From IMG/VR virus record IMGVR_UViG_3300025121_000011, positions 248,001 through 312,000 of that record: a DNA stretch of 64,000 nt. The stretch is one strand, 5' to 3'. The number at the start of each line of letters is the position of its first letter. Within the stretch, counting starts at the first letter, position 1. The position numbers were made by a program, and so were the translations under genes. The notes below the pieces were generated by a model, which searched no databases, was not told the DNA's origin, and saw only the letters and a program-made list of their open reading frames with translations. Shown here piece by piece: positions 1 to 64,000 of this stretch.

Positions 1-849
1 TCCAGAATAGCTTAAGTAATTTTTAAGAAAAGAACGAAGCAAAGAATATGTCATTTCAAATGTATTTTTAGCATCAGTTAAACGTTTTAAAACTTCTCGT
101 CTGGTGGGAACAACGATTTGTTTAGATAAACTTATTAATTGTTCATCTTTTGAATCTATTAAGATTTTCTGAATTTGGCGCTTAAATTCTTCTGGATGAT
201 ATATAAGATTAACCATATCTGTTAAATTTCCTTTAAGCTCCCCAAAGCTAAAAGCCTTTTTTATAGAACTTGGAACGGGATCTAATTCTTCCATTAAGAT
301 AATATAATATCGAATAGTGGTATTATATTTTTTAGATTCTACAGAACCGGTAAATGTACCATATATATTTGGAATATGTTTTTGTAATTCTGGAGCAATG
401 TTTTGTGAAGCTTGTTGAATCGCCCTCCATACTTCTACATCTTGAGCTTCTCCCCACTCTAATTGTTTGCCATAAAACCCTATTTTTGCAGATACGGGTT
501 TTCCTTCATATACAGCGGAATATACTGTAGCATATTTTCCAACTCCTAAAAATCCAGAATTATCTCCTCTGGTAACCGGAGTAATTCCATGTTGATGTAG
601 AGCGGTAAGTTCTTCATCCTTCATAGACTCTGGAGGAATAGTTACATTTTTTAATAACTCTTCTTCAGATTCATATTTTTCAGGAAATTCTTTTACCGCT
701 TCTTCATGCCAAGGCTCATCATATTCATCGGGTTCATCGGGTTCATTAGGTTCATCATATTCTGAAGCTAATGAATCAACTTCATTAGCATAAGATTTAA
801 GATGCAATCGACTTAAAATACTAGATAATTTTAATAACCTATTTTTCAT
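1..849 (-). CDS. Ser/Thr/APH-like protein kinase, runs off the left edge (absent from ORF track)
   Basis: Manual translation from ATG at 849: MKNRLLKLSSILSRL...GFLGVGKYATVYSAVYEGKPVSAKIG...YIILMEEL. Gly-loop, VxxK lysine and hinge are present; the frame is open to position 1. Confidence 0.75.
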   Translation of the reverse strand, partial: MKNRLLKLSSILSRLHLKSYANEVDSLASEYDEPNEPDEPDEYDEPWHEEAVKEFPEKYESEEELLKNVTIPPESMKDEELTALHQHGITPVTRGDNSGFLGVGKYATVYSAVYEGKPVSAKIGFYGKQLEWGEAQDVEVWRAIQQASQNIAPELQKHIPNIYGTFTGSVESKKYNTTIRYYIILMEELDPVPSSIKKAFSFGELKGNLTDMVNLIYHPEEFKRQIQKILIDSKDEQLISLSKQIVVPTRREVLKRLTDAKNTFEMTYSLLRSFLKNYLSYSG

Positions 850-934
850 TGTTCACCTTAAATATTTAATTTTATATTAATAGTTATCAAGATTAGCAAA
901 AAGGCAGTTCTCAAGAGCTGCCTTTTTTAATTGA

Positions 935-1423
935 TTAACGGCATACTTTATCTGCTACTCCTGATGCGCACCAAGCTTCTGGTTTAATAGAGCATTCATA
1001 ACCTTGACTAGCAACAAGGCCAATTAACTCTACTTTAAAAGCAGATGTTTTAGACAGCTTTGGATTTGGTCCAATATCTAAGTGAATATGAATTGTCTTT
1101 TTAAAATCTGGTTCAATCTCCATAGCTGCTTCTAAAGAGCGATAAGCTTCTAGCATCATTCTCATCCTAAGATTAGGATAATCCTTTTTAAGTATTTTTT
1201 CTTTAACATAAAAAACCCGACCAGAACAATCTGATCCATACCTAGAGTTTCTTCTAACAAAAGCTATGCAGGTGGCGATATAGATTTTATTTTTAATTAC
1301 TTGAGAATCAGTGCCTATATAGGCATCATATCCTTCTGAATCATATTGTTTTAATATTTTAATAAATTCTTCATATGAATATTCAACTTGATTTAGATTT
1401 TTAATTTTTTGCTCTTTTAGCAT
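935..1423 (-). CDS. RNase H-like YkuK/DUF458 family protein
   Basis: YIGTDSQV, RMMLEAYRSLE, IHIHLDIG and IKPEAWCASGVADK motifs typical of the family. Confidence 0.75.
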   Translation of the reverse strand: MLKEQKIKNLNQVEYSYEEFIKILKQYDSEGYDAYIGTDSQVIKNKIYIATCIAFVRRNSRYGSDCSGRVFYVKEKILKKDYPNLRMRMMLEAYRSLEAAMEIEPDFKKTIHIHLDIGPNPKLSKTSAFKVELIGLVASQGYECSIKPEAWCASGVADKVCR

Positions 1424-1527
1424 ATAAATTTGCCTCTGAATTTGCTATTAATATTTTATAGCAAGATAGACAGTATAATCACAGAAATATTTCATGAATC
1501 CACAACAATCTATGGGTGAATTGTTGA

Positions 1528-1809
1528 ATGAAAACCCCACACAACATACGATACCCAATCAATAATTCAGAAGCAATTCATTTTATACATATAACAAATA
1601 TACATTGGCTGAAGAGTCTTTCAATACCTGATAAAAGAAAACGTTGCAAAGAAACGCTACATATAATTAAAGAAGTACAATTTATATTAAATGAACTTAA
1701 AAAAGAGTTAGATAAATTAAAAAGAGAAAATAAAATAGATTTAGATATTTCAGAAGCATATTTAGTTATTTTAAAGTGGTATGCTACACATTGGAGACTT
1801 AAAAAGTGA
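1528..1809 (+). CDS. hypothetical protein
   Basis: 93-aa ORF whose stop overlaps the start of the next gene. Confidence 0.55.
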   Translation: MKTPHNIRYPINNSEAIHFIHITNIHWLKSLSIPDKRKRCKETLHIIKEVQFILNELKKELDKLKRENKIDLDISEAYLVILKWYATHWRLKK

Positions 1810-4466
1810 AACTAAATTCTGCTAAAAGATTGTATAAACTCGGAATTTATTTATTCGATCAAGCTATGAATCAAGAACTTTTATCTTTAGTTAAAATTGC
1901 AAAAGAAAGTTCTGGAGAAATGCCGGGTTTAGAATTAATTGAAGCATCTACTGAAATCAAAACTTATTTAAGTAACTATGTTAATAATTTTGATGATCCT
2001 AAAGTTAGGGAATTTTGGTTAAGAGATTTTCTAGATCTTAATATAGATTTTTTTATAGAAAATACACCAATAAAAAGACTTGGAGAAGGTTATGTTGGAG
2101 AAGCATTTTTATTAGATAATGGAATGGTATTAAAAATTTTCCATGAAAAGGCATTAAATAAATTTTATAAACAAGAATTTGATTTATTACATGAACAAAA
2201 AGCTACGCAACAAACATTAATGGTCTATGGATTTGGTGAATTCACATTACCAAAAACATCCAGACATTATAAAGTTTATAATAATGGATTTTTGGGATGG
2301 GCTTTGGTTGAATATTTGCCCAATCCGGAAAAGATAGAAAATAGTCCTTTAATAAAAGATTTAGCAGATTTTGTATATTTTGCTTTTGATAGAGAACAAC
2401 TTAATAATATTGACATATTAAATCTTAAAAATATAGCTACACAAATATACCAAGAGTTTCAAGAACATATAGATCCGGAATTTGAAAAAATATCTGAATT
2501 TACTTTAGATAAAAATTCAACTTGGGCCATTAAATATGTAATGTCTTTAATATATCAAATAATATTAAAAAGAAGAGATACATATGGATCAAAAAATATG
2601 GGTTATAGAAATATAGAACAGCCTGTTTTCTTTGATCCATATCATCCAACTTCTAAAAGTCAAGGCACCGATGAAGAAAGAGAGTCAGATTTAGATTCAT
2701 ATTCTTCTTTAATGAAATTAGAAAAAATATTAAGCATTAAAACAGCTGGCTCATATCAAGATATACACTATAGATTTAGACAGAAAGAAAAAATTCCAGA
2801 AGTAGTAGACGCCATTAAACATTATTATGGAGTAACACAAGAAACCCAATCCGATAGATTTATCAGTATATATAAGAGTGTGGAAGACGTAGCCGAAGTG
2901 GCGTTTCGAGACAAGCCTGCGGCAATTTTAAATGCAAAAATTTATGATAAATATTCCGATCTTTTTAACGTTTTAATTAAAAAAATCATTGCTAATCCAA
3001 ATTATACAATGATAATATCAACTGGATTATCAGAAAATTCTGCTTATATTATTGGTAAAAAACAAAATGTAGCGGCGATTCAAAAAGAATTTGAACAGGC
3101 TAAGCGCTATAATCAACATGGAAGACCGGCGACAACAAGAGATTTTCATTATAATTTAGGGAAAAATTTAGGATATAGTGATCAAGATATTGATGAATTT
3201 TTAGCAGAAACACATAATACTCCAGATAGTGCATCGTATTCTCAAGAAGAGGCAGATTTCTGGAATAATTGGAATGAAAATAATGCTGAAGATATTCTTT
3301 CTCCAATTAGAAGAAATTTAGATTATAAATTTGAAAATATGTCAGAAGACATAGTTTTAACAGAAGATTATGCAAGAGAACATGGTTTAGAAAGATATCT
3401 TCCGGCTCCTAAAATAGAATTAGGTAAGTATGGAAAGATTTTTGAAACCGGAACTAAAATTAGAGAATATGTTGATCGAATATTTTATCATCATTCTCCT
3501 CAAGAAGATGCAAAAGCCAAACAAAGTTGGGTAGATGATTTTTTAGATCAAAATTCTGATATTTTAGCATCTTATGATCCCGTAAAATTATTAGGCTCAG
3601 GTGTCTATGGTGATGCTTGGTTAACGGATGATGGTCGAGTTATTAAATTTATTCGTGATAATAAAGATTTATCATTTTATGCTAAACAAAAAGAAGAAAT
3701 ACATGATCCAAAAAAAGGGACTAAGCATCATATCATGATTTATGATTATGGCACCTTTGACGTTCCTTGGGCTGAATATCCATACAATACACAACCGCTG
3801 CAAATGATGTCTTGGGTGGTAATGGAAAAGCTGGTTCCGCTTAGAGATTTAATTTCCACTTATGATAATCAATTAAGATTTTTAGCTTCTCATTTAAAGG
3901 ATTCTACAGAGTCTATGGATGTAATAGATCAAAATAAATTATTAGGTAGCTTTAAAGATAGTTTTACTAAATTTAGAATGGTCGTAGAAGAGAGAGCACA
4001 AAGTTTGTTTGCTGTATCAAAGTTTAAAAATCAAAATACAGCAATTTCTAAAATTGGAAATATTGTATATCAAGAGCTTTTAAATTCACCAATATATATT
4101 CAAAATATTAAACCTGTTTTTGATCAAGTAACAAAAAAAGTAGATTTACCTAGTAATTGGCTATATAATATGACTCAATCGTTAGTTTTCCAAGTGTATA
4201 ATCAAAATACAGATACACACAGCGGAAATGTAGGATTTAGAGGACAACAATTAGTATATTTCGATCCTTCTAATATGAAGCCTGCTGGTAGCATAACTAA
4301 AGAGCCTAAGTATACTTCTTCTCAAAAATCTCCCGAAACAAATATAGAGTGGCTTACTCCAGAAGAAAACACTAATATTATAGAACCAGATGAGCCTGAT
4401 GAATCTTTAAATGAAGAATCACGAGCAGACTTTAGTAATGAAACTTTTGATTATGAGTATCGATAA
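1806..4466 (+). CDS. large protein with two atypical kinase (APH/RIO-like) domains
   Basis: Domain 1: LGEGYVG/VLKIF/RDTYGSKNMGYR/VFFDP. Domain 2: LGSGVYG/VIKFI/DTHSGNVGFR/VYFDP. Confidence 0.75.
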   Translation: MKLNSAKRLYKLGIYLFDQAMNQELLSLVKIAKESSGEMPGLELIEASTEIKTYLSNYVNNFDDPKVREFWLRDFLDLNIDFFIENTPIKRLGEGYVGEAFLLDNGMVLKIFHEKALNKFYKQEFDLLHEQKATQQTLMVYGFGEFTLPKTSRHYKVYNNGFLGWALVEYLPNPEKIENSPLIKDLADFVYFAFDREQLNNIDILNLKNIATQIYQEFQEHIDPEFEKISEFTLDKNSTWAIKYVMSLIYQIILKRRDTYGSKNMGYRNIEQPVFFDPYHPTSKSQGTDEERESDLDSYSSLMKLEKILSIKTAGSYQDIHYRFRQKEKIPEVVDAIKHYYGVTQETQSDRFISIYKSVEDVAEVAFRDKPAAILNAKIYDKYSDLFNVLIKKIIANPNYTMIISTGLSENSAYIIGKKQNVAAIQKEFEQAKRYNQHGRPATTRDFHYNLGKNLGYSDQDIDEFLAETHNTPDSASYSQEEADFWNNWNENNAEDILSPIRRNLDYKFENMSEDIVLTEDYAREHGLERYLPAPKIELGKYGKIFETGTKIREYVDRIFYHHSPQEDAKAKQSWVDDFLDQNSDILASYDPVKLLGSGVYGDAWLTDDGRVIKFIRDNKDLSFYAKQKEEIHDPKKGTKHHIMIYDYGTFDVPWAEYPYNTQPLQMMSWVVMEKLVPLRDLISTYDNQLRFLASHLKDSTESMDVIDQNKLLGSFKDSFTKFRMVVEERAQSLFAVSKFKNQNTAISKIGNIVYQELLNSPIYIQNIKPVFDQVTKKVDLPSNWLYNMTQSLVFQVYNQNTDTHSGNVGFRGQQLVYFDPSNMKPAGSITKEPKYTSSQKSPETNIEWLTPEENTNIIEPDEPDESLNEESRADFSNETFDYEYR

Positions 4467-5989
4467 TGACCACGAAAATGCATTTAAATAAATCACATAA
4501 TAATAAAGGCGTAGGGCATAAGCATCCCTATAAAGATTTGCCTACGGGCTCTCTAACGGCATGGAAACCAAAACTGAATAGGCTTATCGCTTCATTAAAA
4601 AGCCTTGGAAATAATGAAGAGGCTGAAAAATTACGTCAAATGATGAAGGAGTTGGACGAAGATGCTGCCTGGATGGGGTTAGATGATGAAGATGAACCAT
4701 CTGATGCCCCAAAATATCAACCGATTCCAGATGATCCAACCTTACATGGGCAGTTAGTTTCTGAAGAAGAATTTGATGAATTAGATAAACAGGAAAATAA
4801 ACCTAATATAGAAGCTATCGAATCATGGTTAATAGAAGGCATAATGATGAATTCTATTCATAAACGCGCTCCAATCGGGTTTAAAGATTTTATACATTCA
4901 AATATTAATATACTTAAAAATTTTGGAAATCCACAATATATTGGTTCTGGAGCTACAGGTGACGCATGGAAAGAAGGACATTCAGGAGGAGTGTTAAAAA
5001 TATTTGATGCCAATGCTTTTTCAAATGCATCTAATCCACCTTATTTGCAATATTTAAAATTTTATGAATCTATGCATATACCTTTAAATCAAGACATCAA
5101 AACTTTCACCACAGATAAAGGTTTAGAAAATATACCAATGATATATGGAGTTGGATTATTTAATACACCATTTTCAATTTCTAAGATGAGTTTTTCTAAT
5201 TTTTCTCATGGTGGAACAAAGCTAGCTTGGGTAGTTATGGAAAAGCTTATCACACCAGATGAAATGTTATCTAGATACATTAAAGATTCAGAAAATACAC
5301 TTGAACCAGAAAAATCTATTGATGATGAAGAAGAAGCTGGTTGGGTAACTGAAGATAATCCAGATTTTAAATTAGCAGAAATATATGATATTTATGAAAA
5401 AACACCTGATTTGCAAAATTCCGTAGAACAAGATTATGGCGGAGACTGGTCTCAGGCGCCAGTGTCAACTTTATTAAAAACATTAATACATGCCGTTATA
5501 ACTAGTATTATTAGTAACGTAGCATTAGAATATTATATTCTAACAGAAACAACTTATCAATATGCGGATGATAAAGATGAATATGATTCAGAAGAAGATT
5601 GGATAGAAAGTCAATTAGATTTAAAAGATCCGAAAGTTTTGCGTCGATTCGTAGAAAGAGAAGTAGAACAACAACTGAATTCAGAGGATGTTATTGGAGG
5701 AGTTGCCGCATTAGATTTGGTGGAAAGAGTTTTGGGAATAAATACTGTTGCTAAAGAATATAATGATGAAACCATTATAGATAGTACCGGTAAAAACAAT
5801 TGGTTAATAGATGTAGTTTTATCTGGCATGCGTAGAATGTTAGAAGGATATGGAGATATCCATTCTGGTAATTTTGGATTTAGAAAAGAATGGGGTAAGC
5901 GTCAACCAAATAGAGATCTTTCTCCGCCTGGAAATAGAAAAGAAGAAGAGTTAGAACCGATTAATAGACCAATCTTCTTTGATTCATAA
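4466..5989 (+). CDS. atypical protein kinase (APH/RIO-like)
   Basis: IGSGATG, VLKIF, WVVMEKL, GDIHSGNFGFR and IFFDS motifs. Confidence 0.75.
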   Translation: MTTKMHLNKSHNNKGVGHKHPYKDLPTGSLTAWKPKLNRLIASLKSLGNNEEAEKLRQMMKELDEDAAWMGLDDEDEPSDAPKYQPIPDDPTLHGQLVSEEEFDELDKQENKPNIEAIESWLIEGIMMNSIHKRAPIGFKDFIHSNINILKNFGNPQYIGSGATGDAWKEGHSGGVLKIFDANAFSNASNPPYLQYLKFYESMHIPLNQDIKTFTTDKGLENIPMIYGVGLFNTPFSISKMSFSNFSHGGTKLAWVVMEKLITPDEMLSRYIKDSENTLEPEKSIDDEEEAGWVTEDNPDFKLAEIYDIYEKTPDLQNSVEQDYGGDWSQAPVSTLLKTLIHAVITSIISNVALEYYILTETTYQYADDKDEYDSEEDWIESQLDLKDPKVLRRFVEREVEQQLNSEDVIGGVAALDLVERVLGINTVAKEYNDETIIDSTGKNNWLIDVVLSGMRRMLEGYGDIHSGNFGFRKEWGKRQPNRDLSPPGNRKEEELEPINRPIFFDS

Positions 5990-6029
5990 TGATACATACT
6001 AATAATTTTAAAGTTAACAGAGGTTTAGA

Positions 6030-6728
6030 ATGAGTAATAATGTGAAAACAGTTTTAGAAACATTGGCACATTTAGATGCCAAAGGGTTGACAACAGAAGT
6101 TGATATTCTAGACTCTTATTTGCGTAAGCATGCTAAAAAGGTTCTTCATAGGTGCGGATTAGAAGAAGCAACCATTGAGTCTCATAAAAAGTTATTAGAA
6201 GATTATACAGATGCCAAAGAAAATTTAAAAAGAGAGCGCCAAAAAATATTATTATCTTCTAATGAAAAGGATAACTCAAATGATAGTAAGCTTAGAGACA
6301 TTTCTAGAAATTTAACTAATGCAAGAAATAGTATATTTTTGCATGAAATGTATTTTGCTGATGTTATTGATTCCAAACCATTTCCATTAGAAAAAACTCG
6401 CTTCTTAAATGATAATCTTAATGGTTTATATATTAGAAGTGCAAAAGATTTTCCAAAAGACTTAGTACGAATGGCTAATCTAACACGCAGTGGTTGGGTG
6501 TTATTAACTTATTGTACAAAAAATAAAAATTTAGAATTAGAAATAATCGATTTGCATGAAATCGGAGGCACTTTATGTAGGGTTCCGGTTGCTGCATTAG
6601 ATATGTGGGAGCACGCCTATTTTATGGATTTTGGCTCCGATAAAAATGCTTACGTCGAATGGTGGCTTTCCAAATTGGATTGGCGCGGTATCGAAACAAG
6701 AATTAAAAACCTTAGCAGAATAAAATAG
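6030..6728 (+). CDS. sod: Fe/Mn superoxide dismutase-like protein
   Basis: ALDMWEHAYFMDFG signature, plus IESHKKL and FLHEMYF giving the other two candidate His ligands. Confidence 0.8.
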   Translation: MSNNVKTVLETLAHLDAKGLTTEVDILDSYLRKHAKKVLHRCGLEEATIESHKKLLEDYTDAKENLKRERQKILLSSNEKDNSNDSKLRDISRNLTNARNSIFLHEMYFADVIDSKPFPLEKTRFLNDNLNGLYIRSAKDFPKDLVRMANLTRSGWVLLTYCTKNKNLELEIIDLHEIGGTLCRVPVAALDMWEHAYFMDFGSDKNAYVEWWLSKLDWRGIETRIKNLSRIK

Positions 6729-6736
6729 GAGCTGCA

Positions 6737-7963
6737 ATGTCTAGTATTCCAATTCAATTTATTTCAAAAAAAGCGTCGGGTTATGAGGGTTTTTCTAGTG
6801 GTTTAGAACTTACAGATGACAGCAATCTTGAATATCCAGAAGAAGATGCTTTATATCCTGCCGAAAGTGTACCTTATGATACAAGAGATTACAAAAAAAC
6901 AGATAGACCCGATATATATAGTGAATATGTAGATTATGCAGACATGAAATCTTTTGAAGTCCAAATTTATGGACCAATTAGATCTGAATTATCTGAGGCT
7001 TCGGAACATATTGGAATGCCAAAAGGTAGTTTAAATACTATTAAAGATTGCGCTAATTTCTTACGTAAATATTTAGAAATAGAAGAACCAACAGATGTCA
7101 ATGGAGTTATAAACTTCATTGATATGAAAAAGGGTCACAAAAGTATTCCTGTTTTAGAATTTTATACCGCGGATCCTTACGAAACTTTAGAGTTCATCAG
7201 TCATTATGATTCTTTAGATGAAGGTGTTAGATTTCAAATATACGATAATGAAGATATGACGGCATTAAATGAAGCATTATCTAAAGTTATTTCTAAAGAT
7301 ACATTAGAAAAATATAATGAGCGCACCAAGTTATCAGATGAGATGACCGAAGAATATAGAACTAAAGAAATTCCTATGGGGAAAGATATTGAGAGATTTA
7401 CAGAAGAAGAAACACCAGAAGATTGGGAGGATATGTCTATGGCTTCATTGACGATGCAAAAGAGTTTAATTCGTTTAGCTGATAAATTAGATAAAGCAGG
7501 ATTTTATAAAGAAGCGGATCTAGCAGACGAAATAGTTAGAATGGCTATGGACGAATTCGATGACACACAACAATATGACAGCCTGGAAGGCGCAGATGTT
7601 AAGCCTGGTGAAGTGCTTTATGATTCTGATATCGGCATAGAAAATGAAGATATTGGAGAAACCGGAGAGGCCGAACAATTAGTTGGAAAATTAGAAGCAT
7701 TGAAAGATATGATATCCGAAGGCGAAAATATTGATCCAGCTCAACTCCAAGAAGCTCAAGATCAAGTAGATGCTTTAATGGCTTTATTTATGGGCGGCGA
7801 TATTATAAGTCCAAAAATCGGAAGGCCACCATTACCATCGCCTGCTTGGGGCGGCAACATGGCGATTGGAGAACCAGGATTAGAACCCGGTGTGTTACCC
7901 GTAGCAGAAGCCTCTAAGTTAACATTACGAGATTTAGCTAAACGAGCCAAAAGATCTAAGTAA
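6737..7963 (+). CDS. acidic hypothetical protein, possible virion internal protein
   Basis: 408-aa D/E-rich ORF containing the LIRLADKLDKAGFYKEADLADEI helix. Confidence 0.6.
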   Translation: MSSIPIQFISKKASGYEGFSSGLELTDDSNLEYPEEDALYPAESVPYDTRDYKKTDRPDIYSEYVDYADMKSFEVQIYGPIRSELSEASEHIGMPKGSLNTIKDCANFLRKYLEIEEPTDVNGVINFIDMKKGHKSIPVLEFYTADPYETLEFISHYDSLDEGVRFQIYDNEDMTALNEALSKVISKDTLEKYNERTKLSDEMTEEYRTKEIPMGKDIERFTEEETPEDWEDMSMASLTMQKSLIRLADKLDKAGFYKEADLADEIVRMAMDEFDDTQQYDSLEGADVKPGEVLYDSDIGIENEDIGETGEAEQLVGKLEALKDMISEGENIDPAQLQEAQDQVDALMALFMGGDIISPKIGRPPLPSPAWGGNMAIGEPGLEPGVLPVAEASKLTLRDLAKRAKRSK

Positions 7964-7994
7964 AAATATATAAAAATATAAACTTATGACTTCT

Positions 7995-8020
7995 AAAGCC
8001 CCTAAATATTTAGGGGCTTT
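7995..8020. terminator. bidirectional intrinsic terminator
   Basis: AAAGCCCCTAAATATTTAGGGGCTTT palindrome between convergent genes. Confidence 0.8.
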
Positions 8021-8395
8021 TCAATGATGATAATCATCATTGAATGATGCAGTCTCAGCAAATACATAATCATCTTTGAAATCATTTCTCAAATTCATAG
8101 ACACAATATCGCTGGCTCCAAAAGGAAAACATAAACCATTTCCAATTAATATCAAAATAGAAAACTGTCCCTCAATAAAGTTGGCTGTGGCTATATGCAT
8201 ATAACAATGATTCGTGATCTCATCTATAATCATCGGGTGTCTATGATATACAAATACATGAGCCAAATTCATTCGCGCCGTATCTCTATAAAAAATGGAA
8301 GGATTATAAATGACGGCCGTTTGCCCGGATTTGATCGGAAACATTTCCATAGGCTCGGGAAGTTCTGTAATTGAAATCGGATATGATGCGCCCAT
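8021..8395 (-). CDS. hypothetical protein
   Basis: 124-aa ORF convergent on the terminator. Confidence 0.45.
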   Translation of the reverse strand: MGASYPISITELPEPMEMFPIKSGQTAVIYNPSIFYRDTARMNLAHVFVYHRHPMIIDEITNHCYMHIATANFIEGQFSILILIGNGLCFPFGASDIVSMNLRNDFKDDYVFAETASFNDDYHH

Positions 8396-8711
8396 ATAAA
8401 TATGGACAAGATATAACCATATAAGAAAAGGTTATGTTTTATATATTCAGCATATAATCAAAAGATATAAATATATGATAATCATGAATAAATAAATTAA
8501 TGCTTTTTATATATAATCAAACAAATAAAGCGCCGGCGGAAACTTTCTGTTGGAATATTCATGATAATCATAAGAAAAATATTATAAATCATAATTTGCC
8601 TCTTATGAAGAAGACAGAAAGAAAAGATAGAGACCCCAAGAAAGAAATTTTGAAGATTTCCAAGATCCCAAAATTTCTCAGCGGTATTATTTATTCTAAC
8701 AGGAGTGTACA

Positions 8712-9101
8712 ATGAATCCAATGCCATACACAATTGTTCTAAAGTCTAGAGCGATTGGCGCCTCAACAATGATAAATCTTTCAAGCCCATATTACATTTC
8801 AAGAAACAAGTCGTTGCCATGCGTCGATGTTGGCGACTTTCATCAATTATCAAATATGATGAGCAAAGAGATCCCGACCGAATATAAGTCTATAATAAGC
8901 TATGTTCGAATAAAATCAAAAAATCTCCCCAATTTTAAATTGATGCTCCTTGAATCCAATTTAAATGGCAGGCATTTTGTAATCCAAGACTCAATAGATT
9001 TGGATTTTTATCGATGGATACCCATAGAAGAAGTGATTCCAATGTTATCCATCGAAGAACAAAAGAATATGCTTTTCTTTTTGAATGAGATAAGAATATG
9101 A
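8712..9101 (+). CDS. hypothetical protein with shared C-terminal helical motif
   Basis: GGAG RBS; ends IEEVIPMLSIEEQKNMLFFLNEI. Confidence 0.6.
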   Translation: MNPMPYTIVLKSRAIGASTMINLSSPYYISRNKSLPCVDVGDFHQLSNMMSKEIPTEYKSIISYVRIKSKNLPNFKLMLLESNLNGRHFVIQDSIDLDFYRWIPIEEVIPMLSIEEQKNMLFFLNEIRI

Positions 9102-9122
9102 ACGATATGCAGGAGAAGAAAC

Positions 9123-9440
9123 ATGCAGGTGGATGATAATATGTTGGTGCATTTGGATCTTTGCAACGAAGAAGATGTGAATTTGTTAAGAGATTTATGC
9201 GCCGGAAAAAGACCATGCAATTCAATCTTTTGCATCAAAGGATCTCCTCAATACACAAAGGCGTTTGGGAGATCCTCTTCTCCATGGGAATGGGGAAAAA
9301 AGACTTCTTCAAAATTCTTATATTCCTGGAGAATTAAAGAAGAATATAAAGAGACGGAGGTATCCTTCGATGATGTGTTCGAGCATCTAAGCCCAAAACA
9401 GAAACAAGCCGCTCTGTATCTCATGGATATATTAAGATAA
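9123..9440 (+). CDS. hypothetical protein with shared C-terminal helical motif
   Basis: Ends FDDVFEHLSPKQKQAALYLMDILR. Confidence 0.6.
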   Translation: MQVDDNMLVHLDLCNEEDVNLLRDLCAGKRPCNSIFCIKGSPQYTKAFGRSSSPWEWGKKTSSKFLYSWRIKEEYKETEVSFDDVFEHLSPKQKQAALYLMDILR

Positions 9441-9549
9441 AGGATTAACCGCATTATGAAATCTGAATATTTGAAAAATTGTCTGATCTCCCAAAGAAAC
9501 AACAATCGCCCGGCTATGTATTATTGTCTGATAGAATATAGGATATAGA

Positions 9550-9846
9550 TTGATGACATCTCCATACCATAATATAACATTTTTAAAACATATACCAGAG
9601 ATAGATCTAGAGTTCTTAACAAATAAGAAAGTACTCGTAAAGTGTTATCAAATAAGAAGATTCTATTTTATAGTCTTTGAAGAATCTCCTAAGAAAAGAC
9701 TATGGACAGAGTGGACAGCATATAAAGGAGAATCGGTATTAAGGCAAGTACCTATAGATAAGGTTCTAAATTCTTTGTCTTCATCGGAGAAGAAAGAGTT
9801 TATAGAAAATTGGTCTATATTAAAAAATATAGGGAATCAAGATTGA
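9550..9846 (+). CDS. hypothetical protein with shared C-terminal helical motif
   Basis: Ends IDKVLNSLSSSEKKEFIENWSIL. Confidence 0.55.
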   Translation: MMTSPYHNITFLKHIPEIDLEFLTNKKVLVKCYQIRRFYFIVFEESPKKRLWTEWTAYKGESVLRQVPIDKVLNSLSSSEKKEFIENWSILKNIGNQD

Positions 9847-9963
9847 GAAGATAGAAAAGATATGAGAAGTAGATTATATTTATAAGTTATCAGAGATTGG
9901 TTTATATAAAGATCTTCATTTTAAACTTTTTAATTTAACTGTTATGAGAGATAGATTATAAAT

Positions 9964-10170
9964 CTGCTTTGATGTTTTATGGCTGTAAGAGATATCTTTG
10001 ATGTTTTATAGCTACTCCATTGCTTTGATGTTTTCATTTTTATACTCCATTGCTTTGATGTTTTATAGCTACTCCATTGCTTTGATGTTTTCATTTTTAT
10101 ACTTTATGGCTGTAAGAGATATTTTCATTTTTATACTTTATGGCTGTAAGAGATATTTTCATTTTTTTTT
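9964..10170. repeat. mosaic tandem repeat tract
   Basis: Shuffled repeats of TGCTTTGATGTTTT, ATAGCTACTCCAT, CATTTTTATACT and TTATGGCTGTAAGAGATAT. Confidence 0.85.
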
Positions 10171-10191
10171 ATAAAATAGGCTTGGCGGAGC

Positions 10192-10207
10192 GCAATTACC
10201 GTGCCAA
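10192..10207 (-). promoter_or_regulatory. single sigma54-consensus site
   Basis: Minus strand reads TTGGCACGGTAATTGC, i.e. TGGCACG-N4-TTGC. Confidence 0.55.
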
Positions 10208-10429
10208 CACCGATTGCTCCCAACCCTTTATTCAACCCATATAAGTTAAGCTGATCCATGTCATGTATACCACGTCAAGTGACGGTGATCACAAAAGTAA
10301 AAAGAAAAGCGTGACGATTACTTTTTTAAATGTCAAGCAATGTTTTGTTGGTTTTAAAAAAAATAAACATAGTATGTGTTATCTTTAAAAAGATATTCTA
10401 TATAGTAACAAAGAAGAAAGGAGTAGCCC

Positions 10430-10741
10430 ATGAGGCGGTTTGTCTTGATAGATACCGAAATCACGGCAGAATGGAACGATGATATCTGGGATGATTTTCA
10501 CCTTGTATGGTCCATTCCGGAGGTTCCGGGGTTGTTTCAAGCTCTAAAAGCAGCTCTGAAAGAGGAGCCGAGTCCCATAACCCTTGTTGCAGGGGTTTTG
10601 GATACCCTAAGGCATCCCGAGGTTTGGAGGGTTTTGGAGGCTAAAACGAGTCATTCTGCTGCCTCGATTATCCTTGGTATCGGCCGTCAGGAGGTTCTTG
10701 CTGCTATAAACTGGTTGGAAGTTGATTCGGATCAACTGTAA
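10430..10741 (+). CDS. hypothetical cassette protein
   Basis: Follows header; AGGAG RBS. Confidence 0.6.
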   Translation: MRRFVLIDTEITAEWNDDIWDDFHLVWSIPEVPGLFQALKAALKEEPSPITLVAGVLDTLRHPEVWRVLEAKTSHSAASIILGIGRQEVLAAINWLEVDSDQL

Positions 10742-10919
10742 ATGGGTTTTTGGGGTAAATAGAGGTAGGTCCCTATAGGGTTAAAATACCTCTATTATAG
10801 GTTTATAGGTTGGCACGGAACCTGCATTAAGCAGATATCATGCCAAACAGGGTTTAAGGATAGAATAAGTTTACTCTAAAAAGATATCCTCTGGAGTAAC
10901 TAATGACTGAGAGGTAAAC

Positions 10920-11399
10920 ATGATTGCAACCAATCGTTCTATTCTTGACCTGTTTCGTACTGTGGCTAAACGATGGTGGTATTTCCAGGAGCTTCGTAAT
11001 TGCGGACGCGAATCCGAAGCACGACGACTGGAAAGGGATTCCGTTCTGGAGAAAGTCTCTTCTCTTCGGAAAGTCAATACTCGTGGTGTCGTGGTGATTC
11101 GCGATCTTGGCACCTGTGGATATCCCGGTGAGGCATGGTGGCAGTATGTTGACGGTAACTCCACTGTGACCACGACCGGTGGTAGTTGGGAGTTTGTTCA
11201 GGCGGCGTATCGTTACGGTTGTCTCATGGTGGACGTGTCGCACTTGACCGTCGGTCAAAGGCTTCGCCTTCCGAATCCCATGGGATATGCCGATGATGAT
11301 TGGCGGGAAGCATTGATGAAGTTTGTGAAAGAAGTCAAAATGGAGGGTGGGGTAGTGTTCAACGACAGAAACCTCTTCTGCGACGATTCCGATGTGTGA
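10920..11399 (+). CDS. hypothetical cassette protein
   Basis: Dyad, header and GAGG RBS upstream; hairpin terminator near 11486. Confidence 0.7.
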   Translation: MIATNRSILDLFRTVAKRWWYFQELRNCGRESEARRLERDSVLEKVSSLRKVNTRGVVVIRDLGTCGYPGEAWWQYVDGNSTVTTTGGSWEFVQAAYRYGCLMVDVSHLTVGQRLRLPNPMGYADDDWREALMKFVKEVKMEGGVVFNDRNLFCDDSDV

Positions 11400-11624
11400 A
11401 GACTCAAGGATGGTTGCATGGCGACGGTTTCAAGATGCAGCAATGCAGGCCCTTACTACCTGACAGACTGAACTCCGGAAGGAAGGGGGGCGCAAAGCGC
11501 CCCGCCTTTGTTTCTGTATCTGAGTTGGCATAGTTTTTGCTTAATGCAGTTATCGTGCCAATGCATACACACCGGTTACTCTAAAAAGATATCTTCTTAA
11601 GTAATAAAGAGTTGAGAGGTAAAC

Positions 11625-11975
11625 ATGGCTTCCTATAAGCAACTTTCTGCGCTTCCTGCACTTGCATACCTGAATCCAGAAAACTTCCGAACGGAGTATG
11701 ACAATCTGCCTGAAGACGATTACCGTGTTCGTCAGTATCAGAAAGGCAGAAAGTATGGAGAAGGAGGTACCACGCTGTATATCAGCGTTGAATCCGTTTG
11801 GAGTGTAGACGGATATAACGGGAATGGATTCGTTTCGTCTTCAGAAGGTATTGGCTACCATAGCTGTACCGCCGATCTACTAAGGGGGTTTCTCGACAGT
11901 GGGATTAAGATCGTCGTGATTCGTCGTTGCGAATACGGTGTAACTGAAACTGTAATCAAGGAGGGCAAGATATAA
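11625..11975 (+). CDS. hypothetical cassette protein
   Basis: Dyad, header and GAGG RBS upstream. Confidence 0.7.
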   Translation: MASYKQLSALPALAYLNPENFRTEYDNLPEDDYRVRQYQKGRKYGEGGTTLYISVESVWSVDGYNGNGFVSSSEGIGYHSCTADLLRGFLDSGIKIVVIRRCEYGVTETVIKEGKI

Positions 11976-12272
11976 TGTGGGCAACGTGGCCTAACGGCAG
12001 GGACGCCTTTTGTTTTGACACGATGGTTGGGTCCGCTGGTTGGACCTGGAGTAACATCTATCTGGTTGAAGTTTGGTTCCTGGGTATGACCGTAGTGTAT
12101 GGTAGCCGCTGGTATGCAGAGGCATAGACCAGAATAGAAGCGGGGTTATATCGTTTAATCCGTCGTGCTTTGGCATAGAACATGCATTAAGCAAAGACTG
12201 TGCCAAGTCGAACACCGGCGACAATAAGTTAACTCTAAAAAGATATCTTCCGAAGTAATAAAAAGATAAGAG

Positions 12273-12716
12273 GTGAATATGGAATCGAAAGTGCTTTTCG
12301 TTGCGCTGTGTCTCGACGACGAATCTCAGGCCAGCCTATCCAGGGTTGCGAGGTTTGAAGTATCCCATCCGAATCGGATCGTTCTGGCTTTTAATCCCGG
12401 GATGGATGTAGAAGGGGAATACTCCGGTCGATCGCGATTGGGTGAATGGTTTGAGATTCCGTTTGATCGGATGGCGGTAGGAAACGGCATTGAAGCGGTG
12501 AGCATTATCATGCCCGAGGGGCTTACCTGCTATGAGGAAGTGCCGCACGTCGTGGTTTCTCATAGGGTTGAGATCACAGAGGTATATTCATTCTACCTCT
12601 TTGATCCTGATCTGGCATATATTGTATCATCTCGCCCGTTCAAAGGATCTTGTCGTGCTCGCCTCGGATTCGTCATGGCAGATGGAACAACTCGGTTCCA
12701 TAACCCAACGGAATAA
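12273..12716 (+). CDS. possible degenerate 2H-phosphoesterase-fold protein
   Basis: FVALCLDDESQASL..HPNRIVLAF..IEAVSI..PHVVVS resembles the two-His layout of 2H enzymes; HxT motifs are degenerate. Confidence 0.35.
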   Translation: MNMESKVLFVALCLDDESQASLSRVARFEVSHPNRIVLAFNPGMDVEGEYSGRSRLGEWFEIPFDRMAVGNGIEAVSIIMPEGLTCYEEVPHVVVSHRVEITEVYSFYLFDPDLAYIVSSRPFKGSCRARLGFVMADGTTRFHNPTE

Positions 12717-12723
12717 ATAAAAA

Positions 12724-12751
12724 GAATGCCCCGATTTTAGTCGGGGCATTC
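12724..12751 (+). terminator. hairpin terminator
   Basis: GAATGCCCCGATTTTAGTCGGGGCATTC. Confidence 0.7.
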
Positions 12752-12758
12752 CGGTGTC

Positions 12759-12801
12759 TGCATTTATGGCGTTTGCATTTATGGCGTTTGCATTTATGGC
12801 A
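12759..12801. repeat. 15-bp tandem repeat, about 3 copies, abutting a dyad
   Basis: TGCATTTATGGCGTT repeated. Confidence 0.85.
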
Positions 12802-12904
12802 TGACTATTGCATTAAGCAAAGGGCATGCCAATATTAATGTCTGCGTCTATGCGGATAACTCTAAAAAGATATCTTCCGAAGTAATAAAGTAACAAAGGA
12901 GGAA

Positions 12905-13171
12905 ATGATGCTCACTTTCGTAAGCAAGCTCTCTACCCCGACGCGATATGTCGTCCTTTGCGGGGACAAGATCAGTATGATCAAGGCCGTTCGGTTGCTC
13001 ACAGGTTCTGGGTTGAAGGAGGCAAAAGATGCTGTTGAAGCCGAGAACCCGGACATGAGGGTTGGCTTTGATATCTTCATTGTAAAAGTCTACTATCAGG
13101 AGGCGCATGCACAAGAGATTCGTGATGTCGTCAATACGTTGACGCGGGTTGGTTTCGTGCTTCCTTATTAG
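12905..13171 (+). CDS. ribosomal protein bL12 C-terminal-domain-like protein
   Basis: DKISMIKAVRLLTGSGLKEAKDAVE matches the bL12 CTD consensus KIxVIKxVRxxTGLGLKEAKDxVE. Confidence 0.8.
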   Translation: MMLTFVSKLSTPTRYVVLCGDKISMIKAVRLLTGSGLKEAKDAVEAENPDMRVGFDIFIVKVYYQEAHAQEIRDVVNTLTRVGFVLPY

Positions 13172-13186
13172 CACGAAAGAACCAGG

Positions 13187-13215
13187 AAGCCCCGGCAGTT
13201 GTTTCGCCGGGGCTT
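13187..13215 (+). terminator. hairpin terminator (near-identical copy at about 15925-15953)
   Basis: AAGCCCCGGCAGTTGTTTCGCCGGGGCTT followed by a T-rich tract. Confidence 0.75.
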
Positions 13216-13342
13216 TCTTCTGTGTATCACTCTTGGCATATAACTTGCATTAAGCAAAGAGCGTGCCAAGTTAAGATATCGGTGGCAATAAGTTAACTCT
13301 AAAAAGATATTTTATGAAGTAATAAAGAGCTAAGAGGTAAAC

Positions 13343-13615
13343 ATGGATACACCCATTCCGTTTCCAGAGATTGCGAATCCGACGCCATTTCAAGTGAAGG
13401 GGGTAAACATCTGGTTTCTTCCGGGTGAGGATCATTTCATCGCAATGGTACATCTGTCTGTATCCGAGCGTGACTTGCGAACTTGGCACTGGCACAATAC
13501 AACCTCTTGCACCGGGAAGGATGAATGCAGTCGAGACGGTTTCTCATGGTATACCATGAGAAAAGAATCTGAAAAGGGAGAGGTGCTATACATGAGTAAT
13601 CACAAGGCGCTGTAA
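13343..13615 (+). CDS. hypothetical cassette protein
   Basis: Dyad, header and RBS upstream. Confidence 0.65.
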   Translation: MDTPIPFPEIANPTPFQVKGVNIWFLPGEDHFIAMVHLSVSERDLRTWHWHNTTSCTGKDECSRDGFSWYTMRKESEKGEVLYMSNHKAL

Positions 13616-13990
13616 CTCTAAAAAGATCTTCTCCAGAGTAAGAAAAGGACATAGGAGTCCAGAATGATTCGAAAGCATAGTGTCCGTGAAGTTGTAAAGG
13701 TCGCAGAAAGCGATTTCATGACGGAAGAGGAGAGGGCATATCGAAGTGATCGGTGGAGCCGGCGAAAGGGGAAGATGAAGGGGAAGGGGAAACAAGAGGA
13801 TCGCGGGAAAAACCGCGATTTTGATGAAGGGGGGTATTGAGAAGAGACGGGGAGGGGCACGGAAATCCGTGCCCTTCCTTTTGATATATAAGGTTGGCAT
13901 AGAACATGCATTAAGCAAAGACCGTGCCAACGTGTATACAGATAAGTCTAAAAATATATTCTTCGTAGTAACTAATCGACGGAGGTACCA

Positions 13991-14362
13991 ATGCGAACCA
14001 TTACGCGTATGTTTCTGATCCAGGGACTGTCAACCGTTGCCGGTGTCAGTGGTTGCACGATTCTGATCTCTGAGATTGCGTTCCTTGAGGGTATCGATCC
14101 GATGTCCCTGGTAATCCTGGCGATTACATCAATCGTATCTGGAGGGGCATCTATCATTCTGATCATGACGCTTCCCAAGGCTTCCAAGGTAGAAAGCTCC
14201 GCATATGTGGGCGAGGATACGGATGATATTGAAACGGAGGAGATGGCCGATCCTTATGCCTACTGGGATGCCTATGGTTCCGGAACCACTTACCCGGAAG
14301 ATCGGGAAGCTATCATCGGTCGCATCGGAAACAATGGAATCGTGGTACGATTCGGAAAGTAA
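13991..14362 (+). CDS. membrane protein with acidic C-terminal tail
   Basis: Two hydrophobic segments; GGAGG RBS. Confidence 0.65.
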   Translation: MRTITRMFLIQGLSTVAGVSGCTILISEIAFLEGIDPMSLVILAITSIVSGGASIILIMTLPKASKVESSAYVGEDTDDIETEEMADPYAYWDAYGSGTTYPEDREAIIGRIGNNGIVVRFGK

Positions 14363-14513
14363 TCTCAAGGGGCTTTGCCCTATTCAATGTGGCATAGAAC
14401 ATGCATTAAGCAAAGACTGTGCCAAGTCAAACACCGGCGGGAATAAGTTAACTCTAAAAAGATATCTTCCGAAGTAATGAATAGGTGTAAGGAAACAAAG
14501 CAAAGAGGCTCCT

Positions 14514-15197
14514 ATGAAAAGCGCTCACCACTCAAACGAGATCATTGATGAAATGATCGCTACCCGAAGGGAATCAAACCCGGAAGAAGTCTGGACACGA
14601 GATGTTCCCGCGATTCACCAGAATCGCATTCTCGGAAATAATGTCACCGTGGCGGCGGAAAGTGATGCGGGGCGTGGTGCTCCGGTTCTTGATCTCTATG
14701 GATTGGTTCCAATCTGTGGGGGAGCGATTACCGATGAAGTGCTGATCTCTGTCAAGAGTACGGAAGGAGCCGATCGGATCACGGGTAGAACCTGTGTGTT
14801 CACTACGGGAACTGAGAGGCACATCAGGGCGATTCTGGCGCAACTCATGAATCCTGACGTTTCAATCCCGGTGCTTTTCGTGCACCGAAACACCACGAAT
14901 GGTCAATGGGTACAGACGTCTTTCGATGCCTGCAAAGTGGTCCGGGCCTTGTATAATCTTCAGGGTGAGGGAGATTACTGCGAAGATTCTCCTGCGAAGT
15001 GGTCGACAGGAAAGCGGGGCGTTCCAATGGTGGTTCGTGTGCGAGAGCAGATCTATAAAGATACCGTCTATTACTATCACCAGATTCGGTTCAATATGGC
15101 TCCGCTGATCGCCATGGGTTTGGTGCCAGAATGGCGAAAGGTGAATAGCCCGACACTTGAGTTGGACGACGACACCGATACGATCGCGTCAATGTAG
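14514..15197 (+). CDS. hypothetical protein, possibly PD-(D/E)xK nuclease-like
   Basis: LDLYG...LISVKS could be a variant catalytic motif; weak. Confidence 0.45.
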   Translation: MKSAHHSNEIIDEMIATRRESNPEEVWTRDVPAIHQNRILGNNVTVAAESDAGRGAPVLDLYGLVPICGGAITDEVLISVKSTEGADRITGRTCVFTTGTERHIRAILAQLMNPDVSIPVLFVHRNTTNGQWVQTSFDACKVVRALYNLQGEGDYCEDSPAKWSTGKRGVPMVVRVREQIYKDTVYYYHQIRFNMAPLIAMGLVPEWRKVNSPTLELDDDTDTIASM

Positions 15198-15378
15198 AAT
15201 GTAGGTGTAAAGAAAGCCGTCCGGATGGGCGGCTTTTCGTTATTTCATAACTAATGTGGTATAAGTATTGCATTAAGCAAGTATCATGCCAACGCATGCA
15301 TCTGGATAACTCTAAAAATATTTTCTGTAGAGTAATAAAGAACTGTGAGTAACCATCGTCTGACATTCGGGAGGCATA

Positions 15379-15609
15379 ATGTTTGGAATCTACCGTCTGC
15401 ATTCAGGCCGACCCCGGCTGCATTACCGTGGAACACTTGAACATCTACTGGTAAAGTTGTGCGCCGATTCCATGTATGCAAATGCAGCGCCAATGACAAG
15501 AGCGCGTGCATGCGGTATCGAGGGGACGATCGATGAAGTTACCGCATTCTTTGCGGCGGGTGGGAAGCGGTGGGGTGGCGGAGCGTACTACCTTGTTCAA
15601 GAGGCTTAA
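15379..15609 (+). CDS. hypothetical cassette protein
   Basis: GGAGG RBS after header. Confidence 0.6.
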   Translation: MFGIYRLHSGRPRLHYRGTLEHLLVKLCADSMYANAAPMTRARACGIEGTIDEVTAFFAAGGKRWGGGAYYLVQEA

Positions 15610-15663
15610 AGGGTTCATCTCCAAAAATATATCGTCTTAAGTAATAAAGGAACACAGGAGAAG

Positions 15664-15909
15664 ATGATGCTCACTTTGCGATATTTCACCCTTCGCGGGG
15701 ACAAGATCAGCGTGATCAAGGCTGTTCGGTCGTTCACAGGTTTGGGCCTCAGGGAAGTAAAAGATGCTGTCGAAGATGCGAACCCGGGAAAAGTGATGGC
15801 GGATTATGATATCTTCACCATGAAACTTTATTATCCGAAGGAGCAAGAACAAGAGATTCGTAATGTCGCCTGTATGTTGATGGATGTAAGTTCCGTGTTT
15901 CCCCATTAG
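15664..15909 (+). CDS. bL12 C-terminal-domain-like protein (paralog of 12905-13171)
   Basis: DKISVIKAVRSFTGLGLREVKDAVE; downstream terminator also duplicated. Confidence 0.8.
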   Translation: MMLTLRYFTLRGDKISVIKAVRSFTGLGLREVKDAVEDANPGKVMADYDIFTMKLYYPKEQEQEIRNVACMLMDVSSVFPH

Positions 15910-16084
15910 CGCGAAAGAAATAGGAAGCCCCGGCGGTTGTTTCGCCGGGGTTTTTCTGTGTATCACTCTTGGCACATAACTTGCTTAATGCAAGTGTCAT
16001 GCCAGCATATAAATAAGTATCTTATGCCGTGGCGGCAAAAGAATCACAATAACTCTAAAAAGATATCCTCCGGAGTAACTAAGA

Positions 16085-16600
16085 GTTGCCAGCACAAAAC
16101 GAGTAAAAGAAGTAAACGAGGAAAAGAATAAGTACCCGCTGGTCTCTCAAATCTTAGTAACAAAAAGAGGTGCATATGCCTGGTTGATAAGGTTCTCACC
16201 TAATGTCGTCTAAAACTTTGGTTCCTTAAGTTGAGCGCGACTTCCGAGGCATCGGAAGGAAATACCGGCAAATAACGGTTCTATGGTCGCGCCAGGGGGC
16301 GGGCCACTAAAAGAATCGTTCGCGCTCAGTCGAGAATAAGCAGGTTAAAGATACTTTTGCGCCGCTCGACAACCTACTTCTGTCGATGAAATAACCCGCA
16401 CACCGCTTTTTACATAGCCGCAACGGAAGGGGCACACCTGTTAGCTTTGCATATCCTAATATTCCATAGGGATATGTGCGGGCTGGAATCAACAGGGAAG
16501 TGCGAACCCGGTCAAGGCAAAGAGACGGAAGCCTGTTAGGGTTGATAGAGAGAGATAGGAATAAGATGCCCAAGGAGACGCGCGCTCCTTGGGTTTCTTT
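16085..16600 (+). ncRNA. candidate structured ncRNA cassette
   Basis: Full dyad and header upstream, terminator at 16569-16593, no credible + strand ORF between them, several hairpins. Confidence 0.45.
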
Positions 16601-16777
16601 TTGTTTAAAAGTAGTTTGGCATGAGACTTGCATTAAGCAAAGGCCATGCCAATGTATATGCGTATGACTAATGAATGGATAGATATTGTGGCGGCAAAAG
16701 AATCACAATAACTCTAAAAAGATATCCTCTGGAGTAACTAAGGACTGTAAGAACCCTAACCACCAACGAGGTACCTC

Positions 16778-17266
16778 ATGCGCCCTATCAAGCTTTCTCG
16801 AATCGTCATTCGCAGTGCCACCGTCGTTCGCTCTTGGCTTGAACGATGGAACGATTCCGCCCGTTCCATCTGGGAAGCTCAGGTTCCTGAGGGCCTTCCT
16901 CCGCTGGTTGTTTGCGAGGTTACCGTTCCGGGGGCATCGAAGGATGATGCGGAGAACCCCAATAAGGGGAATGTGGTAATGCTGGTCCCGACGGAAGAAG
17001 TGGACGACATGATGGAGGAGTTGCTTTTGCAGGCCAACGAGGGTCGACCGGCCACGGCGGCGGAGGTTGTCCGGAAGACGGCCACTTGGATCGATATTGG
17101 AACCGAAGACGCACCGAATCTGATTTTTTCGTTCAAGGTTTCTGAGGCTCCTGGCAGTCGAACAATCAAGGTTGCCGAGAGTGATCTTCCCCTGTTCCTT
17201 ACCGGTCTCAATCTGAGGTTCAAGTCGTTGATTGTCCAGTGGAATGACGCCCATCCGGACAAGTAG
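16778..17266 (+). CDS. hypothetical cassette protein
   Basis: Dyad, header and GAGG RBS; purine tract and hairpin downstream. Confidence 0.7.
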   Translation: MRPIKLSRIVIRSATVVRSWLERWNDSARSIWEAQVPEGLPPLVVCEVTVPGASKDDAENPNKGNVVMLVPTEEVDDMMEELLLQANEGRPATAAEVVRKTATWIDIGTEDAPNLIFSFKVSEAPGSRTIKVAESDLPLFLTGLNLRFKSLIVQWNDAHPDK

Positions 17267-17510
17267 AGAAAGAAAGAAAGAAAGGAGGGAAGGGGCGCAT
17301 GCGCCCCTTCCCTTTAAACCTGTAGAATGAAGGGCGGATATATCCGTCCTTTTCGTGTATCTTTATTTTAGTTGGTATGGTTCTTGCATTAAGCATATAT
17401 CATGCCAACGCATATTATGTTAACACATACACATACCCATGGCGGCAAAAGATTTGCAGTATCTCTAAAAAGATATCTGCTGTAGTAACTAAGGGCTGTG
17501 AGAAACCACT

Positions 17511-17557
17511 AACAGAGTTACCCAACAGAGTTACCCAACAGAGTTACCCAACAGAGT
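17511..17557. repeat. 13-bp tandem repeat, about 3.6 copies
   Basis: AACAGAGTTACCC repeated. Confidence 0.9.
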
Positions 17558-17566
17558 GAGGTTCTT

Positions 17567-17791
17567 ATGGCTTTTTCTTTTGATGAATACAATAATCGTC
17601 CTTATACTTTCATCGCGGATCAAGATGAAGTAGATGACGATTGGTCAGACGACGATGATGATTGGAGCGAACCCTCTGAAAATGATATGTGGGAATCGTT
17701 CCCTGATGATGATGACGACTACACGACGAATGACCCTGACAACGACTATTACATAGAACCCGACTACACGGAATCCAATAAGGACTACTGA
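17567..17791 (+). CDS. very acidic small protein
   Basis: D/E-dominated 74-aa ORF with GAGG RBS. Confidence 0.6.
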   Translation: MAFSFDEYNNRPYTFIADQDEVDDDWSDDDDDWSEPSENDMWESFPDDDDDYTTNDPDNDYYIEPDYTESNKDY

Positions 17792-17829
17792 TAAGGAATA
17801 CTGAGGGATTGGACATCATTGGAGCGAGA

Positions 17830-18330
17830 TGTCATGATGGTTCGCTCTACCCATGCCCCTTAAGTGGGTGTTACCAACAAGGAGTTAGGAATGTATAAGA
17901 ATAAGAATAAGAATAACTCTGGACGGGATTTATCCTGTTCACCAGCAGGATAAGCTGCTGGGAGCAAAGTAGGCCGTGAGAGCTTTGGATACCTTCTGTC
18001 TGACAGCAGAGGGCAAACGAAAAAGCAAGCCGAAAAGCTTGGTGTGAGGGATGCGAAGACAGAGACCTGTCAGGTCTGGTCGTTCACCTAAAACCCTCCC
18101 TTGGTCCGCCGTGTGTGCAGATTAACTTAAGAATGCGTGTCCGGATACGCAAACTGAGACACTGATGCGCACATAGGGTAAGCGGGCCTATTTTAGTAAC
18201 TAAAACGGAGAAAGTTAAAACAAAAAAGGAAATAAGCGATTCTGCCCTGGGTCTGATACAGTGGGGTTCGTCACTTAGAAGGTTCATAACCTCTTGGACG
18301 ACAACGACTGCCAGACCCAGGGCGTTTCAT
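17830..18330 (+). ncRNA. candidate structured ncRNA
   Basis: About 500 nt without a credible + strand ORF; perfect 12-bp long-range stem 18244-18255/18312-18323 and multiple hairpins. Confidence 0.45.
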
Positions 18331-18477
18331 TGTTTAAAGATTACTTGGCATGAGACTTGCATTAAGCAAATGTCATGCCAACGCACGTATAAGCATTTTA
18401 TACTCTGGCGGCAAAAGAATAACATCATCTTTAAAAATATATTCTTTGTAGTAACTAACATCTGAAAGGAGGCTGAG

Positions 18478-19350
18478 ATGGCAATGATTTCCAAAGATGA
18501 AATGCTTGCGCGAGTAGTTGACCCTATTCTTGAGGCAATGAAAGAGGGAAAGCTGCTATGGCTTCAAGGATGGAATGTGGGTGCGGGTGCGGGTCTCCCT
18601 TATAACCCGACCAAAGCATCTAATAAGCAAGCGTATCGAGGTGCGGTCAATAACATCTTGATGTGGTTTGCGTCCGCTGCTAATGGTTGGGGCGACCCTC
18701 GTTGGATGGGTTTTGCTCAAGCGAAAACAAAAGGATGGCGAGTTCGGAAGGGGGAGGAGTCGACCCAAATCTATGCTCCAATCATGGGTTCGTATCCGAT
18801 TGAAGAGAACGGCCAAAAGGTTTGGAGAAAATATGTCAAGGGCTTCAACCCTGTTCATGTTTTCAATGCCCAACAGGTGGATGGAATCCCCGCGATTGAA
18901 AAGGCTGGAACCTTGGATGTCTCCACCGGATATGCTGCCGCAGAGGACATGTATAAGGCTATGAACGTGCAAACGATTCATGGCGGTAATGTGGCTGCAT
19001 ATGCATATCAGGTTGACATCATTAGGATGCCGGAACCAGAAATGTTTGTGGGCGCAGATGAATACCACGCTACGCGCTTGCATGAAATGGGGCATGCGAC
19101 GGGGCACCCGTCTCGCATGGATAGAAGGATGTTCGGAACAGGGTTACAGGATTACGCTCAGGAAGAGCTTGTAGCGGAGTTGTTTGCTGCTTTCGCATGT
19201 GCAGACATTGGCGTATCCAAAGCTGAAATGACGCAGAATCATGCAGCATACCTCAAAAGCTGGCATGAGCGTCTAAGCAGGGAACCAAAAGCATTCATAG
19301 ATGCCGTATCGGCAGCATGGGAAGCTTTTGAGTTTGTTCGAAAACTGTGA
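18478..19350 (+). CDS. ardC: ArdC-family antirestriction/ssDNA-binding protein with zincin-like domain
   Basis: LPYNP..YRG..N..WMGFAQAK..GWRVRKGE; YHATRLHEMGHATGHPSRMDR; YAQEELVAE. Confidence 0.9.
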   Translation: MAMISKDEMLARVVDPILEAMKEGKLLWLQGWNVGAGAGLPYNPTKASNKQAYRGAVNNILMWFASAANGWGDPRWMGFAQAKTKGWRVRKGEESTQIYAPIMGSYPIEENGQKVWRKYVKGFNPVHVFNAQQVDGIPAIEKAGTLDVSTGYAAAEDMYKAMNVQTIHGGNVAAYAYQVDIIRMPEPEMFVGADEYHATRLHEMGHATGHPSRMDRRMFGTGLQDYAQEELVAELFAAFACADIGVSKAEMTQNHAAYLKSWHERLSREPKAFIDAVSAAWEAFEFVRKL

Positions 19351-19645
19351 TAGAGATTAATCTGGCAAAGAAGAGACAAGCGAAGAAGCTTGTTTCTTGC
19401 GTGAGATATTTGCATATGCACGCTTTGGAGTTGGTTCTTTTGTTTTTGGTGATAATTGTTTCGATACTGTTTGTTATCACCAGTTTTTAATAAAATAACG
19501 AGGTGCAGGGTTTGAGTTGGCACAGTTTTTGCTTAATGCAGTTATCGTGCCAATGCATACACACTAGTTTACTCTAAACTAGTTTACTCTAAAAAGATAT
19601 CCTCTGGAGTAACTAATGATTGTAATCCGCTAAGGAGGTGTTTTA

Positions 19646-20080
19646 ATGGCAAAGTTTCTGATCGACTTCCGTGATCCACCGAACTCCCTGGTCAAGTGTG
19701 TCAAGGCTCTTAAGAAGATTTCCGGAATGAGTTATAGGAGAGCAAAGGACGCCGCGATACTTACTGATCCGATCGTTGTGGAGATTCCGATGTTCTCCGA
19801 GAACAACGAAATCTCCCAAGGGATGATTAGGACTTGGTTTGCAGAGGAAATCGGTTGGACTATCATGGTTGGAAGTCCCAAAATGCTTCCCGACCGAACA
19901 GGACTCTTCACAATGCACTTTCGGAACGGATCCCGGATGGATTCGGTAAGGATTGAAGTGTTCGAGTTGGTGAACGATGGTAGTAGACCTGAGATTGATC
20001 GTTATTTCTTTTCCTATAAGGGAGATAGCCGTATGCAGAGCTTTTACAGCACGACCGATGACCACTATCTGACGGATTGA
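19646..20080 (+). CDS. protein with divergent N-terminal bL12-CTD-like helix-turn-helix
   Basis: SLVKCVKALKKISGMSYRRAKDAA. Confidence 0.5.
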   Translation: MAKFLIDFRDPPNSLVKCVKALKKISGMSYRRAKDAAILTDPIVVEIPMFSENNEISQGMIRTWFAEEIGWTIMVGSPKMLPDRTGLFTMHFRNGSRMDSVRIEVFELVNDGSRPEIDRYFFSYKGDSRMQSFYSTTDDHYLTD

Positions 20081-20250
20081 TACCCGGAAGAGCGGGGGCG
20101 CTTTGCGCCCCCTGCTCTTGTTTATGTATCTGAGTTGGCACAGTTTTTGCTTAATGCAGTTATCGTGCCAACGCATATATAGGCGGCAAAAGATTAACAG
20201 CATCTTTAAAAATATATTCTTTCGAGTAACTAATAGTTGAAAGGTAAATA

Positions 20251-21120
20251 GTGTGGTGTTCAACAACAGAAACCTTTTTGAATATACTAAGGTGTGAAGA
20301 TTTAAGGATGGATAACCTCAATAGGAGTAACTCAATGTCCAGTTCGTCTTTCGTCACGCTTATGTCTGTTGTTATCGACCCCGCTGATCTACCTGCCCTT
20401 TTTACCGAGTTGGAGGACACTGCTGATCGTGTATGGTTGTCCCGGACCTGTGTTTGTGACCGATACACAATTAGGGGCGTGCCAGCAAGGAGGGTCGATG
20501 TTGTAATCGAGAACCGTTTGTCGACGACTAACCTTGCTGAGATTGATCCTTGCGAACGAATTGTAATGTCGGTCGTGGAAAAGGCCGGGCGCTTCGATGG
20601 TGCCATTCGTTGGCGTCTGACAGTTCGTGTCGTGCGTAGCATGGACCTTGTGATCCGCGGTGCCGATGGGTGCGTAATCAATCCGATTCCCGGTGGCCGT
20701 CTTGATGTTGAGTTGACATCAAATGGTAAGTATGGGAGTGTTCGCGTGACTCTATCTGACGGTACCGGCATTCGGTGGGATCAGAGTTTCGTTCGTCTTC
20801 GCTCTGACCTCGGTGATTACAGTCCTGCTCGGCTTGTGATGTGGCATGCCAGGAGATACTATGGTTTTCTTTTAGCCTCTGATGAGGGCTATCAGGAAGT
20901 GGTTGCCCTTGCTGATTCTTGGAAGATTCCAGGAGAGGCGTCCACACTTGCGGAAGCGAATCGGGCTGCATCTCGTGAACTGTACCGTCTTGCCCGTAAT
21001 GGTGGATGGCGAAAGCTTACACTTAGGGAACGGACAAAGCTCGGTCTTTATGGTGAGGCACAGTGGATTCCTGAGAAGATCTATGCCCGCGCGCAGATGG
21101 AACATCGGATGGTAAGATAG
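20251..21120 (+). CDS. hypothetical cassette protein (true start may be downstream)
   Basis: 289-aa ORF after dyad and header; hairpin downstream. Confidence 0.65.
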   Translation: MWCSTTETFLNILRCEDLRMDNLNRSNSMSSSSFVTLMSVVIDPADLPALFTELEDTADRVWLSRTCVCDRYTIRGVPARRVDVVIENRLSTTNLAEIDPCERIVMSVVEKAGRFDGAIRWRLTVRVVRSMDLVIRGADGCVINPIPGGRLDVELTSNGKYGSVRVTLSDGTGIRWDQSFVRLRSDLGDYSPARLVMWHARRYYGFLLASDEGYQEVVALADSWKIPGEASTLAEANRAASRELYRLARNGGWRKLTLRERTKLGLYGEAQWIPEKIYARAQMEHRMVR

Positions 21121-21316
21121 CGGTAAAAGAGCAGGGAAGAAACGGGCCTCTTCCGGCCTGTTTCATTTATATGTCCATGTTGGCACAGTTTTTGCTTAAT
21201 GCAGTTATCGTGCCAATGCATACACAGGCGGCAAAAGATTAACAGCATCTTTAAAAATATATTCTTTCGAGTAATATAAGTCTGTAAGCATCTACACACT
21301 CAAGGGGAGAATACTG

Positions 21317-21505
21317 ATGAAATACTCTGTCTACTCCAGATCAGCGAGGTGGTGGAATGGCAAAAAGTGGGTAACCACTATGGAGGCGCTTAGCTTGCCG
21401 AAGAATGGTCAACTTTCTTCTGAGCGAGTATTTAAGACGCAAAAAGCGGCTCTTGCTGCGATCACATGTGAAGATCTTGATATTAGGATTACCAACCAAG
21501 GATAA
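21317..21505 (+). CDS. small basic hypothetical protein
   Basis: GGGGAG RBS after header. Confidence 0.55.
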   Translation: MKYSVYSRSARWWNGKKWVTTMEALSLPKNGQLSSERVFKTQKAALAAITCEDLDIRITNQG

Positions 21506-21507
21506 AC

Positions 21508-21708
21508 ATGCCCACACACACCACCTGCATAGAACTGATTCGTCGTCCGCATGAAGTGAATGTTCGTCCATGTGGTGGAACGATGCGAGAGTCGAGTGCG
21601 ATGATTCCAATCTATGCATCAAATCATAGAGGACATTGTATGCGACCAATCACATACAAACGAAAGACTGTATGGAAGTGTGTTCGATGTGGTCATAGTA
21701 TCGGATGA
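21508..21708 (+). CDS. small Cys/His-containing protein
   Basis: CVRCGH motif. Confidence 0.5.
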   Translation: MPTHTTCIELIRRPHEVNVRPCGGTMRESSAMIPIYASNHRGHCMRPITYKRKTVWKCVRCGHSIG

Positions 21709-21804
21709 TTCGCCGAAAGGCGGCAAAAAGTTAACTTCTCCTCTAAAAATATATTTTCCAAAGTAACTAAGGGCTGTAAGAAATCTTCAAACAGAGGGGC
21801 ACAC

Positions 21805-22107
21805 ATGCTCTGTCAATATCTGGTTCTCGATCCAGAAAACAACGATGCCACGATTGGAATGGTAAGTGAAGCAGAAATCTGGATTGTGCGGAATGAATAT
21901 GATATGTATCACACAGGCATCGCCTTGATTGATAGTGAAGTTCGGGAACGCGTAAGCGTGCAGGAACTTATTAAAGTGTGCGAGTCTTTGATTGCTTCTT
22001 TTAAAAAGACTTCAAACAATAGGGTGTCAGGATTAACACAAATGAGGGATTTTGTTGGTGATTTCAACCATCTGGCTGAACTGATGAATAAGTTGAAAGT
22101 TCTTTAG
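21805..22107 (+). CDS. hypothetical cassette protein
   Basis: Header and GAGGGG RBS. Confidence 0.65.
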   Translation: MLCQYLVLDPENNDATIGMVSEAEIWIVRNEYDMYHTGIALIDSEVRERVSVQELIKVCESLIASFKKTSNNRVSGLTQMRDFVGDFNHLAELMNKLKVL

Positions 22108-22176
22108 CCAACATTCGTATAACTTTTGATAAACTCTACAACCAAATCCATAACCCAACCAAACCAATAATCAGAG

Positions 22177-22491
22177 GTGATAATGATTTCTCGACGCATG
22201 GTTCGAAGTCTTTCTCTTAGTCAGGCTGAGAATGTTTACAATGTCTTTGCTGATCGAGCGGACGAACTGCGCTCAGATGCATTTGATGCGATTTCGGCCA
22301 TCAAGACTCCTGCTGGTATCAATGGATATACATTGATGGAACTTGTTGACATCGCTCGCGATATGAAGCAAATGGAGCAGGCATCTGAGCGTGTGGGTAC
22401 CGTTATCGACAACTGGGATACCGGTGGGATGCCTCCTCGCGATCCGAAGGGCAAGATGTCGAAGGAGCTTCAGAGTGAGCCTATCTGGTAA
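22177..22491 (+). CDS. hypothetical protein with NWDTGG motif
   Basis: Shares NWDTGGxPPR with 23093-23467. Confidence 0.65.
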   Translation: MIMISRRMVRSLSLSQAENVYNVFADRADELRSDAFDAISAIKTPAGINGYTLMELVDIARDMKQMEQASERVGTVIDNWDTGGMPPRDPKGKMSKELQSEPIW

Positions 22492-22494
22492 TAG

Positions 22495-22940
22495 AAAGTC
22501 GAGTGTATATACGATCGCGAAGGCTTAATGAAATGGTCGTGCTCGTAAATAGGATGTGCTTCAACTGTCAACATTAAACCTCCTATCTTTTCCGACTTAA
22601 AATAAGAATAACCGCTAATGGACCCCGTTAGTTCCGCACATAGGAGCGAGGGGAAGTGTTGAAAAAGTTAGCGGGTAAGAGCATTGATAAATCTGCTTGA
22701 AAGTAGCTGCCCTGAGAACACCGCGGGAAACAACCGCACCCATAAACATGGGAACGATGCGAACAACGATGCGGACAGGCAAGTAGATTATCATAAGCTC
22801 CCATCATCTTGTTAAGCGAAAAGTGGACCGGATGTGTAGATGGACGGGCACATAGAGTGTAGCCTCTTGATTTACCGGAAGCTTGTACAAGTATTAGGTT
22901 AAACTCTGAGAAGGCGGATGCTAATGTATCCGCTTTCTTC
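22495..22940 (+). ncRNA. candidate structured ncRNA
   Basis: About 440 nt ORF-free; 10-bp stem 22690-22699/22780-22789; terminator hairpin 22911-22936. Confidence 0.4.
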
Positions 22941-23092
22941 CTTATTTGTATTTTGGCACGATTTTTGCATTATGCAGTTCTTGTGCCAATGCATATGCTG
23001 GCGGCAAAAAGTTAACTTCTCCTCTAAAAATATATTTCCCAAAGTAATTAAGGGCTGTAAGATTCCTAAGAAAACAAAAGTAGGAGGATCAA

Positions 23093-23467
23093 ATGATTAC
23101 TCGGGCAATGCTTCTCGCTCTTCCTCGCCCTGTTGTTCAGACTCTTGGGGACCAGGTTAGTGTAGCGATTGACGGTGTGCAGACAAAAGCATTTGAAAAT
23201 CTGGTTTCGATCACCGGCAAATCTTCACATGATATCACCGCGGATGATCTCATTGCGCTGGCGGCTGCTGGAACTAAGCTTCGCACGCTTACACAAGCCG
23301 ATGAAAGGCTTAGTCTGCTTCTTGGCAACTGGGATACGGGCGGTCGTCCACCTCGAACGCATGGTGATGATATGACAGACGACCCCTCATGGGAAGGCGA
23401 CCCTGAGACGTTCTCGTCGCAGCCAGTAGACTACGAAGGCGAGTGGAGGGCAGGAGTGTGGCGATGA
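23093..23467 (+). CDS. hypothetical protein with NWDTGG motif
   Basis: GGAGG RBS; NWDTGGRPPR. Confidence 0.7.
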   Translation: MITRAMLLALPRPVVQTLGDQVSVAIDGVQTKAFENLVSITGKSSHDITADDLIALAAAGTKLRTLTQADERLSLLLGNWDTGGRPPRTHGDDMTDDPSWEGDPETFSSQPVDYEGEWRAGVWR

Positions 23468-23767
23468 AGACAAATCGAGACGACAGCCAGAGCGATTACA
23501 ACTATGATAGCAGACATGATAGCCGACGCCGACGGACGACGGAGGCGACGACGGCAGCACGACGACAGCGACAGGCCGAAAGAGAGGCGGACGATCGCCG
23601 GACGCTGGTCTTGATGATCGGACAGGAGAGATTTGACTCAGATATGGTCTCTACTGTAGAAAAGTAGTGGGAGTGTGCGTGCTAATGAATGAGTACACAG
23701 TGTTTGTTCAGTTTGTAGATGGATAAATCCCGGCGCCCGAACCGTATGCCGGGCAGAAGGAGTAGAT

Positions 23768-24259
23768 ATGATCATCGATTGGCCGTGGAATGGCGAAGAG
23801 TTGGCGTTTGCCCATCTTCCCAATGAGGTGGTCTACGCGTGTGAATGCGAAAACCGGACGGCGTACTTCGATGTCGCCGGCATCTGTATTTTGGTTTCTG
23901 GCAAATGTGACGTGTATAGGCGTACACCATACCAACTGTTCGTCTGGCGCCCCAATGCCGAAGATGCTGAATGGTGGCAAGATATATTTCGTCACGGAGT
24001 TGAAAACCGACTCCGGGGAGAATCTGATTTTGCCCAGCCCCGGTACATTGATCCCTCTAATCAAGTCGCAGAATGGGAAAAGGTTGAATGGCCTATTCCG
24101 CGGGAGTGGGTGGCGCATCTACCGCCCCCACTGGTACCTCGCACTTCTGACCCTCAATTTTACGGCGTGTTCGTCCTTTGTGATGATGAGTGTCACCAGC
24201 GCAAACTGTTGGAACGTTTCGCCGGAAATAAGTTTAAATGCCGTGCGTGGAACTTGTAA
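23768..24259 (+). CDS. hypothetical protein
   Basis: AGGAG RBS, 163 aa. Confidence 0.65.
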   Translation: MIIDWPWNGEELAFAHLPNEVVYACECENRTAYFDVAGICILVSGKCDVYRRTPYQLFVWRPNAEDAEWWQDIFRHGVENRLRGESDFAQPRYIDPSNQVAEWEKVEWPIPREWVAHLPPPLVPRTSDPQFYGVFVLCDDECHQRKLLERFAGNKFKCRAWNL

Positions 24260-24453
24260 GGAGAAAACATACAAGTGTTCACTCATCGACTCTGGCGGTA
24301 AAAACATTACATGTATATGCATTGGCATAGTTTTTGCTTAATGCATGTATTGTGCCACCACGATTCCAAACACCGCCTGGCGGCAAAAGATTTACTATAA
24401 CTCTAAAAATATATTCTTTGCAGTAACTAAGGATTACATACAAACATCAAGAG

Positions 24454-25308
24454 ATGAAAAAAATGCCTATTTCTCATATAACCTCAGAAGAGACCGCAGA
24501 AAATATACGAAGGATTTTCACGGATCGTGTTGGCAAGATTCGTGCATCTACTTCGGAACTCTGTGGGTTTGTCGACTCGCCCGCCAAAACAGCGAAGATG
24601 TTTGGATTCAATCTTGAAGATGATCGCATCTATAGCGATGACGAGTGGTATGACCTCTGTGATGTAATATTTTACGTCCGAGATATGACAGAGCTATTCA
24701 GGCGTACCACGGGCCTTCTCTCTGGTTGTAACTCTGATGCTGCATTGATGCTCTCTTTCTATGAGATCAGACTCCTGGCCAATATGCTGCGGTCTCCGAA
24801 AGTTGCACTGATGGTGCTGGCTTACATTTACAATGGAGCAATCAATCACGAACTTATGGCGATGTCCTATCTCACGGAGATTGGAAAGTGCGTAACCGGA
24901 ACCGTGGATTGTAAGGCCAACGCTTTCGCAGATGCGGCGTACCTCCTTGGGAACCATGCGGCTAAGCTTCTCGGGAGGAAGATGCCTGATCCGCTGGAGG
25001 GGCAGAGCCAGCAGAGCCACAGGTGGGCGAGTGTGGAAGAGATTCGTCAGTATGAAGATCGGATGCATGAGAAGTTTCTAAACATCACGCATTCTGCTCT
25101 CGAAAACCTCGTTGGTGTTAGCGGCCTAAAGGAAGGAGGACGCGTGTTCATCTTCAAGAGTAATGACTTGCCAGAGTTTTTGTGGGGGAAGAATGGTACA
25201 ATCCTTGGTAAAGATGGAGATGACAGTTATTGGATTACACTGGCTCATCCTGGTCCCCAGGGTGAGACTGAATGGCTGATAGATTATCATTACTTTAGAA
25301 CGCTGTGA
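24454..25308 (+). CDS. hypothetical cassette protein
   Basis: 284-aa ORF after dyad and header. Confidence 0.7.
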   Translation: MKKMPISHITSEETAENIRRIFTDRVGKIRASTSELCGFVDSPAKTAKMFGFNLEDDRIYSDDEWYDLCDVIFYVRDMTELFRRTTGLLSGCNSDAALMLSFYEIRLLANMLRSPKVALMVLAYIYNGAINHELMAMSYLTEIGKCVTGTVDCKANAFADAAYLLGNHAAKLLGRKMPDPLEGQSQQSHRWASVEEIRQYEDRMHEKFLNITHSALENLVGVSGLKEGGRVFIFKSNDLPEFLWGKNGTILGKDGDDSYWITLAHPGPQGETEWLIDYHYFRTL

Positions 25309-25465
25309 GAACGCTTCCATAGACATTCAAATGTATCTGGGCTCATATGAGCCCAAGGCGGTAAAAGATTTACAGCATCTCTAAAAATATATTCCTCATA
25401 GTAAGTAATAGGCAAATGTTTATAAATCCGCCTCATTAAAGTGAAGCATACATAGGGAGATTATC

Positions 25466-25783
25466 ATGTTTGATATTTGTCCAGGTTGTGGTTCTAATCA
25501 GAAAGGTGAACCGATTCCCGAGAAACTCAAACATACCGAGGCGTGTGGTGAAGGTCCATACTTCGGAAAAGAAGGCACCTGTGTAGATCCGGATCATCAT
25601 TGTTATGGAAAAGAACAGGAGTATTTCTATCGTAGCGTTGGATATTATGCTTGTGATGTTACGTTGTTTTCCTTCTGTCCGGATTGTAAGATTGCATGGC
25701 ATCGTTTTCTAAAGGGCGATTACTATTGGTATCTGGCTGCCAGGTACATGCAAGACGAGGGATATAAAGTCCATGACGAGTAA
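25466..25783 (+). CDS. Cys-rich (zinc-ribbon-like) protein
   Basis: CPGC...CPDC motifs; GGGAG RBS. Confidence 0.6.
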   Translation: MFDICPGCGSNQKGEPIPEKLKHTEACGEGPYFGKEGTCVDPDHHCYGKEQEYFYRSVGYYACDVTLFSFCPDCKIAWHRFLKGDYYWYLAARYMQDEGYKVHDE

Positions 25784-25845
25784 AATACTGGTCGGATTTG
25801 TTCTGGTTGCAGTTGTTTCTGGTCTTATAATGGAGGGAGTGTGTC

Positions 25846-26061
25846 ATGCCTTCTCAAGAAGAACTCCTCGTGACTAACGGAACAGTCCAAGTTCAAGCTC
25901 GAATATGCGGACATCGCTACATGGTAATGAGCACGCCAGTCCAGTGGTCAACATACATCTGTCGGATTTGCGGCCTGATGACAGACCTGATGGTTGTGCC
26001 TATGGAAATGCGTATTCAACAGGCAAGACTTGAGAAAAGAAACGCGCACAAAGCTCAGTAA
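25846..26061 (+). CDS. small zinc-ribbon-like protein
   Basis: CGH...CRIC; GGAGG RBS. Confidence 0.55.
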   Translation: MPSQEELLVTNGTVQVQARICGHRYMVMSTPVQWSTYICRICGLMTDLMVVPMEMRIQQARLEKRNAHKAQ

Positions 26062-26085
26062 TCTCAAAAGCATCTTCTGTGTATT

Positions 26086-26307
26086 GTGCGTTTAGGATTT
26101 TCTGGTAGAAATAACTCGTGCGAAAGCATATGGAGACAACTCATGAACTATGGAAGTAAAGCGAACAAAGAAAGCATCAAAGCTATTGCTGTTGTTTTGG
26201 TAATGTTTTTTGGTGTTGCGGGCATCTTGTATGCCAGTTGGACTTGGGCAGAGTTTACATACGGAGATGGCACTTGTGCCTTTTCTGATTGTGTAAAACT
26301 CAAGTAA
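26086..26307 (+). CDS. small membrane protein (likely start at ATG about 26143)
   Basis: One hydrophobic helix. Confidence 0.5.
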   Translation: MRLGFSGRNNSCESIWRQLMNYGSKANKESIKAIAVVLVMFFGVAGILYASWTWAEFTYGDGTCAFSDCVKLK

Positions 26308-26535
26308 TCAGTCTTTACTAAGAAAAGGTAGGTACATAATCCTGTGGCTCGAACAGCGCTCCGCCGGATTTATGCATGCCCGCTATCTTAGTATTTAAAG
26401 ATTTTTGGTATAATATCTTGGCATAATTTTTGCTTAATGCAATATGTATGCCACCCTTTTCAAGGCGGCAAAAACTTAACTATAACTCTAAAAATATATC
26501 TGTTAGAGTAAGTATTATACAAAGGAGAGATTCAA

Positions 26536-26816
26536 TGATTACTGCATATTTTATTTATTGTTCTACTGGTTGCTCATGCTGTTCGTATGACAACCATTTC
26601 AGCGGGCCTTTTTCTACGCGAGAGATTGCAGAGAAGATGAGGCAGGAGTTTATTGATGGTAGGAAGTTGTCCAGCCAGTTTTCTGTAGCTGGCAGATACT
26701 TAATCGAGGAAGAAGAAGCTGAACAGCTTTTAGATGGAAGGCTGATTATCAATGATCGAGTTTTTCCTGGATGGGCTGATGACGATGGGTGGAAAGAGGC
26801 ATTCAAAGAGTGGTAA
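26536..26816 (+). CDS. hypothetical cassette protein
   Basis: ATG at 26536 after AGGAG; the ORF-track extension overlaps the header. Confidence 0.6.
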
Positions 26817-26831
26817 TCGGAGGATTGTTCG

Positions 26832-27044
26832 ATGGGTAAGAAGATTAAGCATAGTGGTCAAAACACTGAAGAAGTAGATCGAGCTACTGCTCAGCGAGGC
26901 CAAGATCGCAAAACTCATTTTAAGGAAGGCGGATCAACTGAGGAGTGGACCGGAACCCATCGGGTTCATGATTCCCGTCCTCGTGGTTCGCGAAACCGAA
27001 GAGATTTGAGAGAACAAGCCATTCGTGAGAGCGCAGAGGAGTAG
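26832..27044 (+). CDS. small basic hypothetical protein
   Basis: GGAGG RBS. Confidence 0.6.
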   Translation: MGKKIKHSGQNTEEVDRATAQRGQDRKTHFKEGGSTEEWTGTHRVHDSRPRGSRNRRDLREQAIRESAEE

Positions 27045-27046
27045 TC

Positions 27047-27316
27047 ATGAAAGACGCGAGCATTATCAGGCTGAAGAAAGAACTTGAAATGCTTGCGCGC
27101 AGGCGGCATGCATTGGAAGGGCATCGACTTCTTGCAAATGTTTTAGAAAGCATTAGACGATATGAAGATGAAACAGGAGATGTAGTGAGATGTTCCCTTG
27201 AATTTGTCGCTGAGCAAGATCAAGATTCTGTACGGCATGAATGGATTGGTGGCGGATTTAAGGCTGAGCCCCAATGGTATCTGCAAAAGAATCATGTTGT
27301 TTTAGAAGAGATATGA
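27047..27316 (+). CDS. hypothetical protein
   Basis: Translationally coupled in operon. Confidence 0.6.
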   Translation: MKDASIIRLKKELEMLARRRHALEGHRLLANVLESIRRYEDETGDVVRCSLEFVAEQDQDSVRHEWIGGGFKAEPQWYLQKNHVVLEEI

Positions 27317-27555
27317 GCATGCAAGTACAAGTAGCTCTACCCAAAACAGAGGAAGAGATTCTCGCCTATCTTCAGGGATTGCAACCTGGAGAGAGAGTGA
27401 GAGAAACTGGTAATTCTATGACAAATCAAGAAGGCGATGTCTCCATCAATGGACGTGGAAGCGTCTGTGTACTTTGGGATCCATTTGAAGATGGGAACCG
27501 GATGGGGACATCTATAACTTATGGCACACGAAGAGTGTCTGATCTAGAGGAATAG
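27274..27555 (+). CDS. hypothetical protein (likely start about 27313)
   Basis: Coupled to the previous stop. Confidence 0.55.
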   Translation: MVSAKESCCFRRDMSMQVQVALPKTEEEILAYLQGLQPGERVRETGNSMTNQEGDVSINGRGSVCVLWDPFEDGNRMGTSITYGTRRVSDLEE

Positions 27556-27644
27556 TATGTGATCGCAATAAATTAGAGTTAAAATGTTCGCAGGCGGCAA
27601 AAACTTAACTGCATCTCTAAAAAAATATTCTACATAGTAATATA

Positions 27645-28590
27645 GGGCTGTGAGAGGAGCTAACTTGAAGGGCTAAAGAGTTTGTGGTGATGATAGTGTT
27701 AGTTGAGTTAACTTCTTTCACAGGACCTGGAGACTTCTCGGAAATATTTAAGATGGTATCATAACCGACTGGCAGGGAGCCGCACGGCAACAAAGGGCGT
27801 TCACCTTAGGGTGGGGGTCTGCCAAAATGATCAAGCCAAGCCTTGCAGGTAGGAGTGACCGGCGAAACTCCCGTAACCTGAGTAGGAGAATGGCAAGACG
27901 TGAGGGACATGCAGTCGACCCTTAGGGATACGATAATCCCCATTTTTTAACATCGTTACAAATAAGTGTTTATTGAGTTTCACCAGTATCTCGGATAAAG
28001 GCGATGTTAAAGTTAAAACTGGTACTTGTTCTTAGCGGATCCCCGGCTCCGCGTTTGCCCAGAGGAAAGCCGAGAGACGTATAGTTTCTAACGGGTAGGC
28101 AGCATCGCAAGAGTGCCTGATAAAAAGAGGTTATCGGTGGTTGGCTTAGAGGCAGCCATCCTTAATGAGTGAGACGATTGCCCCAAGGCGCAAAATGTCG
28201 GTAAGTGGTAACAGCTATGCCGATGATGTACCGGGGATAAACAGGGAAAGTGAAAGGCACCCCGTAACTGGTAAGGCCAATCTTCTCTTCAGCGTAATAG
28301 CACGCCGATATAATCTCTTTTAGGTAGGTCCACATGGAATAGCCAAGCGCTATGGGATCGAATATTATCGCATTTGGGAATGGTACTCTCCCGCTGGTTG
28401 TACCACCTTCTTAAGCGTCAGACATTTACAATGCATAATGCCGGTTAATTTTGCCGGTTAAAGTTGTGAATGTAGAAAACACTTGTATATATAAGAACAC
28501 AAGCAGTGACGTAAGTCTGTGATGATTCTATGCAGACACTCTATCATAAATTATAAAAGATGCGCAGCTTTAAAGCTGCGCATCTTCATT
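27645..28590 (+). ncRNA. large structured ncRNA containing a 23S rRNA GTPase-associated-centre-like domain
   Basis: About 940-nt ORF-free unit between a header (27594) and a terminator (about 28556-28586). Contains GGTTGGCTTAGAGGCAGCCATC (H43-like) and AGCGTAATAGC (H44 loop-like), closed by stem 28132-28139/28303-28310. Confidence 0.65.
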
Positions 28591-28733
28591 TATGTGTTGG
28601 CACAGGAAATGCATTATGCAAAAATCATGCCAGTTAATTATTGTGCAAAAATCAACGTCTCCGGCGGCAAAAACTTAACTTCTCTTCTAAAAAAATATTC
28701 TATAGAGTAACATAGGGCTGTAGGAGAAACCAA

Positions 28734-28979
28734 ATGCCTTCCATCGATTATTCGGTATATATGAGGACCAGGTTACTGGACAAGGTAACCATGGCACAGC
28801 TGATAAAGGTTTGTAAAGATCGACAAGATCTGACCGTTACTCAGGAAGGTGACGATATCTTTCGTGTCTATCTTGATGTTCCAGGAAATCTGAACGCTGT
28901 TAGGATTTTGGAAGCGATTCATCGCGCAGATCGTTGGTGGGATGTAGCTTATGATCTTCGTTTCATGAAAAGCCTATAA
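28734..28979 (+). CDS. hypothetical cassette protein
   Basis: Dyad, header and AGGAG RBS. Confidence 0.65.
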   Translation: MPSIDYSVYMRTRLLDKVTMAQLIKVCKDRQDLTVTQEGDDIFRVYLDVPGNLNAVRILEAIHRADRWWDVAYDLRFMKSL

Positions 28980-29003
28980 TACAATCTTGTATCAGGAGGA
29001 AAG

Positions 29004-29264
29004 ATGAAATTTCTTTCAAGTCTTTTCAACAAGCTTTTTGGTCGTCCTGCCGCTGAAATGTATCTTCATCGAATGACGACGGCTATCTTGGATGAAGAGT
29101 TACAAGCGATGAATTATCGGGCTTGTCTTGAACATTCCGGTATGGATATTGATACATTCTGTGAGAAAAACAAGTGTAGTCGTCAATCAATCATCAACGG
29201 ATGGACGAGAGTATACGGTTCTCCTCCTTCATGGATGAATAAATCTGATTTCATTGGAGAATAA
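29004..29264 (+). CDS. hypothetical protein
   Basis: AGGAGG RBS. Confidence 0.65.
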   Translation: MKFLSSLFNKLFGRPAAEMYLHRMTTAILDEELQAMNYRACLEHSGMDIDTFCEKNKCSRQSIINGWTRVYGSPPSWMNKSDFIGE

Positions 29265-29637
29265 TCACATGACAATTCCAAAGCCGAATTATACCGACAT
29301 TAGGCGTCAAAGGGAAGCGTTGGAGCTTGCTGTTAAACTCCGAAGGCAAAGAGAGGCGGACGAGCTTAAAGCCGGTCTTGAAAGACAGGAAGCGGAAAGA
29401 AACAATGAGTGCTTTGAAGAGCGTGTGCGTTGCGCCATTCAGGAGGGTATTGGAGACGCAATCACAAGAGGGGTTCCGACCTTCCATGTTCGAGTTGGAA
29501 ATGTTGATCCCCTTAGTCTTATAGATCTGGCAAACTGGGGACATCAGATTACCTGCTATGGATTTAGGGTGTGCTTTTCGGCTCTCGATAAATGTAACCC
29601 TCCAAATGGAGTTGTGTTTACAGTTTCTGTTGAATAA
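29254..29637 (+). CDS. coiled-coil hypothetical protein
   Basis: Operon position. Confidence 0.6.
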   Translation: MENNHMTIPKPNYTDIRRQREALELAVKLRRQREADELKAGLERQEAERNNECFEERVRCAIQEGIGDAITRGVPTFHVRVGNVDPLSLIDLANWGHQITCYGFRVCFSALDKCNPPNGVVFTVSVE

Positions 29638-29660
29638 ATATAAATGGAGATAGACAAATC

Positions 29661-30038
29661 ATGCCTGATTCTTTGGATCTTGCCCTACAACAGATTCGCG
29701 ACACTTTATGTGTAAGCGGGGATACACATCCCCTTTCACTGGATATCACATTTCAACTTGAAGTAGAGCGCGGAAATAAAGTTGAGGATAATGATTGGAC
29801 TATTACATCTCTGGGTGTAGTTGAGGTTTCTTTGCCGCTTAACCGCTTTCTTTGCGGCAAGATGAGTCGTCCAGACTGGATGACAGAAAGCCAATGGCAA
29901 GCATTTGCCATAGTTCAATACGAAACAACCGAAGATCCAGAGTTCAGAGAAAGTTTAGATCATGCTCTGAATTCTCTTCTCTCAGAACCACACACAGAAG
30001 AAGAAGTTTCAAAGTTTCTTGCAACATTTAACCAATAG
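29661..30038 (+). CDS. hypothetical protein
   Basis: GGAG RBS. Confidence 0.6.
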   Translation: MPDSLDLALQQIRDTLCVSGDTHPLSLDITFQLEVERGNKVEDNDWTITSLGVVEVSLPLNRFLCGKMSRPDWMTESQWQAFAIVQYETTEDPEFRESLDHALNSLLSEPHTEEEVSKFLATFNQ

Positions 30039-30223
30039 GGGTTTTATCATGGTCAAGGTTCTTGTATCAATCTGTTTCGGGTTTTGTCTTGGTGTGGCTA
30101 CTTGTGTCTTTGCAAGTGAGGTGGTTTCTTCACAAGTTCACAAGGTGGATGCGGCTGTGACCGCATATCAGAAGTAAGGAGTCCGAAGAGTAACAGCAGT
30201 CGTCTATACATGTATGTAAGTAT

Positions 30224-30308
30224 GGGGGCGTGGCGGAAAGGCAGACGCGTCAGACTTAAAATCTGGTGAGCTTAGCTCGTGTGGGTTCAAGTCCCACCGC
30301 CCCTACCA
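30224..30308 (+). tRNA. trnL: tRNA-Leu(TAA)
   Basis: Full cloverleaf with variable arm, anticodon loop CT-TAA-AA, GGTTCAAGTCC T-arm and encoded CCA. Confidence 0.95.
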
Positions 30309-30337
30309 TTTTAACTTTAACTTTATCTGAGGTGTTC

Positions 30338-30577
30338 ATGAATCCTTATATCCTTTGTCCTGAATTGAACAAGTTGAACAACTATTACAAGAATGATTTC
30401 TATAAGAATGATCTCTCTTCTATTGTTATTGTTGGTTCCGTAGTCACACTGAATAGTGGTGGGCCGAAAATGACGGTCGCCTCTATCTATAGAGGTAAAA
30501 ATGTTGTTTGCACTTGGTTTGATGGTGAATATAAGACGTGGTACGGAGTTGTATCGATGCTTACTGTGGTAAAGTAG
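30338..30577 (+). CDS. YodC/DUF2158-family protein
   Basis: VGSVVTLNSGGPKMTV..VVCTWFDG; start reassigned to the ATG downstream of the tRNA. Confidence 0.75.
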   Translation: MNPYILCPELNKLNNYYKNDFYKNDLSSIVIVGSVVTLNSGGPKMTVASIYRGKNVVCTWFDGEYKTWYGVVSMLTVVK

Positions 30578-30836
30578 ATTTACTTCAAAGCCTTCTTTAT
30601 AAAGTCTTCTTTATATAGATAACCGCTTAAGCGGTTATCTATATTTGCGTTTACATACTAATCGCAAAGCCCGGCGGCAAAAGATTTGCAGCATCTCTAA
30701 AAAAATATCTTCTATAGTAATACAGAGGTGTAACCAAGTCGGAGAAGTCCTCCCAATTACATTAATATTACGGTTACGGGGTTTGGAGTTTTTCACCTCA
30801 CGAAAGACCAACATTTTTCAAAGGAGGAATCAAATC

Positions 30837-31184
30837 ATGGATTCGGAACAGTTTGTCAAGGCAGGTGGTCGTTTTCTTCATTACCGAAGTTCTGCTCAAC
30901 GTAGAATTACGGTGGCATATCGAGTGGAAAATGGGAATATTCTCTATGGGGCGGAGATTCATCAACCAGATGGTCCGGATGATTGCTGGATAAGGAAACA
31001 GGCAAATTATCGAGCTTTGTATCGGCTGATTAGCCAGCCGGTGACTATTCCTGATGGGAATATGACAAATACCGAGAGGCATAGTTATATCCGAAGTGCT
31101 CTTATCAAGTTTGGGTGTTGCCAAAGAGAAGTTCTTTCTGTCAATAAAAATATCGCCGGGAAGGACTTGAAGAGAAGGGTTTGA
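30837..31184 (+). CDS. hypothetical cassette protein running into a CRISPR fragment
   Basis: AGGAGG RBS before ATG 30837; the last codons derive from repeat/spacer sequence. Confidence 0.6.
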   Translation: MDSEQFVKAGGRFLHYRSSAQRRITVAYRVENGNILYGAEIHQPDGPDDCWIRKQANYRALYRLISQPVTIPDGNMTNTERHSYIRSALIKFGCCQREVLSVNKNIAGKDLKRRV

Positions 31185-31342
31185 GGGATTTGAGATCAAG
31201 AGCTTCAATGGAGGGCCAAGTCTGCGGGGCTGTTTATGCTGCTTATGATAATGCTGCTGTTTATGGTAGCAAGCCCCTCTCGAACGGGGCCAAGTCTGCT
31301 GGTTCCTCAGATGATCTGATTATGCTGTTGAAAAGTAGCAAA
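31153..31342 (-). CRISPR. mosaic cas-less mini-array (type I-G-like fragment plus type III-like repeat)
   Basis: TCGCCGGGAAGGAC, 35-nt spacer, hybrid repeat, 37-nt spacer, 37-nt repeat GTAGCAAGCCCCTCTCGAACGGGGCCAAGTCTGCTGG (31266-31302), 32-nt spacer, GTAGCAA. Confidence 0.7.
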
Positions 31343-32033
31343 AAGCCATCGGTAGCCATGGAGGAGTTTGTTGGGTCAACCAATAGATGTCGATTCCGAA
31401 TCTGATGCAAGGCTCGTGTCCCGGATTTGCTTGCGGGAAAAGAGGTGGTGAATTGACCGTCTATGCGTTATTACGTGTGGCCCGTCAAACATTGGACCTC
31501 ATAGTTTGAGTGACGAACCTATTCTCAAACACACTTTACACCAGAAGAGAGTCATGCCTGGACGCAGGAAGATATACAGAACATAAAAGAATGGGCGCAA
31601 TTCTCATCCTTCTGGTGTCTTTTATTTTATAATTTAGTCTTCACTTAAGAGTATCATGCTTTTGTCCTTCTTGTTGATGCGCTGATGCCTGTATTAACTC
31701 TGATACTAGACTAATCTGTAGTTACTTATATCAATGTTAAGGCGGCAAAACTTTTGCACATGCAGGCACGAAAGCTGCTATATGCAAGAATCATGCCAAG
31801 GGTTGAGAGTATTGACGCGACAAGAATTCCTGGCGGCAAAAGCTTTACAGCAACTTTAAAAAAATATCCCCCGTAGTAACTAAGAGGTGCAGGGGCAAGG
31901 TTCCAGACTCCAGCCCGGTAGCCCCTGCCGACCGGGCGGCCAAAACGGCCTTCTAACTCTAAAAAAATATTCTATAGAGTAATATAAGGCCAGCCGCCTG
32001 AGCGGCAAATAACAACAAACAGAGAGGTGTGAG

Positions 32034-32636
32034 ATGGGTAGTTTTAAGTTTAAGATTGGTGCCGCTGCTGCTGCTCCGACCGAGCGACATCCTGTGGAAG
32101 TCATGACGGACTCCGTAAATCTTGTGGATTTCGTTCGAAACGGTGAGCTGGTTCCGGCTTTCGCCTTTGCAACGGCCGATGGTCGTGGTACGTCTCCGGA
32201 AGTCGTTCCCCTTGATGAGATTGAAGAGTATGCGGCAGTTCTGCGAAAGGCCCTTGACGAGGGCATTCCGGAGCGAGCAGAAGATGATGAAGGTTATATT
32301 CCTTCTTATGTTGTTCTTGCAGCGGAACTTCATCAAGGCGAATACACGACGATTCGAAAGGATGCTTCTGGCGAACCCGTGAAGCTGAATGGTAAGGTGC
32401 AGCGCGATGATCATGGTGTGCGGTACTTCTTCCGGAGTAACACTGGACGGGGTGCGAAAACCCAGAAGATTCGGCCTGAGCATTTTGAAGATGTGGTTGG
32501 ATTCGTTGAGGCCCTGATTGACGAGGTTCCTGGCACCCTTGATATGTGGAATAGGGAGCTTCCAAACATTATGAAAGCTCGGGCTGAGGCTGAAGCCAAG
32601 GCTCAGACTGAGGCTGCCAAGGCTGCCAACGCCTGA
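32034..32636 (+). CDS. hypothetical cassette protein
   Basis: 200 aa; header and GAGG RBS. Confidence 0.7.
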   Translation: MGSFKFKIGAAAAAPTERHPVEVMTDSVNLVDFVRNGELVPAFAFATADGRGTSPEVVPLDEIEEYAAVLRKALDEGIPERAEDDEGYIPSYVVLAAELHQGEYTTIRKDASGEPVKLNGKVQRDDHGVRYFFRSNTGRGAKTQKIRPEHFEDVVGFVEALIDEVPGTLDMWNRELPNIMKARAEAEAKAQTEAAKAANA

Positions 32637-32689
32637 TCGATACGGATGTGATTGTGTGTGATTGGGAATTGAAAATGATTTAAGATTCA

Positions 32690-32782
32690 GTCTTTCCCGG
32701 CGATAAAAACCGGGAAAGACATCTCTGCTTCCTCAGATGATCGATTAAACTGCTTTCGGGACAAGCTTTCGGGTTTGTCCCG
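32690..32782 (-). CRISPR. solitary repeat-spacer unit (crRNA-like)
   Basis: Hairpin GTCTTTCCCGG-N9-CCGGGAAAGAC resembling the I-G-like repeat, followed by 27 nt identical to 47951-47977. Confidence 0.55.
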
Positions 32783-32898
32783 TTCCTGCGTTTACGATGT
32801 CAAATTTTTGCCGCCCACGCATATGTGCAACTCTAAAAAAATATTCCACATAGTAATATAGGGCTGTAAGCAAACACCATTTCAAAGGAGATTATCCA

Positions 32899-33141
32899 AT
32901 GCGATTCCTGACCAGGCTTTTTTCCGCGATCTCTATTATCCTTGCCGCTCTGACTTCGGCCGTGTTTACAGCTATTATCACCGGATTTGTTCTGATGCTT
33001 CTGTGGAACTGGTTGCTTGTTGGAGCTACCTCTGTGATCGGAGTGGGGCTTCCTGCAATCACTTGGCTTCAGGGTTGGGGGCTTTGTTTCCTTTGTACTA
33101 TGCTTTTCAATAGTCGTTCAAAGATCGGGGCTTCTACCTGA
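32899..33141 (+). CDS. small membrane protein
   Basis: Two hydrophobic helices; AGGAG RBS. Confidence 0.65.
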   Translation: MRFLTRLFSAISIILAALTSAVFTAIITGFVLMLLWNWLLVGATSVIGVGLPAITWLQGWGLCFLCTMLFNSRSKIGAST

Positions 33142-33157
33142 CATCTGCCTGAATAAA

Positions 33158-33233
33158 GGGACGTTAACTCAATTGGTAGAGTAGCGGACTTTTAATCCGT
33201 TTGTTTGGGGTTCGAGTCCCCAACGTCCCACCA
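33158..33233 (+). tRNA. trnK: tRNA-Lys(TTT)
   Basis: 76-nt cloverleaf, anticodon loop CT-TTT-AA, encoded CCA. Confidence 0.95.
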
Positions 33234-33342
33234 TTTAATAACGAGCGGTTCCGGAAAAAGCTATCCGGATAGTGAGAGTGGCGAAGGTCTCACGAACAAG
33301 TGGAGTAGCTTCCATACGATCCTGATCCCCATAAGTTACAAT

Positions 33343-33413
33343 CCGGTGGTAGCTCAGCAAGGTTAGAGCGCTCAGACAACTGAGAAAACGCGGGTTCAAT
33401 TCCCGCCCCCGTA
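33343..33413 (+). ncRNA. tRNA-like element or pseudo-tRNA
   Basis: Canonical D-arm and T-arm, but the anticodon arm has a 4-nt loop, the acceptor stem is imperfect and there is no CCA. Confidence 0.5.
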
Positions 33414-33574
33414 TTACTACGAAAGCGGTGATGGTGAGCAGCCCGAGATCTACAGTAATAGACGTATGAGTGGATGCGTTAGAGACACCTGCGGAGTCCT
33501 TGAGATGTTGATGTAAGGGTCTCACCACTATTTAACTTTTCTAACATTTAACCCTTTTAACAAAGGAGCTTCCG

Positions 33575-33973
33575 ATGCCTCTTGAAGATAATGAAAACCT
33601 TGCCATGGAATTGGTTCGGGTTGCTGATGTGATCCAAATTTCTATTTCCTACTTGACCAGGCTTGTTGAATCCTTGGTAGCTCAAAACCCCTCTGATCGT
33701 TCAAGGAATGAAGGTGATGCCATCCTTAAGATGATTAATGAAAACAAAGATGCTCTGGCTGAGGGAGTTGCCGCTATCTATAGCAAGTATTGGTCTCCAG
33801 AGGTAATGCAAGCAGCTATTGATTGGAATAATAGTGCTTCATGCATGGAGATGAAGGCGAAAACAGCAGTTGTCTCTGCGGAAGTAGAACAACTCTCGGG
33901 TGTGTGGATGCAACAGATTGTTGCTTCTGTTCTCGGTTCTGATGGTAATCAAACACTCGATACCCTCAATTAA
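33575..33973 (+). CDS. DUF2059-like protein
   Basis: VAAIYSKYWSPEVMQAAIDWNNS resembles the family motif. Confidence 0.5.
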   Translation: MPLEDNENLAMELVRVADVIQISISYLTRLVESLVAQNPSDRSRNEGDAILKMINENKDALAEGVAAIYSKYWSPEVMQAAIDWNNSASCMEMKAKTAVVSAEVEQLSGVWMQQIVASVLGSDGNQTLDTLN

Positions 33974-34003
33974 GATTAATTCTTATACTTAAGAGGTGTA
34001 GTA

Positions 34004-34519
34004 ATGACTTGTGTAACTATGTATTTGATTGGTGGCCTTCAGTTTCTTGGGATTATAGTTGGAGTGATGTTAGTAACCGTACTCATTTTTGCCGGACCTG
34101 CTCTATTTTGGAGATGGGCTGTAGGCTTTAGGATGGTTGATTTTATCTGGAATGATCAGGACAAGGTATATAAACACGTCTGGATTCGGAAGAATCCGGG
34201 ATGGCTTATCAGGTTTCTTGATCGTTTGACGCCAGGTTGGATTAAAAAGATTTCATCTTTTCTCTATACTTGGTTTGAACGAACCATGCCAAAGTTGTTC
34301 ATCATTCTGATGGGTTTACTTGTAGTCTCTATTTTGGGATTTGGTTCATACGGATACTCTCAGCAACAAGTCTTAATTTCATTCTCAGAAGAGTGTGAAT
34401 ACACTTGTCGAGAGGATGAAACCTCTCGACTCTGGGAAGAAGATGGAGATATCAAGTGTGCTTGCACTCCAGTTGGTGCAGAGGAAGTCTTTATCCTCGG
34501 ACATATTCCTTGCGGATGA
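34004..34519 (+). CDS. membrane protein
   Basis: Two hydrophobic segments and a Cys-rich tail. Confidence 0.65.
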   Translation: MTCVTMYLIGGLQFLGIIVGVMLVTVLIFAGPALFWRWAVGFRMVDFIWNDQDKVYKHVWIRKNPGWLIRFLDRLTPGWIKKISSFLYTWFERTMPKLFIILMGLLVVSILGFGSYGYSQQQVLISFSEECEYTCREDETSRLWEEDGDIKCACTPVGAEEVFILGHIPCG

Positions 34520-34661
34520 AATGAAAACCAAGGAAGAGTTTCTCAACTCTTCCGCGGCGGCAAAAACTTAACTGCATCTCTAAAAAAATATCCTCCGTAG
34601 TAACTAAGGGGTGTAAATCCAATAGGAATCGGAGATGACAGTGTTCCGAGCGTAAGAATGT

Positions 34662-34970
34662 TTGACTCTCCGATTTCTTTTTGGAAAAACCTTTACTACT
34701 CAGGAGTATCTAATGTCTTGTACGTGTCGCGATAACACTGGATGTTCAGTTTGTGATCCTTCTTGGGAGTCTGATTTGGAATCGTTTTTCGATTTCTCGT
34801 GTGAAGAGTGGCCGGATTTGTCCAACCTTCTCGATAGGGAGCCTTGGCTTCAAGATGTGATTGCATCGGCATATCTCAACGGCGCCATGCAAAAAGATGA
34901 TGATGAAAATGAAGCGGCTTTTGATCAGTATCTGGCGATAGAAGATTACAACATCGATGACTCCGATTGA
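34662..34970 (+). CDS. acidic Cys-motif small protein (likely start at ATG about 34712)
   Basis: MSCTCRDNTGCSVC followed by a D/E-rich body. Confidence 0.55.
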   Translation: MTLRFLFGKTFTTQEYLMSCTCRDNTGCSVCDPSWESDLESFFDFSCEEWPDLSNLLDREPWLQDVIASAYLNGAMQKDDDENEAAFDQYLAIEDYNIDDSD

Positions 34971-35036
34971 AATATTCTTTCTGTATTTCCTAAAGACTGT
35001 TGGCAAATAGGGCTTATTTTATAAGGAGAATTACTC

Positions 35037-35327
35037 ATGGCTATTTATGTATCAAATGCTGATAGTGTTCCAAAGTGTCAGCATTGGGCTATTCTCAAGT
35101 TTCAAACAATCCATATTCCCGGTGATGAAAGAAGTCGAACAAATCCCGGGCACGGATATGGTCCTTCTACAGAAACCACTTGTTCATATGTTGCATATAT
35201 GAACGAACAGGAGTGGGTGGTAGAAGTTCAAAAACTTGCGTCCCGAGCATTTCCTTCGGATGACTTTATTGCAATCAAGGTAATTCCCGCCACAATTACT
35301 ACAAAGGTAAGCGTTAGCGTATCTTGA
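35037..35327 (+). CDS. hypothetical protein
   Basis: AGGAG RBS. Confidence 0.65.
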   Translation: MAIYVSNADSVPKCQHWAILKFQTIHIPGDERSRTNPGHGYGPSTETTCSYVAYMNEQEWVVEVQKLASRAFPSDDFIAIKVIPATITTKVSVSVS

Positions 35328-35602
35328 TGGAACTCAAGATCTTTTCAGAAAAGAATATTTGATATGCAAAGATTTAGAATATGGATTCATTTCTTTGCAT
35401 AAGTCTTTTTCTCTTGTCTTTACTTTCTCAGCTGCATCTTCTGAAAGCATTTGCATATATGTGTTTTTGTTGTTTTTTCGTCGATTCGCATGTCAAATAA
35501 TACATATCATACAAGTGCTTTCAGAAGATGCAGAGAGATACCTATATCTCCGTTCTCTATAATTGTAGATGAGATGTCTCGCATATAAACATCCAAAAGT
35601 AT

Positions 35603-35947
35603 ATGAGGAGGGTTGATATGTATTATATCATCTTCGAACGAGGACCAGATGCAACAAAGAAGCTTGTTGTTGGACCATTTTATACGGTTCTAATCACACT
35701 CGATTTGTTGCGAGTAGATGATTGCAAAACCTTGGCATCATTTAGTGGATACACGCTCAATAGTGATGTTCAACCTTATTGGTGGATTGAATATATTTTT
35801 CCGCCAGGGATTGAAGATCATTTTCAAGATATAACTATTTCAATCACTTCTCCCACAAACTCTCCAGACGGATTCATCGAACTGGATGATAGTGGAGACA
35901 ATCCTTTGAGGGCAAACTATTGGACGAACCCTACGTATTCAACCTGA
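35603..35947 (+). CDS. hypothetical protein
   Basis: 114-aa ORF. Confidence 0.55.
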   Translation: MRRVDMYYIIFERGPDATKKLVVGPFYTVLITLDLLRVDDCKTLASFSGYTLNSDVQPYWWIEYIFPPGIEDHFQDITISITSPTNSPDGFIELDDSGDNPLRANYWTNPTYST

Positions 35948-36210
35948 CAAATTGCAACGCTGATGTGTGCGAGCTATTTCCAGCAGACTTGATTAAGGCA
36001 CAACGCATCGGATTTGCCGATCTCCAGGTTGGAGATTTGATCTTATCCTTTACTGATGATTATAAGCCAGCGTGGAATGAGGTTACGTTTGTTTCTCGCA
36101 AATACGAATTAATGCGCGTGTATTGGAGCGTAGACAACGGTGAGCGATATATGTGTTGGGGTGATACTCCAATATACATCAAAAAGAAACTAAAACAGGA
36201 GGTTGCATGA
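35920..36210 (+). CDS. hypothetical protein (paralog of 36535-36834)
   Basis: FN..ADVCE..RIxFAxLxxGDLILSxxDDxxPA shared between the two. Confidence 0.65.
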   Translation: MDEPYVFNLTNCNADVCELFPADLIKAQRIGFADLQVGDLILSFTDDYKPAWNEVTFVSRKYELMRVYWSVDNGERYMCWGDTPIYIKKKLKQEVA

Positions 36211-36226
36211 GTCATTATATGAGTTA

Positions 36227-36512
36227 GTATTAATGGGGCCCGGCTTCTGTCGCCGGGAAGGACGAAGTATCCGAAGGATTTACGACCGAGAAAAGCTGTT
36301 GCTTCAATGGGGCCCGGCTTCTGTCGCCGGGAAGGACTTGAAGAGAAGGGTCCGAAGGATTTGAGACCAGGAGCTTCAATAGAGGGCCTAAGTCTGCAAG
36401 GAACACATCTTTAATCTTATTATATCTCTGCTTCCATAGGTTAGCGAGTCCCTTCCGATAAGGAAGGGACTCTGTCTATCTTCAACAGGGGACTTCTGCT
36501 GCCGGGAAGAAA
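36227..36512 (-). CRISPR. cas-less CRISPR mini-array, type I-G(I-U)-like repeats plus a type III-like unit
   Basis: 37-nt repeats at 36227-36263 and 36301-36337 (minus strand GTCCTTCCCGGCGACAGAAGCCGGGCCCCATTGAAGC). Spacers of 37, 35 and 39 nt, a hybrid repeat at 36373-36400, a hairpin repeat at 36440-36476 and a degenerate repeat at about 36479-36512. Confidence 0.85.
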
Positions 36513-36534
36513 TAAGAATAGGAGGTTGTAAGTT

Positions 36535-36834
36535 ATGAGTCACTATTGGAGGTTTAACTCTCAGGATTCTCATGCAGATGTGTGTGAAGATTATGGAGTA
36601 GAACAACTTGGAGTAACACGCATTCGATTTGCCTATCTTAAATTTGGAGATCTAATTCTGTCTATTGATGACGATAATAGACCTGCTTATAACTTAGTGG
36701 TTTATGTTTTACTAAAGGAAGACAAGGTAATTTGGGAAGTAGAAGGTGTTCGATATATATCTTCAAAAGAAAGCGCGGTGTATGTAGACAGCGCAGTGCA
36801 TGTTAAAAATCGAGAAGCAGAAACAAACGGCTGA
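36535..36834 (+). CDS. hypothetical protein (paralog of 35920-36210)
   Basis: GGAGG RBS; shared motifs. Confidence 0.7.
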   Translation: MSHYWRFNSQDSHADVCEDYGVEQLGVTRIRFAYLKFGDLILSIDDDNRPAYNLVVYVLLKEDKVIWEVEGVRYISSKESAVYVDSAVHVKNREAETNG

Positions 36835-37672
36835 TTGATTCTTTGGCGGAAAATTTTAACGCAATATCCGGCATGATTCTTGCTTGATGCAATATCCATG
36901 CCGACCATACAAATCCCAGGCGGCAAAACCTTTACACCAGCTACAGTCGACACTGGGTACAAAAACTTTGCAGCACAAACAATCCATGGCGGCAAAAGTT
37001 TGTCATGCGCATTATTCAACTGGATACAAAAACTTTGCACAAGATATAACCAACTCTTATACATCATCATCTTATAAAAAAAATCATGAAGCTAATACAA
37101 GGCTGTAAATAGAACGGATTGGTTAGCAATCCATTGGATTGCCTTGATTAATACTAAGGGAGAGTTTCAGTTATGACATCAATAATCTTTGGCATCATTG
37201 CTGCAATGCTTTTTCTGGTATTATTCGTTCTTCTGCTTTATGAGCTTGATACTTTTTATCGAGGACTGCTCGCAGAGTTTGTGGAGTGGATGGCACAACG
37301 ACCAAAACGACCAAAGAAATAACAAAGAAAGAATTAAAAAAGAATGGAGTTGATCTTAACTCTCAGCTTTCTTTATTTGCTGTGGTATTTATTTATTTTT
37401 AGAGGAGAATAACATGATGGAATTTTTTCTTATTCTTTTTTTGTGGTTTGGATTCGTCTCTATTCTATACTTGCTTTCTGTTATCAGAGGAAATAGAGGA
37501 GACGAAGACTGATTACCCATTTGATACCCGTTTGGTCGTAATCCTTTTTGAATAGGGAGCGTAAATGTTCTGGAAACTTTTGCCGTTGATTATGGTTATC
37601 ATTTTAACTGCACCTTACTTTTATAACTCGTACAAAGAATCTCTCATTAGAAAGAAGATTCCTGGGAATAAA

Positions 37673-37748
37673 GACTTTTCTGAGGATGGGACTTTTTCTG
37701 AGTAATCGACTTTTTCTGAGAATGAAAAGTTTTTAAAGGGGGGGGGGT
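37673..37748. repeat. three GACTTTT(T)CTGAG direct repeats followed by an 11-G run
   Basis: Copies at 37673, 37690 and 37708 (17-18 bp period); G run at 37738-37748. Confidence 0.75.
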
Positions 37749-38204
37749 GCAGTTTTAAAAGTTAAAAGTAACTGAGTAACGGTTGAAAACTGACCCAGGT
37801 ACCTTTCTAACTTTATAAAAATATTTACTCCTTTTTATTAAAGCATCGCTGCAAATGCATACCTAAATGCATACCTAAAAAATATAATCTGGAAATATTT
37901 AAAGAAATATCATACAACCTATTCACAGACATGAACATGCGTTTTCTTTCTACTGACACTCGCTTCAAACACTCTCCTAAAGAAAGTGAAAGAGTATTTA
38001 TTACTGAGAGTGAGGATTTGCAGAATAAGCCGTAGAATCATTGTGATACTGTTATTAACAAAAAAGATGATCAACGTGTGCGAACATATCACACAGAGTT
38101 TCCAGAGTTTCATTAAGGTCCGTATACAGATACGCATATCCGAAAATATATTCTGGAAATTTTTTTTCCAGATATTTATATAAGACATTCATACGGAAAT
38201 ACTC

Positions 38205-38426
38205 ATGCAAACTATAATCATTCGTATCGCAGACTCTGAATGCGAAGCGGAAGACTCGAATAATTACTCCGTCATTACCGTTAACCGAGACTATCTTACT
38301 TCGGTATTAAAAATACTGAATGAAAGTAACCTGGTTCAGTATTTCTATGTCTCTGATGGAGTTAACTTGTTTGATCAAGTTTCGCTGGGATATGATCACA
38401 ATGCTTATCCAAAGTTGGTTAAGTAA
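38205..38426 (+). CDS. hypothetical protein (tandem paralog 1)
   Basis: YFYVSDGVxLFDQxxLGYDxNAYPK shared with the next gene. Confidence 0.7.
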   Translation: MQTIIIRIADSECEAEDSNNYSVITVNRDYLTSVLKILNESNLVQYFYVSDGVNLFDQVSLGYDHNAYPKLVK

Positions 38427-38496
38427 CCTTTGGTGGATTAAGTGACTTTTAACTCTCTTTAGGTAAATACAAATTCTCATTCATACGGAGATACTC

Positions 38497-38733
38497 ATGC
38501 AAATGGTAATTATTCGCGTCGCATACTTTTCTTTCTACTTTGAAGGTCTAAAAGTAGAAGGGCAAAAGGGTTATTCGGTCATTACCGTTGAACGATCATA
38601 TCTTACTCCGATGTTGGAAATGCTGAACGCAAGTGATCGTGTCGAGTATTTCTATGTCTCTGATGGAGTTGGATTGTTTGATCAGGCTGCGTTAGGATAT
38701 GATCGCAATGCTTATCCAAAGTGGGCTTACTAA
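38497..38733 (+). CDS. hypothetical protein (tandem paralog 2)
   Basis: Duplicate of the previous gene, including upstream sequence. Confidence 0.7.
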   Translation: MQMVIIRVAYFSFYFEGLKVEGQKGYSVITVERSYLTPMLEMLNASDRVEYFYVSDGVGLFDQAALGYDRNAYPKWAY

Positions 38734-39021
38734 CCTTTAGTGGATTAACTAACCTTTTCGCAAGTTTCCGCTGAGTCTCGACGCAGAATAACAAGGAGAA
38801 TAAAGCTATGAAAATTTATATCATTGCAATGTCTGATAACGGTGGATGTTGGATTCCCGGATCGGAATTTTTTTCAATTTTTGCAATGCAGAAAAAGCTT
38901 TAGCTCTCCGCAAGGAGAAGAAACCTTATCTCTGAATCTATACTCTTCGCGCTGTTGATTCTGAAACTCCCGCTCTTTAGACATGGGCACATATGCGTTC
39001 ATTTAACCGTAGGAGTATAAA

Positions 39022-39243
39022 ATGTTTTTTCTTTCCAATGCCAGTCTATCGACTCTGATGGATTTGGAGCTGATGACTTACTTTGATCATAAGAGGGCTC
39101 CGGATGATAAGCACGAGGGCGCCTCTAAAAATTATCGAGCTGTTATAACGGAATTGAAACGTCGTGGTATTAAACCGCGGGATTTTACAGATCAGTCTGA
39201 TTATGGTTTCAATCTTTGGGAAAATCAACTGAAATTGGACTAA
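39022..39243 (+). CDS. hypothetical protein
   Basis: AGGAG RBS. Confidence 0.6.
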   Translation: MFFLSNASLSTLMDLELMTYFDHKRAPDDKHEGASKNYRAVITELKRRGIKPRDFTDQSDYGFNLWENQLKLD

Positions 39244-39308
39244 GCAGAATAGTTAGTGTATGGTTGGAAGATTTTTTGAAAAGATTACGTTCTTAAGGAG
39301 ATACACGC

Positions 39309-39905
39309 ATGCCTACTTATCGAATTCCATACACTTTAAGTATGAATAATACTATTCGCACTTTATATATGTCTGTGCATGGAGATAACTTGTGTAACGC
39401 AGAAAAGACTTTAGAAGAATCTTTTCTTTCTCAAAGCCTTATGGGTAGAGATATTTTATATGGACAAGGGGTAGAGAAATCTTGTGTGCATATCCCACAA
39501 AAGGGCGATCAAGTCTTTATTCTAAAAGACGATTCTCTGCCTAAATCAATTTGGCATAAAATCGGCACTATTGATTCTGAACCTATTTCCATTGGAGAAG
39601 ATGGAGAAGCCAACGGTTCTTATCTGGTTCATTTTACATCGGATACCGAAGGGTATAAGATTCATGTAAGTCTATTTCATCTGATGAAGGCAGAACCTCT
39701 TAAAGAGATCAGCGACTCTGATCTTAAGAGTTTAGAAATACAGGTTTATTACGATTATAAAGCATCTATCTCTTCGGGCGGAGAAGGAGTGAGAAGGGCT
39801 ATTGAAAATTTACAAACACTGCAATGTGAAATGGATCGTCGCAATCTGTCACACGCAGATGCCACAAATTTTTTTAAAGTTGTTCCTTGGAAACCACTTG
39901 ATTGA
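39309..39905 (+). CDS. hypothetical protein
   Basis: AGGAG RBS, 198 aa. Confidence 0.7.
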   Translation: MPTYRIPYTLSMNNTIRTLYMSVHGDNLCNAEKTLEESFLSQSLMGRDILYGQGVEKSCVHIPQKGDQVFILKDDSLPKSIWHKIGTIDSEPISIGEDGEANGSYLVHFTSDTEGYKIHVSLFHLMKAEPLKEISDSDLKSLEIQVYYDYKASISSGGEGVRRAIENLQTLQCEMDRRNLSHADATNFFKVVPWKPLD

Positions 39906-40114
39906 AACCACTTAGTTAATATTTCTAAATGTGCATGTATGCGCAGAGGCGAGTTTTAGATTTATAACAATCTCTGTGCATAAACTTAGACACTTTTTAT
40001 TGACTTCTTTATAATCTCTTTTTAATCCGAACTGAGTTTTCATTCTTTATTCAAACTTTAGAAAACTCAGATGCACGTAACGATTACTTTTAATAACTCT
40101 TAAGGAGGGCCACC

Positions 40115-40471
40115 ATGGATAAAGCTTTAGAGGATAAATTTCTAGAAATTATTGAACAGATTCAAAATCTTCTTTCCAAAATTGATTTTAATACTGGTTC
40201 TAGACTTGTAAATGTTCTATATCCTGATGGCATCTGGAATAAAGATGGTAAACATTTAAGCCTTCAGACTGGAGAAATGCCAAGAGTTGGCGATCATATC
40301 AATCTTTATGTGGATGGATCGTGGCAAACCTTCCGCGTGGCAGATAAGATATTTGCTCCGGGTTGTACTCCTCACCTTAGTCTCCATTTGACTTATCCTA
40401 ATGATTCAGTAATTAAAGTACAAGCAAGACAAGAAGCGGAAGCAGAGAGGTTTATGAGTAGTCATGGGTAA
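40115..40471 (+). CDS. hypothetical protein
   Basis: AGGAGG RBS. Confidence 0.65.
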   Translation: MDKALEDKFLEIIEQIQNLLSKIDFNTGSRLVNVLYPDGIWNKDGKHLSLQTGEMPRVGDHINLYVDGSWQTFRVADKIFAPGCTPHLSLHLTYPNDSVIKVQARQEAEAERFMSSHG

Positions 40472-40820
40472 TCTTTGTAAAACCGGAAAGGCTCGACAAA
40501 TCGTATATGATGCTATTAAATATGTTCGAGAAACGGGCGAATCTAAGTGGGTTACGTTTGGGAAAAAACGTATAAAGATTTATAGAGATAAAGGCTCCGC
40601 ATACACAAACTCAGAACCTCCTGATAGTTTTGAGTTTGTTGGAAACGAACCTTGCGGCTGGCATCTTGTTAAACATCATGGACGTGTAATTTTGACTGAT
40701 GTTTATTCAAAGGATTATACATGGTGCTATCCCCCGGGCTCAAAAACCGCTTGTGTTATTCGACAAAAAGATCTATTAGCATATGTCCATCAAATTTATG
40801 ACCGTAACTCGGAAGATTAA
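40464..40820 (+). CDS. hypothetical protein
   Basis: Coupled to the previous gene. Confidence 0.65.
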   Translation: MGNLCKTGKARQIVYDAIKYVRETGESKWVTFGKKRIKIYRDKGSAYTNSEPPDSFEFVGNEPCGWHLVKHHGRVILTDVYSKDYTWCYPPGSKTACVIRQKDLLAYVHQIYDRNSED

Positions 40821-41261
40821 AATGCAAACTTAAAATGCAAACTCACGCTAAACCATATTTACCTGAAAGGTTTTAGCTGAGTGTTGTTCTGTTTTTATAG
40901 ATGCACTTCCAATCATTGGCGTTACCAATTCGTGAATATAGGAGTTCCTTGTGATAACTTATAACTTTCCAATTATCTTTAAAATTCCAAGTGAAGACGG
41001 AACAATCAACATGGAAATTTCGCCAAAAACCGTCGCCACAGCTATAGCGAGATCAAATTATGGATCTAAAAGTGTTTTAGAAGCATTAATCGAAGAAAGG
41101 ATCAAGAAATGATTGAAGATTACATTTCGCGACATCAATCAAATTTGGATCCGGGTGATGATAATGATTTTAAATTTTATAAAATTGCAATCCATAGAAA
41201 TACTGCCAAACTAAAAGAACTGTTAGGCGATGGTTGGTTTTAAACTGGAGTTAAATATATA

Positions 41262-41480
41262 ATGAATACATCAGATCACAAACAGTTACTTGAAACAATT
41301 TCCAGATTACTTGAAGAGTTTGAAACAAAACATTCTACGGTGATTGGATGCTTTTTAGACTTAGAAACCGGAGAAAGATCTCCAGACAGTATCATTTCTC
41401 AATCTTTATGGTATGAATGGGGCGGAAAAGCGTTTAATCCATGCCCTAGTTGGAGATTAGAAAAGGTTCGCAAGGCATAA
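41262..41480 (+). CDS. hypothetical protein
   Basis: GGAG RBS. Confidence 0.55.
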   Translation: MNTSDHKQLLETISRLLEEFETKHSTVIGCFLDLETGERSPDSIISQSLWYEWGGKAFNPCPSWRLEKVRKA

Positions 41481-41498
41481 CGCGTTTCGAGGTATATT

Positions 41499-41789
41499 AT
41501 GCCGTCTGTTACTATTACGTTCAAACCTGTTTCAAATAAAAAATTCAGAGTTGCGCCAAAAGCAATTCATTCAGAAGTTGTAACAGCGCTTTGTGCTATG
41601 CTGAAACAAGAAATAAATGAAGCAGAAAGGGAAGGGCGATTACCAGAATTTGTTTCGGGATATTGTGGATACTTACCACTTGTTCCAATTAAAGATTACG
41701 AAATTCACGACAAATCGATCCCAAAAGAATCAGAGTGGATTGATGATTCAGATACATTTGAAATGGAAATTATCAATGGAGATTTATAG
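41499..41789 (+). CDS. hypothetical protein
   Basis: GAGG RBS. Confidence 0.6.
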   Translation: MPSVTITFKPVSNKKFRVAPKAIHSEVVTALCAMLKQEINEAEREGRLPEFVSGYCGYLPLVPIKDYEIHDKSIPKESEWIDDSDTFEMEIINGDL

Positions 41790-42041
41790 ATGGGTAAGTT
41801 TAAACAAGTAACGGAAACGAATCACAAACTTGAAATCCAAATTTTAGATGAAAACGGACAACTTACAAAATTAGCTTTCGATCTAATTCGGCAAGGTCTT
41901 CGTAACTATATGGAAGATGCTTGGGATGATCATCATCGCTCAGCCGTTATAATTCCAGAGAACGCAGAATACGCCCTTCAAATCATTGAACCGGATGATA
42001 ATGATTCTACAAAACTTGTTATCACATGGCATACAAAATGA
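41790..42041 (+). CDS. hypothetical protein
   Basis: Abuts the previous stop. Confidence 0.6.
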   Translation: MGKFKQVTETNHKLEIQILDENGQLTKLAFDLIRQGLRNYMEDAWDDHHRSAVIIPENAEYALQIIEPDDNDSTKLVITWHTK

Positions 42042-42399
42042 GTTATGCATTCGAACATCTGTTTTTTCAGTGAAGCATTTGGTATATAGGAAAGGTTAAT
42101 AACCTGGAATAAACAGTTACATAGAATTTATTAAGGCTGACAGCAATGTTATTTTGCATGAAGCTAATTGACTTTGTTGTTAGCCTTAAGTGGTTAACAG
42201 CAGTTACCGCTGGTGTAAAAACCCTTACGGGGATTCTACTACTTTGATCTCGTGTCACACTAATTTTTTTTAATAAAATTTTAAAAAAGTTTGGTGGGGC
42301 TGTTTTTTGTTTAGCTTAAAAAGATAATCATCTGTATAATAATGGATTGTGTAGCTCGCCTATGTGTGAGTTGAGTTTTAACTTGAGGGACCAATAATA

Positions 42400-42603
42400 A
42401 TGTTACAACCAGGACCCGCCATTTGGCGCACCGATGTTTATGATGTCGATGTAGAAATCGTTAGATATCTCGGTACTACAGATGGGGTGCGTTATTATAT
42501 GATCCGTAATGATTCTGGCGAAACAGGTGTGCCAGAAACTGAGTTGATTGTTAAAAAACAAAATATAATTTTTGATTGGGCAGATATCTTTTTCCATGGA
42601 TGA
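42400..42603 (+). CDS. hypothetical protein
   Basis: GAGGG RBS. Confidence 0.55.
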   Translation: MLQPGPAIWRTDVYDVDVEIVRYLGTTDGVRYYMIRNDSGETGVPETELIVKKQNIIFDWADIFFHG

Positions 42604-43078
42604 AATGATGAAATTAATCATGTGGAGAATTTTGGTTCCGGCCTATGGTCGTCAAGAATCATTTTCTTATGAACATTATAAGGCGTGGGTGAATTACGTT
42701 CACTCTATTGCTGGAGGGTTTACAGTTTCTCAGGGAGTTAAGGGTCAATGGACATCTCCTGATGGAATCATCTTTCGAGATAGAATGATTCCAGTGGACA
42801 TTCTTTGTAGTCGAAAACAGATTAAAAAGATTATTGATTTTACTCTTGTTCATTATAAACAAAAAGCCGTCTTGGCTTATAAGATTAGTGAAGAAGCTAT
42901 CATTAGATACAGTGAAGAAGTTCCTGTTGAGCCTGTTGCGGTTGTGAAGCCTCTTCTGTTGCATGATTATTCTTATCAATTTGCTCCTGGATGGTATAAG
43001 TGTAATTTGTGTGGTCACGAAGTTCATTATAAAAATTATAATTATGTTTATCCCGAGCGTTGTCCCGGACCGGAGTAA
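42572..43078 (+). CDS. hypothetical protein with C-terminal Cys motif
   Basis: 168-aa ORF; CNLC. Confidence 0.6.
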   Translation: MIGQISFSMDEMMKLIMWRILVPAYGRQESFSYEHYKAWVNYVHSIAGGFTVSQGVKGQWTSPDGIIFRDRMIPVDILCSRKQIKKIIDFTLVHYKQKAVLAYKISEEAIIRYSEEVPVEPVAVVKPLLLHDYSYQFAPGWYKCNLCGHEVHYKNYNYVYPERCPGPE

Positions 43079-43542
43079 AATTTATGGGAAATCATGCACT
43101 TAGACGACAAACTTCTATGGCTCTTAGAGCGGCAGGTTTGCCGCATAAACTTTATCGCGGGAAGAGTCGTGTCGCATGGAAATATCTACATGCGAAGACT
43201 CTTAGAAATATGATTAAGGAAGCGGATCGTCGTGTTGGAGACTTAATTAATGATTGCGATGGATTTAATCATCGCATTACAAAGGTGAATGTTTCCTATG
43301 GTTGGAATGGTGTTCTAATGTTTAATGCATATAATTTGGAAGATAAACATTGGTCTTGTGGTTGTTCTGGTCGGTCGGATGATTCAAAGACTGTTGAGCA
43401 GATTGTTGCATTTTTTAACGTTACAGATCAACAGGTTGTTGAGATGGGTGATTGGTGGACTGAAAATGATCAGAGGTTGCTTGATAAAATTAAAGCAGGC
43501 GAGCCAATCTGTGATAAGGATGGGATTAAACTTCCGTTATAA
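43060..43542 (+). CDS. hypothetical protein
   Basis: 160-aa ORF in operon. Confidence 0.6.
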   Translation: MSRTGVKFMGNHALRRQTSMALRAAGLPHKLYRGKSRVAWKYLHAKTLRNMIKEADRRVGDLINDCDGFNHRITKVNVSYGWNGVLMFNAYNLEDKHWSCGCSGRSDDSKTVEQIVAFFNVTDQQVVEMGDWWTENDQRLLDKIKAGEPICDKDGIKLPL

Positions 43543-43574
43543 ATAAAAAAGATGATGTAAATATAAGGAGTAAG

Positions 43575-44102
43575 ATGAGTAATCTTGTAGCAGATAAAGC
43601 AGCGCGGGGTCGGAAGCATTGTCCCAAGTGTGATAAGTATCCGGGAGTTCGTAGCAATACTTGTCCTAATTGTGGATATTTATTTGTGGTGTCTGAAAAA
43701 CCCAAAGAGTCAGATTCGATTAAAATCAAAATTAAAATAGCGAAAGATATTAGTGTGGATGATGAAACTTCTCAGGATACTTCGTCAAGAGATAAAGAAG
43801 AAGTTAAAAAGATATCTGCACCGGGTTATATTCAGGGACAGGATTACGTTTTGATTCCTGCCGGCAAATGTCCTGTTTCTTTGGATGGACAAAGTATTAA
43901 TGAGATTAGAGTCTGGATGAAGGCGGTTAGAGATGTTTATAATCAAGGATATTTATCCACGGAGGCTCTTTGTTATTGGGTTAGAAATTTTTATCCATTC
44001 TTTTATTTAAAAGATGGTAAGGTTGTAGCTGATGACACTGGAGATAAAATTCGAGCGATCATTGAAAGGCTTGATGGATCAATTATTTTAGAAAAGGAGT
44101 GA
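43575..44102 (+). CDS. N-terminal zinc-ribbon protein
   Basis: CPKC...CPNC; AGGAG RBS. Confidence 0.65.
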   Translation: MSNLVADKAARGRKHCPKCDKYPGVRSNTCPNCGYLFVVSEKPKESDSIKIKIKIAKDISVDDETSQDTSSRDKEEVKKISAPGYIQGQDYVLIPAGKCPVSLDGQSINEIRVWMKAVRDVYNQGYLSTEALCYWVRNFYPFFYLKDGKVVADDTGDKIRAIIERLDGSIILEKE

Positions 44103-44106
44103 AATT

Positions 44107-44649
44107 ATGTTTGGAAAGAAAAAATATGGTTGGTTTAGTGCAAGGGCTGCTGAAGCTTGTGGTACGTTCGCGTATCACAATATAAGTGGTGAGGTAATCA
44201 CCGTTACCGTTGTTGGTTCTAATCCGTTTTCCCCTTCAAGTTTTTGGGGAGATGAAGTTTTTATTGGAGAAGTTTTTGGATATGTAGCAAGTAACTTGAA
44301 GCTTAGCTTTTTTGATAAAAATTTGATTTATAAGGAGTCTAAAACGATTAGTAATTATGTGATCGGTAGTCCTAATCTTAACTCTTCAGATCACTTTGAT
44401 TATGATAAATTTATCAATTGTGAAATTCCAAAATATATTGGTGTGGATCCGGTTAGGTCGGAGGATCTTTCTTCATTGGATTTTTCTCCATATGAACAGC
44501 ATCAAATTTGTGGAGATTTTCGTTTGATTTCAAATCCAAATGATGGATGCGGTGGAGTAAGAAAGTGGGTTAGCCTTGCAGCTATTCGTTCAGAGGGAGT
44601 GTCTGGCGCGTTTTATGACGCGGATATGATGTTTGATCCAACTGAATAA
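44107..44649 (+). CDS. hypothetical protein
   Basis: 180-aa ORF. Confidence 0.6.
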   Translation: MFGKKKYGWFSARAAEACGTFAYHNISGEVITVTVVGSNPFSPSSFWGDEVFIGEVFGYVASNLKLSFFDKNLIYKESKTISNYVIGSPNLNSSDHFDYDKFINCEIPKYIGVDPVRSEDLSSLDFSPYEQHQICGDFRLISNPNDGCGGVRKWVSLAAIRSEGVSGAFYDADMMFDPTE

Positions 44650-44685
44650 ATTGATTCATAAAATATAAATAATCAGGAGGTTATC

Positions 44686-45009
44686 TTGTATAAGAAAACC
44701 GTATTTCATTTTGAGCAACCGTTTTGTAGTTGTAATGTTTTAGATCTTGCTTGGGGTATGGTGGCTGTAAATGGCGCGCCGTGTATGTCTTTTCAATGTA
44801 GGACTTGTGCAACCGCAATTACAATTCCGTTACCAAAACTAAATGCGGGATTTGAATTTAGTTTTAAAGCAGAAGGAGTTACGGTTAAGGGTGAGGAAAG
44901 GGAGATTCCAAATCCAGAGATTATTAAGGAACCGAAAGATAGTGGATTGGTTGTCATTGGTAATGTAACGTATGGACCATGGGCGGGTGTTGAAATCCCT
45001 GAAGAATAA
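44686..45009 (+). CDS. Cys-motif hypothetical protein
   Basis: AGGAGG RBS before TTG; CSC..CRTC. Confidence 0.55.
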   Translation: MYKKTVFHFEQPFCSCNVLDLAWGMVAVNGAPCMSFQCRTCATAITIPLPKLNAGFEFSFKAEGVTVKGEEREIPNPEIIKEPKDSGLVVIGNVTYGPWAGVEIPEE

Positions 45010-45032
45010 TATAAACAATTTAATTAAAAGAG

Positions 45033-45926
45033 GTGCTTATGAATATGAGTAAGATGATTCTTGTGATGATTGGCGTTGGTATGTTTTCCGGTTGTGTGAT
45101 TCCGCCGGGAACCGTGGCGATTGAAACCTCTGTATGTGGCGATATGCCTGACGCAGAACGATATACTGTAGTTCGCAGTGGTCGGGTTTGGTCTGGACCA
45201 TGTACCGAAATTTATACTCTGCCAACTCGCGAGCAGCGAGCGGTGTGGACTTTAGATCCTACGGATGGTTCTCCCAATGATGAGAGTATTACTTTTGCGG
45301 GAGTAGATGGACAGCCAGTTAATGCGGATATCGGTATTTCATATTCTATTGGAGTTGACGATTCCAGTATCATTGCAATGATTAGGACTTATGGCCCTGA
45401 TCTTGAAAGTACAATCGACTCTAAGGTTCGAGATTATGTTCGAGATTCGCTTAATGCATGCGCCAGCGAGAATAATCGAACGGTGCAGGATCTTTATGGT
45501 GTATTTAAGACTGAGACTGTAGCTTGTGCTCAGGAGCGAACTCAAAAGGAATTTGGGCCAAACGGTTTGGTGATTAATCGACTGACGCTCAATTCAGAAA
45601 TTAGACTTCCTGCGAAGATTAAGCAAGCAATGGAAATGGCTCAGGCTGCAACTCAGGAAGCAGATCGAGTTAGTCGAGAGGTCCAAATGACTGAGGCAGA
45701 GGCTCGTAAACAGCTTGTATCTGCTCAGGCTGACGCTGATTCTCTGCGAATTAGATCTGAATCTGAGGCTGAAGCAAACCGGATTATTACTCAGTCTCTG
45801 ACAAAGGAAGTGTTGGAGCTTCGCAGGTTGGAGGTAGAAGAGGCTTTGATTGGAAAATGGAATGGTTCCGTTCCCACTACTGTTTTGAGTGGTGAAAGTA
45901 ATATGCTATATAATATTGGCAAGTAA
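45033..45926 (+). CDS. SPFH/band-7 (prohibitin-like) membrane protein
   Basis: N-terminal TM/lipoprotein-like segment, band-7 core (VRDYVRDSLN, GLVINRL) and coiled-coil tail (AEADSLRIRSESEAEANR). Confidence 0.85.
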   Translation: MLMNMSKMILVMIGVGMFSGCVIPPGTVAIETSVCGDMPDAERYTVVRSGRVWSGPCTEIYTLPTREQRAVWTLDPTDGSPNDESITFAGVDGQPVNADIGISYSIGVDDSSIIAMIRTYGPDLESTIDSKVRDYVRDSLNACASENNRTVQDLYGVFKTETVACAQERTQKEFGPNGLVINRLTLNSEIRLPAKIKQAMEMAQAATQEADRVSREVQMTEAEARKQLVSAQADADSLRIRSESEAEANRIITQSLTKEVLELRRLEVEEALIGKWNGSVPTTVLSGESNMLYNIGK

Positions 45927-46200
45927 AGGAGATTTTATGGTCTTGGGCATTAGTGGTTTGCTTCTTATTATTGTAATCGTAATGCTTGTTTTGGGAATAA
46001 CAATGATTGTGCCCAAGACTATACTTCTTTATAGTTCATGGAGTTATGATAATAAAATTAAGAAGTTGAAATTAGAACAAGAAAAGATACACACCAGAGC
46101 GTTAGAGGAGTTGGCTATAAATGCACAGCTATCTAACGACTGGTGTAATGTGCGTTCAGATAAAGCGAATAAACAAGAAGAATTTAAAGAAAAGATTTAA
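45889..46200 (+). CDS. small membrane protein (likely start about 45937)
   Basis: TM helix followed by coiled coil. Confidence 0.55.
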   Translation: MVKVICYIILASKGDFMVLGISGLLLIIVIVMLVLGITMIVPKTILLYSSWSYDNKIKKLKLEQEKIHTRALEELAINAQLSNDWCNVRSDKANKQEEFKEKI

Positions 46201-46203
46201 GGA

Positions 46204-46572
46204 TTGATTATGCATTACGTGTTATGGATTGATGATGAACCAGCCAGATATAATCTTCTTTGTGGGGATTTTTCTGATACACTTTTTATCTTTGCATGTG
46301 GTGTAAAGCAAATCAATCATTATCTTAATCATGCAAAAATTAAATGGGATTTGATTTTATTGGACCATGATATGGGAAGTGCCATTAATGGGATGGAGGT
46401 TTGTAAAAAATTTTTGGGAGAAAGAGGATTTAGAGTTGCTTGTGTTAGTAATAATACACCAAGGCGATTGGATATGATTGCTTATTTAAAAGAGTATGCC
46501 GTTCCGGTATATGACATTTCAGTAACTGATACGAATTTTTCTGCAAAAATAATTCAATTGTTAACCTTATAA
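46204..46572 (+). CDS. cyclic-phosphate-processing receiver-domain protein
   Basis: VLWIDDEPAR..WDLILLDHDMG..SNN stand-alone receiver pattern. Confidence 0.65.
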   Translation: MIMHYVLWIDDEPARYNLLCGDFSDTLFIFACGVKQINHYLNHAKIKWDLILLDHDMGSAINGMEVCKKFLGERGFRVACVSNNTPRRLDMIAYLKEYAVPVYDISVTDTNFSAKIIQLLTL

Positions 46573-46644
46573 TATATGAGATGCTATAGGAACAAACGCA
46601 CTCAATTCTCAGGATATTTATAAGGTTCTATTTAAAAAAGAATA

Positions 46645-46878
46645 ATGGAGGGAGTGATGGATCTTAAAGTTAAAACTATTCATGCAAAGAGTTTGATTTA
46701 CGGTGCTGCGTTTAAGGCTATGTATTGGACGTTAGGAAAAGAAGATGAGATTACGCGATATACATTAGAGGTTTATCGCAAAACTCGTAGGCAAATTCCG
46801 GGTTGGAAAGATCCTAAGACTGGCCGGTCTACACGTTACGGTGCTAATGAGGCATATGAATCTACTCGAAAAGATTAA
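46645..46878 (+). CDS. hypothetical protein
   Basis: ORF in operon. Confidence 0.5.
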   Translation: MEGVMDLKVKTIHAKSLIYGAAFKAMYWTLGKEDEITRYTLEVYRKTRRQIPGWKDPKTGRSTRYGANEAYESTRKD

Positions 46879-47242
46879 AATGAATTATAAGAAAGCAATT
46901 ATATGTTTACCGGAAGAGCATATTGTGCTTCGTGACGTATCAGTAAAATCAACTGAAATTGAAGGGTTGATTATGATAACCGGGCAGAGGAAAATTGTAG
47001 CAGAAGAAAGGTTGGCGAGTAAATTTCAAATCAAAGTAGAAGTGCAAAGATCTAAGTGGTCAATATGGCGGCTGTTTGGATTTCAGACTTATTTTAAGTA
47101 TGAAATAAATTTGCCAAGTGATTGGAATGCAAAATATAGTTGTTATGTTGATGATTATATTTGCATCAGATATGAATATATTACAAAAAGCTACATCGTA
47201 TCTATATATTCTACACAGATTTTCTTTGAAGAAGTTGTCTAA
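46841..47242 (+). CDS. hypothetical protein
   Basis: ORF in operon. Confidence 0.55.
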   Translation: MLMRHMNLLEKIKMNYKKAIICLPEEHIVLRDVSVKSTEIEGLIMITGQRKIVAEERLASKFQIKVEVQRSKWSIWRLFGFQTYFKYEINLPSDWNAKYSCYVDDYICIRYEYITKSYIVSIYSTQIFFEEVV

Positions 47243-47540
47243 GTTTTACCTATTCCAACTGAATTGCGAGAGCGAAAAAGAGTGGATTGATTTTTATTAT
47301 GGTTTATCAGTCCTCCTTCATATTTAGTTATATAATTGCTTATACGGTTGTTTTAGATGTTTTGTCTATATTTAAATAGCAATATACAAAAGATATACGT
47401 CTAAGAAAAGTTTGAATTAAGTAAAAATATTTAGATAGCGATAAAATTCAGTATCTGTTGAGTTTGTTAGAGAAATTTATACACAAATTGATGAAGTTAA
47501 TATCATTGGGTATTATTCTTCTTATGATGTTATTCATGTT

Positions 47541-47607
47541 GATGTTAACCGATGAACAGAAGAAATCGGTGATATATAATATGGATGCAATTGGAGGTTG
47601 GAAATGA
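47541..47607 (+). pseudogene. 3' remnant of a fourth copy of the Imm5-like tandem gene
   Basis: GATGTTAACCGATGAACAGAAGAAA...ATGGATG..ATTGG..TTGGAAATGA matches the 3' ends of copies 1 and 2. Confidence 0.7.
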
Positions 47608-48104
47608 TCTCATCAAGAGATTTGATTCTTTTTATTAATCCTCCAAAATATTTATCCGTATTGATTGCTTATACAGTTGCCGCAGATGTTCTGCCTATAT
47701 TTGAAAAGCATTTTCCGAAGGATTTGAGACCGAGAAAAGCTGTTGAAGCGTCTAAGATGTATTTGGATGGATATGCGGTTGATGCTGCTGCTTATGTTGA
47801 TGCTCCTTCTGCTCATTATGCTCCTTCTGCTCATTATGCTGCTGTTGCTGTTAATGCTGCTGATGCTTATGCTGCTGCTAATGCTGCTGCTAATGCTGTT
47901 TATTTTACGGCCAAAGATTCTTCCGAAGAACACATCTTTAACCTAATTTTATCTCTGCTTCCTCAGATGATCGATTATGCTGTTGAAAATCAAGTTAAGT
48001 TATTCACCGGGTCTGGAGACTTCTCAGAAATATTTGAGATGTTAACCGATGAACAGAAGAAGCTGGTGATATACAATATGGATGTAATTGGGAATTGGAA
48101 ATGA
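47604..48104 (+). CDS. Imm5-like Ala/Tyr-rich protein, copy 1
   Basis: AADVLPIFEKHFPKDLRPRKAVEASKMYL plus Ala-rich variable core; ATGA-coupled tandem. Confidence 0.7.
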   Translation: MISSRDLILFINPPKYLSVLIAYTVAADVLPIFEKHFPKDLRPRKAVEASKMYLDGYAVDAAAYVDAPSAHYAPSAHYAAVAVNAADAYAAANAAANAVYFTAKDSSEEHIFNLILSLLPQMIDYAVENQVKLFTGSGDFSEIFEMLTDEQKKLVIYNMDVIGNWK

Positions 48105-48658
48105 TTTCATCAAAAGATTTGGTTTTATTCATTAATCCTCCTAAATATTTATCCGTATTGATTGCTTATACAGTTGCCGCAGATGTTCTGCCTATATTTG
48201 AAAAGCATTTTCCGAAGGATTTGAGACCGAGAAAAGCTGTTGAAGCGTCTAAGATGTATTTGGATGGATATGCGGTTGATTCTGCTACCGCTGTTAATGC
48301 TGCTAATGCTGCTGCTAATGCTGCTTATGCTGCTGTTAATACTGCTGCTAATGCTGCTGCTAATGCTGCTGCTTATGCTGCTGCTTATGCTGCTGCTTAT
48401 GCTGTTTATTATGTTGATGCTACTGATGTTGCTGCTAATGCTGCTTATGCTGCTTGTTATGCAGCCAAAGCCTCTTCCGAAGAACACATCTTTAATCTTA
48501 TTCTATCTCTGCTTCCTCAGATGATCAATTATGCTGTTGAAAATCAAATCAAGTTGTTCACCGGACCTGGAGATTTCTCAGAGATATTTGAGATGTTAAC
48601 CGATGAACAGAAGAAGCTGGTGATATACAATATGGATGTAATTGGGAATTGGAAATGA
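48101..48658 (+). CDS. Imm5-like Ala/Tyr-rich protein, copy 2
   Basis: Near-identical flanks to copy 1, longer variable core. Confidence 0.7.
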   Translation: MISSKDLVLFINPPKYLSVLIAYTVAADVLPIFEKHFPKDLRPRKAVEASKMYLDGYAVDSATAVNAANAAANAAYAAVNTAANAAANAAAYAAAYAAAYAVYYVDATDVAANAAYAACYAAKASSEEHIFNLILSLLPQMINYAVENQIKLFTGPGDFSEIFEMLTDEQKKLVIYNMDVIGNWK

Positions 48659-49164
48659 TTTCATCAAAAGATTTGGTTTTATTCATTAATCCTCCTAAAT
48701 ATTTATCTGTATTGATTGCTTATACAGTTGCCGCAGATGTTCTGCCTATATTTGAAGAGAAGTATCCGAAGGATTTAAGACCGAGAAAAGCTGTTGAAGT
48801 TGCTAAGATGTATTTGGAAGGATATGCTGCTGATGCTTATGATGCTGCTATTTATTATGTTACTGATGCTGCTTATGCTATTGATGCCACTGTTTATGCT
48901 GCTAATGCTGCTTATTATGCTGCTTATGCTGCTTATGCTGTTACTTATAATTCTGATGCTGCCTATGCCGCTTATTATGCAGCTAAAGCTTCTTCCGAAG
49001 AACACATCTTCAACCTGATTTTATCTCTGCTTCCTCAGATGATCAATTATGCTGTTGAAAATCAAATTAAGTTATTCACAGGACCCGGAGATTTCTCAGG
49101 AATATTTGAGATGTTAACCGATGAACAGAAGAAGCTGGTGATATTCAATATGGATGTAATTTAA
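48655..49164 (+). CDS. Imm5-like Ala/Tyr-rich protein, copy 3
   Basis: Near-identical flanks, distinct variable core. Confidence 0.7.
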   Translation: MISSKDLVLFINPPKYLSVLIAYTVAADVLPIFEEKYPKDLRPRKAVEVAKMYLEGYAADAYDAAIYYVTDAAYAIDATVYAANAAYYAAYAAYAVTYNSDAAYAAYYAAKASSEEHIFNLILSLLPQMINYAVENQIKLFTGPGDFSGIFEMLTDEQKKLVIFNMDVI

Positions 49165-49194
49165 ACAATAATCTGAACAATAGAGGATAATGAT

Positions 49195-50160
49195 ATGAAG
49201 CTTGAAGAAATTGGTTTTTATAGTTTGCACGATGAGCGAGCCAAAAATACTTCGTCCTCTTCTCCTATGCAACGATGCGAAGTTTTAATTACGGAGGATT
49301 GCAATTTTAGTTGTCCTTATTGCAAGATGAAGAAGAATAGTTCTTATCTTTCTTTTGAAGATGCAAAAACCCTTATTGATTATTGGGCAGATGATGGATT
49401 AGTTAATATTCGATTCTCCGGAGGAGAGCCGACTATGAATCCGTATCTTTATCAGATGGTAGAATATGCTAAGAGTCGCGAGATTAAACGGATAGCTATT
49501 TCTACCAATGGCTCCATGGTAACCGAGGTTTATCACGATCTGGTTCAAGCGGGAGTAAATGACTTCTCTATTTCACTTGATGCTTGTTGTGCATCTGATG
49601 GAGATATTATGGCAGGTGGTGTTGAGGGCTCTTTTAATAGGGTGATTGAAAATATCAAATATTTGTCAGCAAGAACATATGTTACGGTAGGAGTTGTTAT
49701 TACTCATGAGAATGTTTCTAATGTGGCGAATATTGTTCGTTTTGCTCATGAACTTGGAGTTGCGGATATTCGCTTGATTTCTGCTGCACAATATAATGTT
49801 CTTTTAAAAGGAGTAGAGGATATCGATCCACAGATACTTGAGGCTCACCCGATTCTTAAGTATCGAGTTAATAATATTTTAGCCGGCCATAATGTGCGCG
49901 GTATGAAAGATTGTGATTCTCATACTTGTTATTTAATTCAGGACGATTCTGTGGTAGTTAATGGGAAGCATTATCCTTGTGTTATTCATATGAGGGAAAG
50001 TGGTAAACCAATTGGAAAGATTGGACCAAATATGCGACAGGAAAGAATTGCTTGGATGAAAAATCATGATCCTCATGATGACCCGATATGCAGATCGAAT
50101 TGCTTGGATATTTGTATTCTATACTCTAATAAGGTAAGATCATTTCACAAGGACATTTAA
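49195..50160 (+). CDS. radical SAM protein
   Basis: CNFSCPYC cluster motif, FSGGEPT, ISTNG, SISLD. Confidence 0.9.
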   Translation: MKLEEIGFYSLHDERAKNTSSSSPMQRCEVLITEDCNFSCPYCKMKKNSSYLSFEDAKTLIDYWADDGLVNIRFSGGEPTMNPYLYQMVEYAKSREIKRIAISTNGSMVTEVYHDLVQAGVNDFSISLDACCASDGDIMAGGVEGSFNRVIENIKYLSARTYVTVGVVITHENVSNVANIVRFAHELGVADIRLISAAQYNVLLKGVEDIDPQILEAHPILKYRVNNILAGHNVRGMKDCDSHTCYLIQDDSVVVNGKHYPCVIHMRESGKPIGKIGPNMRQERIAWMKNHDPHDDPICRSNCLDICILYSNKVRSFHKDI

Positions 50161-50197
50161 ACTAGTTAAACATAAAAACTAAAAATATGAGGTAATA

Positions 50198-51286
50198 ATG
50201 CGATTTATTCATTTTCCAAAAATTGGTCAATTCAAGGATGCTATTCATTCGATTCGTCAACGAGGCGCTTATGTAGGTAGAGATGTTAATGGCGATATTA
50301 TTTATGATAGTTCTATTTTGATGCCAAAAATTACATTCATTGGTTCTGTTAAAATGCATGGTACTAATTCTGCTGTATCTTTTCATCGTATGGAAGGAGT
50401 GAGGCAGGCTCAATCTAGGAATAAGATTTTATCTATAGAATCAGATAACAATGGATTTTGTAGATTTACAGAGTCTATTCCCGAAGATGTTTGGGATTTT
50501 CTTTTTAATTCTCTATTATCTCCACTAATTACTGAGCCATATCTTTTTGGACGAGTAACGGTTTTTGGAGAATGGATTGGTCCCGGTGTTCAGGGTGGTG
50601 AAATTGGTATTAAATATCTTCCGAATAAAATCTTTGTAGTGTTCGGAGTATATGTTGGGGAGCGTGATGAATTAGAAGATAAAACTCCCACCGGATACTT
50701 TGTTCCTCTTTGTGATATTCCATCTTTCAATGATGAATCTTATCATCTGAATGATAATAGAATTTATTTAATTACTGATTTAGCTCCAACTTTCAAAATA
50801 GAAGTCGATTGTAATTATCCAGAAATTTCTAGGAATAAGTTGGTCGAATTAACTATGCAAGTTGAAGCTAAGTGCCCAGTCGCCAATTACTTTGGAATTG
50901 AAGGAACGGGAGAGGGCATCGTATGGTGCTCAATTACGGAAGGGTGGATGGGTCCAGATTTTTGGTTTAAGACCAAGGGAGAAAAGCATTCCGCTTCAAA
51001 GATAAAAAAGATAGCCGAAGTAGATGTAACAAAGGTAGAGGGAGTAATTGCGTTTTTAGAAGAGACTCTAACTGAAGTTAGATTGAATCAAGCTTTGGAA
51101 TACTTAAAAGAAAAAGAGATGCCTATCGATCGAAGTAGCACAGGCGAGTTTGTTCGGTGGATGATCAATGACGTTACTACTGAAGAGGCTATAATGATGG
51201 AAGCCTCAGGACTTACAGTAAAAGAAGTTGGTCCCAAATTAGGCACAGCCGCCAGGCAGTGGTTTTTTAATCAACTTAATAAGTAG
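50198..51286 (+). CDS. RNA ligase, Rnl2-like family
   Basis: VKMHGTN motif I, FGEWIG, FVVFGV, GEGIVW, FKTKGEKH. Confidence 0.85.
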   Translation: MRFIHFPKIGQFKDAIHSIRQRGAYVGRDVNGDIIYDSSILMPKITFIGSVKMHGTNSAVSFHRMEGVRQAQSRNKILSIESDNNGFCRFTESIPEDVWDFLFNSLLSPLITEPYLFGRVTVFGEWIGPGVQGGEIGIKYLPNKIFVVFGVYVGERDELEDKTPTGYFVPLCDIPSFNDESYHLNDNRIYLITDLAPTFKIEVDCNYPEISRNKLVELTMQVEAKCPVANYFGIEGTGEGIVWCSITEGWMGPDFWFKTKGEKHSASKIKKIAEVDVTKVEGVIAFLEETLTEVRLNQALEYLKEKEMPIDRSSTGEFVRWMINDVTTEEAIMMEASGLTVKEVGPKLGTAARQWFFNQLNK

Positions 51287-51289
51287 GAG

Positions 51290-51535
51290 ATGTCCATGTC
51301 TTTTACATTTGTTAATGTACTTTTCATTCTCTTTATTTATATGATAGTTTTTGGTTATCCACTTCGTGGTATAATTTTATTATTTTTATGGATAATAGAT
51401 TGTTTTCCAGAAACAAAACATGATCGTTTGTTAATAATTTCTTCATGTATACTTCCAGTATTTGGAGAGTGTGTGGTTCTTTGGTTCTTAATTAAGCAAA
51501 TGATTAAGTGGATAAAGGAGGGAAAAGGTGATTAA
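51290..51535 (+). CDS. small membrane protein
   Basis: Two hydrophobic helices. Confidence 0.55.
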   Translation: MSMSFTFVNVLFILFIYMIVFGYPLRGIILLFLWIIDCFPETKHDRLLIISSCILPVFGECVVLWFLIKQMIKWIKEGKGD

Positions 51536-51854
51536 AATTAACGGTAAAACATTTTTTACAACTAATATTTCAAATGTTTCTATTCGTAATAATGAAATAT
51601 ATATCGACGGAAAGTTGGTAGGCGATAGTAAAGATGCAGAACAGGGTATTCTTACTGTCAAGATTGAGGGTAATTTGGTTAGCTTAATTTGTGATGCAAC
51701 AGTAGAAGTAACAGGCAATGTAAATGGTAGCATTAGCGCTGGTAACTCTGTTTACTGTGGTAATGTTAATGGAAATGTTAATTGTGGAAATTCTGCTCAT
51801 TGTAATAATATTGAAGGCAATGTAACTGCTGGAAATTCGGTTCATAAATTATAA
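51528..51854 (+). CDS. beta-repeat (G-N-V-x-G) protein
   Basis: VTGNVNGSISAGNSVYCGNVNGNVNCGNS repeats. Confidence 0.6.
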   Translation: MIKINGKTFFTTNISNVSIRNNEIYIDGKLVGDSKDAEQGILTVKIEGNLVSLICDATVEVTGNVNGSISAGNSVYCGNVNGNVNCGNSAHCNNIEGNVTAGNSVHKL

Positions 51855-52149
51855 AGAATTGATTCTTGTAATAAAATTTATGTAGTCGAAAAGATTATTA
51901 TCTTAGAAAAAAAAGTATCAAGATAATGTATCGATATAAAGCCACGGGATTGCTTTGATTTAGCGTAAGGATGGCGGACTCAGGTCCGCTATTTGGCGCA
52001 TTGGTTGTCATGGATTAATAGAGGTGATAATTGTATAATAAAAGTTTTATTGATCTTAGTAAAGATAAGTCAATGAATTGTAGCTAAGGTTTTATTATTT
52101 TGATTCGAAAATCGATTGTTCAATACTCAGGATAGAAAGGGAAATAATA

Positions 52150-53511
52150 ATGATTATACGATTTACATCGACCAATCCAAACGCACTTGATATTCTTAAA
52201 AAGAATCCAGAAAGTTTTTCAGGTATTCAATTGAGAAGTCATAAAAATGGTGTGGCTATAGGTAGGATTATTTCCGCAAAGATTCCTATTGAATATCATA
52301 TGATCTTTCAAGATACTAAATATAGTTACTCTCAGGATTCCTCTAATCAGATTGATTTTCAAAGTTATTGCAATCCTCGTGCAGCACTTGGTTTAATTGG
52401 AGAGTTACTCCGGCACGTATTAGTATCAGATCAAGATTGGCGGGATACAGATATTCCATGGCTTAACTCTACAATTGGAGAAGTTGATACAAGAGACTTT
52501 AACCACACTATTATAGTAGATAATTTATATGCAGATGGTTTTAACTTAGATGGAGGGCTGGTTTTAGAAAAGTATTTTAAGGAGATTTCTCTAAAAAGAA
52601 ATGGTCAGAATCAGTTTGAGCTAAAGATAGATGTCTGTCGAGATACAATACATTATACCATTAATTTATTGGCTTTTGTATGTATGTATTTGGCGGCAAC
52701 TAATAAACAGCCTTGGTATCTTAACCGAGATATAGCATCAAAATACATTAGAGTTTTAGAAAATATTGGTGACGTGCCATATTTTATTTTATATCTTTTT
52801 GCCCGTTCCTGTCTTCCATCGGAAGAATTATTTAATGAATTCGCTCCTCGATTGGAGAATATTTTTTACAGCTATGATGATCGAGCAAATGATCTAACTA
52901 TGGTATATGGAAATACTCAATCAATGAGATTGCGAAGTATTTCTGATTTGCTTTTAACTAATGATAAAATTTTTTCTAACATTATAGAAATTGGTTGTGG
53001 CGATGGAGATTATCCTCGCCGATTAGCAAAGAAGTTGAATAATGGATTAAGTTGGTGGTCATATGATATTGAAGATCATAGTTATCTTAATCGTAAAATT
53101 CCAGAAATGATGGGAAAATTAGCAACATTTAAATTTACTCAAGAGTGGGATCAAATTCCTTTATTGGATAACCCTATAGTATTGTTAGTAGAAGTAATTG
53201 AGCATATGTCGGTTGAAGAAGCGATAGAATTAATCTGTCGAATTTTAGATAAGCACTCTCCGACACAATTAATTATTACTACTCCAAATAGGACATTTAA
53301 TAATTATTATCGGTTTGATCCCGAAGATGATGGATTTAGACACAGCGATCACAATTTTGAAATGACTCAGGAGCAATTTAAAGAATATATTCTTAGTATC
53401 ATTAAATTGCTCCCATATGATGCATCCTTTTTCGGAATTGGTGATCGAATTGATGCAGATTATACTACTCAAGGAGTGGTATTAACTCGTAAAGATCCTG
53501 GGTCAAGCTAA
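52150..53511 (+). CDS. hen1: Hen1-like 3'-terminal RNA 2'-O-methyltransferase
   Basis: N-terminal ILKKNP Hen1-L-type region; IIEIGCGDG, EVIEHM, IITTPN and FRHSDHNFE motifs. Confidence 0.85.
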   Translation: MIIRFTSTNPNALDILKKNPESFSGIQLRSHKNGVAIGRIISAKIPIEYHMIFQDTKYSYSQDSSNQIDFQSYCNPRAALGLIGELLRHVLVSDQDWRDTDIPWLNSTIGEVDTRDFNHTIIVDNLYADGFNLDGGLVLEKYFKEISLKRNGQNQFELKIDVCRDTIHYTINLLAFVCMYLAATNKQPWYLNRDIASKYIRVLENIGDVPYFILYLFARSCLPSEELFNEFAPRLENIFYSYDDRANDLTMVYGNTQSMRLRSISDLLLTNDKIFSNIIEIGCGDGDYPRRLAKKLNNGLSWWSYDIEDHSYLNRKIPEMMGKLATFKFTQEWDQIPLLDNPIVLLVEVIEHMSVEEAIELICRILDKHSPTQLIITTPNRTFNNYYRFDPEDDGFRHSDHNFEMTQEQFKEYILSIIKLLPYDASFFGIGDRIDADYTTQGVVLTRKDPGSS

Positions 53512-53969
53512 TGTGGGGCATTAGTCGTAAAGATTCTAGCCCATGTAATGTAGTACCACCACTTTTTATTAAATATTTAGATTATTTAGTGAGAGATGGA
53601 CAATTATATTATATGAAGAGAAATTCTATAAGTCCATCTGTAATGATTCCAGATTCAGCTTACAGTTGGGGCTGGGATAATGCCGGGAATTATGGATTTG
53701 TTTGGCGCGGACCTAATGCCTATGAAGGGAATTTGCCATCCGATTTAGCTGGAATATTTCCACTGTGGGATATAATTTGGTCTTTTGCTTATCGTTATGA
53801 AAGACATCTTGTAGCAGAACAGAATTGGAATGCAACTCAAAGAGAATACTTTTATATCCTTCCTGATAGATTTTTGGAATTAGAAGAAATAAGAGAGTTA
53901 TGCGAACAAAATCTTTGGGTTGAGGCCGCTTCTTTATATGAGGTTAAGAAAAAAATATGGTGCGATTAA
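53511..53969 (+). CDS. hypothetical protein
   Basis: Coupled ORF. Confidence 0.6.
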   Translation: MWGISRKDSSPCNVVPPLFIKYLDYLVRDGQLYYMKRNSISPSVMIPDSAYSWGWDNAGNYGFVWRGPNAYEGNLPSDLAGIFPLWDIIWSFAYRYERHLVAEQNWNATQREYFYILPDRFLELEEIRELCEQNLWVEAASLYEVKKKIWCD

Positions 53970-54157
53970 CTTTGAAATTTCCAAATATTACTGCTGATAT
54001 TTTAGAGGAAAAGTTAAAGGATGCTGTTGAAAAATTTACATTATCCGCAGAGTATTCTGATGGCGAAGTAATCATTATTGGATCAAAAGAGGCAATTCAT
54101 ATAATTCAAAAGGCATATAAAATACAACAGATGCTTTCATCTATGACAGTCAATTAG
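53957..54157 (+). CDS. hypothetical protein
   Basis: Coupled ORF. Confidence 0.5.
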   Translation: MVRLTLKFPNITADILEEKLKDAVEKFTLSAEYSDGEVIIIGSKEAIHIIQKAYKIQQMLSSMTVN

Positions 54158-54167
54158 TGAGGCTTGC

Positions 54168-54578
54168 ATGTCTGATTATGAGTTTGAATCAAATAGTTTG
54201 TTAAATGCTCTTCAACACATTGATTGGGATAAGTTAGTTCTTAATAAAAATTCAGGTATGGCACGTTTGCTTACTGGAAGAGATGATTCTATTCCACTTA
54301 ATAAAATACAAGTGAAGATTGTGTATTCAGATTATAATCCGGTTGGATGGGCTTGGGTTTTTCCATATATTGATTATGATGGCCGTCGGCGCCTCGGATT
54401 TATGATTTTTATTCAAAGAGAATATCGTCGCAAAGGCTTGGGATCTAAATTGTTAGATTGGGGTCGAAACATTGCACGTCAAAAGCACATTAAATTTATT
54501 GTATATCCATGGGATAAAAAAGGACATTTGTTTTTTGAATCAGCCGGAATAACAAGTAGAAACAAAGGGGACTGGTAA
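54168..54578 (+). CDS. GNAT-family acetyltransferase
   Basis: FIQREYRRKGLGSKLL acetyl-CoA-binding motif A. Confidence 0.8.
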   Translation: MSDYEFESNSLLNALQHIDWDKLVLNKNSGMARLLTGRDDSIPLNKIQVKIVYSDYNPVGWAWVFPYIDYDGRRRLGFMIFIQREYRRKGLGSKLLDWGRNIARQKHIKFIVYPWDKKGHLFFESAGITSRNKGDW

Positions 54579-55804
54579 TGGGTAAACGATATTTAACTGA
54601 AAAAGAAGAGGGGCGTATTCGTCGAGCTATTAAGCAGAAGATTCAGTTTTTTTCGCCTACTATCTCTCCAGCTCCAAAAGATATGACTCGTAGAGAGATT
54701 GAAAGCATTCGTTCTGCAATCATGATTTATCATGAAGCTGGTATGAAAGGTGTTGTTATTCAACCAAAGTATATGGGTTCTTATTGTGATATTTATTTGC
54801 ATCGAGATCTTGATAAGACTAAATTTTATTCTCGTCGTGGTTATGAAGTTAGACTTGATTTTGAAATCTTGATTCAAGCAGTTAAATATTTGCATAATAA
54901 GTTTTTTTCCGATGAGTGTGAAATTAATTTTAAAGATGCAGAATTAATCATTATTCAATCCGAGCTTATGCCTTGGCATGCTTTAGGTGGAGGATTAATT
55001 GAGCGAGATTTTGGAGGGTATGAAATCTCTCACCGTATTCACCAAAGGTATTTTGCATCTACTGGCATTAAAAAAGATGTAGAGTCTTTAACAGAAGATC
55101 CGATTTATCGTCAATTTTTAGAAGATAAGTGTGTTATGGATCGTAAGACACTTCTTAAAAAGTATCCAATGCATATTGCTTCTCAATATGAAGCTTTAGA
55201 AGCTCTTGCTTTTCCAGATGTAGAACAGTATCTTCAAGATATTGAAGTTTATTCCGAACAGCTTTCTCTATATGGTTCGGCAGGAGAATTGCATTTTAAA
55301 CCTTTTAATATTTTAAAGATTGTATATTGTGATGGGCGGGAGGTAATTCCTGGTGATCATAAATTTGGATTTTTATCAGTGAGATTAAATCAAGAAGAAA
55401 ATCCAATGTTTGAAATCGATTTCTCAACACCAGAATTGGATAAACAAATCGATTTAGCTTATAAATTCTTTAATACATTAACTGATGATAAAAAGATGGA
55501 GGGAGTAATTATCAAGCCGATTGGGATATGGAATCCTGATGTTGCACCAATGTTTAAGGTTCGAAATAATAATTACTTACAAATGATTTATGGTGTCAAT
55601 TTTCAGCGTGAGTATGATTATTATCTTAATAAACGAAGCATTGGTGGAAAAGTAAGGGCTTCTAAAAACCAATGGAATATTGCACAAGAAATTATTAAAA
55701 TTCCTATGACGGAAATTAGTGATGACAATGTTAATTACACCAAATTAATTCGTGGTAGAATTTATGAAGAAGATTATGAGAGGTTGTTAGATTCTAGATT
55801 ATAA
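54578..55804 (+). CDS. stand-alone ligase domain of bacterial Pnkp (RNA repair)
   Basis: VIQPKYMGS, ELMPW, FKPFNILK, MEGVIIKP, FKVRNNNYLQMIYG. Confidence 0.85.
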   Translation: MGKRYLTEKEEGRIRRAIKQKIQFFSPTISPAPKDMTRREIESIRSAIMIYHEAGMKGVVIQPKYMGSYCDIYLHRDLDKTKFYSRRGYEVRLDFEILIQAVKYLHNKFFSDECEINFKDAELIIIQSELMPWHALGGGLIERDFGGYEISHRIHQRYFASTGIKKDVESLTEDPIYRQFLEDKCVMDRKTLLKKYPMHIASQYEALEALAFPDVEQYLQDIEVYSEQLSLYGSAGELHFKPFNILKIVYCDGREVIPGDHKFGFLSVRLNQEENPMFEIDFSTPELDKQIDLAYKFFNTLTDDKKMEGVIIKPIGIWNPDVAPMFKVRNNNYLQMIYGVNFQREYDYYLNKRSIGGKVRASKNQWNIAQEIIKIPMTEISDDNVNYTKLIRGRIYEEDYERLLDSRL

Positions 55805-55820
55805 ACAAAAGGTGGTGTAG

Positions 55821-56315
55821 ATGTCTTCTGGTCATGATTCTCAATTGCAAGATGTATTAAGACTTTATGGTTATAAATGTTTTTGGTGCAGAACTGATAT
55901 AGTCAGGGTTTCTTCTTATAGAAAGATGTCTTCGCATGAAAAATCTAAATATAGGGTTGCTACGATAGATCATCTTCTTCCGCAATCTTTTGCTGGCACC
56001 AATAATTTAAAAAATTTACGACCATCTTGTACTGATTGTAATGGGGCGCGAGGTAATGGTTGGCATAAAGATGAGGCAGAAGTTTTCCCAAGTTGTCCAT
56101 TATTGCAAAAGTTAGAGAAGGAAAAGAAAAATCTCAATATTAAACTTAGTTTTCCGGATTCTACAAAGTGGCATGCTAAGTGGGGTTCTCGTTTGAGATA
56201 TACAATTCTTCCTTATGTATCGAAACAGGAGGGAGAAGATACGGAGATTAAACTGGATTTAATTTCCGAAGAAATGAATCTGGAGATTCTTAATGAAGGC
56301 TCTGAATTGGATTAA
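55821..56315 (+). CDS. HNH endonuclease
   Basis: CFWC..ATIDHLLP..GTNNLKNLRPSCTDCNGARG. Confidence 0.85.
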   Translation: MSSGHDSQLQDVLRLYGYKCFWCRTDIVRVSSYRKMSSHEKSKYRVATIDHLLPQSFAGTNNLKNLRPSCTDCNGARGNGWHKDEAEVFPSCPLLQKLEKEKKNLNIKLSFPDSTKWHAKWGSRLRYTILPYVSKQEGEDTEIKLDLISEEMNLEILNEGSELD

Positions 56316-56535
56316 AGTTATTAAAGCAGAAGAAAATGATGATGAAACTTTTTATCAACTTCGTAAGTTAATTCGTGTTTCAGATATTCGTGATATAGAT
56401 GAGTTAACTTATGAAAATGATGATGGAGAATCTGAGTTTTCTGGATGTTTAATTAATTTTTATGATGGAGACTCCATTAGAGTCTTTGATTCTTATGAGG
56501 AGCTTTACGAAAGTTTAGAAGGAGTTTTAAAATGA
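56293..56535 (+). CDS. acidic hypothetical protein
   Basis: ORF in operon. Confidence 0.55.
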   Translation: MKALNWIKVIKAEENDDETFYQLRKLIRVSDIRDIDELTYENDDGESEFSGCLINFYDGDSIRVFDSYEELYESLEGVLK

Positions 56536-57071
56536 CGCCAATTTTAGTATTGCTTATTATGATGTTTATTCAAATAGGATTTGGAATAATTTGGTCTATA
56601 CTGAAATATAAAAAGAATACGAAAAATAGCGGTTCTCTTGAATCTGAAGTAGAATTTTTGGAAAAGAAGATTAATGAACTTAATAAATATAATTCAAAGT
56701 TAGAAAAAAAAGTTACGTCTCAGTTAGATTCCTTGAATAAATTCGTAGAAGCTTCAAAAACTCAGACGGTTAAGTATGTAAACCCAAAAATTGAAGAACT
56801 TGAAGATAAACCCCATTTGTTTACTTATAGAGGAAGTATTGTAAAGAATTTAAAGATAATGGAAGAAGATTTAAAATCTTTATCAAATGGCGGGCGATGC
56901 AAGGTTGAGTTAACGGTTAAGGTGATTGGAGGATGGAAAGCTCACCTTATGAAGACTTGGACTTGTCCAAAGACTGAGCACAGATATGATATATTATCAG
57001 AGCATATAAAAATATCTCCTTATAGAGGCACAGCAGATCAGATTATAAGTGAGATAAAAGGAGTCTGTTAG
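56532..57071 (+). CDS. membrane-anchored coiled-coil protein
   Basis: N-terminal TM followed by heptad-rich segment. Confidence 0.6.
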   Translation: MTPILVLLIMMFIQIGFGIIWSILKYKKNTKNSGSLESEVEFLEKKINELNKYNSKLEKKVTSQLDSLNKFVEASKTQTVKYVNPKIEELEDKPHLFTYRGSIVKNLKIMEEDLKSLSNGGRCKVELTVKVIGGWKAHLMKTWTCPKTEHRYDILSEHIKISPYRGTADQIISEIKGVC

Positions 57072-57677
57072 ATCCGTTTTGGGGTCTCGCTAAAGATGGT
57101 GAATATATTTTTGATTATCCAATCATATTTGAAGTCGGCGTATATCTTGATACTTCTAATAGGATTGCTCCTGAAGTACATGAGGTTCAAATTGCAATTC
57201 CAGTTGTCACAGTAGAAATTGTAGAGAAGCCAATTTTCATAGAGGTGGAACCAGAATCTACTCTTGATATGCAGGAGGTCAAAGATCTAATTGCCTCGCA
57301 ATTAGAAGTTGAGCTATCTCTGTTAGATGCTTCTAAGAAGAAAAATTTAGCATCACATTCAGGCATTAGGACTATTGGAGGCTGAAGTTGGTGTCAATAT
57401 TGATGATACTTGTTGATTTAGCAGAGTTACGGACTAATGTTGACTTGTCATGCAGTTCTTATCGTATAAGACTTGGGTGTTCTAATGGCAATAGATGGGC
57501 GAAGTTGAGGCAAATTATCTCAACTTCGCCCAAAGGCGGCAAAAACTTGGCAGTGCAATTACTACTAAGTTTAGTTATTGTCTTATTAAAAAAAATGCCG
57601 TCGTAATACATGGGCATAAAGAACAAGATAACCAAAACCCTTAGCTGGAAGTATATTGACTTTACTCGGAGGAAATC

Positions 57678-58022
57678 ATGGGTGACCGTATTAAATTTGA
57701 TTGGGTGACAGGAAAAACCTGTAATGTTTCAGAACTTGAACGAGATATCGATGAGTATCTTAGGGATAATGCTGGAGCGTCAAATATTGTTAAGCTAAGG
57801 ACCGCCACAGAAGGTGGAAAGAATTTTACTACACCTCGAAAGACTATTGTAGAGGCGAAAGTTAGAATTCCAATTTTTCAAGGTGTTCGTCGATTTAAAA
57901 AGCTTGAAATTAAAACTGACGAACAGATTGCGGAAGAAAAGAAACTTGCTGAAAATGAAGCGAGGTTAGTTGAGCGTCGTCGTCAACGTGCGGAAAGAGT
58001 TCTCATGGAGAAGGCTGGATAA
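57678..58022 (+). CDS. hypothetical protein
   Basis: GGAGG RBS; header at about 57535. Confidence 0.7.
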   Translation: MGDRIKFDWVTGKTCNVSELERDIDEYLRDNAGASNIVKLRTATEGGKNFTTPRKTIVEAKVRIPIFQGVRRFKKLEIKTDEQIAEEKKLAENEARLVERRRQRAERVLMEKAG

Positions 58023-58083
58023 TCATAAATAATAGACCACTTTAATTAAAGTAGTAAATTTATAAAATTTTTCGGAGGAAACC

Positions 58084-58428
58084 ATGATTGACACTAATGA
58101 AGTTATTATTAAAACTGAGATTGGAACCTTTGCTCTTGTTCGGGATATGGAGCGATTTGAGCGATATTGGATTACTCGTGATGGACGGTGTCCCGGTGCG
58201 CTAAAAAACGATAATATCGGGATGGTTGTTCCAGCTATATTTAGTATGGAACTTTATGCCATGGCTTTGGAAGAGGGATATTCTGTAGATTCTTTGTCTA
58301 CACCTAAGCGTCCGATCAAGGAACATACTTCTAATCCGCGTGAGGCAAAGGCCCCGTCTGGTAAGCTGAAGATTAAGATTTCTATGAAGCCTCGTATTGT
58401 AACTCGTGGTGAAGCCATTATTAATTAG
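58084..58428 (+). CDS. hypothetical protein
   Basis: GGAGG RBS. Confidence 0.7.
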   Translation: MIDTNEVIIKTEIGTFALVRDMERFERYWITRDGRCPGALKNDNIGMVVPAIFSMELYAMALEEGYSVDSLSTPKRPIKEHTSNPREAKAPSGKLKIKISMKPRIVTRGEAIIN

Positions 58429-58466
58429 TTTAATGCATAGTGCTCAACCTATGATAAGAGGTTAAT

Positions 58467-59027
58467 ATGATTGATGTTGAGGCTTTGTATTTAGAGATAA
58501 ATGCTGCGCATTTTAAAAATAGTCTACCCGCGGATCTTCCAATCGAATGGAATTATAGTTTGCGCACAACAGCGGGAAGGTGTCATTATAGAGGCATAGG
58601 TTATAGAGTTTCCCCAACCAAGATTGATCTAAATCCACGATTGTTAGATTCTGATGAAAAAATTAGAAACACTTTAACTCATGAGATGGTGCATGCCTGG
58701 TTGATGCTTGATACCGGAGAGTATCATGGTCATGATGTATTTTTTCAACGGAAGATGGATGAAATTGTAGGATACAAGTGTTCACACACGTATCATCAGT
58801 ATGATGTTTCTGATTTGCAGGAGGTGCGAGGTATTGAATATCATTGTCCGAAGCACGGAGTTGTTGGCCATAGAGCCAGAATGCCTCGTGCATATGATCT
58901 TAATCGCTATGTCTGCGATTACTGTGGTAGCAGAATTGAGTTTGTGGATACGCGACCTCCGACTTCTGCTGCTGCATCTCGTAAACAAAAGTCGGGAAAA
59001 TTATCTATTAAGATACGACTTAAATGA
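58467..59027 (+). CDS. SprT-like zinc metalloprotease
   Basis: IEWNYSLRTTAGRC, TLTHEMVHAW, HGHDVFF and C-terminal CDYC. Confidence 0.85.
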   Translation: MIDVEALYLEINAAHFKNSLPADLPIEWNYSLRTTAGRCHYRGIGYRVSPTKIDLNPRLLDSDEKIRNTLTHEMVHAWLMLDTGEYHGHDVFFQRKMDEIVGYKCSHTYHQYDVSDLQEVRGIEYHCPKHGVVGHRARMPRAYDLNRYVCDYCGSRIEFVDTRPPTSAAASRKQKSGKLSIKIRLK

Positions 59028-59039
59028 GTCTAAATTAAA

Positions 59040-59744
59040 ATGATTTGGTATATTGGAGATGTTCATTGTCGAGTTAAAGATATTAAAAAAATCGCCAATG
59101 ATGCAGAATCGTCTTGTAATCCTCCTGCTGTGTTAATTCAAGTTGGAGATTTCGGATGTTTTTGGCCAAATTATACAAAAGAAATGGATGCCTGGATCCA
59201 TGCCCGCGCGTTAACGCGGGAATGGTCTATTCCAATTATTACATGCGGAGGAAATCACGATAATTGGAATTTATTTCTAAAGCTAGAATCAGAAAGTGAT
59301 GCAGATTTACTAGAGATTATTCCAGATTCTGGAATTTTTTATGCTCGTCGTGGGTCTGTAATAGATATTGGCGGCATATCTCACGGATTTTTAGGTGGAG
59401 CATTTTCAACAAATCAGTCTTCTCTTATAGAAAACATAGATTGGTGGCGTCGTGAGGAACCAAATCGAGAAGAGTTCGACAGATTTTATCAAAATCTTTT
59501 AACATATCATCCAGATACAATCATTACGCATGAAGCTCCACGCTGTGTTTCTTATGATAGAATAGGAAGAAATTCAAATACCACAGTTAGGATGTTGGAT
59601 AATTTGTTTTGGATGGCAATGAAAGATGGATATCAACCGAAACGACATTACTACGGACATCATCATATATTAGAAAAAAGAAAAATAGCTGGAACAAAAT
59701 TTTTCTGTTGTGGATACCACGGGGAATATTGGATTCGAGATTAG
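59040..59744 (+). CDS. calcineurin-like metallophosphoesterase
   Basis: GDVH, QVGDFG, GGNHDN, THEAP, GHHH. Confidence 0.85.
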   Translation: MIWYIGDVHCRVKDIKKIANDAESSCNPPAVLIQVGDFGCFWPNYTKEMDAWIHARALTREWSIPIITCGGNHDNWNLFLKLESESDADLLEIIPDSGIFYARRGSVIDIGGISHGFLGGAFSTNQSSLIENIDWWRREEPNREEFDRFYQNLLTYHPDTIITHEAPRCVSYDRIGRNSNTTVRMLDNLFWMAMKDGYQPKRHYYGHHHILEKRKIAGTKFFCCGYHGEYWIRD

Positions 59745-59958
59745 ATTTAAAAAGGAGGCAACTAATGGGCGTGTGGTATCTATGCTGTTTGGCTATCATA
59801 AATATTTATCTAATAAAAATATGTTATGATGTAATCCCAAAAGCAAGAAACTTTGGTGAAAAGTTTCGGGCCTGGGTTGGGCTCGTGGCAAATATTTTTG
59901 CTTTAATTGTTTCTGTTATATTTTTAGTGACATACCTAACTATCTAGGAGGGTTTAAA

Positions 59959-60198
59959 ATGTTGGGGTATTTAATTTTCTGGATTGTTTCTAGAATTATT
60001 ATATTTATTCTAATTTCAAAAAAATTCTATATTTCAAGAAATACAGAGTTGCCATCTGTTGTATGCTTTCTGTCTATACCTATTGTTGGTGAAATGGTTG
60101 TAATTCTAGAAGTTTTATTTTTTACATATGACATCCTTATTCCACGTATTATGATGCGGGTTGGTGGTGTTTGTAACAATCTCACAAGGAAAAAATAA
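59959..60198 (+). CDS. small membrane protein
   Basis: Hydrophobic; GGAGG RBS. Confidence 0.5.
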   Translation: MLGYLIFWIVSRIIIFILISKKFYISRNTELPSVVCFLSIPIVGEMVVILEVLFFTYDILIPRIMMRVGGVCNNLTRKK

Positions 60199-60392
60199 TG
60201 GAATTTATTATTCTATATATTCTTAATAGTCCCGCTGGACTTGTTGTGGTTACCGCCATTATGTTATGGGGGTTGTATGTGGTGGCGGGTATGGGTATGC
60301 GTGCATATCGAGATAATGATTTGGCGACAGGCTTATCATCATTATTGGCGATTTTAATGTATCTTTGTTGTTTTGGCAGCTTTATTCTATAA
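60198..60392 (+). CDS. small membrane protein
   Basis: Hydrophobic. Confidence 0.5.
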   Translation: MEFIILYILNSPAGLVVVTAIMLWGLYVVAGMGMRAYRDNDLATGLSSLLAILMYLCCFGSFIL

Positions 60393-60404
60393 TAGGATAT
60401 TATA

Positions 60405-60674
60405 ATGTCTACACCGGCTATTATTTATTTAGTGCTTGTTATAATGCAACTCTTTTATATGTGGGTTAGGTATTGTCTTGATGTAAATGTAGATGCTCCA
60501 GTCGATACGTTGTCGATCATTATGATTTGTTTGTTATTGCTTTGGGGAGGGTTTTTCGATCCTCCTCATAAAGAGGTTGATTGTTCTACAGATGATGTTG
60601 TTGTGGCAATTCCAAATGGTTATCATCTGGAAAAGATTCAAACTAACATAAAAGATTTAGACTCGGGAATTTAA
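60405..60674 (+). CDS. small membrane protein
   Basis: Hydrophobic; AGGA RBS. Confidence 0.5.
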   Translation: MSTPAIIYLVLVIMQLFYMWVRYCLDVNVDAPVDTLSIIMICLLLLWGGFFDPPHKEVDCSTDDVVVAIPNGYHLEKIQTNIKDLDSGI

Positions 60675-60771
60675 AGGTATCTAGGTTTATAGTAACTTAT
60701 AAAAATATATCTCACGGTAAACTTAAATAGAATAATATAGGATTATTATATCTCAGTGGAAGCTGAGAATT

Positions 60772-61341
60772 TTGTATTTTAATAAACTAAATATAGGAGA
60801 TATTACAGTGGATAAATATGATGATATGGCCGGATTACCACTTTGGAGTATCCCAAAATCTTCGTCTGAGACTCGTTTGCAGTTTATTAAGGATTCTGAA
60901 AAAGATTTATCTGATATTAAATCGATAGATCTAAGAACTCAGGATGGAGTAAAGCTGTTTCATCAAACGATGAATAAATTTGGTTTTCAATTTACTGAAG
61001 GCACAAAGGAAGATGAGAAAATTCTCAAGATTCAACAGGATAATGCTTGTATTATCATGGAGAGTTTAATTGAGGCAGCAAAGATTGGAAAAGAGGGACA
61101 AACAGTTTTAATAGCTACATATCAAAAGGATGTTTTATACGGATTATGTTTTGACTTAGAAAATAAAAGAGTATATAAAACATCGGTTAAGATTGATATG
61201 ACTAAGTATACCAATCAAGATGCTGTTTTGAAAGAAATCTCAGATCTTACAATTGGGTTAACACTTGAAGCATGGGCAAAGCAACAGAATGCTGTTATTG
61301 CTTGGGATGCTGTAAGTATTTTATGCGGTTGTGCTTTTTAA
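60772..61341 (+). CDS. hypothetical protein
   Basis: 189-aa ORF. Confidence 0.6.
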   Translation: MYFNKLNIGDITVDKYDDMAGLPLWSIPKSSSETRLQFIKDSEKDLSDIKSIDLRTQDGVKLFHQTMNKFGFQFTEGTKEDEKILKIQQDNACIIMESLIEAAKIGKEGQTVLIATYQKDVLYGLCFDLENKRVYKTSVKIDMTKYTNQDAVLKEISDLTIGLTLEAWAKQQNAVIAWDAVSILCGCAF

Positions 61342-61354
61342 AAGGAAAAAATAA

Positions 61355-62530
61355 ATGACTACATCACTTGAAGATCTTACCACTGCATTACCAACTTTAT
61401 ATGCTTTAGACAGCAGCGGACGTATCAAGGTCTGGTCCGTTAGCATATGCATACATTTGGATCAATCCGCTACATATACAGTAATTCACGGGCTTTTAGA
61501 TGGAAAGAAACAGAGAAGCCCGCGCAAAATTACCAGCGGGAAAAATATTGGGAAAGCTAATGAAACTTCCCCATATGCTCAAGCGTTATCAGAAGCTCAA
61601 AGCAAATGGAAAAAACAGATTGACAAGGGATATGTAGAAGATGTGAATAACATTCCTGTCTGCACAGAGGTAGAATATTTTCTTCCGATGCTTGCTCAAA
61701 AATATACTGAGCGTAGTAAGCACATGAAATATCCTGCGTATGTGCAGCCAAAGTTCGATGGTTATCGAGCACTTAGTCGAAGAATCGGTAAGCAAGTTGT
61801 TCTATGGTCTAGAACCGGGAAGCCATTTTTTACCCTGGATATTATCGTTTCTGAATTAGAATCGATAATAAGTTCAAATGAATGTTTAGATGGGGAAGTT
61901 TATAGGCATGACTGGAGAAGTCCATCTAATGAGCCCGACTTTCAAAGAGTTTCTTCGGCAATTAAAAAGAGAAAGGCAGATACAGATTTGTTAGAATATC
62001 ATGTTTATGATCGTCCAATTCCAGAGAAGCCTGAAGCCTCATTCTATGAGCGGTTTTATAAACCAGCGTTCATTGACGGCACTTTAGTTGGCAGTGACCA
62101 TGTTAAAATTGTCCCCACTGCATTGGTGGCATCAGAAGAAGAAATGATGCTTCTTTTTAATCAATGGGTCAGTGAAGACCTTCCGTATGAAGGTGCTATC
62201 GTTAGAAATGCTTCTGGTGTATATGGATTTGACACCAGAAGCAATGATCTTCTGAAGGTAAAGGATTTTCAAGAAGAAGAGTATGAAATCATTGGAGCTA
62301 AAGAAGGTACCGGAAAAGACGAGGGTACTGCAATCTTCTTATGTAAGATGAAGGATGGTACAGAATTTGATAGTCGTCCGGTAGGCTCTTATGAGCAGAG
62401 AGCAGAATATTTAACTAACATTAGTAAATATATAGGCAGATATCTTCGGGTAAGATTTAATGGTCTGTCTAATCTTGGGGTTCCACGCTTTAATCGTGGC
62501 GTAGGTATCAGAGAAGAATGGGATATGTAA
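61355..62530 (+). CDS. lig: ATP-dependent DNA ligase
   Basis: LPMLA, VQPKFDGYR, LDGEVY, YHVYD, YEGAIVR, LLKVKD, OB-fold ending PRF. Confidence 0.9.
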   Translation: MTTSLEDLTTALPTLYALDSSGRIKVWSVSICIHLDQSATYTVIHGLLDGKKQRSPRKITSGKNIGKANETSPYAQALSEAQSKWKKQIDKGYVEDVNNIPVCTEVEYFLPMLAQKYTERSKHMKYPAYVQPKFDGYRALSRRIGKQVVLWSRTGKPFFTLDIIVSELESIISSNECLDGEVYRHDWRSPSNEPDFQRVSSAIKKRKADTDLLEYHVYDRPIPEKPEASFYERFYKPAFIDGTLVGSDHVKIVPTALVASEEEMMLLFNQWVSEDLPYEGAIVRNASGVYGFDTRSNDLLKVKDFQEEEYEIIGAKEGTGKDEGTAIFLCKMKDGTEFDSRPVGSYEQRAEYLTNISKYIGRYLRVRFNGLSNLGVPRFNRGVGIREEWDM

Positions 62531-62847
62531 TGTATAGCATAGTAATTTTATTGTTTGGCTTTTGTGTTATGATGCTTTTGATAAAACTTGGCATGTTGAG
62601 TAGTGTGCATGATCTTGATCGCACTAATAAGCTTCTTAAGATTGCTAAGAATCAATTAAAAGAATTATTTGAAGCAGAACAGATTTTAGGAAGAGCTCTC
62701 GGATATCCCACGTATGATCCTGTTTTATTTCCAGATGCAGATGGCGATGTTTGTACTGGTGAAAACACTGTAGTAACTTTGGCATTGGAAGCAGCGGACT
62801 TAATTGCAAATTTGGATACAACTGACAAAGTATTAGTGGAGATTTAA
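62518..62847 (+). CDS. membrane-anchored hypothetical protein
   Basis: N-terminal TM. Confidence 0.55.
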   Translation: MGYVMYSIVILLFGFCVMMLLIKLGMLSSVHDLDRTNKLLKIAKNQLKELFEAEQILGRALGYPTYDPVLFPDADGDVCTGENTVVTLALEAADLIANLDTTDKVLVEI

Positions 62848-63347
62848 TGATTTTTTATATTGGTACATATAATGATGGAGTTGTAAAACATGAGGGCTGT
62901 GAAAACTTAAAGGAGGCAGTAAGATTTTTCTCTAGAGATGTTATGGGTCATACTTTAAATAGTATTACAGATTATAATTACAATTTGTTATGGTCTATAG
63001 ATGGAGGATACAAACCCTATCAGAGTAGCTCCATTAGGGCTATTGATGAGGTAGAAGTATCTCATATTATAGATTATCTAAAAAATTCAGAAGAGGAATT
63101 ATTTACCTTCTTAGTTGAAGACTCTAAGTTAAAGACAAAAGGGTATCGAACTGGTGCAAGCTTTACTTTTGAAGATGGAGTGTTTGTGTTAAAAGATTCA
63201 GAAATGCAACCACGTAAAATGATTAAGATTTCAATAGACGTAGTTGATATTATGAAACATAGGTTCAATGCTGAATACTTATGTGAGAATTGTAATAGGA
63301 GCATGCTAGATATGGAAGATCCAACCGGATTTTGTAATTCAATTTAA
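62847..63347 (+). CDS. hypothetical protein
   Basis: Coupled ORF. Confidence 0.6.
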   Translation: MIFYIGTYNDGVVKHEGCENLKEAVRFFSRDVMGHTLNSITDYNYNLLWSIDGGYKPYQSSSIRAIDEVEVSHIIDYLKNSEEELFTFLVEDSKLKTKGYRTGASFTFEDGVFVLKDSEMQPRKMIKISIDVVDIMKHRFNAEYLCENCNRSMLDMEDPTGFCNSI

Positions 63348-63361
63348 AAGAGATATTTAAT

Positions 63362-63805
63362 ATGAACTCCTATCAGCGAAGAAAAAATCGTCGTTTTTTT
63401 AGCAAACTAATTAAAGCCCATCAAAATGGGCGACGAGGTAATTGGGCTTACTCTAGGGGCGGTAAGAAATATGATTGTGAAGTATTTTTTGGTGTAGATA
63501 GAATAAGTTTATTATCAAAAGATAGGCGAAGTGTAGTTGTAACTTGGACACCCTCTTTCCCCATGCAGATACGAAGTTTAAAGTTTTTAGAAGAATATTA
63601 TGGAGAGGATTCTGAGCTGAGATTCTTTCCTGCCTTTAGATTAAAAAATACCGATTATGTTATTATTCCGGGATTGCTAAAGGGTTCTATACAGTGGATC
63701 TCCCTCCCATTATTAAGAAATGCTTCTTTTGATGAAGTATTTAATGTTCTGACTAGTGCTCAGAAGAAGGAAATCATTTGGGTTTTTGATATACTTAGAG
63801 GATAG
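63362..63805 (+). CDS. hypothetical protein with shared C-terminal helical motif
   Basis: Ends FDEVFNVLTSAQKKEIIWVFDILRG. Confidence 0.6.
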   Translation: MNSYQRRKNRRFFSKLIKAHQNGRRGNWAYSRGGKKYDCEVFFGVDRISLLSKDRRSVVVTWTPSFPMQIRSLKFLEEYYGEDSELRFFPAFRLKNTDYVIIPGLLKGSIQWISLPLLRNASFDEVFNVLTSAQKKEIIWVFDILRG

Positions 63806-63809
63806 TGTA

Positions 63810-64000
63810 ATGAAAAAAATTGCAATAATTGGAGATATTCATGGTCGTTTAGATATGTTGATGAAAATGCATCTGAAAATCAGAGATGCATATGGAGATT
63901 TACAATTATATTCAACAGGTGATTTAATTGATCGAGGACCTGATGCCAGTGGTGTGATACAATATTGTATTGATAATAATGTAAAGGCTGTTAGAGGCAA
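63810..64000 (+). CDS. metallophosphoesterase (Ser/Thr phosphatase/Pnkp-phosphatase-like), runs off the right edge
   Basis: MKKIAIIGDIHGRL..STGDLIDRGPDA..VRG. Confidence 0.85.
   Translation, partial: MKKIAIIGDIHGRLDMLMKMHLKIRDAYGDLQLYSTGDLIDRGPDASGVIQYCIDNNVKAVRG

Follow-up and report, generated by a model that had tools for sequence, protein, structure and literature searches.

Does a huge phage carry a guide array joined from two CRISPR repeat families, and if so, at what would it be aimed? The question is raised by the locus at 31153-31342 of the window (the whole 64,000-nucleotide stretch of DNA analysed here), which belongs to a 335-kb groundwater phage. The earlier note had read this locus as a chimera of two CRISPR repeat families. 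The analysis revealed short CRISPR-like arrays, cas-free and with two kinds of repeat (A and B), at this place and at 36.3 kb (Table 1). The elements that had been described are all present in the layout given for them: a 14-nt piece of repeat A, spacer Z, an A/B hybrid, spacer Y, the full repeat B, spacer X and a 7-nt start of B. The 14 nt (TCGCCGGGAAGGAC) match the end of the 36.3-kb repeat exactly, and the spacer after them differs from the one at 36338-36372 at exactly the five positions claimed. The hybrid junction GCTTCAATGGAGGGCCAAGTCTGC recurs with one substitution and one inserted base, followed there by a different spacer. The Ala/Tyr-rich spacer (31229-31265) translates as AVYAAYDNAAVY, and the full 37-nt repeat GTAGCAAGCCCCTCTCGAACGGGGCCAAGTCTGCTGG is found in one copy. 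The 32-nt spacer after it equals 47959-47989 plus a T inserted at spacer base 15, and GTAGCAA closes the locus.

Table 1. Coordinates, in the window, of the array elements, of related fragments and of the Imm5-like genes.
Feature	Position	Strand	Description
Orphan Imm5-like fragment	27717-27755	+	39 nt; FTGPGDFSEIFEM segment; neither A nor B repeat alongside
Truncated repeat A	31153-31166	-	minus-strand GTCCTTCCCGGCGA, the first 14 nt of A; hairpin-free
Spacer Z	31167-31201	-	35 nt; paralog of sp2, 5 differences; Imm5-like codons FEEKYPKDLRPR, best 27/35
Hybrid H1	31202-31225	-	minus strand: GCAGACTTGGCCC (5' part of B) then TCCATTGAAGC (3' handle of A)
Spacer Y	31226-31265	-	37-40 nt; Ala/Tyr-rich variable Imm5-like region (AVYAAYDNAAVY); best own-copy match 31/37
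Repeat B, sole full copy	31266-31302	-	minus-strand CCAGCAGACTTGGCCCCGTTCGAGAGGGGCTTGCTAC; 6-bp GC stem, 8-nt loop; conserved core ends at 31299
Spacer X	31303-31334	-	32-35 nt; Imm5-like LLPQMI(D/N)YAVEN segment with extra T at spacer base 15 (window 31317)
Remnant of B	31335-31341	-	7 nt, GTAGCAA; minus strand TTGCTAC, the handle end of B; hairpin-free
Third locus	32661-32747		21-nt gene 3'-end fragment (32661-32681), A-derived palindrome GTCTTTCCCGGCGATAAAAACCGGGAAAGAC (32690-32720), 27-nt fragment (32721-32747)
Repeat A', full-length	36227-36263	-	handle end decayed, ATTAATAC instead of ATTGAAGC; 3 mismatches, all in the first 5 plus-strand nt
Spacer sp1	36264-36300	-	37 nt; 36/37 to paralog P3 (48759-48795) and one other copy
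Repeat A, reference copy	36301-36337	-	minus-strand GTCCTTCCCGGCGACAGAAGCCGGGCCCCATTGAAGC; 6-bp stem, 7-nt loop, 12-nt 3' tail
Spacer sp2	36338-36372	-	35 nt; protospacer overlaps that of sp1 with a 7-nt shift; at least 5 mismatches to every copy
Hybrid H2, paralog of H1	36373-36397	-	unstructured, folding energy -0.1 kcal/mol
Spacer sp3	36398-36439	-	gene-matching core 36401-36435; 34/35 to P2 and four other copies
Element C	36440-36479		GTTAGCGAG, 11-bp hairpin, then TGTCTAT; -22 kcal/mol, z = -5.9
Element A*, decayed copy of A	36480-36513	-	a deletion removed one stem arm; adjoins C with no intervening spacer
Tandem Imm5-like paralogs	47604-49164	+	P1 47604-48104, P2 48101-48658, P3 48655-49164; Pfam PF21805

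At the array loci, gene-derived pieces of 32-40 nt alternate with repeat elements unrelated to the Imm5-like genes. The block of A piece, spacer and hybrid at 31153-31225 is duplicated at 36324-36397, and the alignment that had been proposed for the two gave 90.5% identity over 74 columns by BLAST, with the homology ending precisely at the block limits. When the arrays are read on the minus strand, each of the six spacers is preceded by the handle of one repeat type and followed by the 5' part of the same type; X, Y and sp3 have B-type flanks, while Z, sp2 and sp1 have A-type flanks. The changeover from B to A occurs at a single point, which is the hybrid. The expected count of the 37-mers A and B in shuffles of the window had a mean of 0.00, which excludes chance.

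Repeat A is CRISPR-like solely on the minus strand (GTCC...CCCCATTGAAGC), where its form is that of a class 1 CRISPR repeat, that is GTC..., a stem-loop and then ...ATTGAAGC. The comparison with Rfam CRISPR-DR16 (RF01330) gave 17.6 bits on the minus strand only, with E = 0.21 over 4227 families. The repeat is a look-alike of CRISPR-DR16 and not a demonstrated member, because this score is well below the gathering score of 35. The alignment covers all 37 model positions, with GU..UUCC, a CGG/CCG stem and then GCC.CAUUGAA.C, and the consensus matched is GUaUuCCGgG..CcCGGCCUCAUUGAAaC. The copies A and A' agree at 34 of 37 positions and lie 74 nt apart, so that a direct repeat with at least two copies, a length within ~23-50 nt and regular spacing is present. 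Outside the unused handle the two are identical at 32/32 nt. The decay of the handle end of A' is the pattern expected for a terminal repeat in the minus-strand reading. The 14-nt piece of A at 31153-31166, which overlaps the 3' end of ORF 30645-31184, is identical to 36250-36263 and 36324-36337.

The status of repeat B is different. Apart from the full copy, B is represented by two 13-nt 3' pieces in the hybrids, one 7-nt 5' piece and element C, and is not a multi-copy repeat in this genome. B and the two hybrids agree up to ...GTCTGC, which favours a 34-nt B (31266-31299), with spacers Y and X ~3 nt longer leftward. No Rfam CRISPR-DR family matched B even at E<=10. No array with B was found in GTDB genomes, IMG/VR, JGI metagenomes, plasmids or GenBank phages, where only short chance matches at single places were obtained. 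To our knowledge, its end TTGCTAC is not among the common crRNA tags. Element C shares only its ends with B (GTAGCAAG...GTCTGC); read on the plus strand, its hairpin is also predicted as an intrinsic terminator. The chimera described in the earlier note thus holds in so far as two unrelated repeat-like elements are joined start to end at two loci and the pieces between them behave as discrete spacers. As to two CRISPR families, A resembles CRISPR-DR16 (minus strand, sub-threshold), and B, with its single full copy, the missing Rfam match and no array in any searched collection, has no independent support as a CRISPR repeat and less still as a type III one. The labels I-G-like and type III-like, and the two host systems, are thus putative.

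The hybrids did not bear out the idea that units had been stitched together on purpose. H1 is unstructured with a folding energy of -1.4 kcal/mol, H2 is likewise hairpin-free, and alignment placed the crossover at a GGCCC(C) motif common to A and B. A recombination scar fits these features better, and by sequence the hybrids look like scars at the shared GGCCC motif and not like a designed adaptor.

All array spacers, together with three additional fragments, are discrete sense-strand pieces (21-40 nt) of the tandem Imm5-like gene family. The counterparts of all spacers within the window are P1-P3, next to which a decayed fourth copy lies at ~47300-47600; the phage holds at least 11 copies, and the target is not a single paralog. 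The spacers matched the family at E values of ~1e-5 down to 1e-14, except Z (27/35) and the low-complexity Y. The similarity of the repeats to the same family was at chance level in a shuffle test (p = 0.25-1.0), and the boundaries were sharp. With spacers of 32-40 nt and repeats unrelated to the source gene, the pieces are arranged as CRISPR spacers are. They cluster on two conserved segments bordering the variable Ala/Tyr region, with one within it. All nine fragments are in sense orientation (9/9), hence crRNAs read from the minus strand would be antisense to the Imm5-like mRNAs.

Two other readings of these gene fragments were rejected. A decayed, internally deleted Imm5-like gene had been suggested by an alignment by eye of B and the hybrids with the AAKASSEE segment; shuffles gave p = 0.25-1.0 for each repeat element. 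A translated locus was considered for the 86-codon open frame across the 31.2-kb array, where Z and Y are in the gene frame; X and sp3, however, do not keep to this frame, and its counterpart at 36.3 kb is closed by a stop codon.

Each array spacer carries at least one base difference from every known copy (16-17 copies), and each has a difference that occurs in none of them. The extra T of spacer X is missing from all 16 known copies and is left out in the collapsed gene contigs. The single, synonymous difference of sp1 (AGA to CGA) is missing from all 17 copies, and the one difference of sp3 is found in none of 16. The synonymous spacer differences are AGA to CGA, TTA to TTG and CCG to CCA, and from such changes some of the differences look inherited from a coding homolog. 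The duplicated spacers Z and sp2 have drifted 14% apart, mainly by non-synonymous changes. Apart from the arrays themselves, exact targets for the cores of sp1, sp3 and Y were found neither in IMG/VR nor in the rest of the 335-kb contig. As the earlier note said, the Ala/Tyr spacer lacks an exact counterpart in the window, and for its 28-nt core this extends to the rest of the contig and to IMG/VR. A perfectly matching target phage was likewise missing from IMG/VR and from the related contigs L007 and L009. The read depth of the spacers (~527x against ~30x for the phage, run X1) had raised the possibility of an abundant rival phage. This depth was not counted as evidence because it comes mostly from the phage's own collapsed multi-copy Imm5-like genes.

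The sequence next to the protospacers is regular. Directly after both A-type protospacers, all 17 copies have NAA on the plus strand, which is TTC or TTT in the minus reading, against a background of 0.076 per site. The two well-defined B-type protospacers both have TCA after them. The flanks are, judged from these bases, PAM-like. At the third locus, the 27-nt fragment at 32721-32747 is identical to 9 gene copies.

The genomic context was then considered. No match to cas or defence genes was obtained for 28 ORFs of the window, each compared with one to three of PHROGs, Pfam and PADLOC, and nothing recognisable as Cas was seen in the large ORFs without annotation at 1.8-8 kb. Across the 335-kb contig, neither A nor B has an additional copy. 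Host arrays with A were not found in GTDB species genomes or IMG/VR (loop-degenerate patterns, exact outside the loop) or in plasmids; the loop-degenerate patterns of A and B matched this phage only, apart from a hairpin (L022) attributed to chance. When the repeats and whole arrays were compared by BLAST with plasmids and GenBank phages, all matches were chance ones. As no array with A or B is present in the searched collections, no cognate Cas system is known; this absence is weak evidence, because the patterns required an exact match outside the loop. The gene adjacent to the array (30645-31181) had no homolog on other viral contigs, and the 28-40 kb region had no megablast match among GenBank phages.

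As regards a leader and transcription, the two loci have no flanking sequence in common, and neither a sigma-70-like nor a phage-type promoter was found on the minus strand. The missing leader does not exclude the mini-array class, because phage mini-arrays are reported to be leaderless (Medvedeva et al. 2019, PMC6858448). The plus strand holds every gene and, in the 10-35 kb region, all 30 copies of a phage promoter-like motif, and the 36.3-kb array borders coding sequence on both sides. No RNA run containing the locus was listed, and one metatranscriptome searched with the stretch gave only contigs with tRNAs of other organisms. Across at least 8 assemblies, which are 99.8-100% identical, the arrays do not differ and hence show no spacer turnover.

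From these results, the loci are tentatively explained as eroded, composite, virus-borne mini-CRISPR arrays (no cas, no leader) aimed at the Imm5-like genes of related phages, an explanation regarded as possible rather than probable. Phage-against-phage targeting fits the data, and the function of the arrays is putative. The spacers may have come from the Imm5-like genes of a close relative, through a PAM-aware adaptation machinery or through recombination with host arrays. Minus-strand transcripts would be cut by a Cas6-type nuclease of the host wherever a hairpin is intact (A, B and perhaps C), and host effectors would take up the crRNAs so produced. These effectors would attack the multi-copy Imm5-like clusters of a related co-infecting phage, or their mRNAs, leading to superinfection exclusion. 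Since none of the phage's own copies is identical to any spacer, they are proposed to escape in part. The hybrid would most likely be a recombination scar that was later duplicated to the second locus. As it is hairpin-free, Z and sp2 probably never gain a processed 5' handle, and only sp1, Y and perhaps sp3 are inferred to have a canonical processing context.

Some observations weigh against functioning arrays. Type I and type III systems tolerate mismatches, such as one outside the seed. A single non-seed mismatch (sp1, sp3) or the perfect 27-nt match (32721-32747) would normally still be self-targeted. The lack of a cognate repeat array, of a perfect target and of a minus-strand promoter, the unstructured hybrids and the absence of turnover were also counted on this side.

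The main rival is that the locus is a non-functional relic whose pieces, from one or two arrays, were captured or assembled by recombination, fused at microhomology, duplicated and left to decay neutrally, with nothing processed today. This is unlikely, and still a serious alternative. The many truncated or degenerate parts (the 14-nt A stub, the 7-nt B stub, A*, A' and the hairpin-free hybrids) agree with it, as do the 14% drift of the duplicated Z and sp2, mostly non-synonymous, the frameshifting 1-nt insertion in spacer X and the orphan fragments at 27717-27755 and 32661-32747 without proper repeats. Leader, promoter, cas gene and host array were all not found and spacer turnover was not seen, as a relic would have it. 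However, neutral decay does not sit well with the 32/32 identity of A and A' outside the unused handle, with the three identical 14-nt copies of A, or with a handle-side flank that is intact for 6/6 spacers even where the remaining repeat is lost. Moreover, neutral capture of a host array leaves unexplained the restriction to one gene family (~2% of the genome) in one orientation (9/9). A further alternative is that the locus has nothing to do with CRISPR and is a mosaic of gene fragments and terminator-like or REP-like hairpins, produced by illegitimate recombination among Imm5-like copies. The lack of support for B in the databases, the terminator score of C and the orphan fragments without repeats speak for such a mosaic, and in the 31.2-kb array the fragment order follows the gene order and Z and Y retain the gene reading frame. 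The colinearity and the shared frame would, however, each arise by chance at 1/6 to 1/3, and the mosaic does not account for the full-length match of A to a curated CRISPR repeat consensus on one strand only, for the sharp boundaries between gene-derived and unrelated sequence, or for the PAM-like flanks. Spacers of 35-40 nt, repeats of 34-37 nt and regular spacing are also typical of CRISPR arrays, and this alternative is considered improbable.

Two other explanations accept the guide-like form and assign it another role. The spacers might give guide or antisense RNAs directed at the phage itself that, alone or together with host Cas proteins, dampen its Imm5-like genes (at least 11) or provoke breaks that reshuffle the variable cassettes. 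The near-identity of spacers to own copies (36/37, 34/35 and 27/27), their position on two conserved segments around the variable Ala/Tyr region with one inside, and the uniform strand bias are in line with this, and both hosts and phages are known to have regulatory crRNA-like RNAs whose repeats are degenerate (bioRxiv 10.1101/2024.10.29.618823). Those RNAs, however, use short partial complementarity to host cas or toxin promoters and not to phage coding regions, near-full matches would recruit nucleases, and minus-strand transcription is without evidence; the chance of this reading is judged to be low. Equally doubtful is a bolder idea, in which a huge phage holds composite guide cassettes for two CRISPR effector types, all aimed at the conserved flanks of a hypervariable Imm5-like family, that would destroy a rival's gene set or break the phage's own copies to reshuffle variable cassettes. 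In the other explanation, the plus strand is the active one, and sense fragments joined to crRNA-tag complements (GCTTCAAT for A, GTAGCAA for B) act as target mimics. Co-transcribed with the flanking genes, they would bind host type III or type VI complexes carrying spacers against the Imm5-like mRNA, without activation. The plus-strand direction of genes and promoter-like motifs is as this proposal would have it, and the 36.3-kb array lies at an operon end just upstream of a plus-strand terminator-like hairpin. The 7-8 nt anti-tag is the one feature retained after every fragment, also where the repeat is otherwise gone, and near-identity to own genes is what mimicry needs. Against this, the literature search found no precedent, the decoy must outcompete abundant real mRNAs, and the conserved repeat sequence on the other flank of the spacers is unexplained. 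The strategy would also be inefficient, because any complex still binding the real target would fire; target mimicry is held to be very improbable.

If the arrays work as putative mini-CRISPR arrays against related phages, a huge phage would be borrowing host CRISPR machinery against close relatives via one multi-copy gene family. The Imm5-like product resembles an immunity or anti-defence protein, and the family would then be a focus of inter-phage conflict. It would also follow that guide units of different repeat types can recombine within one array, and the idea of virus-against-virus mini-arrays would be extended from small archaeal viruses to groundwater huge phages. If the loci are relics, they would be a record of phages acquiring, fusing and duplicating array pieces through repeat microhomology.

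Among known systems, the closest comparison is with the cas-free mini-arrays of the Sulfolobus portogloboviruses SPV1 and SPV2 and of phages and prophages, whose spacers match close relatives while the carrier's own locus has point mutations or deletions, and for which superinfection exclusion has been proposed in the archaeal viruses (Medvedeva et al. 2019, PMC6858448). As in these, there are 1-3 intergenic spacers, no cas genes and, as in phage mini-arrays, no leader, and the spacers match a gene of the own viral lineage from which the carrier copies differ by point changes or an indel. Unlike in these, the repeats here are tied to no host array found, two repeat types are joined by a hybrid within one array, and all spacers match one family with at least 11 copies in the carrier itself. 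Self-avoidance here is often one mismatch only, and neither a reciprocal partner virus nor spacer turnover was seen. The Racrs are RNA anti-CRISPRs made of solitary repeat units, for which a meaningful spacer is unnecessary (Camara-Wilpert et al. 2023, PMC10651486), and the Cracrs are viral regulatory crRNA-like RNAs whose spacers pair with host cas or toxin promoters (bioRxiv 10.1101/2024.10.29.618823). The present loci are like both in being phage-encoded, cas-free repeat mimics, many of them degenerate or cut short and some arranged in short arrays. They differ from both in their spacers, which are full-length copies of phage Imm5-like coding sequence and not of the Racr or Cracr kind. Cracr arrays reportedly always combine variants of a single CRISPR type (bioRxiv 10.1101/2024.10.29.618823), whereas this locus joins two unrelated repeats.

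Two different repeat elements, A and B, are combined in the chimeric 31.2-kb locus, and one of them resembles a CRISPR repeat. The earlier note had described it as a chimera of two CRISPR repeat families; the two repeat elements, and the gene pieces acting as spacers, were borne out, but only A is CRISPR-like. The note's type III label for B and its two host systems are conjectural, as is any function of the locus today. Its layout of this locus was in exact agreement with the sequence. The 36.3-kb locus is also present, but had been drawn too simply, as it additionally holds element C, an 11-bp hairpin with B-like ends, and A*, a degraded A copy that forms its last element. The two loci have only a block of 74 columns in common (90.5% identity), made up of the 14-nt A piece, one spacer and the A/B hybrid. 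A ribosome-binding site (RBS) and start codons are duplicated around the 36.3-kb array, which points to insertion of the array at the 5' end of a gene.

Features of the array loci, their spacers and the surrounding window
Feature	Position	Description
31.2-kb locus	31153-31342	14-nt A piece, spacer Z, hybrid H1 (24 nt), spacer Y, sole full B copy, spacer X, first 7 nt of B
36.3-kb locus		A', sp1, A, sp2, hybrid H2, sp3, element C, A*
Third locus	32661-32747	A-derived palindrome between two further gene fragments
Orphan gene fragment	27717-27755	
Spacer sp1		Best match to any known copy 36/37
Spacer sp3		Best match to any known copy 34/35
Spacer X		Carries one extra base relative to its best match among the known copies
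Spacer sp2		Best match to any known copy has 5 or more mismatches
Spacer Z		Best match to any known copy has 8 mismatches
Imm5-like genes	47604-49164	Three tandem paralogs; decayed AT-rich copy upstream (47300-47600)
Duplicated RBS and first codons (AGGAGGTTG...ATGAGTCAYTAT)	36195-36222 and 36519-36546	Both sides of the 36.3-kb array; upstream copy is a stub, MSHYMS then stop
Anti-restriction ORF	18478-19350	Match to PHROG family phrog_7245 (E = 3e-63)
ORFs sized like the anti-restriction ORF	20251-21120, 24454-25308	No Pfam match
tRNA set	30224-30308, 33158-33233, 33343-33413	tRNA-Leu(TAA), tRNA-Lys(TTT) and a weaker third match (Rfam 36 bits, no ARAGORN call), between the array loci
Long stretches without convincing ORF	27760-28500, 31343-31830	Former GC-rich; nothing credible in Rfam search
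RNA repair/modification cluster	46204-55804 and 61355-62530	Adjoins Imm5-like genes; cREC_REC receiver domain, radical SAM protein, RNA ligase, Hen1 N-terminal domain, PNKP-type ligase domain; ATP-dependent DNA ligase farther along

Read on the minus strand, repeat A (GTCCTTCCCGGCGACAGAAGCCGGGCCCCATTGAAGC) folds into a 6-bp stem with a 12-nt tail, and its entire length aligned with the Rfam CRISPR-DR16 consensus, but it scored 17.6 bits where the threshold is 35 (E = 0.21 in the search of all 4227 families). In A', the decayed A copy that comes last in this reading, decay is confined to the unused end carrying the handle (the repeat 3' end); such decay is usual in terminal repeats. Repeat A is credibly CRISPR-like. 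Repeat B gave no match in the Rfam search and is repeat-like through its arrangement only: three spacers have B-type flanks in common, bordered by ...AAGTCTGC at one end and by G(T)TAGC(A/G)A at the opposite end. The flanks followed one rule for six of six spacers: whichever repeat type supplies the handle beside a spacer also supplies the 5' part at its other end. Searches with loop positions left free found no arrays with A or B in 185,579 GTDB species genomes, IMG/VR, plasmids or GenBank phages, and none with B in JGI metagenomes; the only carriers found were this phage and its identical copies from other samples.

Each hybrid, on the minus strand, fuses the 5' part of B (GCAGACTTGGCCC) to the A handle (CCATTGAAGC) within GGCCC(C), a motif present in both repeats. 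The most plausible origin of this fusion is recombination between two arrays, followed by copying to a second locus. Both hybrids were unstructured (-1.4 and -0.1 kcal/mol), so that a hairpin-dependent Cas6 could not cut there and spacers Z and sp2 would therefore be without a processed 5' end.

All the spacers are pieces of a single gene family, identified by Pfam as Imm5-like putative immunity proteins (PF21805, with the curated cut-off passed by two of three paralogs). Four clusters contain the phage's copies, at least 11 in total; two of these clusters sit at the contig ends, and versions about 70% identical occur on two small contigs from another sample. Start and stop codons of the tandem genes overlap (ATGA) at 47300-49164 and on contigs L006, L008 and L010. 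The central Ala/Tyr/Asn region is hypervariable; the spacers derive from two conserved segments on either side of it, with Y coming from within, and all nine gene fragments are in sense orientation. The repeat elements resembled the gene family no better than chance in shuffle tests (p = 0.25-1.0), which marks the loci as genuine mosaics whose parts are sharply bounded. Decayed Imm5-like gene copies are thereby ruled out, and local duplication of gene fragments, the alternative named in the earlier note, is excluded as the whole story.

Both A-type protospacers are followed by GAA or AAA in 17 of 17 copies, which in minus orientation is TTC/TTT, a PAM of the TTN kind (background 0.076 per site), and TCA follows both well-defined B-type protospacers. 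Several differences between spacers and genes are synonymous, pointing to a spacer source in a diverged coding homolog; these differences and the PAM-like flanks are hints, at the sequence level, of true spacer acquisition. Every array spacer shows one or more differences not present in any of the 16-17 available copies, and the sp1, sp3 and Y cores had no other occurrence in the contig or IMG/VR.

The source contig, IMGVR_UViG_3300025121_000011, is viral, from groundwater, and 335,169 bp long, and the window spans its positions 248,001-312,000; the window contains phage hallmarks, among them RNA ligase, DNA ligase and anti-restriction protein, and nearly every gene is encoded by the plus strand. 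GC content shifts abruptly across positions 1-64000 (about 30-34% at 1-10 kb, 43-48% at 10-34 kb and 33-40% from 34 kb on), and GC skew is positive nearly throughout except in the first 2 kb. The two long stretches lacking a convincing ORF could be novel RNAs or decayed genes. The promoter-like motif TCTAAAAANATAT occurred 30 times against 1.8 expected, at 10384-34591 and on the plus strand only, mostly preceded by GGCGGCAAAA and 30-60 nt upstream of a small ORF; it probably represents a phage-specific promoter preceded by what is left of a terminator. A further motif, TGGCAY-N5-TTGCW, had 24 matches against 0.15 expected (11526-31798) and belongs to an inverted repeat roughly 35 bp long (TGGCA..TTGCATTAAGCAA..TGCCA). 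The matches resemble sigma-54 promoters, but about half of them are opposite-strand ones arising from the inverted repeat, which looks more like a dimeric-regulator operator ahead of many small genes.

The loci are tentatively interpreted as mini-CRISPR arrays of the virus-borne kind, eroded and composite, that would target Imm5-like genes in related phages, a reading given somewhat less than an even chance. Its main rival is a non-functional relic, which is considered rather unlikely. No cas or defence genes were detected among the tested ORFs of the window, and the arrays were identical across eight independent assemblies and hence show no spacer turnover. A mosaic unrelated to CRISPR is improbable beside the CRISPR-like features of repeat A, and self-regulation of the phage's own genes is equally so. 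Least probable is target mimicry from the plus strand. Hairpin C resembles a plus-strand terminator and lies where the operon containing the 36.3-kb array ends. A search for a minus-strand promoter for the arrays found none, and no RNA run containing the locus was listed, so the minus-strand crRNA orientation is read from repeat shape only.

For the preferred reading as mini-arrays against related phages, a single mid-spacer mismatch normally gives no protection from type I or type III interference, nor does a perfect 27-nt match to gene copies such as that at 32721-32747, and this weakens the fit to known virus-borne mini-arrays. The fit is also weakened as no rival phage with a perfect spacer match was found. 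For virus-borne mini-arrays, mutation of the corresponding locus in the carrier itself has been reported (PMC6858448), and the present phage is alike in that its own copies differ from every array spacer.

What the first reader, a model, noticed from the sequence alone, without database searches (positions are those of the whole stretch)
32690..32782. Solitary repeat-spacer unit embedded in a terminator region
Seen: a perfect 11-bp hairpin GTCTTTCCCGG-CGATAAAAA-CCGGGAAAGAC whose arms resemble the end of the I-G-like repeat (10/11). It is immediately followed by 27 nt identical to 47951-47977 (Imm5-like copy 1) and then a second hairpin. Inference: a minimal crRNA-like or anti-crRNA unit stabilised by flanking stems, and a third independent instance aimed at the same gene family.
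Basis: partly seen in the sequence, partly recalled or inferred. Interest (0 to 1): 0.7.

Follow-up and report, generated by a model that had tools for sequence, protein, structure and literature searches.

The report
Decayed CRISPR repeat in phage terminator
A 335-kb groundwater phage carries, in the tail of one early gene, a single worn-down copy of a bacterial type I-G CRISPR repeat flanked by two snippets of the phage's own multi-copy gene; it is real and belongs to a set of similar units nearby, but it is incomplete, absent from relatives and probably not a working guide RNA.

Summary
An 11-bp perfect hairpin (32690-32720) abuts 27 nt identical to an Imm5-like paralogue, and a second hairpin follows (32758-32781).

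- **Repeat origin:** The hairpin derives from a type I-G CRISPR repeat. It resembles the 37-nt repeat of a nearby mini-array. That repeat class forms long arrays beside I-G cas genes in bacteria. No random island-like sequence gave a comparable match.
- **Second fragment:** The unit is therefore spacer-repeat-spacer around one degenerate repeat.
- **Second hairpin:** It is not part of the unit. It is the ancestral terminator of the upstream gene, conserved by position and compensatory change in two relatives that lack the insert.
- **Not a complete crRNA:** Only one repeat, a degraded handle, short fragments (27 and 21 nt against the usual 34-38), non-TTN PAMs, and no promoter on the repeat's canonical minus strand. 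All 30 island promoters point the other way.

Most likely it is a decayed relic of a phage-borne I-G mini-array, carried passively in a 3' UTR as an extra stem-loop. A decoy or anti-crRNA role remains possible. The wider context is the more interesting result: three orphan I-G loci in an anti-defence island, all matching the phage's own 12-copy gene family.

The parts
32034..32636 (+). Gene A (200 aa, no family hit). The unit lies in its 3' untranslated tail.
   Evidence: ORF. Seven homologues at 48-54% identity. No Pfam, NCBIfam or PHROG hit. Island-type promoters lie upstream at 31850 and 31953.
32661..32683 (+). Fragment U2: 21 nt, 20/21 identical to the stop/start junctions between tandem Imm5-like paralogues. 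It abuts the repeat-like element.
   Evidence: matches at 48087, 48641 and genome 19934. The fragment has 3 mismatches in 23 nt to the L136 and L137 paralogue junctions.
32684..32720 (-). R*: a degenerate solitary type I-G repeat of 37 nt. Its core is the perfect 11-bp hairpin at 32690-32720. On the minus strand it fits the I-G signature with 3 substitutions in 22 specified positions. On the plus strand it is 21/25 identical to repeat positions 1-25.
   Evidence: (I3, I4, I11). It is 16/17 identical to the degenerate terminal repeat of mini-array 2 (31151-31167).
32721..32747 (+). Fragment U: a 27-mer identical to codons SLLPQMIDY of the Imm5-like paralogues, sense on the plus strand. Read to 32751 it is 29/31.
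32758..32781 (+). Hairpin 2: the ancestral terminator-type stem-loop of gene A. It is not part of the CRISPR-like insert.
   Evidence: Positional orthologue with compensatory stem changes in L145 and L147, followed by a conserved box. Energy -17.1 kcal/mol. It has no U-run, so the terminator scan did not call it.
32797..32815 (+). Conserved inverted box (ATGTCAAATTTTTGCCGCC) between the terminator and the next promoter.
   Evidence: Conserved in the window, L145 and L147. It is inverted relative to the GGCGGCAAAA boxes of the promoters (I8, I14, I16).
32827..32866 (+). Island-type promoter of the next gene (32899-33141, a small membrane protein).
   Evidence: Weight-matrix hit above 15 bits. 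The motif is listed. The downstream gene is conserved in L145.
36232..36472 (-). Context: mini-array 1. Two perfect I-G repeats, a degenerate one and a palindromised hairpin variant, with spacers C, B and A all matching the Imm5-like family.
   Evidence: Weak Rfam CRISPR-DR16 hit on the minus strand.
31151..31340 (-). Context: mini-array 2. Degenerate repeats with three 35-36-nt blocks matching the Imm5-like family. Its terminal repeat is the closest relative of R*.
47598..49164 (+). Context: three tandem Imm5-like paralogues, the in-window copies of the roughly 12-copy family matched by every island fragment.
   Evidence: (PF21805, weak).

Best explanation
The element is a roughly 91-nt insert (32661-32751) in the 3' untranslated tail of gene A, just upstream of that gene's ancestral terminator hairpin. 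It consists of one degenerate type I-G CRISPR repeat flanked on both sides by short fragments of the phage's own Imm5-like genes.

It is the decayed end of a phage-borne I-G mini-array, closest to the degenerate terminal repeat of mini-array 2 at 31151. The repeat's short native stem has been turned into a perfect 11-bp palindrome.

**How it works today (inferred).** It is transcribed passively on the plus strand from gene A's promoter. There it adds a second stable stem-loop in front of the terminator, acting as a 3'-end stabiliser or termination aid. It does not yield a functional guide RNA.

**Shown:**
- the I-G origin of the hairpin;
- the spacer-repeat-spacer anatomy;
- the ancestral nature of hairpin 2;
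- the absence of the insert in relatives;
- the absence of any island-type minus-strand promoter.

**Inferred:** that the unit is a relic, and that its only present role is structural.
For: - **Repeat class typed as I-G.** The pattern hits many multi-copy arrays. Arrays of the ..CATTGAAGC class lie next to Csx17, Csb1, Csb2, Cas4g-Cas1g and Cas3g. L157 is a cas1-cas2-leader-array locus.
- **Hairpin similarity to the repeat is not chance**. It is 16/17 identical to the terminal repeat of array 2.
- **Incompleteness.** There is one repeat only, 22/37 identical to the canonical repeat, and 6/8 matches in the 3' handle on the minus strand. The fragments are 27 and 21 nt, against 34-38 nt in host arrays. 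The PAM position reads AAC rather than TTN.
- **Hairpin 2 is ancestral.** It aligns with the terminator hairpins of L145 and L147 with compensatory changes, and those relatives have no 27-mer and no I-G hairpin at this site.
- **Transcription is plus-strand.** All 30 island promoters are on the plus strand and none on the minus strand. The promoter scan found no minus-strand site upstream of the unit.
- **A second palindromised repeat variant** (36446-36472) sits at a terminator position on the plus strand and is called terminator-like.
- **The phage has no I-G cas genes**.
Against: - The 27-mer is still 100% identical to five paralogues and ends abruptly at the repeat boundary, exactly as a spacer does. 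That points to recent origin or maintenance rather than long decay.
- Turning CCCCAT into AAAGAC to perfect the palindrome needs five substitutions. That suggests either selection for something or a copying event.
- The unit lies in an anti-defence-type island (ArdC-like gene), where RNA anti-CRISPRs are typically found.
- Neither hairpin is followed by a U-run, so a classical intrinsic-terminator role is unproven.
- No expression data exist.
- All available assemblies of this phage are identical, so selection cannot be read from variation.
Confidence: 0.45

Rival explanations
1. RNA anti-CRISPR decoy (Racr-like). The repeat-derived hairpin, expressed from an early anti-defence island, binds the host's type I-G repeat-binding protein (Csb2, the Cas5-Cas6 fusion) and/or Cas7g. 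This titrates them away from host crRNAs. The flanking gene fragments would be incidental.
For: - It is a solitary repeat-like element with no cas genes in the genome.
- The hairpin keeps the inner CCCGG/CCGGG stem. On the plus strand the loop differs from the repeat's only by transitions.
- The island encodes an ArdC-like anti-restriction protein, and relatives carry RadC.
- Island relatives carry exact copies of a real host I-G repeat, in one case as a single repeat (L148).
- Racrs are an established class (PMC10651486).
Against: - Similarity to the repeat is well below what defines solitary repeat units (22/37 overall; the 3' handle is degraded).
- There is no promoter immediately upstream on either strand. 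The canonical strand has none at all.
- The intact repeats of mini-array 1, 3.5 kb away, would be far better decoys.
- The unit is not conserved in relatives.
Confidence: 0.22
2. Functional crRNA-like guide read from the minus strand. The degenerate repeat supplies a hairpin for fragment U or a handle for fragment U2. Host I-G Cascade would then be directed to Imm5-like genes, either to exclude related co-infecting phages or to regulate the phage's own copies.
For: - On the minus strand the order is spacer, then repeat, then spacer, with the boundaries exactly at the 37-nt repeat limits.
- The orientation matches both mini-arrays.
- Virus-borne mini-arrays that target relatives, while the carrier's own sites hold mismatches, are known (PMC6858448, PMC11656645).
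- Own copies do carry two mismatches at the PAM-proximal end and a non-TTN PAM.
Against: - No minus-strand promoter.
- U has no upstream repeat or handle, because hairpin 2 is an ancestral terminator. U2 has no downstream repeat.
- The fragments are too short.
- The related phage fragments L136 and L137 carry the same boundary mismatches, so no better-matching competitor allele exists in the data.
Confidence: 0.1
3. Anti-crRNA sponge read from the plus strand. The gene-A transcript tail carries the reverse complement of the repeat next to sense copies of conserved Imm5-like sites. It could therefore pair with host I-G pre-crRNAs or crRNAs, especially those acquired against this 12-copy family, and block or destroy them.
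For: - The plus strand is the one certainly transcribed: 30 of 30 promoters and all genes are on it.
- All four repeat loci of the island family lie antisense to their neighbours, between a stop codon and a terminator. The 13 solitary repeats in other viral contigs show no such uniform antisense placement relative to their neighbours.
- Sites C, B and F have TTC or TTT PAMs, so hosts would plausibly acquire spacers there.
Against: - There is no precedent.
- For this particular unit the complementarity to a real repeat is only 22/37.
- None of about 115 host-array spacers recovered matches the phage.
- The orientation argument rests on four loci, three of them in one genome.
Confidence: 0.1
4. 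No CRISPR relation. The region is debris of a decayed tandem Imm5-like paralogue (junction, then site 2 of the next copy, which is collinear on the plus strand), interrupted by an ordinary terminator hairpin.
For: - The two fragments are collinear with tandem paralogues (junction at 48087, site 2 at 48505).
- A clear in-frame gene fragment without repeats exists elsewhere in the island (27717-27755).
Against: - The hairpin's match to the I-G repeat is highly non-random.
- Its boundary with the 27-mer is the same as the repeat-spacer boundaries of both mini-arrays.
- Identity drops from 27/27 to nothing at the edges instead of decaying gradually.
Confidence: 0.05

Closest known systems
Solitary repeat units / RNA anti-CRISPRs (Racr; Camara-Wilpert et al. 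2023, PMC10651486)
   Same: A single CRISPR-repeat-like element in a phage genome without cas genes, in a neighbourhood with anti-defence genes. The hairpin is retained.
   Different: It is much more diverged from any real repeat (22/37). It has a degraded handle and a palindromised stem. It is not directly behind a promoter, and it lies antisense to all local transcription. It is flanked by fragments of the phage's own genes. Type I-G is not mentioned in that paper's main text.
Virus-borne mini-CRISPR arrays for inter-virus conflict (Medvedeva et al. 2019, PMC6858448; review PMC11656645)
   Same: Orphan arrays of one to three spacers with host-type repeats. The spacers match genes of the virus lineage, and the carrier's own copies hold mismatches near the critical end. 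This fits the neighbouring arrays at 36.2 and 31.2 kb.
   Different: The unit studied has one repeat and truncated spacers. No leader or promoter was found. The targets are a roughly 12-copy family in the same genome, and one neighbouring spacer (C) is 36/37 identical with a TTC PAM, which looks like true self-targeting. No better-matching competitor allele was found.
Viral crRNA-like regulatory RNAs (Cracr; bioRxiv 10.1101/2024.10.29.618823) and host CreA/CreR
   Same: Degenerate repeat-like units with shortened or partial spacers, sometimes stacked into arrays, encoded by phages next to anti-defence genes.
   Different: Cracr spacers match host cas or toxin promoters, whereas here they match the phage's own coding sequences. 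Cracrs are described for V-A, I-F, I-E, I-C and I-B, not I-G. The host and its cas promoter are unknown, so that kind of targeting cannot be checked.
Hairpin transcription terminators / 3' stabilising stem-loops
   Same: Two stable GC-rich stem-loops between a stop codon and the next promoter. Hairpin 2 is conserved by position with compensatory changes in relatives.
   Different: No U-run follows either stem. Hairpin 1 has a demonstrable CRISPR-repeat ancestry.

Membership tests
Type I-G CRISPR repeat | 36-37-nt repeat with a CCCGGC/GCCGGG stem, ending in ATTGAAGC, of the class found beside I-G cas genes | tested here: inconclusive
   The neighbouring array repeat meets it fully. The studied hairpin keeps the 5' 11 nt (10/11) and the inner stem. 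On the minus strand it fits the signature with 3 of 22 substitutions. It is only 22/37 identical overall, with a 6/8 handle.
CRISPR (mini-)array | At least two direct repeats separated by a spacer of normal length (34-38 nt for this class) | tested here: not met
   There is only one repeat-like element. The 'second stem' is the ancestral terminator. The fragments are 27 and 21 nt, against 34-38 nt in L151.
CRISPR (mini-)array | Leader or promoter driving transcription in the repeat's canonical orientation | tested here: not met
   No island-type promoter on the minus strand anywhere in the genome. No sigma-70-like site upstream of the unit on the minus strand. There is no RNA data.
Functional type I-G protospacer match | TTN-type PAM and an intact PAM-proximal seed at the target. 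TTC and TTT are seen for neighbouring spacers C, B and F. That I-G uses TTN is from my own knowledge, not tested here. | tested here: not met
   For U, the PAM position reads AAC at 11 of 11 paralogues, with two mismatches at positions 3-4 when U is read as a 31-nt spacer.
Solitary repeat unit / Racr | Solitary, not associated with cas genes | tested here: met
   No Csb1 or Csb2 HMM hit, and no tblastn hit with I-G Cas proteins, in the 335-kb genome.
Solitary repeat unit / Racr | Near-full-length similarity to a host repeat (a full match in SRUFinder is above 90% coverage) | tested here: not met
   22/37 to the phage's own array repeat. No host array with a closer repeat was found in the genome, viral or metagenome scans.
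Solitary repeat unit / Racr | Immediately downstream of a promoter | tested here: not met
   The nearest plus-strand promoters (31850, 31953) drive gene A, about 740-840 nt upstream. There are none on the minus strand.
Solitary repeat unit / Racr | Binds Cas6-type and Cas7 proteins and inhibits interference | not testable with these tools
   This needs biochemistry, and the host is unknown.
Cracr / crRNA-like regulatory RNA | [quoted passage not shown] | not testable with these tools
   The host and its I-G locus were not identified. The fragments match the phage's own coding sequence instead.
Intrinsic terminator | GC-rich stem-loop followed by a U-run | tested here: not met
   The stems are strong, but neither was called by the terminator scan because there is no U-run. 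The orthologous hairpins in relatives also lack one.
Intrinsic terminator | Conserved position and structure at the gene end in relatives | tested here: met
   This holds for hairpin 2 only. It aligns with the hairpins of L145 and L147 with compensatory changes, and the conserved box follows 12-14 nt later.

The most novel reading that the evidence does not exclude
The unit is one of four loci in this island family that place type I-G repeats antisense inside early, anti-defence transcripts. The RNAs made would then be 'anti-crRNAs': the reverse complement of the host repeat joined to sense copies of the phage's most exposed (12-copy, TTC/TTT-flanked) target sites. They would pair with host pre-crRNAs or crRNAs and neutralise them. 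That would be an antisense-RNA class of anti-CRISPR distinct from Racr decoys and Cracr regulators.
Probability: 0.1. Interest if true: 0.85.

Novelty: new variant of a known kind. Interest (0 to 1): 0.45.

Why it matters
On its own the unit is a minor relic. It matters as a marker of a larger, unusual arrangement. A complete 335-kb phage has a distinct early, anti-defence island: about 27 kb, its own 30 promoters, higher GC, and an ArdC-like gene. That island holds three orphan type I-G repeat loci, and every spacer in them matches the phage's own roughly 12-copy Imm5-like gene family. All of them sit antisense to local transcription.

Relatives of the island carry exact copies of a real host I-G repeat. 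No I-G solitary repeat or crRNA-like RNA from a phage appeared in the papers I read.

If the loci are active, they would show one of three things: self-directed use of host Cascade by a phage, a conflict between phages fought over a multi-copy gene, or an antisense route to disabling crRNAs. If they are inactive, they record how phage-borne arrays decay into terminator-like hairpins. That bears on how repeat-like hairpins in phage genomes should be annotated.

Tried and rejected
- **Phage collection:** a megablast of 31-35 kb against INPHARED phages gave no match.
- **IMG/VR relatives of gene A:** none confirmed. The 22-mer of the Imm5-like site found only two short fragments of a related phage.
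- **Rfam:** only a weak sub-threshold CRISPR-DR16 hit on the array repeat and nothing on the unit.
- **Own cas genes:** none found by HMM or tblastn. The large ORFs at 1.8-8 kb are not cas genes.
- **Host link by spacers:** about 115 spacers from metagenomic arrays with the closest repeats gave no credible hit to the phage. No array with the phage's exact loop variant was found outside the phage itself.
- **RNA evidence:** no RNA run was listed as holding the stretch.
- **Runs X12 and X13:** these low-share runs turned out to hold the same phage at low depth, not a diverged relative.
- **Independent assemblies:** they are identical over the unit, so they carry no information about selection.
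- **'Competitor allele' test:** the paralogues of the related phage (L136, L137) have the same boundary mismatches.
- **Island mobility:** no att-like direct repeats at the island edges.
- **Candidate repeat fragment at about 13512:** only a partial match inside an ORF, taken as chance.
- **Spacer of the relatives' array (L147):** no target in any held sequence.

Full report
**1. The observation**

- Positions 32690-32720 form a perfect 11-bp hairpin with a 9-nt loop.
- The next 27 nt (32721-32747) are identical to 47951-47977 and 26/27 to 48505 and 49023.
- A second hairpin lies at 32758-32781.
- The 116-nt stretch folds much better than shuffled controls on both strands, with z = -5.9 on plus and -4.0 on minus.
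- The hairpin arm is 10/11 identical to GTCCTTCCCGG, which occurs in a repeat at 36.2-36.3 kb and at 31156.

**2. The setting**

*The genome.* The window is 248001-312000 of a 335,169-bp IMG/VR virus record with direct terminal repeats, rated complete. It comes from groundwater metagenomes. Genome GC is about 0.33, but window 10-37 kb is an island of GC 0.44-0.47.

*The island.* It carries 30 copies of a promoter-like motif, all on the plus strand. The motif occurs nowhere else in the genome. The island encodes many small genes, two or three tRNAs and an ArdC-like anti-restriction protein. This is the profile of an early, anti-defence module. Several assemblies join the island to low-GC flanks, so it is physically part of the phage.

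*The 27-mer's source.* It comes from a family of weakly Imm5-like genes (PF21805). The family has at least 11 full copies in three tandem clusters. The copies have conserved ends and a hypervariable Ala/Tyr/Asn middle.

**3. The repeat is genuine type I-G**

Region 36232-36440 holds two perfect copies of a repeat that, read on the minus strand, is a 37-mer ending in ATTGAAGC.
- A pattern built from its stem and end hits many long arrays in bacterial genomes.
- The sub-class ending in CATTGAAGC lies next to Csx17, Csb1, Csb2, Cas4g-Cas1g and Cas3g.
- A metagenome contig (L157) shows the end of cas1, cas2, a leader and an array. Its repeat differs from the phage's only in the loop.

The phage itself has no I-G cas genes.

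**4. Three loci aimed at one family**

- **Mini-array 1 (36472-36232, minus strand)** has spacers A, B and C.
- **Mini-array 2 (31340-31151, minus strand)** has degenerate repeats and three 35-36-nt blocks.
- All six blocks match the Imm5-like genes, at three sites and in the variable middle. They read as sense on the plus strand.
- **PAMs and matches.** Spacer C is 36/37 identical to two own copies, with TTC at the PAM position in all 11 copies. Spacers B and F have TTT. Spacer A has CAT.

The studied unit is the third locus.

**5. Anatomy of the unit**

The hairpin is not a chance look-alike. Only the array repeats and this hairpin match repeat positions 1-25 within 6 mismatches in 335 kb. 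None of 200 random island-like sequences gave a hit.
- **Minus strand:** the 37 nt at 32720-32684 fit the I-G signature with 3 substitutions in 22 specified positions.
- **Plus strand:** the first 25 nt are 21/25 identical to the repeat, and all loop differences are transitions.
- **Closest relative:** the degenerate terminal repeat of array 2, at 16/17.
- **The stem:** the native 6-bp stem has become an 11-12-bp perfect palindrome, and the ATTGAAGC handle is reduced to 6/8.
- **The second fragment:** on the far side of this repeat lies a second paralogue fragment, 32661-32681, 20/21 identical to the gene junctions.

The unit is therefore spacer-repeat-spacer around a single repeat.

**6. Hairpin 2 is not part of it**

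Homologues of gene A (48-54% identity) were recovered with their flanks.
- In L145/146 and in L147-149 the order is conserved: gene A, a hairpin, 12-14 nt, a conserved box, a promoter, then the small membrane-protein gene.
- The hairpins align with hairpin 2 and differ by compensatory changes.
- Those relatives have no 27-mer and no I-G hairpin at this site.

Hairpin 2 is therefore the ancestral terminator-type stem-loop. About 91 nt (32661-32751) is a lineage-specific insert.

L147 and L155 carry their own I-G mini-array of two repeats in another gene-end gap, again antisense to the genes. L148 has a single repeat there. Orphan I-G repeats are thus a trait of the island family, but this particular unit is not.

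**7. Can it work as a guide?**

No complete crRNA can be derived from it.
- Fragment U has a repeat downstream but no repeat or handle upstream.
- Fragment U2 has a degraded handle upstream but no repeat downstream.
- Both fragments are shorter than the 34-38 nt spacers of host arrays.
- The PAM position for U reads AAC, and the two bases nearest the boundary mismatch all paralogues.
- A related phage's paralogues (L136, L137) show the same mismatches, so no better competitor target is known.
- No promoter of the island type, and no sigma-70-like site, faces the unit on the minus strand.
- No RNA run was listed as holding the stretch.

**8. Interpretation**

The best-supported reading is a decayed end of a phage-borne I-G mini-array. 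It is now carried in gene A's 3' tail, where its palindromised repeat adds a stem-loop ahead of the ancestral terminator. A second palindromised variant (36446-36472) occupies an equivalent, terminator-like position after mini-array 1. I put this at about 0.45.

Three rivals remain open:
- **A Racr-like decoy.** The location in an anti-defence island favours it. The poor repeat similarity and the lack of a nearby promoter count against it.
- **A minus-strand guide.** The geometry fits. Expression and completeness do not.
- **A plus-strand anti-crRNA.** The strand surely transcribed carries the reverse complement of the repeat. All four loci of the family are antisense to their neighbours, whereas the 13 solitary repeats found in other viral contigs show no such uniform antisense placement. 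There is no precedent for this.

Pure gene debris is disfavoured.

**9. Relation to known systems**

Virus-borne mini-arrays and solitary repeat units are established (PMC6858448, PMC10651486, PMC11656645). Phage crRNA-like regulators have recently been described for V-A, I-F, I-E, I-C and I-B (10.1101/2024.10.29.618823). This case differs in four ways:
- it is type I-G;
- it matches the carrier's own multi-copy genes;
- it lies antisense inside transcription units;
- for this unit, it is strongly degenerate.

I file it as a new variant of a known kind, with moderate interest. The surrounding system deserves more interest than the unit.

**10. Unexplained**

- Spacer C appears to be self-targeting.
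- The fragments are collinear with gene order in all three loci.
- Island contigs have about 1.6 times the k-mer depth of the neighbouring phage contig in two runs.

Noticed in passing
window 36232-36472: Orphan type I-G mini-array on the minus strand: two perfect 37-nt repeats, one degenerate repeat and a palindromised hairpin variant. Its three spacers all match the phage's own Imm5-like genes. Spacer C (36264-36300) is 36/37 identical to two copies, with a TTC PAM at all 11 copies, so it looks self-targeting.
   Followed up: yes
window 31151-31340: A second, more degenerate mini-array. Three 35-36-nt blocks match the Imm5-like family, in gene order, separated by 31-34-nt repeat-like blocks. 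It ends in a truncated repeat that is the closest relative of the studied hairpin.
   Followed up: partly
window 10379-34613: Thirty copies of a promoter-like motif (GGCGGCAAAA, 12 nt, CTCTAAAAAnATAT, 6 nt, AGTAA), all on the plus strand and confined to a GC-rich island (0.44-0.47 against 0.33). The motif occurs nowhere else in the 335-kb genome.
   Followed up: yes
window 18478-19350: ArdC-like anti-restriction protein (ArdC N-terminal domain plus zincin metallopeptidase; PHROG 'anti-restriction protein'). Island relatives carry RadC. This suggests an early anti-defence module.
   Followed up: partly
window 47598-49164, and genome 25-2837 and 18741-20511: A roughly 12-copy tandem family of weakly Imm5-like proteins. 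The N- and C-terminal parts are nearly identical at the DNA level. The Ala/Tyr/Asn/Asp middle is hypervariable in sequence and length and is built from 9-12-nt tandem units.
   Followed up: partly
window 27680-27761: A 26-codon micro-ORF directly behind an island promoter keeps the Imm5-like FTGPGDFSEIF block in frame (87-93% DNA identity). It has no repeats around it, so it is a gene fragment rather than a spacer.
   Followed up: partly
L147 2179-2330, L155 1569-1714, L148 2679-2760: Island relatives (GC 0.48-0.50) carry I-G repeats 100% identical to a real host array (L157: cas1-cas2-leader-array, GC 0.68). L147 and L155 have two repeats and L148 has one. All are antisense to the neighbouring genes. 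The spacer has no target in held data.
   Followed up: partly
window 32797-32815; L145 and L147 equivalents: A conserved inverted copy of the promoter-associated GGCGGCAAAA box (GATGTCAAAwTTTTrCCGCC) sits 12-14 nt after gene A's terminator hairpin in all three lineages. Its function is unknown.
   Followed up: no
window 30800-36700 (runs X1, X7): Island contigs have about 1.6 times the k-mer depth of the adjacent low-GC phage contig in two runs (29.6-31.7 against 18.8, and 64-72 against 40). The cause could be GC bias or extra copies of the island.
   Followed up: no
window 33343-33413: A third tRNA-like sequence is called by Rfam (36 bits) but not by ARAGORN. It lies next to tRNA-Lys(TTT) at 33158-33233. 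tRNA-Leu(TAA) is at 30224-30308.
   Followed up: no
window 47323-47409 and 47548-47604: Pseudogene-like pieces of the Imm5-like family lie upstream of the first intact copy. One has an in-frame stop.
   Followed up: no
window 9996-10166: Tandem repeats of 27-57 nt lie right at the island's sharp left GC boundary.
   Followed up: no

Follow-up and report, generated by a model that had tools for sequence, protein, structure and literature searches.

Mobile elements reportedly carry arrays of immunity genes, as set out in work on acquired interbacterial defence (AID). The variable proteins of diversity-generating retroelements (DGRs) have hypervariable codons with a fixed third base, a variable surface rich in Tyr, Asn and Asp, and a C-type lectin or Ig-like fold. 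Virus-borne mini-CRISPR arrays serve inter-viral conflict. SsdAI (PDB 7JTU, chain B) is the all-helical immunity protein of the DYW-like deaminase toxin SsdA, a T6SS single-strand DNA cytidine deaminase (PMC7901873). Imm5 was predicted from gene linkage to provide immunity to DYW deaminases and CdiA-CT, and was described as 'mostly alpha; R, D', in the study that also described polyimmunity loci and proteins (Zhang et al. 2012, PMC3482391).

The window examined here, 64,000 nt of the 335,169-bp record of a groundwater phage, carries three tandem Imm5-like genes (C1, C2 and C3, of 166, 185 and 169 aa) at 47604-49164. The complete record holds 12 intact paralogues, with arrays of five, three and three genes, and fragments scattered besides. 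The balance of probability lies slightly in favour of a joint reading, in which this 12-copy Imm5-like family is an orphan polyimmunity repertoire, its variable cores are built by slippage and recombination, and spacer-like segments elsewhere in the window are decayed copies.

Tandem Imm5-like genes and their predicted fold

The three genes lie on the plus strand at 47604-48104 (C1), 48101-48658 (C2) and 48655-49164 (C3), joined by stop/start overlaps of the form ATGA. Immediately upstream on the same strand, at about 47284-47607, is a decayed member of the family (C0) that has no core and three in-frame stops, and whose last codons overlap the start of C1, again via ATGA. It is matched by nhmmer at 47303-47412 (profile positions 27-137) and at 47542-47587 (profile positions 318-363). 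A preliminary description of this DNA had reported three ATGA-coupled copies plus the 3′ remnant of a fourth; the three coupled genes stand, but the remnant is a whole core-less pseudogene. The C0 sequence is the same in two other assemblies (L010 and L012) and C1 is identical in L010, L012 and L013, while C2 is missing from L010 and carries an internal deletion in L013. Copy content at the array locus thus varies among assemblies that have an identical downstream gene. A scan of IMG/VR with the neighbouring genes found no orthologous locus.

Genes for a Band_7 protein, a REC-like protein, a radical SAM enzyme and RNA repair are neighbours of the array. The radical SAM enzyme, which lies downstream, is MoaA/SPASM-like in a generic sense only. 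In a scan of the array for promoters and terminators, promoter predictions did not rise above the shuffled expectation.

The DNA of the conserved flanks is near-identical among the three genes (90-96% in the N flank and 92-94% in the C flank), and between them lies a core that differs in both length and sequence, all as first described. The core of C1 (47775-47918) has 48 codons, 44 of them NNT, and includes a perfect 18-nt tandem duplication encoding APSAHY twice. That of C2 (48272-48472) has 67 codons, of which 61 are NNT, with three copies of the 12-nt unit GCTGCTGCTTAT and two of GCTGCTGCTAAT, and that of C3 (48826-48990) has 55 codons, 50 of them NNT. In total, 155 of the 170 core codons are of NNT type.

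Scored against the Pfam family Imm5_like (PF21805, cut-off 25 bits), C2 and C3 are above the cut-off (26.3 and 29.9 bits) and C1 is just below it (24.3 bits); across the genome, 5 of 12 places exceed it. Matches of C1-C3 to Imm5 itself (PF14423) reach only 13-18 bits, and no NCBIfam family was matched by any of the three. C1 matches phrog_38757, and P0068 matches both phrog_38757 and phrog_21347; these PHROGs, together with phrog_18326, are annotated as 'unknown function'.

The proteins consist of an N-terminal helix pair bearing the motif FE-x-KYP-x-D-x-RPRKA, the variable segment, and a C-terminal domain of about 55 aa. Across 43 homologues, D40, R42, P43 and R44 are almost invariant. The middle segment is Ala-rich, dotted with Tyr, Asn and Asp, different in every copy, and modelled as three helices. 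The models are all-helical (C2, AlphaFold pLDDT 85.5; C3, pLDDT 83 and pTM 0.81), and pLDDT of the C3 model falls to 56-57 at residues 60-80, which are part of the core. A fold search of the C3 model against 48,161 chains gave SsdAI (7jtu_B) as the best match with a Z score of 9.9, a value in the range where helical bundles may match through arrangement alone, followed by two DUF416 structures (8.4 and 8.2) and then a next-best score of 4.7. The superposition on 7jtu_B has an rmsd of 3.0 Å over 124 residues and covers model residues 1-130. PDB searches with C3, with the family profile and with a strong Imm5 homologue gave no sequence link to SsdAI. The Imm5-like domain proposed in the preliminary description is therefore supported twice, by PF21805 scores at or near threshold and by the match of the predicted structure to SsdAI.

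An exhaustive search returned 938 representative clusters at E ≤ 0.001, with a query that carried an Ala/Tyr core itself and so favoured similar matches. All four distant homologues inspected are in a phage or prophage context, none of the four has a toxin gene beside it, and in the Atlas the neighbour clusters have a viral share of 88-100%. A tblastn search of 50,697 phage records with C3, run with low-complexity filtering, gave nothing at 1e-3; blastn matches were discounted as Ala-repeat cores only. The same layout of conserved flanks and variable core occurs in five tandem paralogues on an unrelated phage contig (L034), and a 2,410-aa protein (P0125) contains 13 such domains, with three more in the adjoining protein. 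Within the phage genome no DYW_deaminase or Toxin-deaminase match exceeded the cut-off, in a weak screen where the controls also gave none over cut-off and Toxin-deaminase gave no control-genome match of any score.

Diversification of the core and a proposed role of the arrays

Over ten paralogues, 616 of 679 core codons (91%) are NNT, compared with 385 expected from the synonymous usage of the genome (binomial p = 6e-87, calculated over paralogues that are not independent). The core is a coding minisatellite whose units, 9 to 18 nt long, are of the type GCT-GCT-(T/A/G)AT, and perfect tandem units are present within cores. The NNT bias is the codon purity of this minisatellite, left behind as its units were amplified in a genome rich in AT. 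Comparable purity is seen for the Ala codons of distant homologues from genomes of 42-73% GC, where the predominant codon is GCC in three cases (37/41, 42/44 and 31/34) and GCT in another (33/34).

Compared between strains, two cores have either full (100%) identity or background similarity. Across assemblies, a core is found unchanged, altered by a single repeat unit or by a patch acquired through recombination, or unrelated, a pattern that indicates slippage, recombination and the gain and loss of genes instead of hypermutation. For example, P0012 is paralogue A2 less one AAN unit, P0010 is B3 with a 5′ core patch from a different paralogue, and P0015 has the first half of A3 fused to a different second half. 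In phase-variable contingency loci, simple-sequence repeats change in length within a population and thereby switch a gene on or off. In the present family, when assembled contigs of different strains are compared, unit changes are multiples of 3 nt, and there is one frameshifting deletion, in L013. The core diversifies by gain and loss of repeat units, by recombination between paralogues with breakpoints in and beside the core, and by gain, loss and movement of whole genes between arrays.

Core identity is 68%, against 62% for codon-shuffled cores, while the flanks are 92% and 91% identical and have a pN/pS of 0.24. The reading frame is kept through 48-87 core codons in the intact copies, every one of which is free of stops. 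Tyr, Asn, Asp and His residues of the core show the i+3/i+4/i+7 spacing of an alpha-helix (z = 10 at i+3); this period-3/4 spacing partly follows from the repeat units themselves. An earlier suggestion that the core is a diversified binding surface agrees with these features, as a fast-diverging Ala/Tyr core with such spacing could be a specificity surface.

We infer that the arrays are an orphan 'polyimmunity' repertoire of inhibitors. The hallmarks of polyimmunity, i.e., tandem immunity-type genes or domains on a mobile element with no linked toxin, are found in the arrays of five, three and three genes, in L034 and in the 13-domain protein. The copies would act as stoichiometric inhibitors, each directed at its own variant of a toxin or defence effector that the host, a bacterium nearby or a competing phage produces, with specificity residing in the Tyr/Asn/Asp face of the core helices. 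Deaminase-type toxins are the leading candidate target, as SsdAI is the sole solved structure with a clear match. Counting against the repertoire reading are the lack of a linked partner toxin, the C1 score just under the Pfam cut-off, a fold score that helical bundles may reach by arrangement alone, the missing sequence link to SsdAI, the low model confidence in part of the C3 core, and the capacity of a low-complexity segment to drift neutrally.

A more far-reaching version, which is tentative, regards the Ala scaffold with Tyr, Asn and Asp at i+3/i+4 as a natural minimal binding library. Slippage and shuffling of the 9-18-nt units would yield new inhibitor specificities, and the repertoire would be held in arrays and fused proteins. 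Such a library might work like DGR or antibody diversification, without a dedicated enzyme, against polymorphic toxins and defence effectors of hosts and rivals.

Alternatively, the proteins may not be inhibitors. The Ala/Tyr segment could be a tolerated, slippage-prone helical spacer in proteins with another role, and the arrays could persist because their sequence is prone to duplication and not because diversity is selected. The absence of a partner and of an assigned function for the three PHROGs is in keeping with this, as is the loss, truncation or decay of copies in some strains (C0, C2 in L010 and L013, and the remnants described below), and a core similarity near the shuffled level is what an unconstrained repeat would show. 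However, the flanks are under purifying selection, all intact copies remain in frame and free of stops across the core, and both core composition and helical spacing are conserved in genomes of 42-73% GC. The layout of multiple copies with different cores also recurs in divergent phages and in the 13-domain fusion, and the fold matches that of a proven immunity protein, making a mere spacer role unlikely.

If the copies are inhibitors with specificity in a repeat-built core, they would represent a widespread and unstudied family of phage counter-measures with a very simple mechanism of diversification. They would also provide concrete candidates for anti-toxin and anti-defence screens, and a compact helical scaffold for engineered binders.

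Repeat-flanked segments at 36.3 kb

The preliminary description had interpreted a locus near 36.3 kb as a CRISPR array, with all locatable spacers falling in the conserved flanks of the Imm5-like genes, and had proposed these genes as a spacer target and as either an acquisition hotspot or genes that the phage cannot lose. The locus begins with a 36-nt GC-rich hairpin (repeat R, 36228-36263; three mismatches at the 5′ end), the presumed CRISPR repeat, followed by a 38-nt segment (segment A, 36264-36301, plus strand) that differs by one mismatch from the KYPKDLRPRKAV-coding stretch of C3 and paralogue A2 (E 2.6e-8). A second copy of repeat R (36302-36337) has a sub-threshold likeness, on the minus strand, to Rfam CRISPR-DR16 (17.6 vs 35 bits). 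Next to it on the plus strand, 36337-36448 is a colinear, core-less remnant of an Imm5-like gene, comprising the N-flank motif, a junction and the C-flank EHIFNLI..LLP (nhmmer profile 96-254, E 8.5e-12). This single match covers what had been divided into 'spacer B', a 'degenerate repeat' and 'spacer C'. As stated, all three segments at 36264-36440 have their counterparts in the conserved flanks, but their identity as CRISPR spacers is not confirmed, and only two good repeats are present.

Two further pieces of the family lie upstream, both on the plus strand. The first (31166-31336) is also colinear, with the N-flank motif, a short AVYAAYDNAAVYG core, and LPQMIDYAVE with a 1-nt insertion (nhmmer E 6.8e-12, profile 96-270), and is preceded by the last 12 nt of repeat R. 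The second is a small C-flank fragment at 32722-32754 (nhmmer E 8.4e-7). As these segments are colinear with an Imm5-like gene they are read as remnants, and from sequence comparison those at 31.2, 32.7 and 36.3 kb are more likely to be degraded pieces of additional family members, situated around a duplicated hairpin of 36 nt.

Alternatively, the phage could carry a genuine mini-CRISPR array or guide RNA at 36228-36520, with spacers against the Imm5-like genes of rivals. Two 36-nt repeats with an internal palindrome, spaced at 74 nt with a 38-nt segment between them, have that appearance, and the repeats are much better conserved than the intervening segments. The reverse complement of the repeat ends in ATTGAAG, and a permissive Rfam scan gave weak but full-length matches to CRISPR-DR16 (17.6 bits, E 0.31) and DR20 (14 bits, E 7.4). 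Segment A is 1 nt off the phage's own genes, as a spacer directed at relatives might be. Nevertheless, there are two good repeats and not three or more (two in the window at up to 3 mismatches, and two in the genome at up to 8), and the additional 'repeats', which are degenerate, can be aligned with gene sequence. At the gathering score, Rfam found tRNAs only and no CRISPR repeat. The 19-nt core of repeat R gave only single chance matches in 185,579 genomes and none in IMG/VR, and a 27-nt stretch of it, sought in 241 million metagenome contigs, was found only in this phage and a close relative; none of these scans turned up an array. A screen of the genome for Cas1 and for TnpB/Cas12f-like domains found none, no related contig has a perfect protospacer for segment A, and the folding energy of the region is ordinary (z -0.3). 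Six assemblies with differing Imm5 repertoires have the same 361 nt at the locus, i.e., there is no spacer turnover, and the content is colinear with a decayed gene, in a layout that is matched by the remnant at 31166-31336. A functional array is accordingly improbable, and the idea of an acquisition hotspot is not supported. More generally, a repeat-flanked segment matching a multi-copy gene family can pass for self-targeting CRISPR spacers.

Less probable accounts and comparison with known systems

The NNT codons could also have arisen by targeted mutagenesis, in which a DGR or similar system acts on AAT-type codons and leaves NNT, as the preliminary description had raised. With 91% of core codons being NNT, codon positions 1 and 2 hold most of the variation, and the residues present (Tyr, Asn, Asp, Ser, Thr, His, Val and Ala) overlap the products of AAY mutagenesis. 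Against this, no RVT_1 match was found in the complete 335-kb record, although control genomes did give matches, and a search for a template repeat showed the repeats of the region to be paralogous genes only; a DGR was rejected because no reverse transcriptase is present in the record. Cores from different samples and years are the same, or else they differ through indels of repeat units and through recombined patches; the differences are not adenine-directed substitutions. Non-GCT Ala codons make up 12%, comparable to the synonymous divergence of the flanks (pS 0.22), indicating that third positions have no special protection. Codons for Gly, Arg and Leu are nearly missing from the cores, and homologues combine GCC with AAT or TAT, a mixture expected from amplification of units but not from a fixed third base. 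Targeted mutagenesis is thus very improbable.

It is equally unlikely that assembly of a repeated gene produced the triplication as an artefact. Several contigs end within the array (L015-L017), Logan contigs are broken up between 47570 and 49115, C2 is missing from one 333-kb assembly, and the 127-nt 'terminal repeat' of the record sits within a family member. However, an independent assembly (L012) has the same three genes, base for base, and every core is distinct, which collapse or duplication of another core could not produce. The cores of C1, C2 and C3, each of them unique, occur at about the depth of the single-copy flanks in sequencing runs of three studies, a comparison of short Logan contigs that bears on the presence of the cores and not on their adjacency. 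The 'terminal repeat' is also what the completeness call of the genome relied on, and it lies inside a repeated gene. The RNA-repair genes next to the array suggested that the NAY codons (Tyr, Asn, Asp and His) could sense queuosine-tRNA damage, an idea set aside as too speculative.

Turning to known systems, the cores are like DGR variable proteins in having the third base fixed at hypervariable codons and a variable surface rich in Tyr, Asn and Asp. They differ in that the phage family has neither reverse transcriptase nor template repeat, changes by unit indels and recombination, and has a helical fold instead of a C-type lectin or Ig-like one. The 36.3-kb locus shares with virus-borne mini-CRISPR arrays a very short repeat-segment-repeat unit and a segment nearly matching genes of close relatives, but its repeat is absent from the hosts and arrays searched, it shows no turnover, and it is embedded in colinear gene remnants. 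Phage proteins of phrog_38757, phrog_21347 and phrog_18326, e.g., Salmonella phage 9NA gp10, resemble the family in their Ala/Tyr/Asp repeat core, whereas 9NA gp10 is single-copy, has another N-terminal domain and lacks both the RPRKA motif and a Pfam match.

Similarity to Imm5 and Imm5_like consists of HMM matches at threshold and a D..RPR motif that fits the 'mostly alpha; R, D' description. The phage branch, in contrast, is mainly viral, has no linked DYW or CdiA-CT toxin, and has, in addition, a C-terminal domain and an Ala/Tyr core of low complexity. SsdAI, which contacts its toxin through a protrusion, is all-alpha, as is the C3 model, and is its best structural match, although it has about 55 more residues in the aligned span. 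SsdAI is also bacterial and adjoins its toxin, whereas the phage genes are orphan and multi-copy, with no detectable sequence similarity to it. The phage arrays share with polyimmunity and AID arrays the tandem arrangement of immunity-type genes on a mobile element, the lack of a cognate toxin, and the occurrence of fused multi-domain forms (P0125, 13 domains). They differ in being carried by a lytic-looking huge phage and not by a bacterial chromosome or integrative element, and in consisting of one family whose members differ in a repeat-built core, whereas known polyimmunity and AID arrays mix immunity families.

The Imm5-like array and its family

Three tandem Imm5-like genes (C1, C2 and C3; 166, 185 and 169 aa) lie on one strand at window 47604–49164, joined by ATGA stop/start overlaps as the preliminary description had it. 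What was taken there for the 3′ remnant of a fourth gene is a whole decayed copy (C0, ~47284–47607, upstream of C1) that lacks the core, with a recognisable N-flank and C-terminal end and three in-frame stops. The family assignment, made at first by eye, is upheld by Pfam Imm5_like scores of 24.3, 26.3 and 29.9 bits for C1, C2 and C3 (cut-off 25); the PHROGs match is phrog_38757, annotated as of unknown function. The window covers positions 248001–312000 of the whole record, a groundwater phage of 335,169 bp in IMG/VR, which carries 12 intact paralogues: the three here, five genes at the record start (one spanning the junction), three at 18.8–20.5 kb of the record, and an outlier, D (327.4 kb of the record, 24% identical). 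Weak tblastn matches at window 27705–27761, 63719–63796 and 9366–9434 (E 0.003 to 0.8) cover the last ~20 residues of the family C-terminal domain at otherwise unrelated places, and may be chance or a common short motif.

Logan contigs are interrupted at the array. In runs from three studies, each of the unique C1, C2 and C3 cores has about the depth of the single-copy flanks, and the three-gene arrangement recurs in an independent assembly (L012), which argues against the triplication being an assembly artefact; the support from the runs concerns core presence and depth, and that for adjacency comes from the assembly. The record was classed as complete on a 'direct terminal repeat' of only 127 nt (1–127 and 335043–335169 of the record, outside the window), which falls within a family member, in its conserved N-flank, so that the contig ends sit in a multi-copy repeat. 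The junction copy was found internally in a relative's contig, confirming that copy.

An FE-x-KYP-x-D-x-RPRKAIEAA helix and, after it, an Ala/Tyr/Asn/Asp core are common to the homologues, and an exhaustive search gave 938 representative clusters. The four distant loci inspected are all in phage or prophage context, one of them (L034) with five tandem paralogues whose flanks are conserved and cores different, and Atlas neighbours are 88–100% viral. The top match is a 2,410-aa protein with 13 tandem Imm5-like domains, which lies beside a 455-aa protein with three on a 52-kb phage-like contig (L043, 4484–13233); the pair are fused equivalents of the gene arrays. Of 92 single-domain matches with the motif, 57 have a core in which Ala makes up at least 40% and, together with Tyr/Asn/Asp/His, at least 65%, a figure biased by the query.

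Composition and change of the cores

DNA identity among C1–C3 is 90–96% in the N flanks and 92–94% in the C flanks; over ten paralogues the flanks average 92% (N) and 91% (C), with pN/pS 0.24 and pS 0.22. The cores range from 48 to 87 codons, are about half Ala, with Tyr (18%), Val (11%), Asp (6.5%) and Asn (6%), and align at 68% identity versus 62% for the same cores codon-shuffled. B1 and D (two of the 12 members) have an ordinary, non-repetitive middle. Spacing of core Tyr/Asn/Asp/His is enriched at i+3, i+4 and i+7 (z = 10.1, 3.2 and 5.7) and depleted at i+1, i+2 and i+5, a single helical face that the 3- and 4-residue units partly produce by construction.

The cores had been described as almost entirely NNT codons, and the count bears this out (616/679, with 385 expected from the genome's own synonymous usage). 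Ala (GCT 88% vs 41%), Val and Thr contribute most of the excess, since codons for Tyr, Asn and Asp end in T ~87–90% of the time across the genome anyway. Perfect tandem units are present in the cores of C1 (18 nt ×2), C2 (12 nt ×3 and ×2) and paralogue A2 (9 nt ×2). At the four distant loci (73, 55, 43 and 42% GC) the core Ala codon is equally pure (GCC 37/41, GCC 42/44, GCT 33/34 and GCC 31/34) against mixed backgrounds, and one combines GCC with AAT/TAT. Non-GCT Ala codons make up 12% in the cores, about the level predicted by flank synonymous divergence. The tandem units and the purity of the Ala codon across this GC range show that the NNT pattern arose through amplification of short coding units, with no fixed third base.

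Diversification by a reverse transcriptase, a gene that the preliminary description proposed to look for, found no support, as the phage genome has no such gene. The downstream radical-SAM gene is identical across independent assemblies, and array content at the locus differs: L012 carries C1–C3 as here, L010 (333 kb) is without C2, L013 has C2 partly deleted and frameshifted, in L014 another paralogue precedes C3 (one that is in another array of a 336-kb relative), and L011 has one copy only, a different one. Between strains, cores are either 100% identical or at background similarity. Near-matches show individual steps: P0012 is A2 short of one AAN unit, in P0010 residues of another paralogue replace the first ones of the B3 core, P0015 joins the first half of A3 to a second half from elsewhere, and P0004 is C3 carrying the N-terminus of A2. 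These comparisons show that cores change by slippage, inter-paralogue recombination and gene gain or loss; on the available data this happens on evolutionary time and probably not within a population.

The repeat locus at 36.2–36.5 kb

The only CRISPR-like structure in the genome (window 36228–36520) consists of a 38-nt segment A enclosed by two 36-nt repeats, with degenerate copies after them; three mismatches lie at the 5′ end of the first repeat. Its segments had been read as spacers against the Imm5-like genes. They do match the family (mismatches: A, 1, to C3 and A2; B, 6; C, 4), but their CRISPR nature is doubtful. A profile of core-less genes aligns 36337–36448 (B, 'degenerate repeat' and C) as a single colinear match (E 8.5e-12); it also finds a second colinear remnant at 31166–31336, with the final 12 nt of the 36-nt repeat ahead of it, and a family fragment at 32722–32754. 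The locus thus probably consists of gene remnants around a duplicated hairpin. A real mini-CRISPR array would account for the typical dimensions, the palindromic repeat, a below-threshold Rfam CRISPR-DR16 match, and repeats much better conserved than the segments; it is nevertheless unlikely, since searches of 185,579 genomes, 241 million metagenome contigs and IMG/VR found the repeat in no array (this phage and its relative are the only carriers, with two copies each), the phage genome has no Cas1 or TnpB-like gene, and the locus is identical across six assemblies. Some other origin takes the remaining probability.

The locus lies exactly between two small tandem paralogous genes (35920–36210 and 36535–36834), with a shortened copy of the start of the second gene (ATGAGTCAT...) before it; another such pair is at 38264–38450 and 38571–38757. 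In a 336-kb relative (L005, 18624–20442), an IS607-type element with a resolvase and a Cas12f1-like/TnpB gene lies a few kb away from the second Imm5-like array; with no TnpB-like match in the window's genome, the two close strains differ by this insertion.

The Imm5-like remnants that lie outside the array all fall within window 10000–37000, a block of 43–48% GC (30–37% elsewhere) filled with small genes of 90–290 aa. These are separated by ~22–24 copies of a conserved module (a TGGCA...TGCCA hairpin, GGCGGCAAAAG, then CTCTAAAAAGATAT..GTAACTAA ahead of the ribosome-binding site) that looks like a repeated promoter/terminator unit or cassette region. Tandem repeats at 9996–10166 (57 nt, ×1.9, 100%; 34 nt, ×2.4, 97%) mark the low-GC/high-GC boundary. 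The window has tRNA-Leu(taa) at 30224, tRNA-Lys(ttt) at 33158, and a third tRNA at 33343–33413 (Rfam 36 bits, no ARAGORN call).

Surroundings, predicted fold and proposed role

A Band_7 protein and a REC-like protein are encoded upstream of the array. Directly downstream, window 49195–62000 (seen in L010–L014) encodes a MoaA/SPASM-like radical SAM protein, RNA ligase, Hen1-like protein, acetyltransferase, Pnkp-type ligase and HNH protein, an RNA-repair module of the kind countering tRNA-cleaving toxins.

Most likely, the genes are an orphan polyimmunity-type repertoire, in which each copy would be an inhibitor whose specificity lies in its core. This role is proposed because of the family assignment, fold match, array and fusion architectures, phage context and RNA-repair neighbours. 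Two points count against it: a search of the phage genome for deaminase-toxin domains found no partner or linked toxin, and the core may be a tolerated repeat.

AlphaFold models of C3 and C2 are confident (pLDDT 83 and 85.5, pTM 0.81 and 0.82) and all-helical, the core forming three helices whose lengths track core length (residues 61–69, 78–94 and 98–112 in C3; 61–79, 85–103 and 107–124 in C2). Among 48,161 solved chains the best fold match was 7jtu_B (Z 9.9, rmsd 3.0 Å, 124 residues), followed by two DUF416 structures (Z 8.4 and 8.2) and then a chain at 4.7. The likeness is one of predicted fold, with no sequence-level link found, and a Z near 10 calls for caution with helical proteins. The best-matching chain is SsdAI, a helical protein that gives immunity to SsdA, a DYW-like single-strand-DNA deaminase toxin (PMC7901873); for Imm5 the original prediction was immunity against DYW deaminases and CdiA-CT (PMC3482391).
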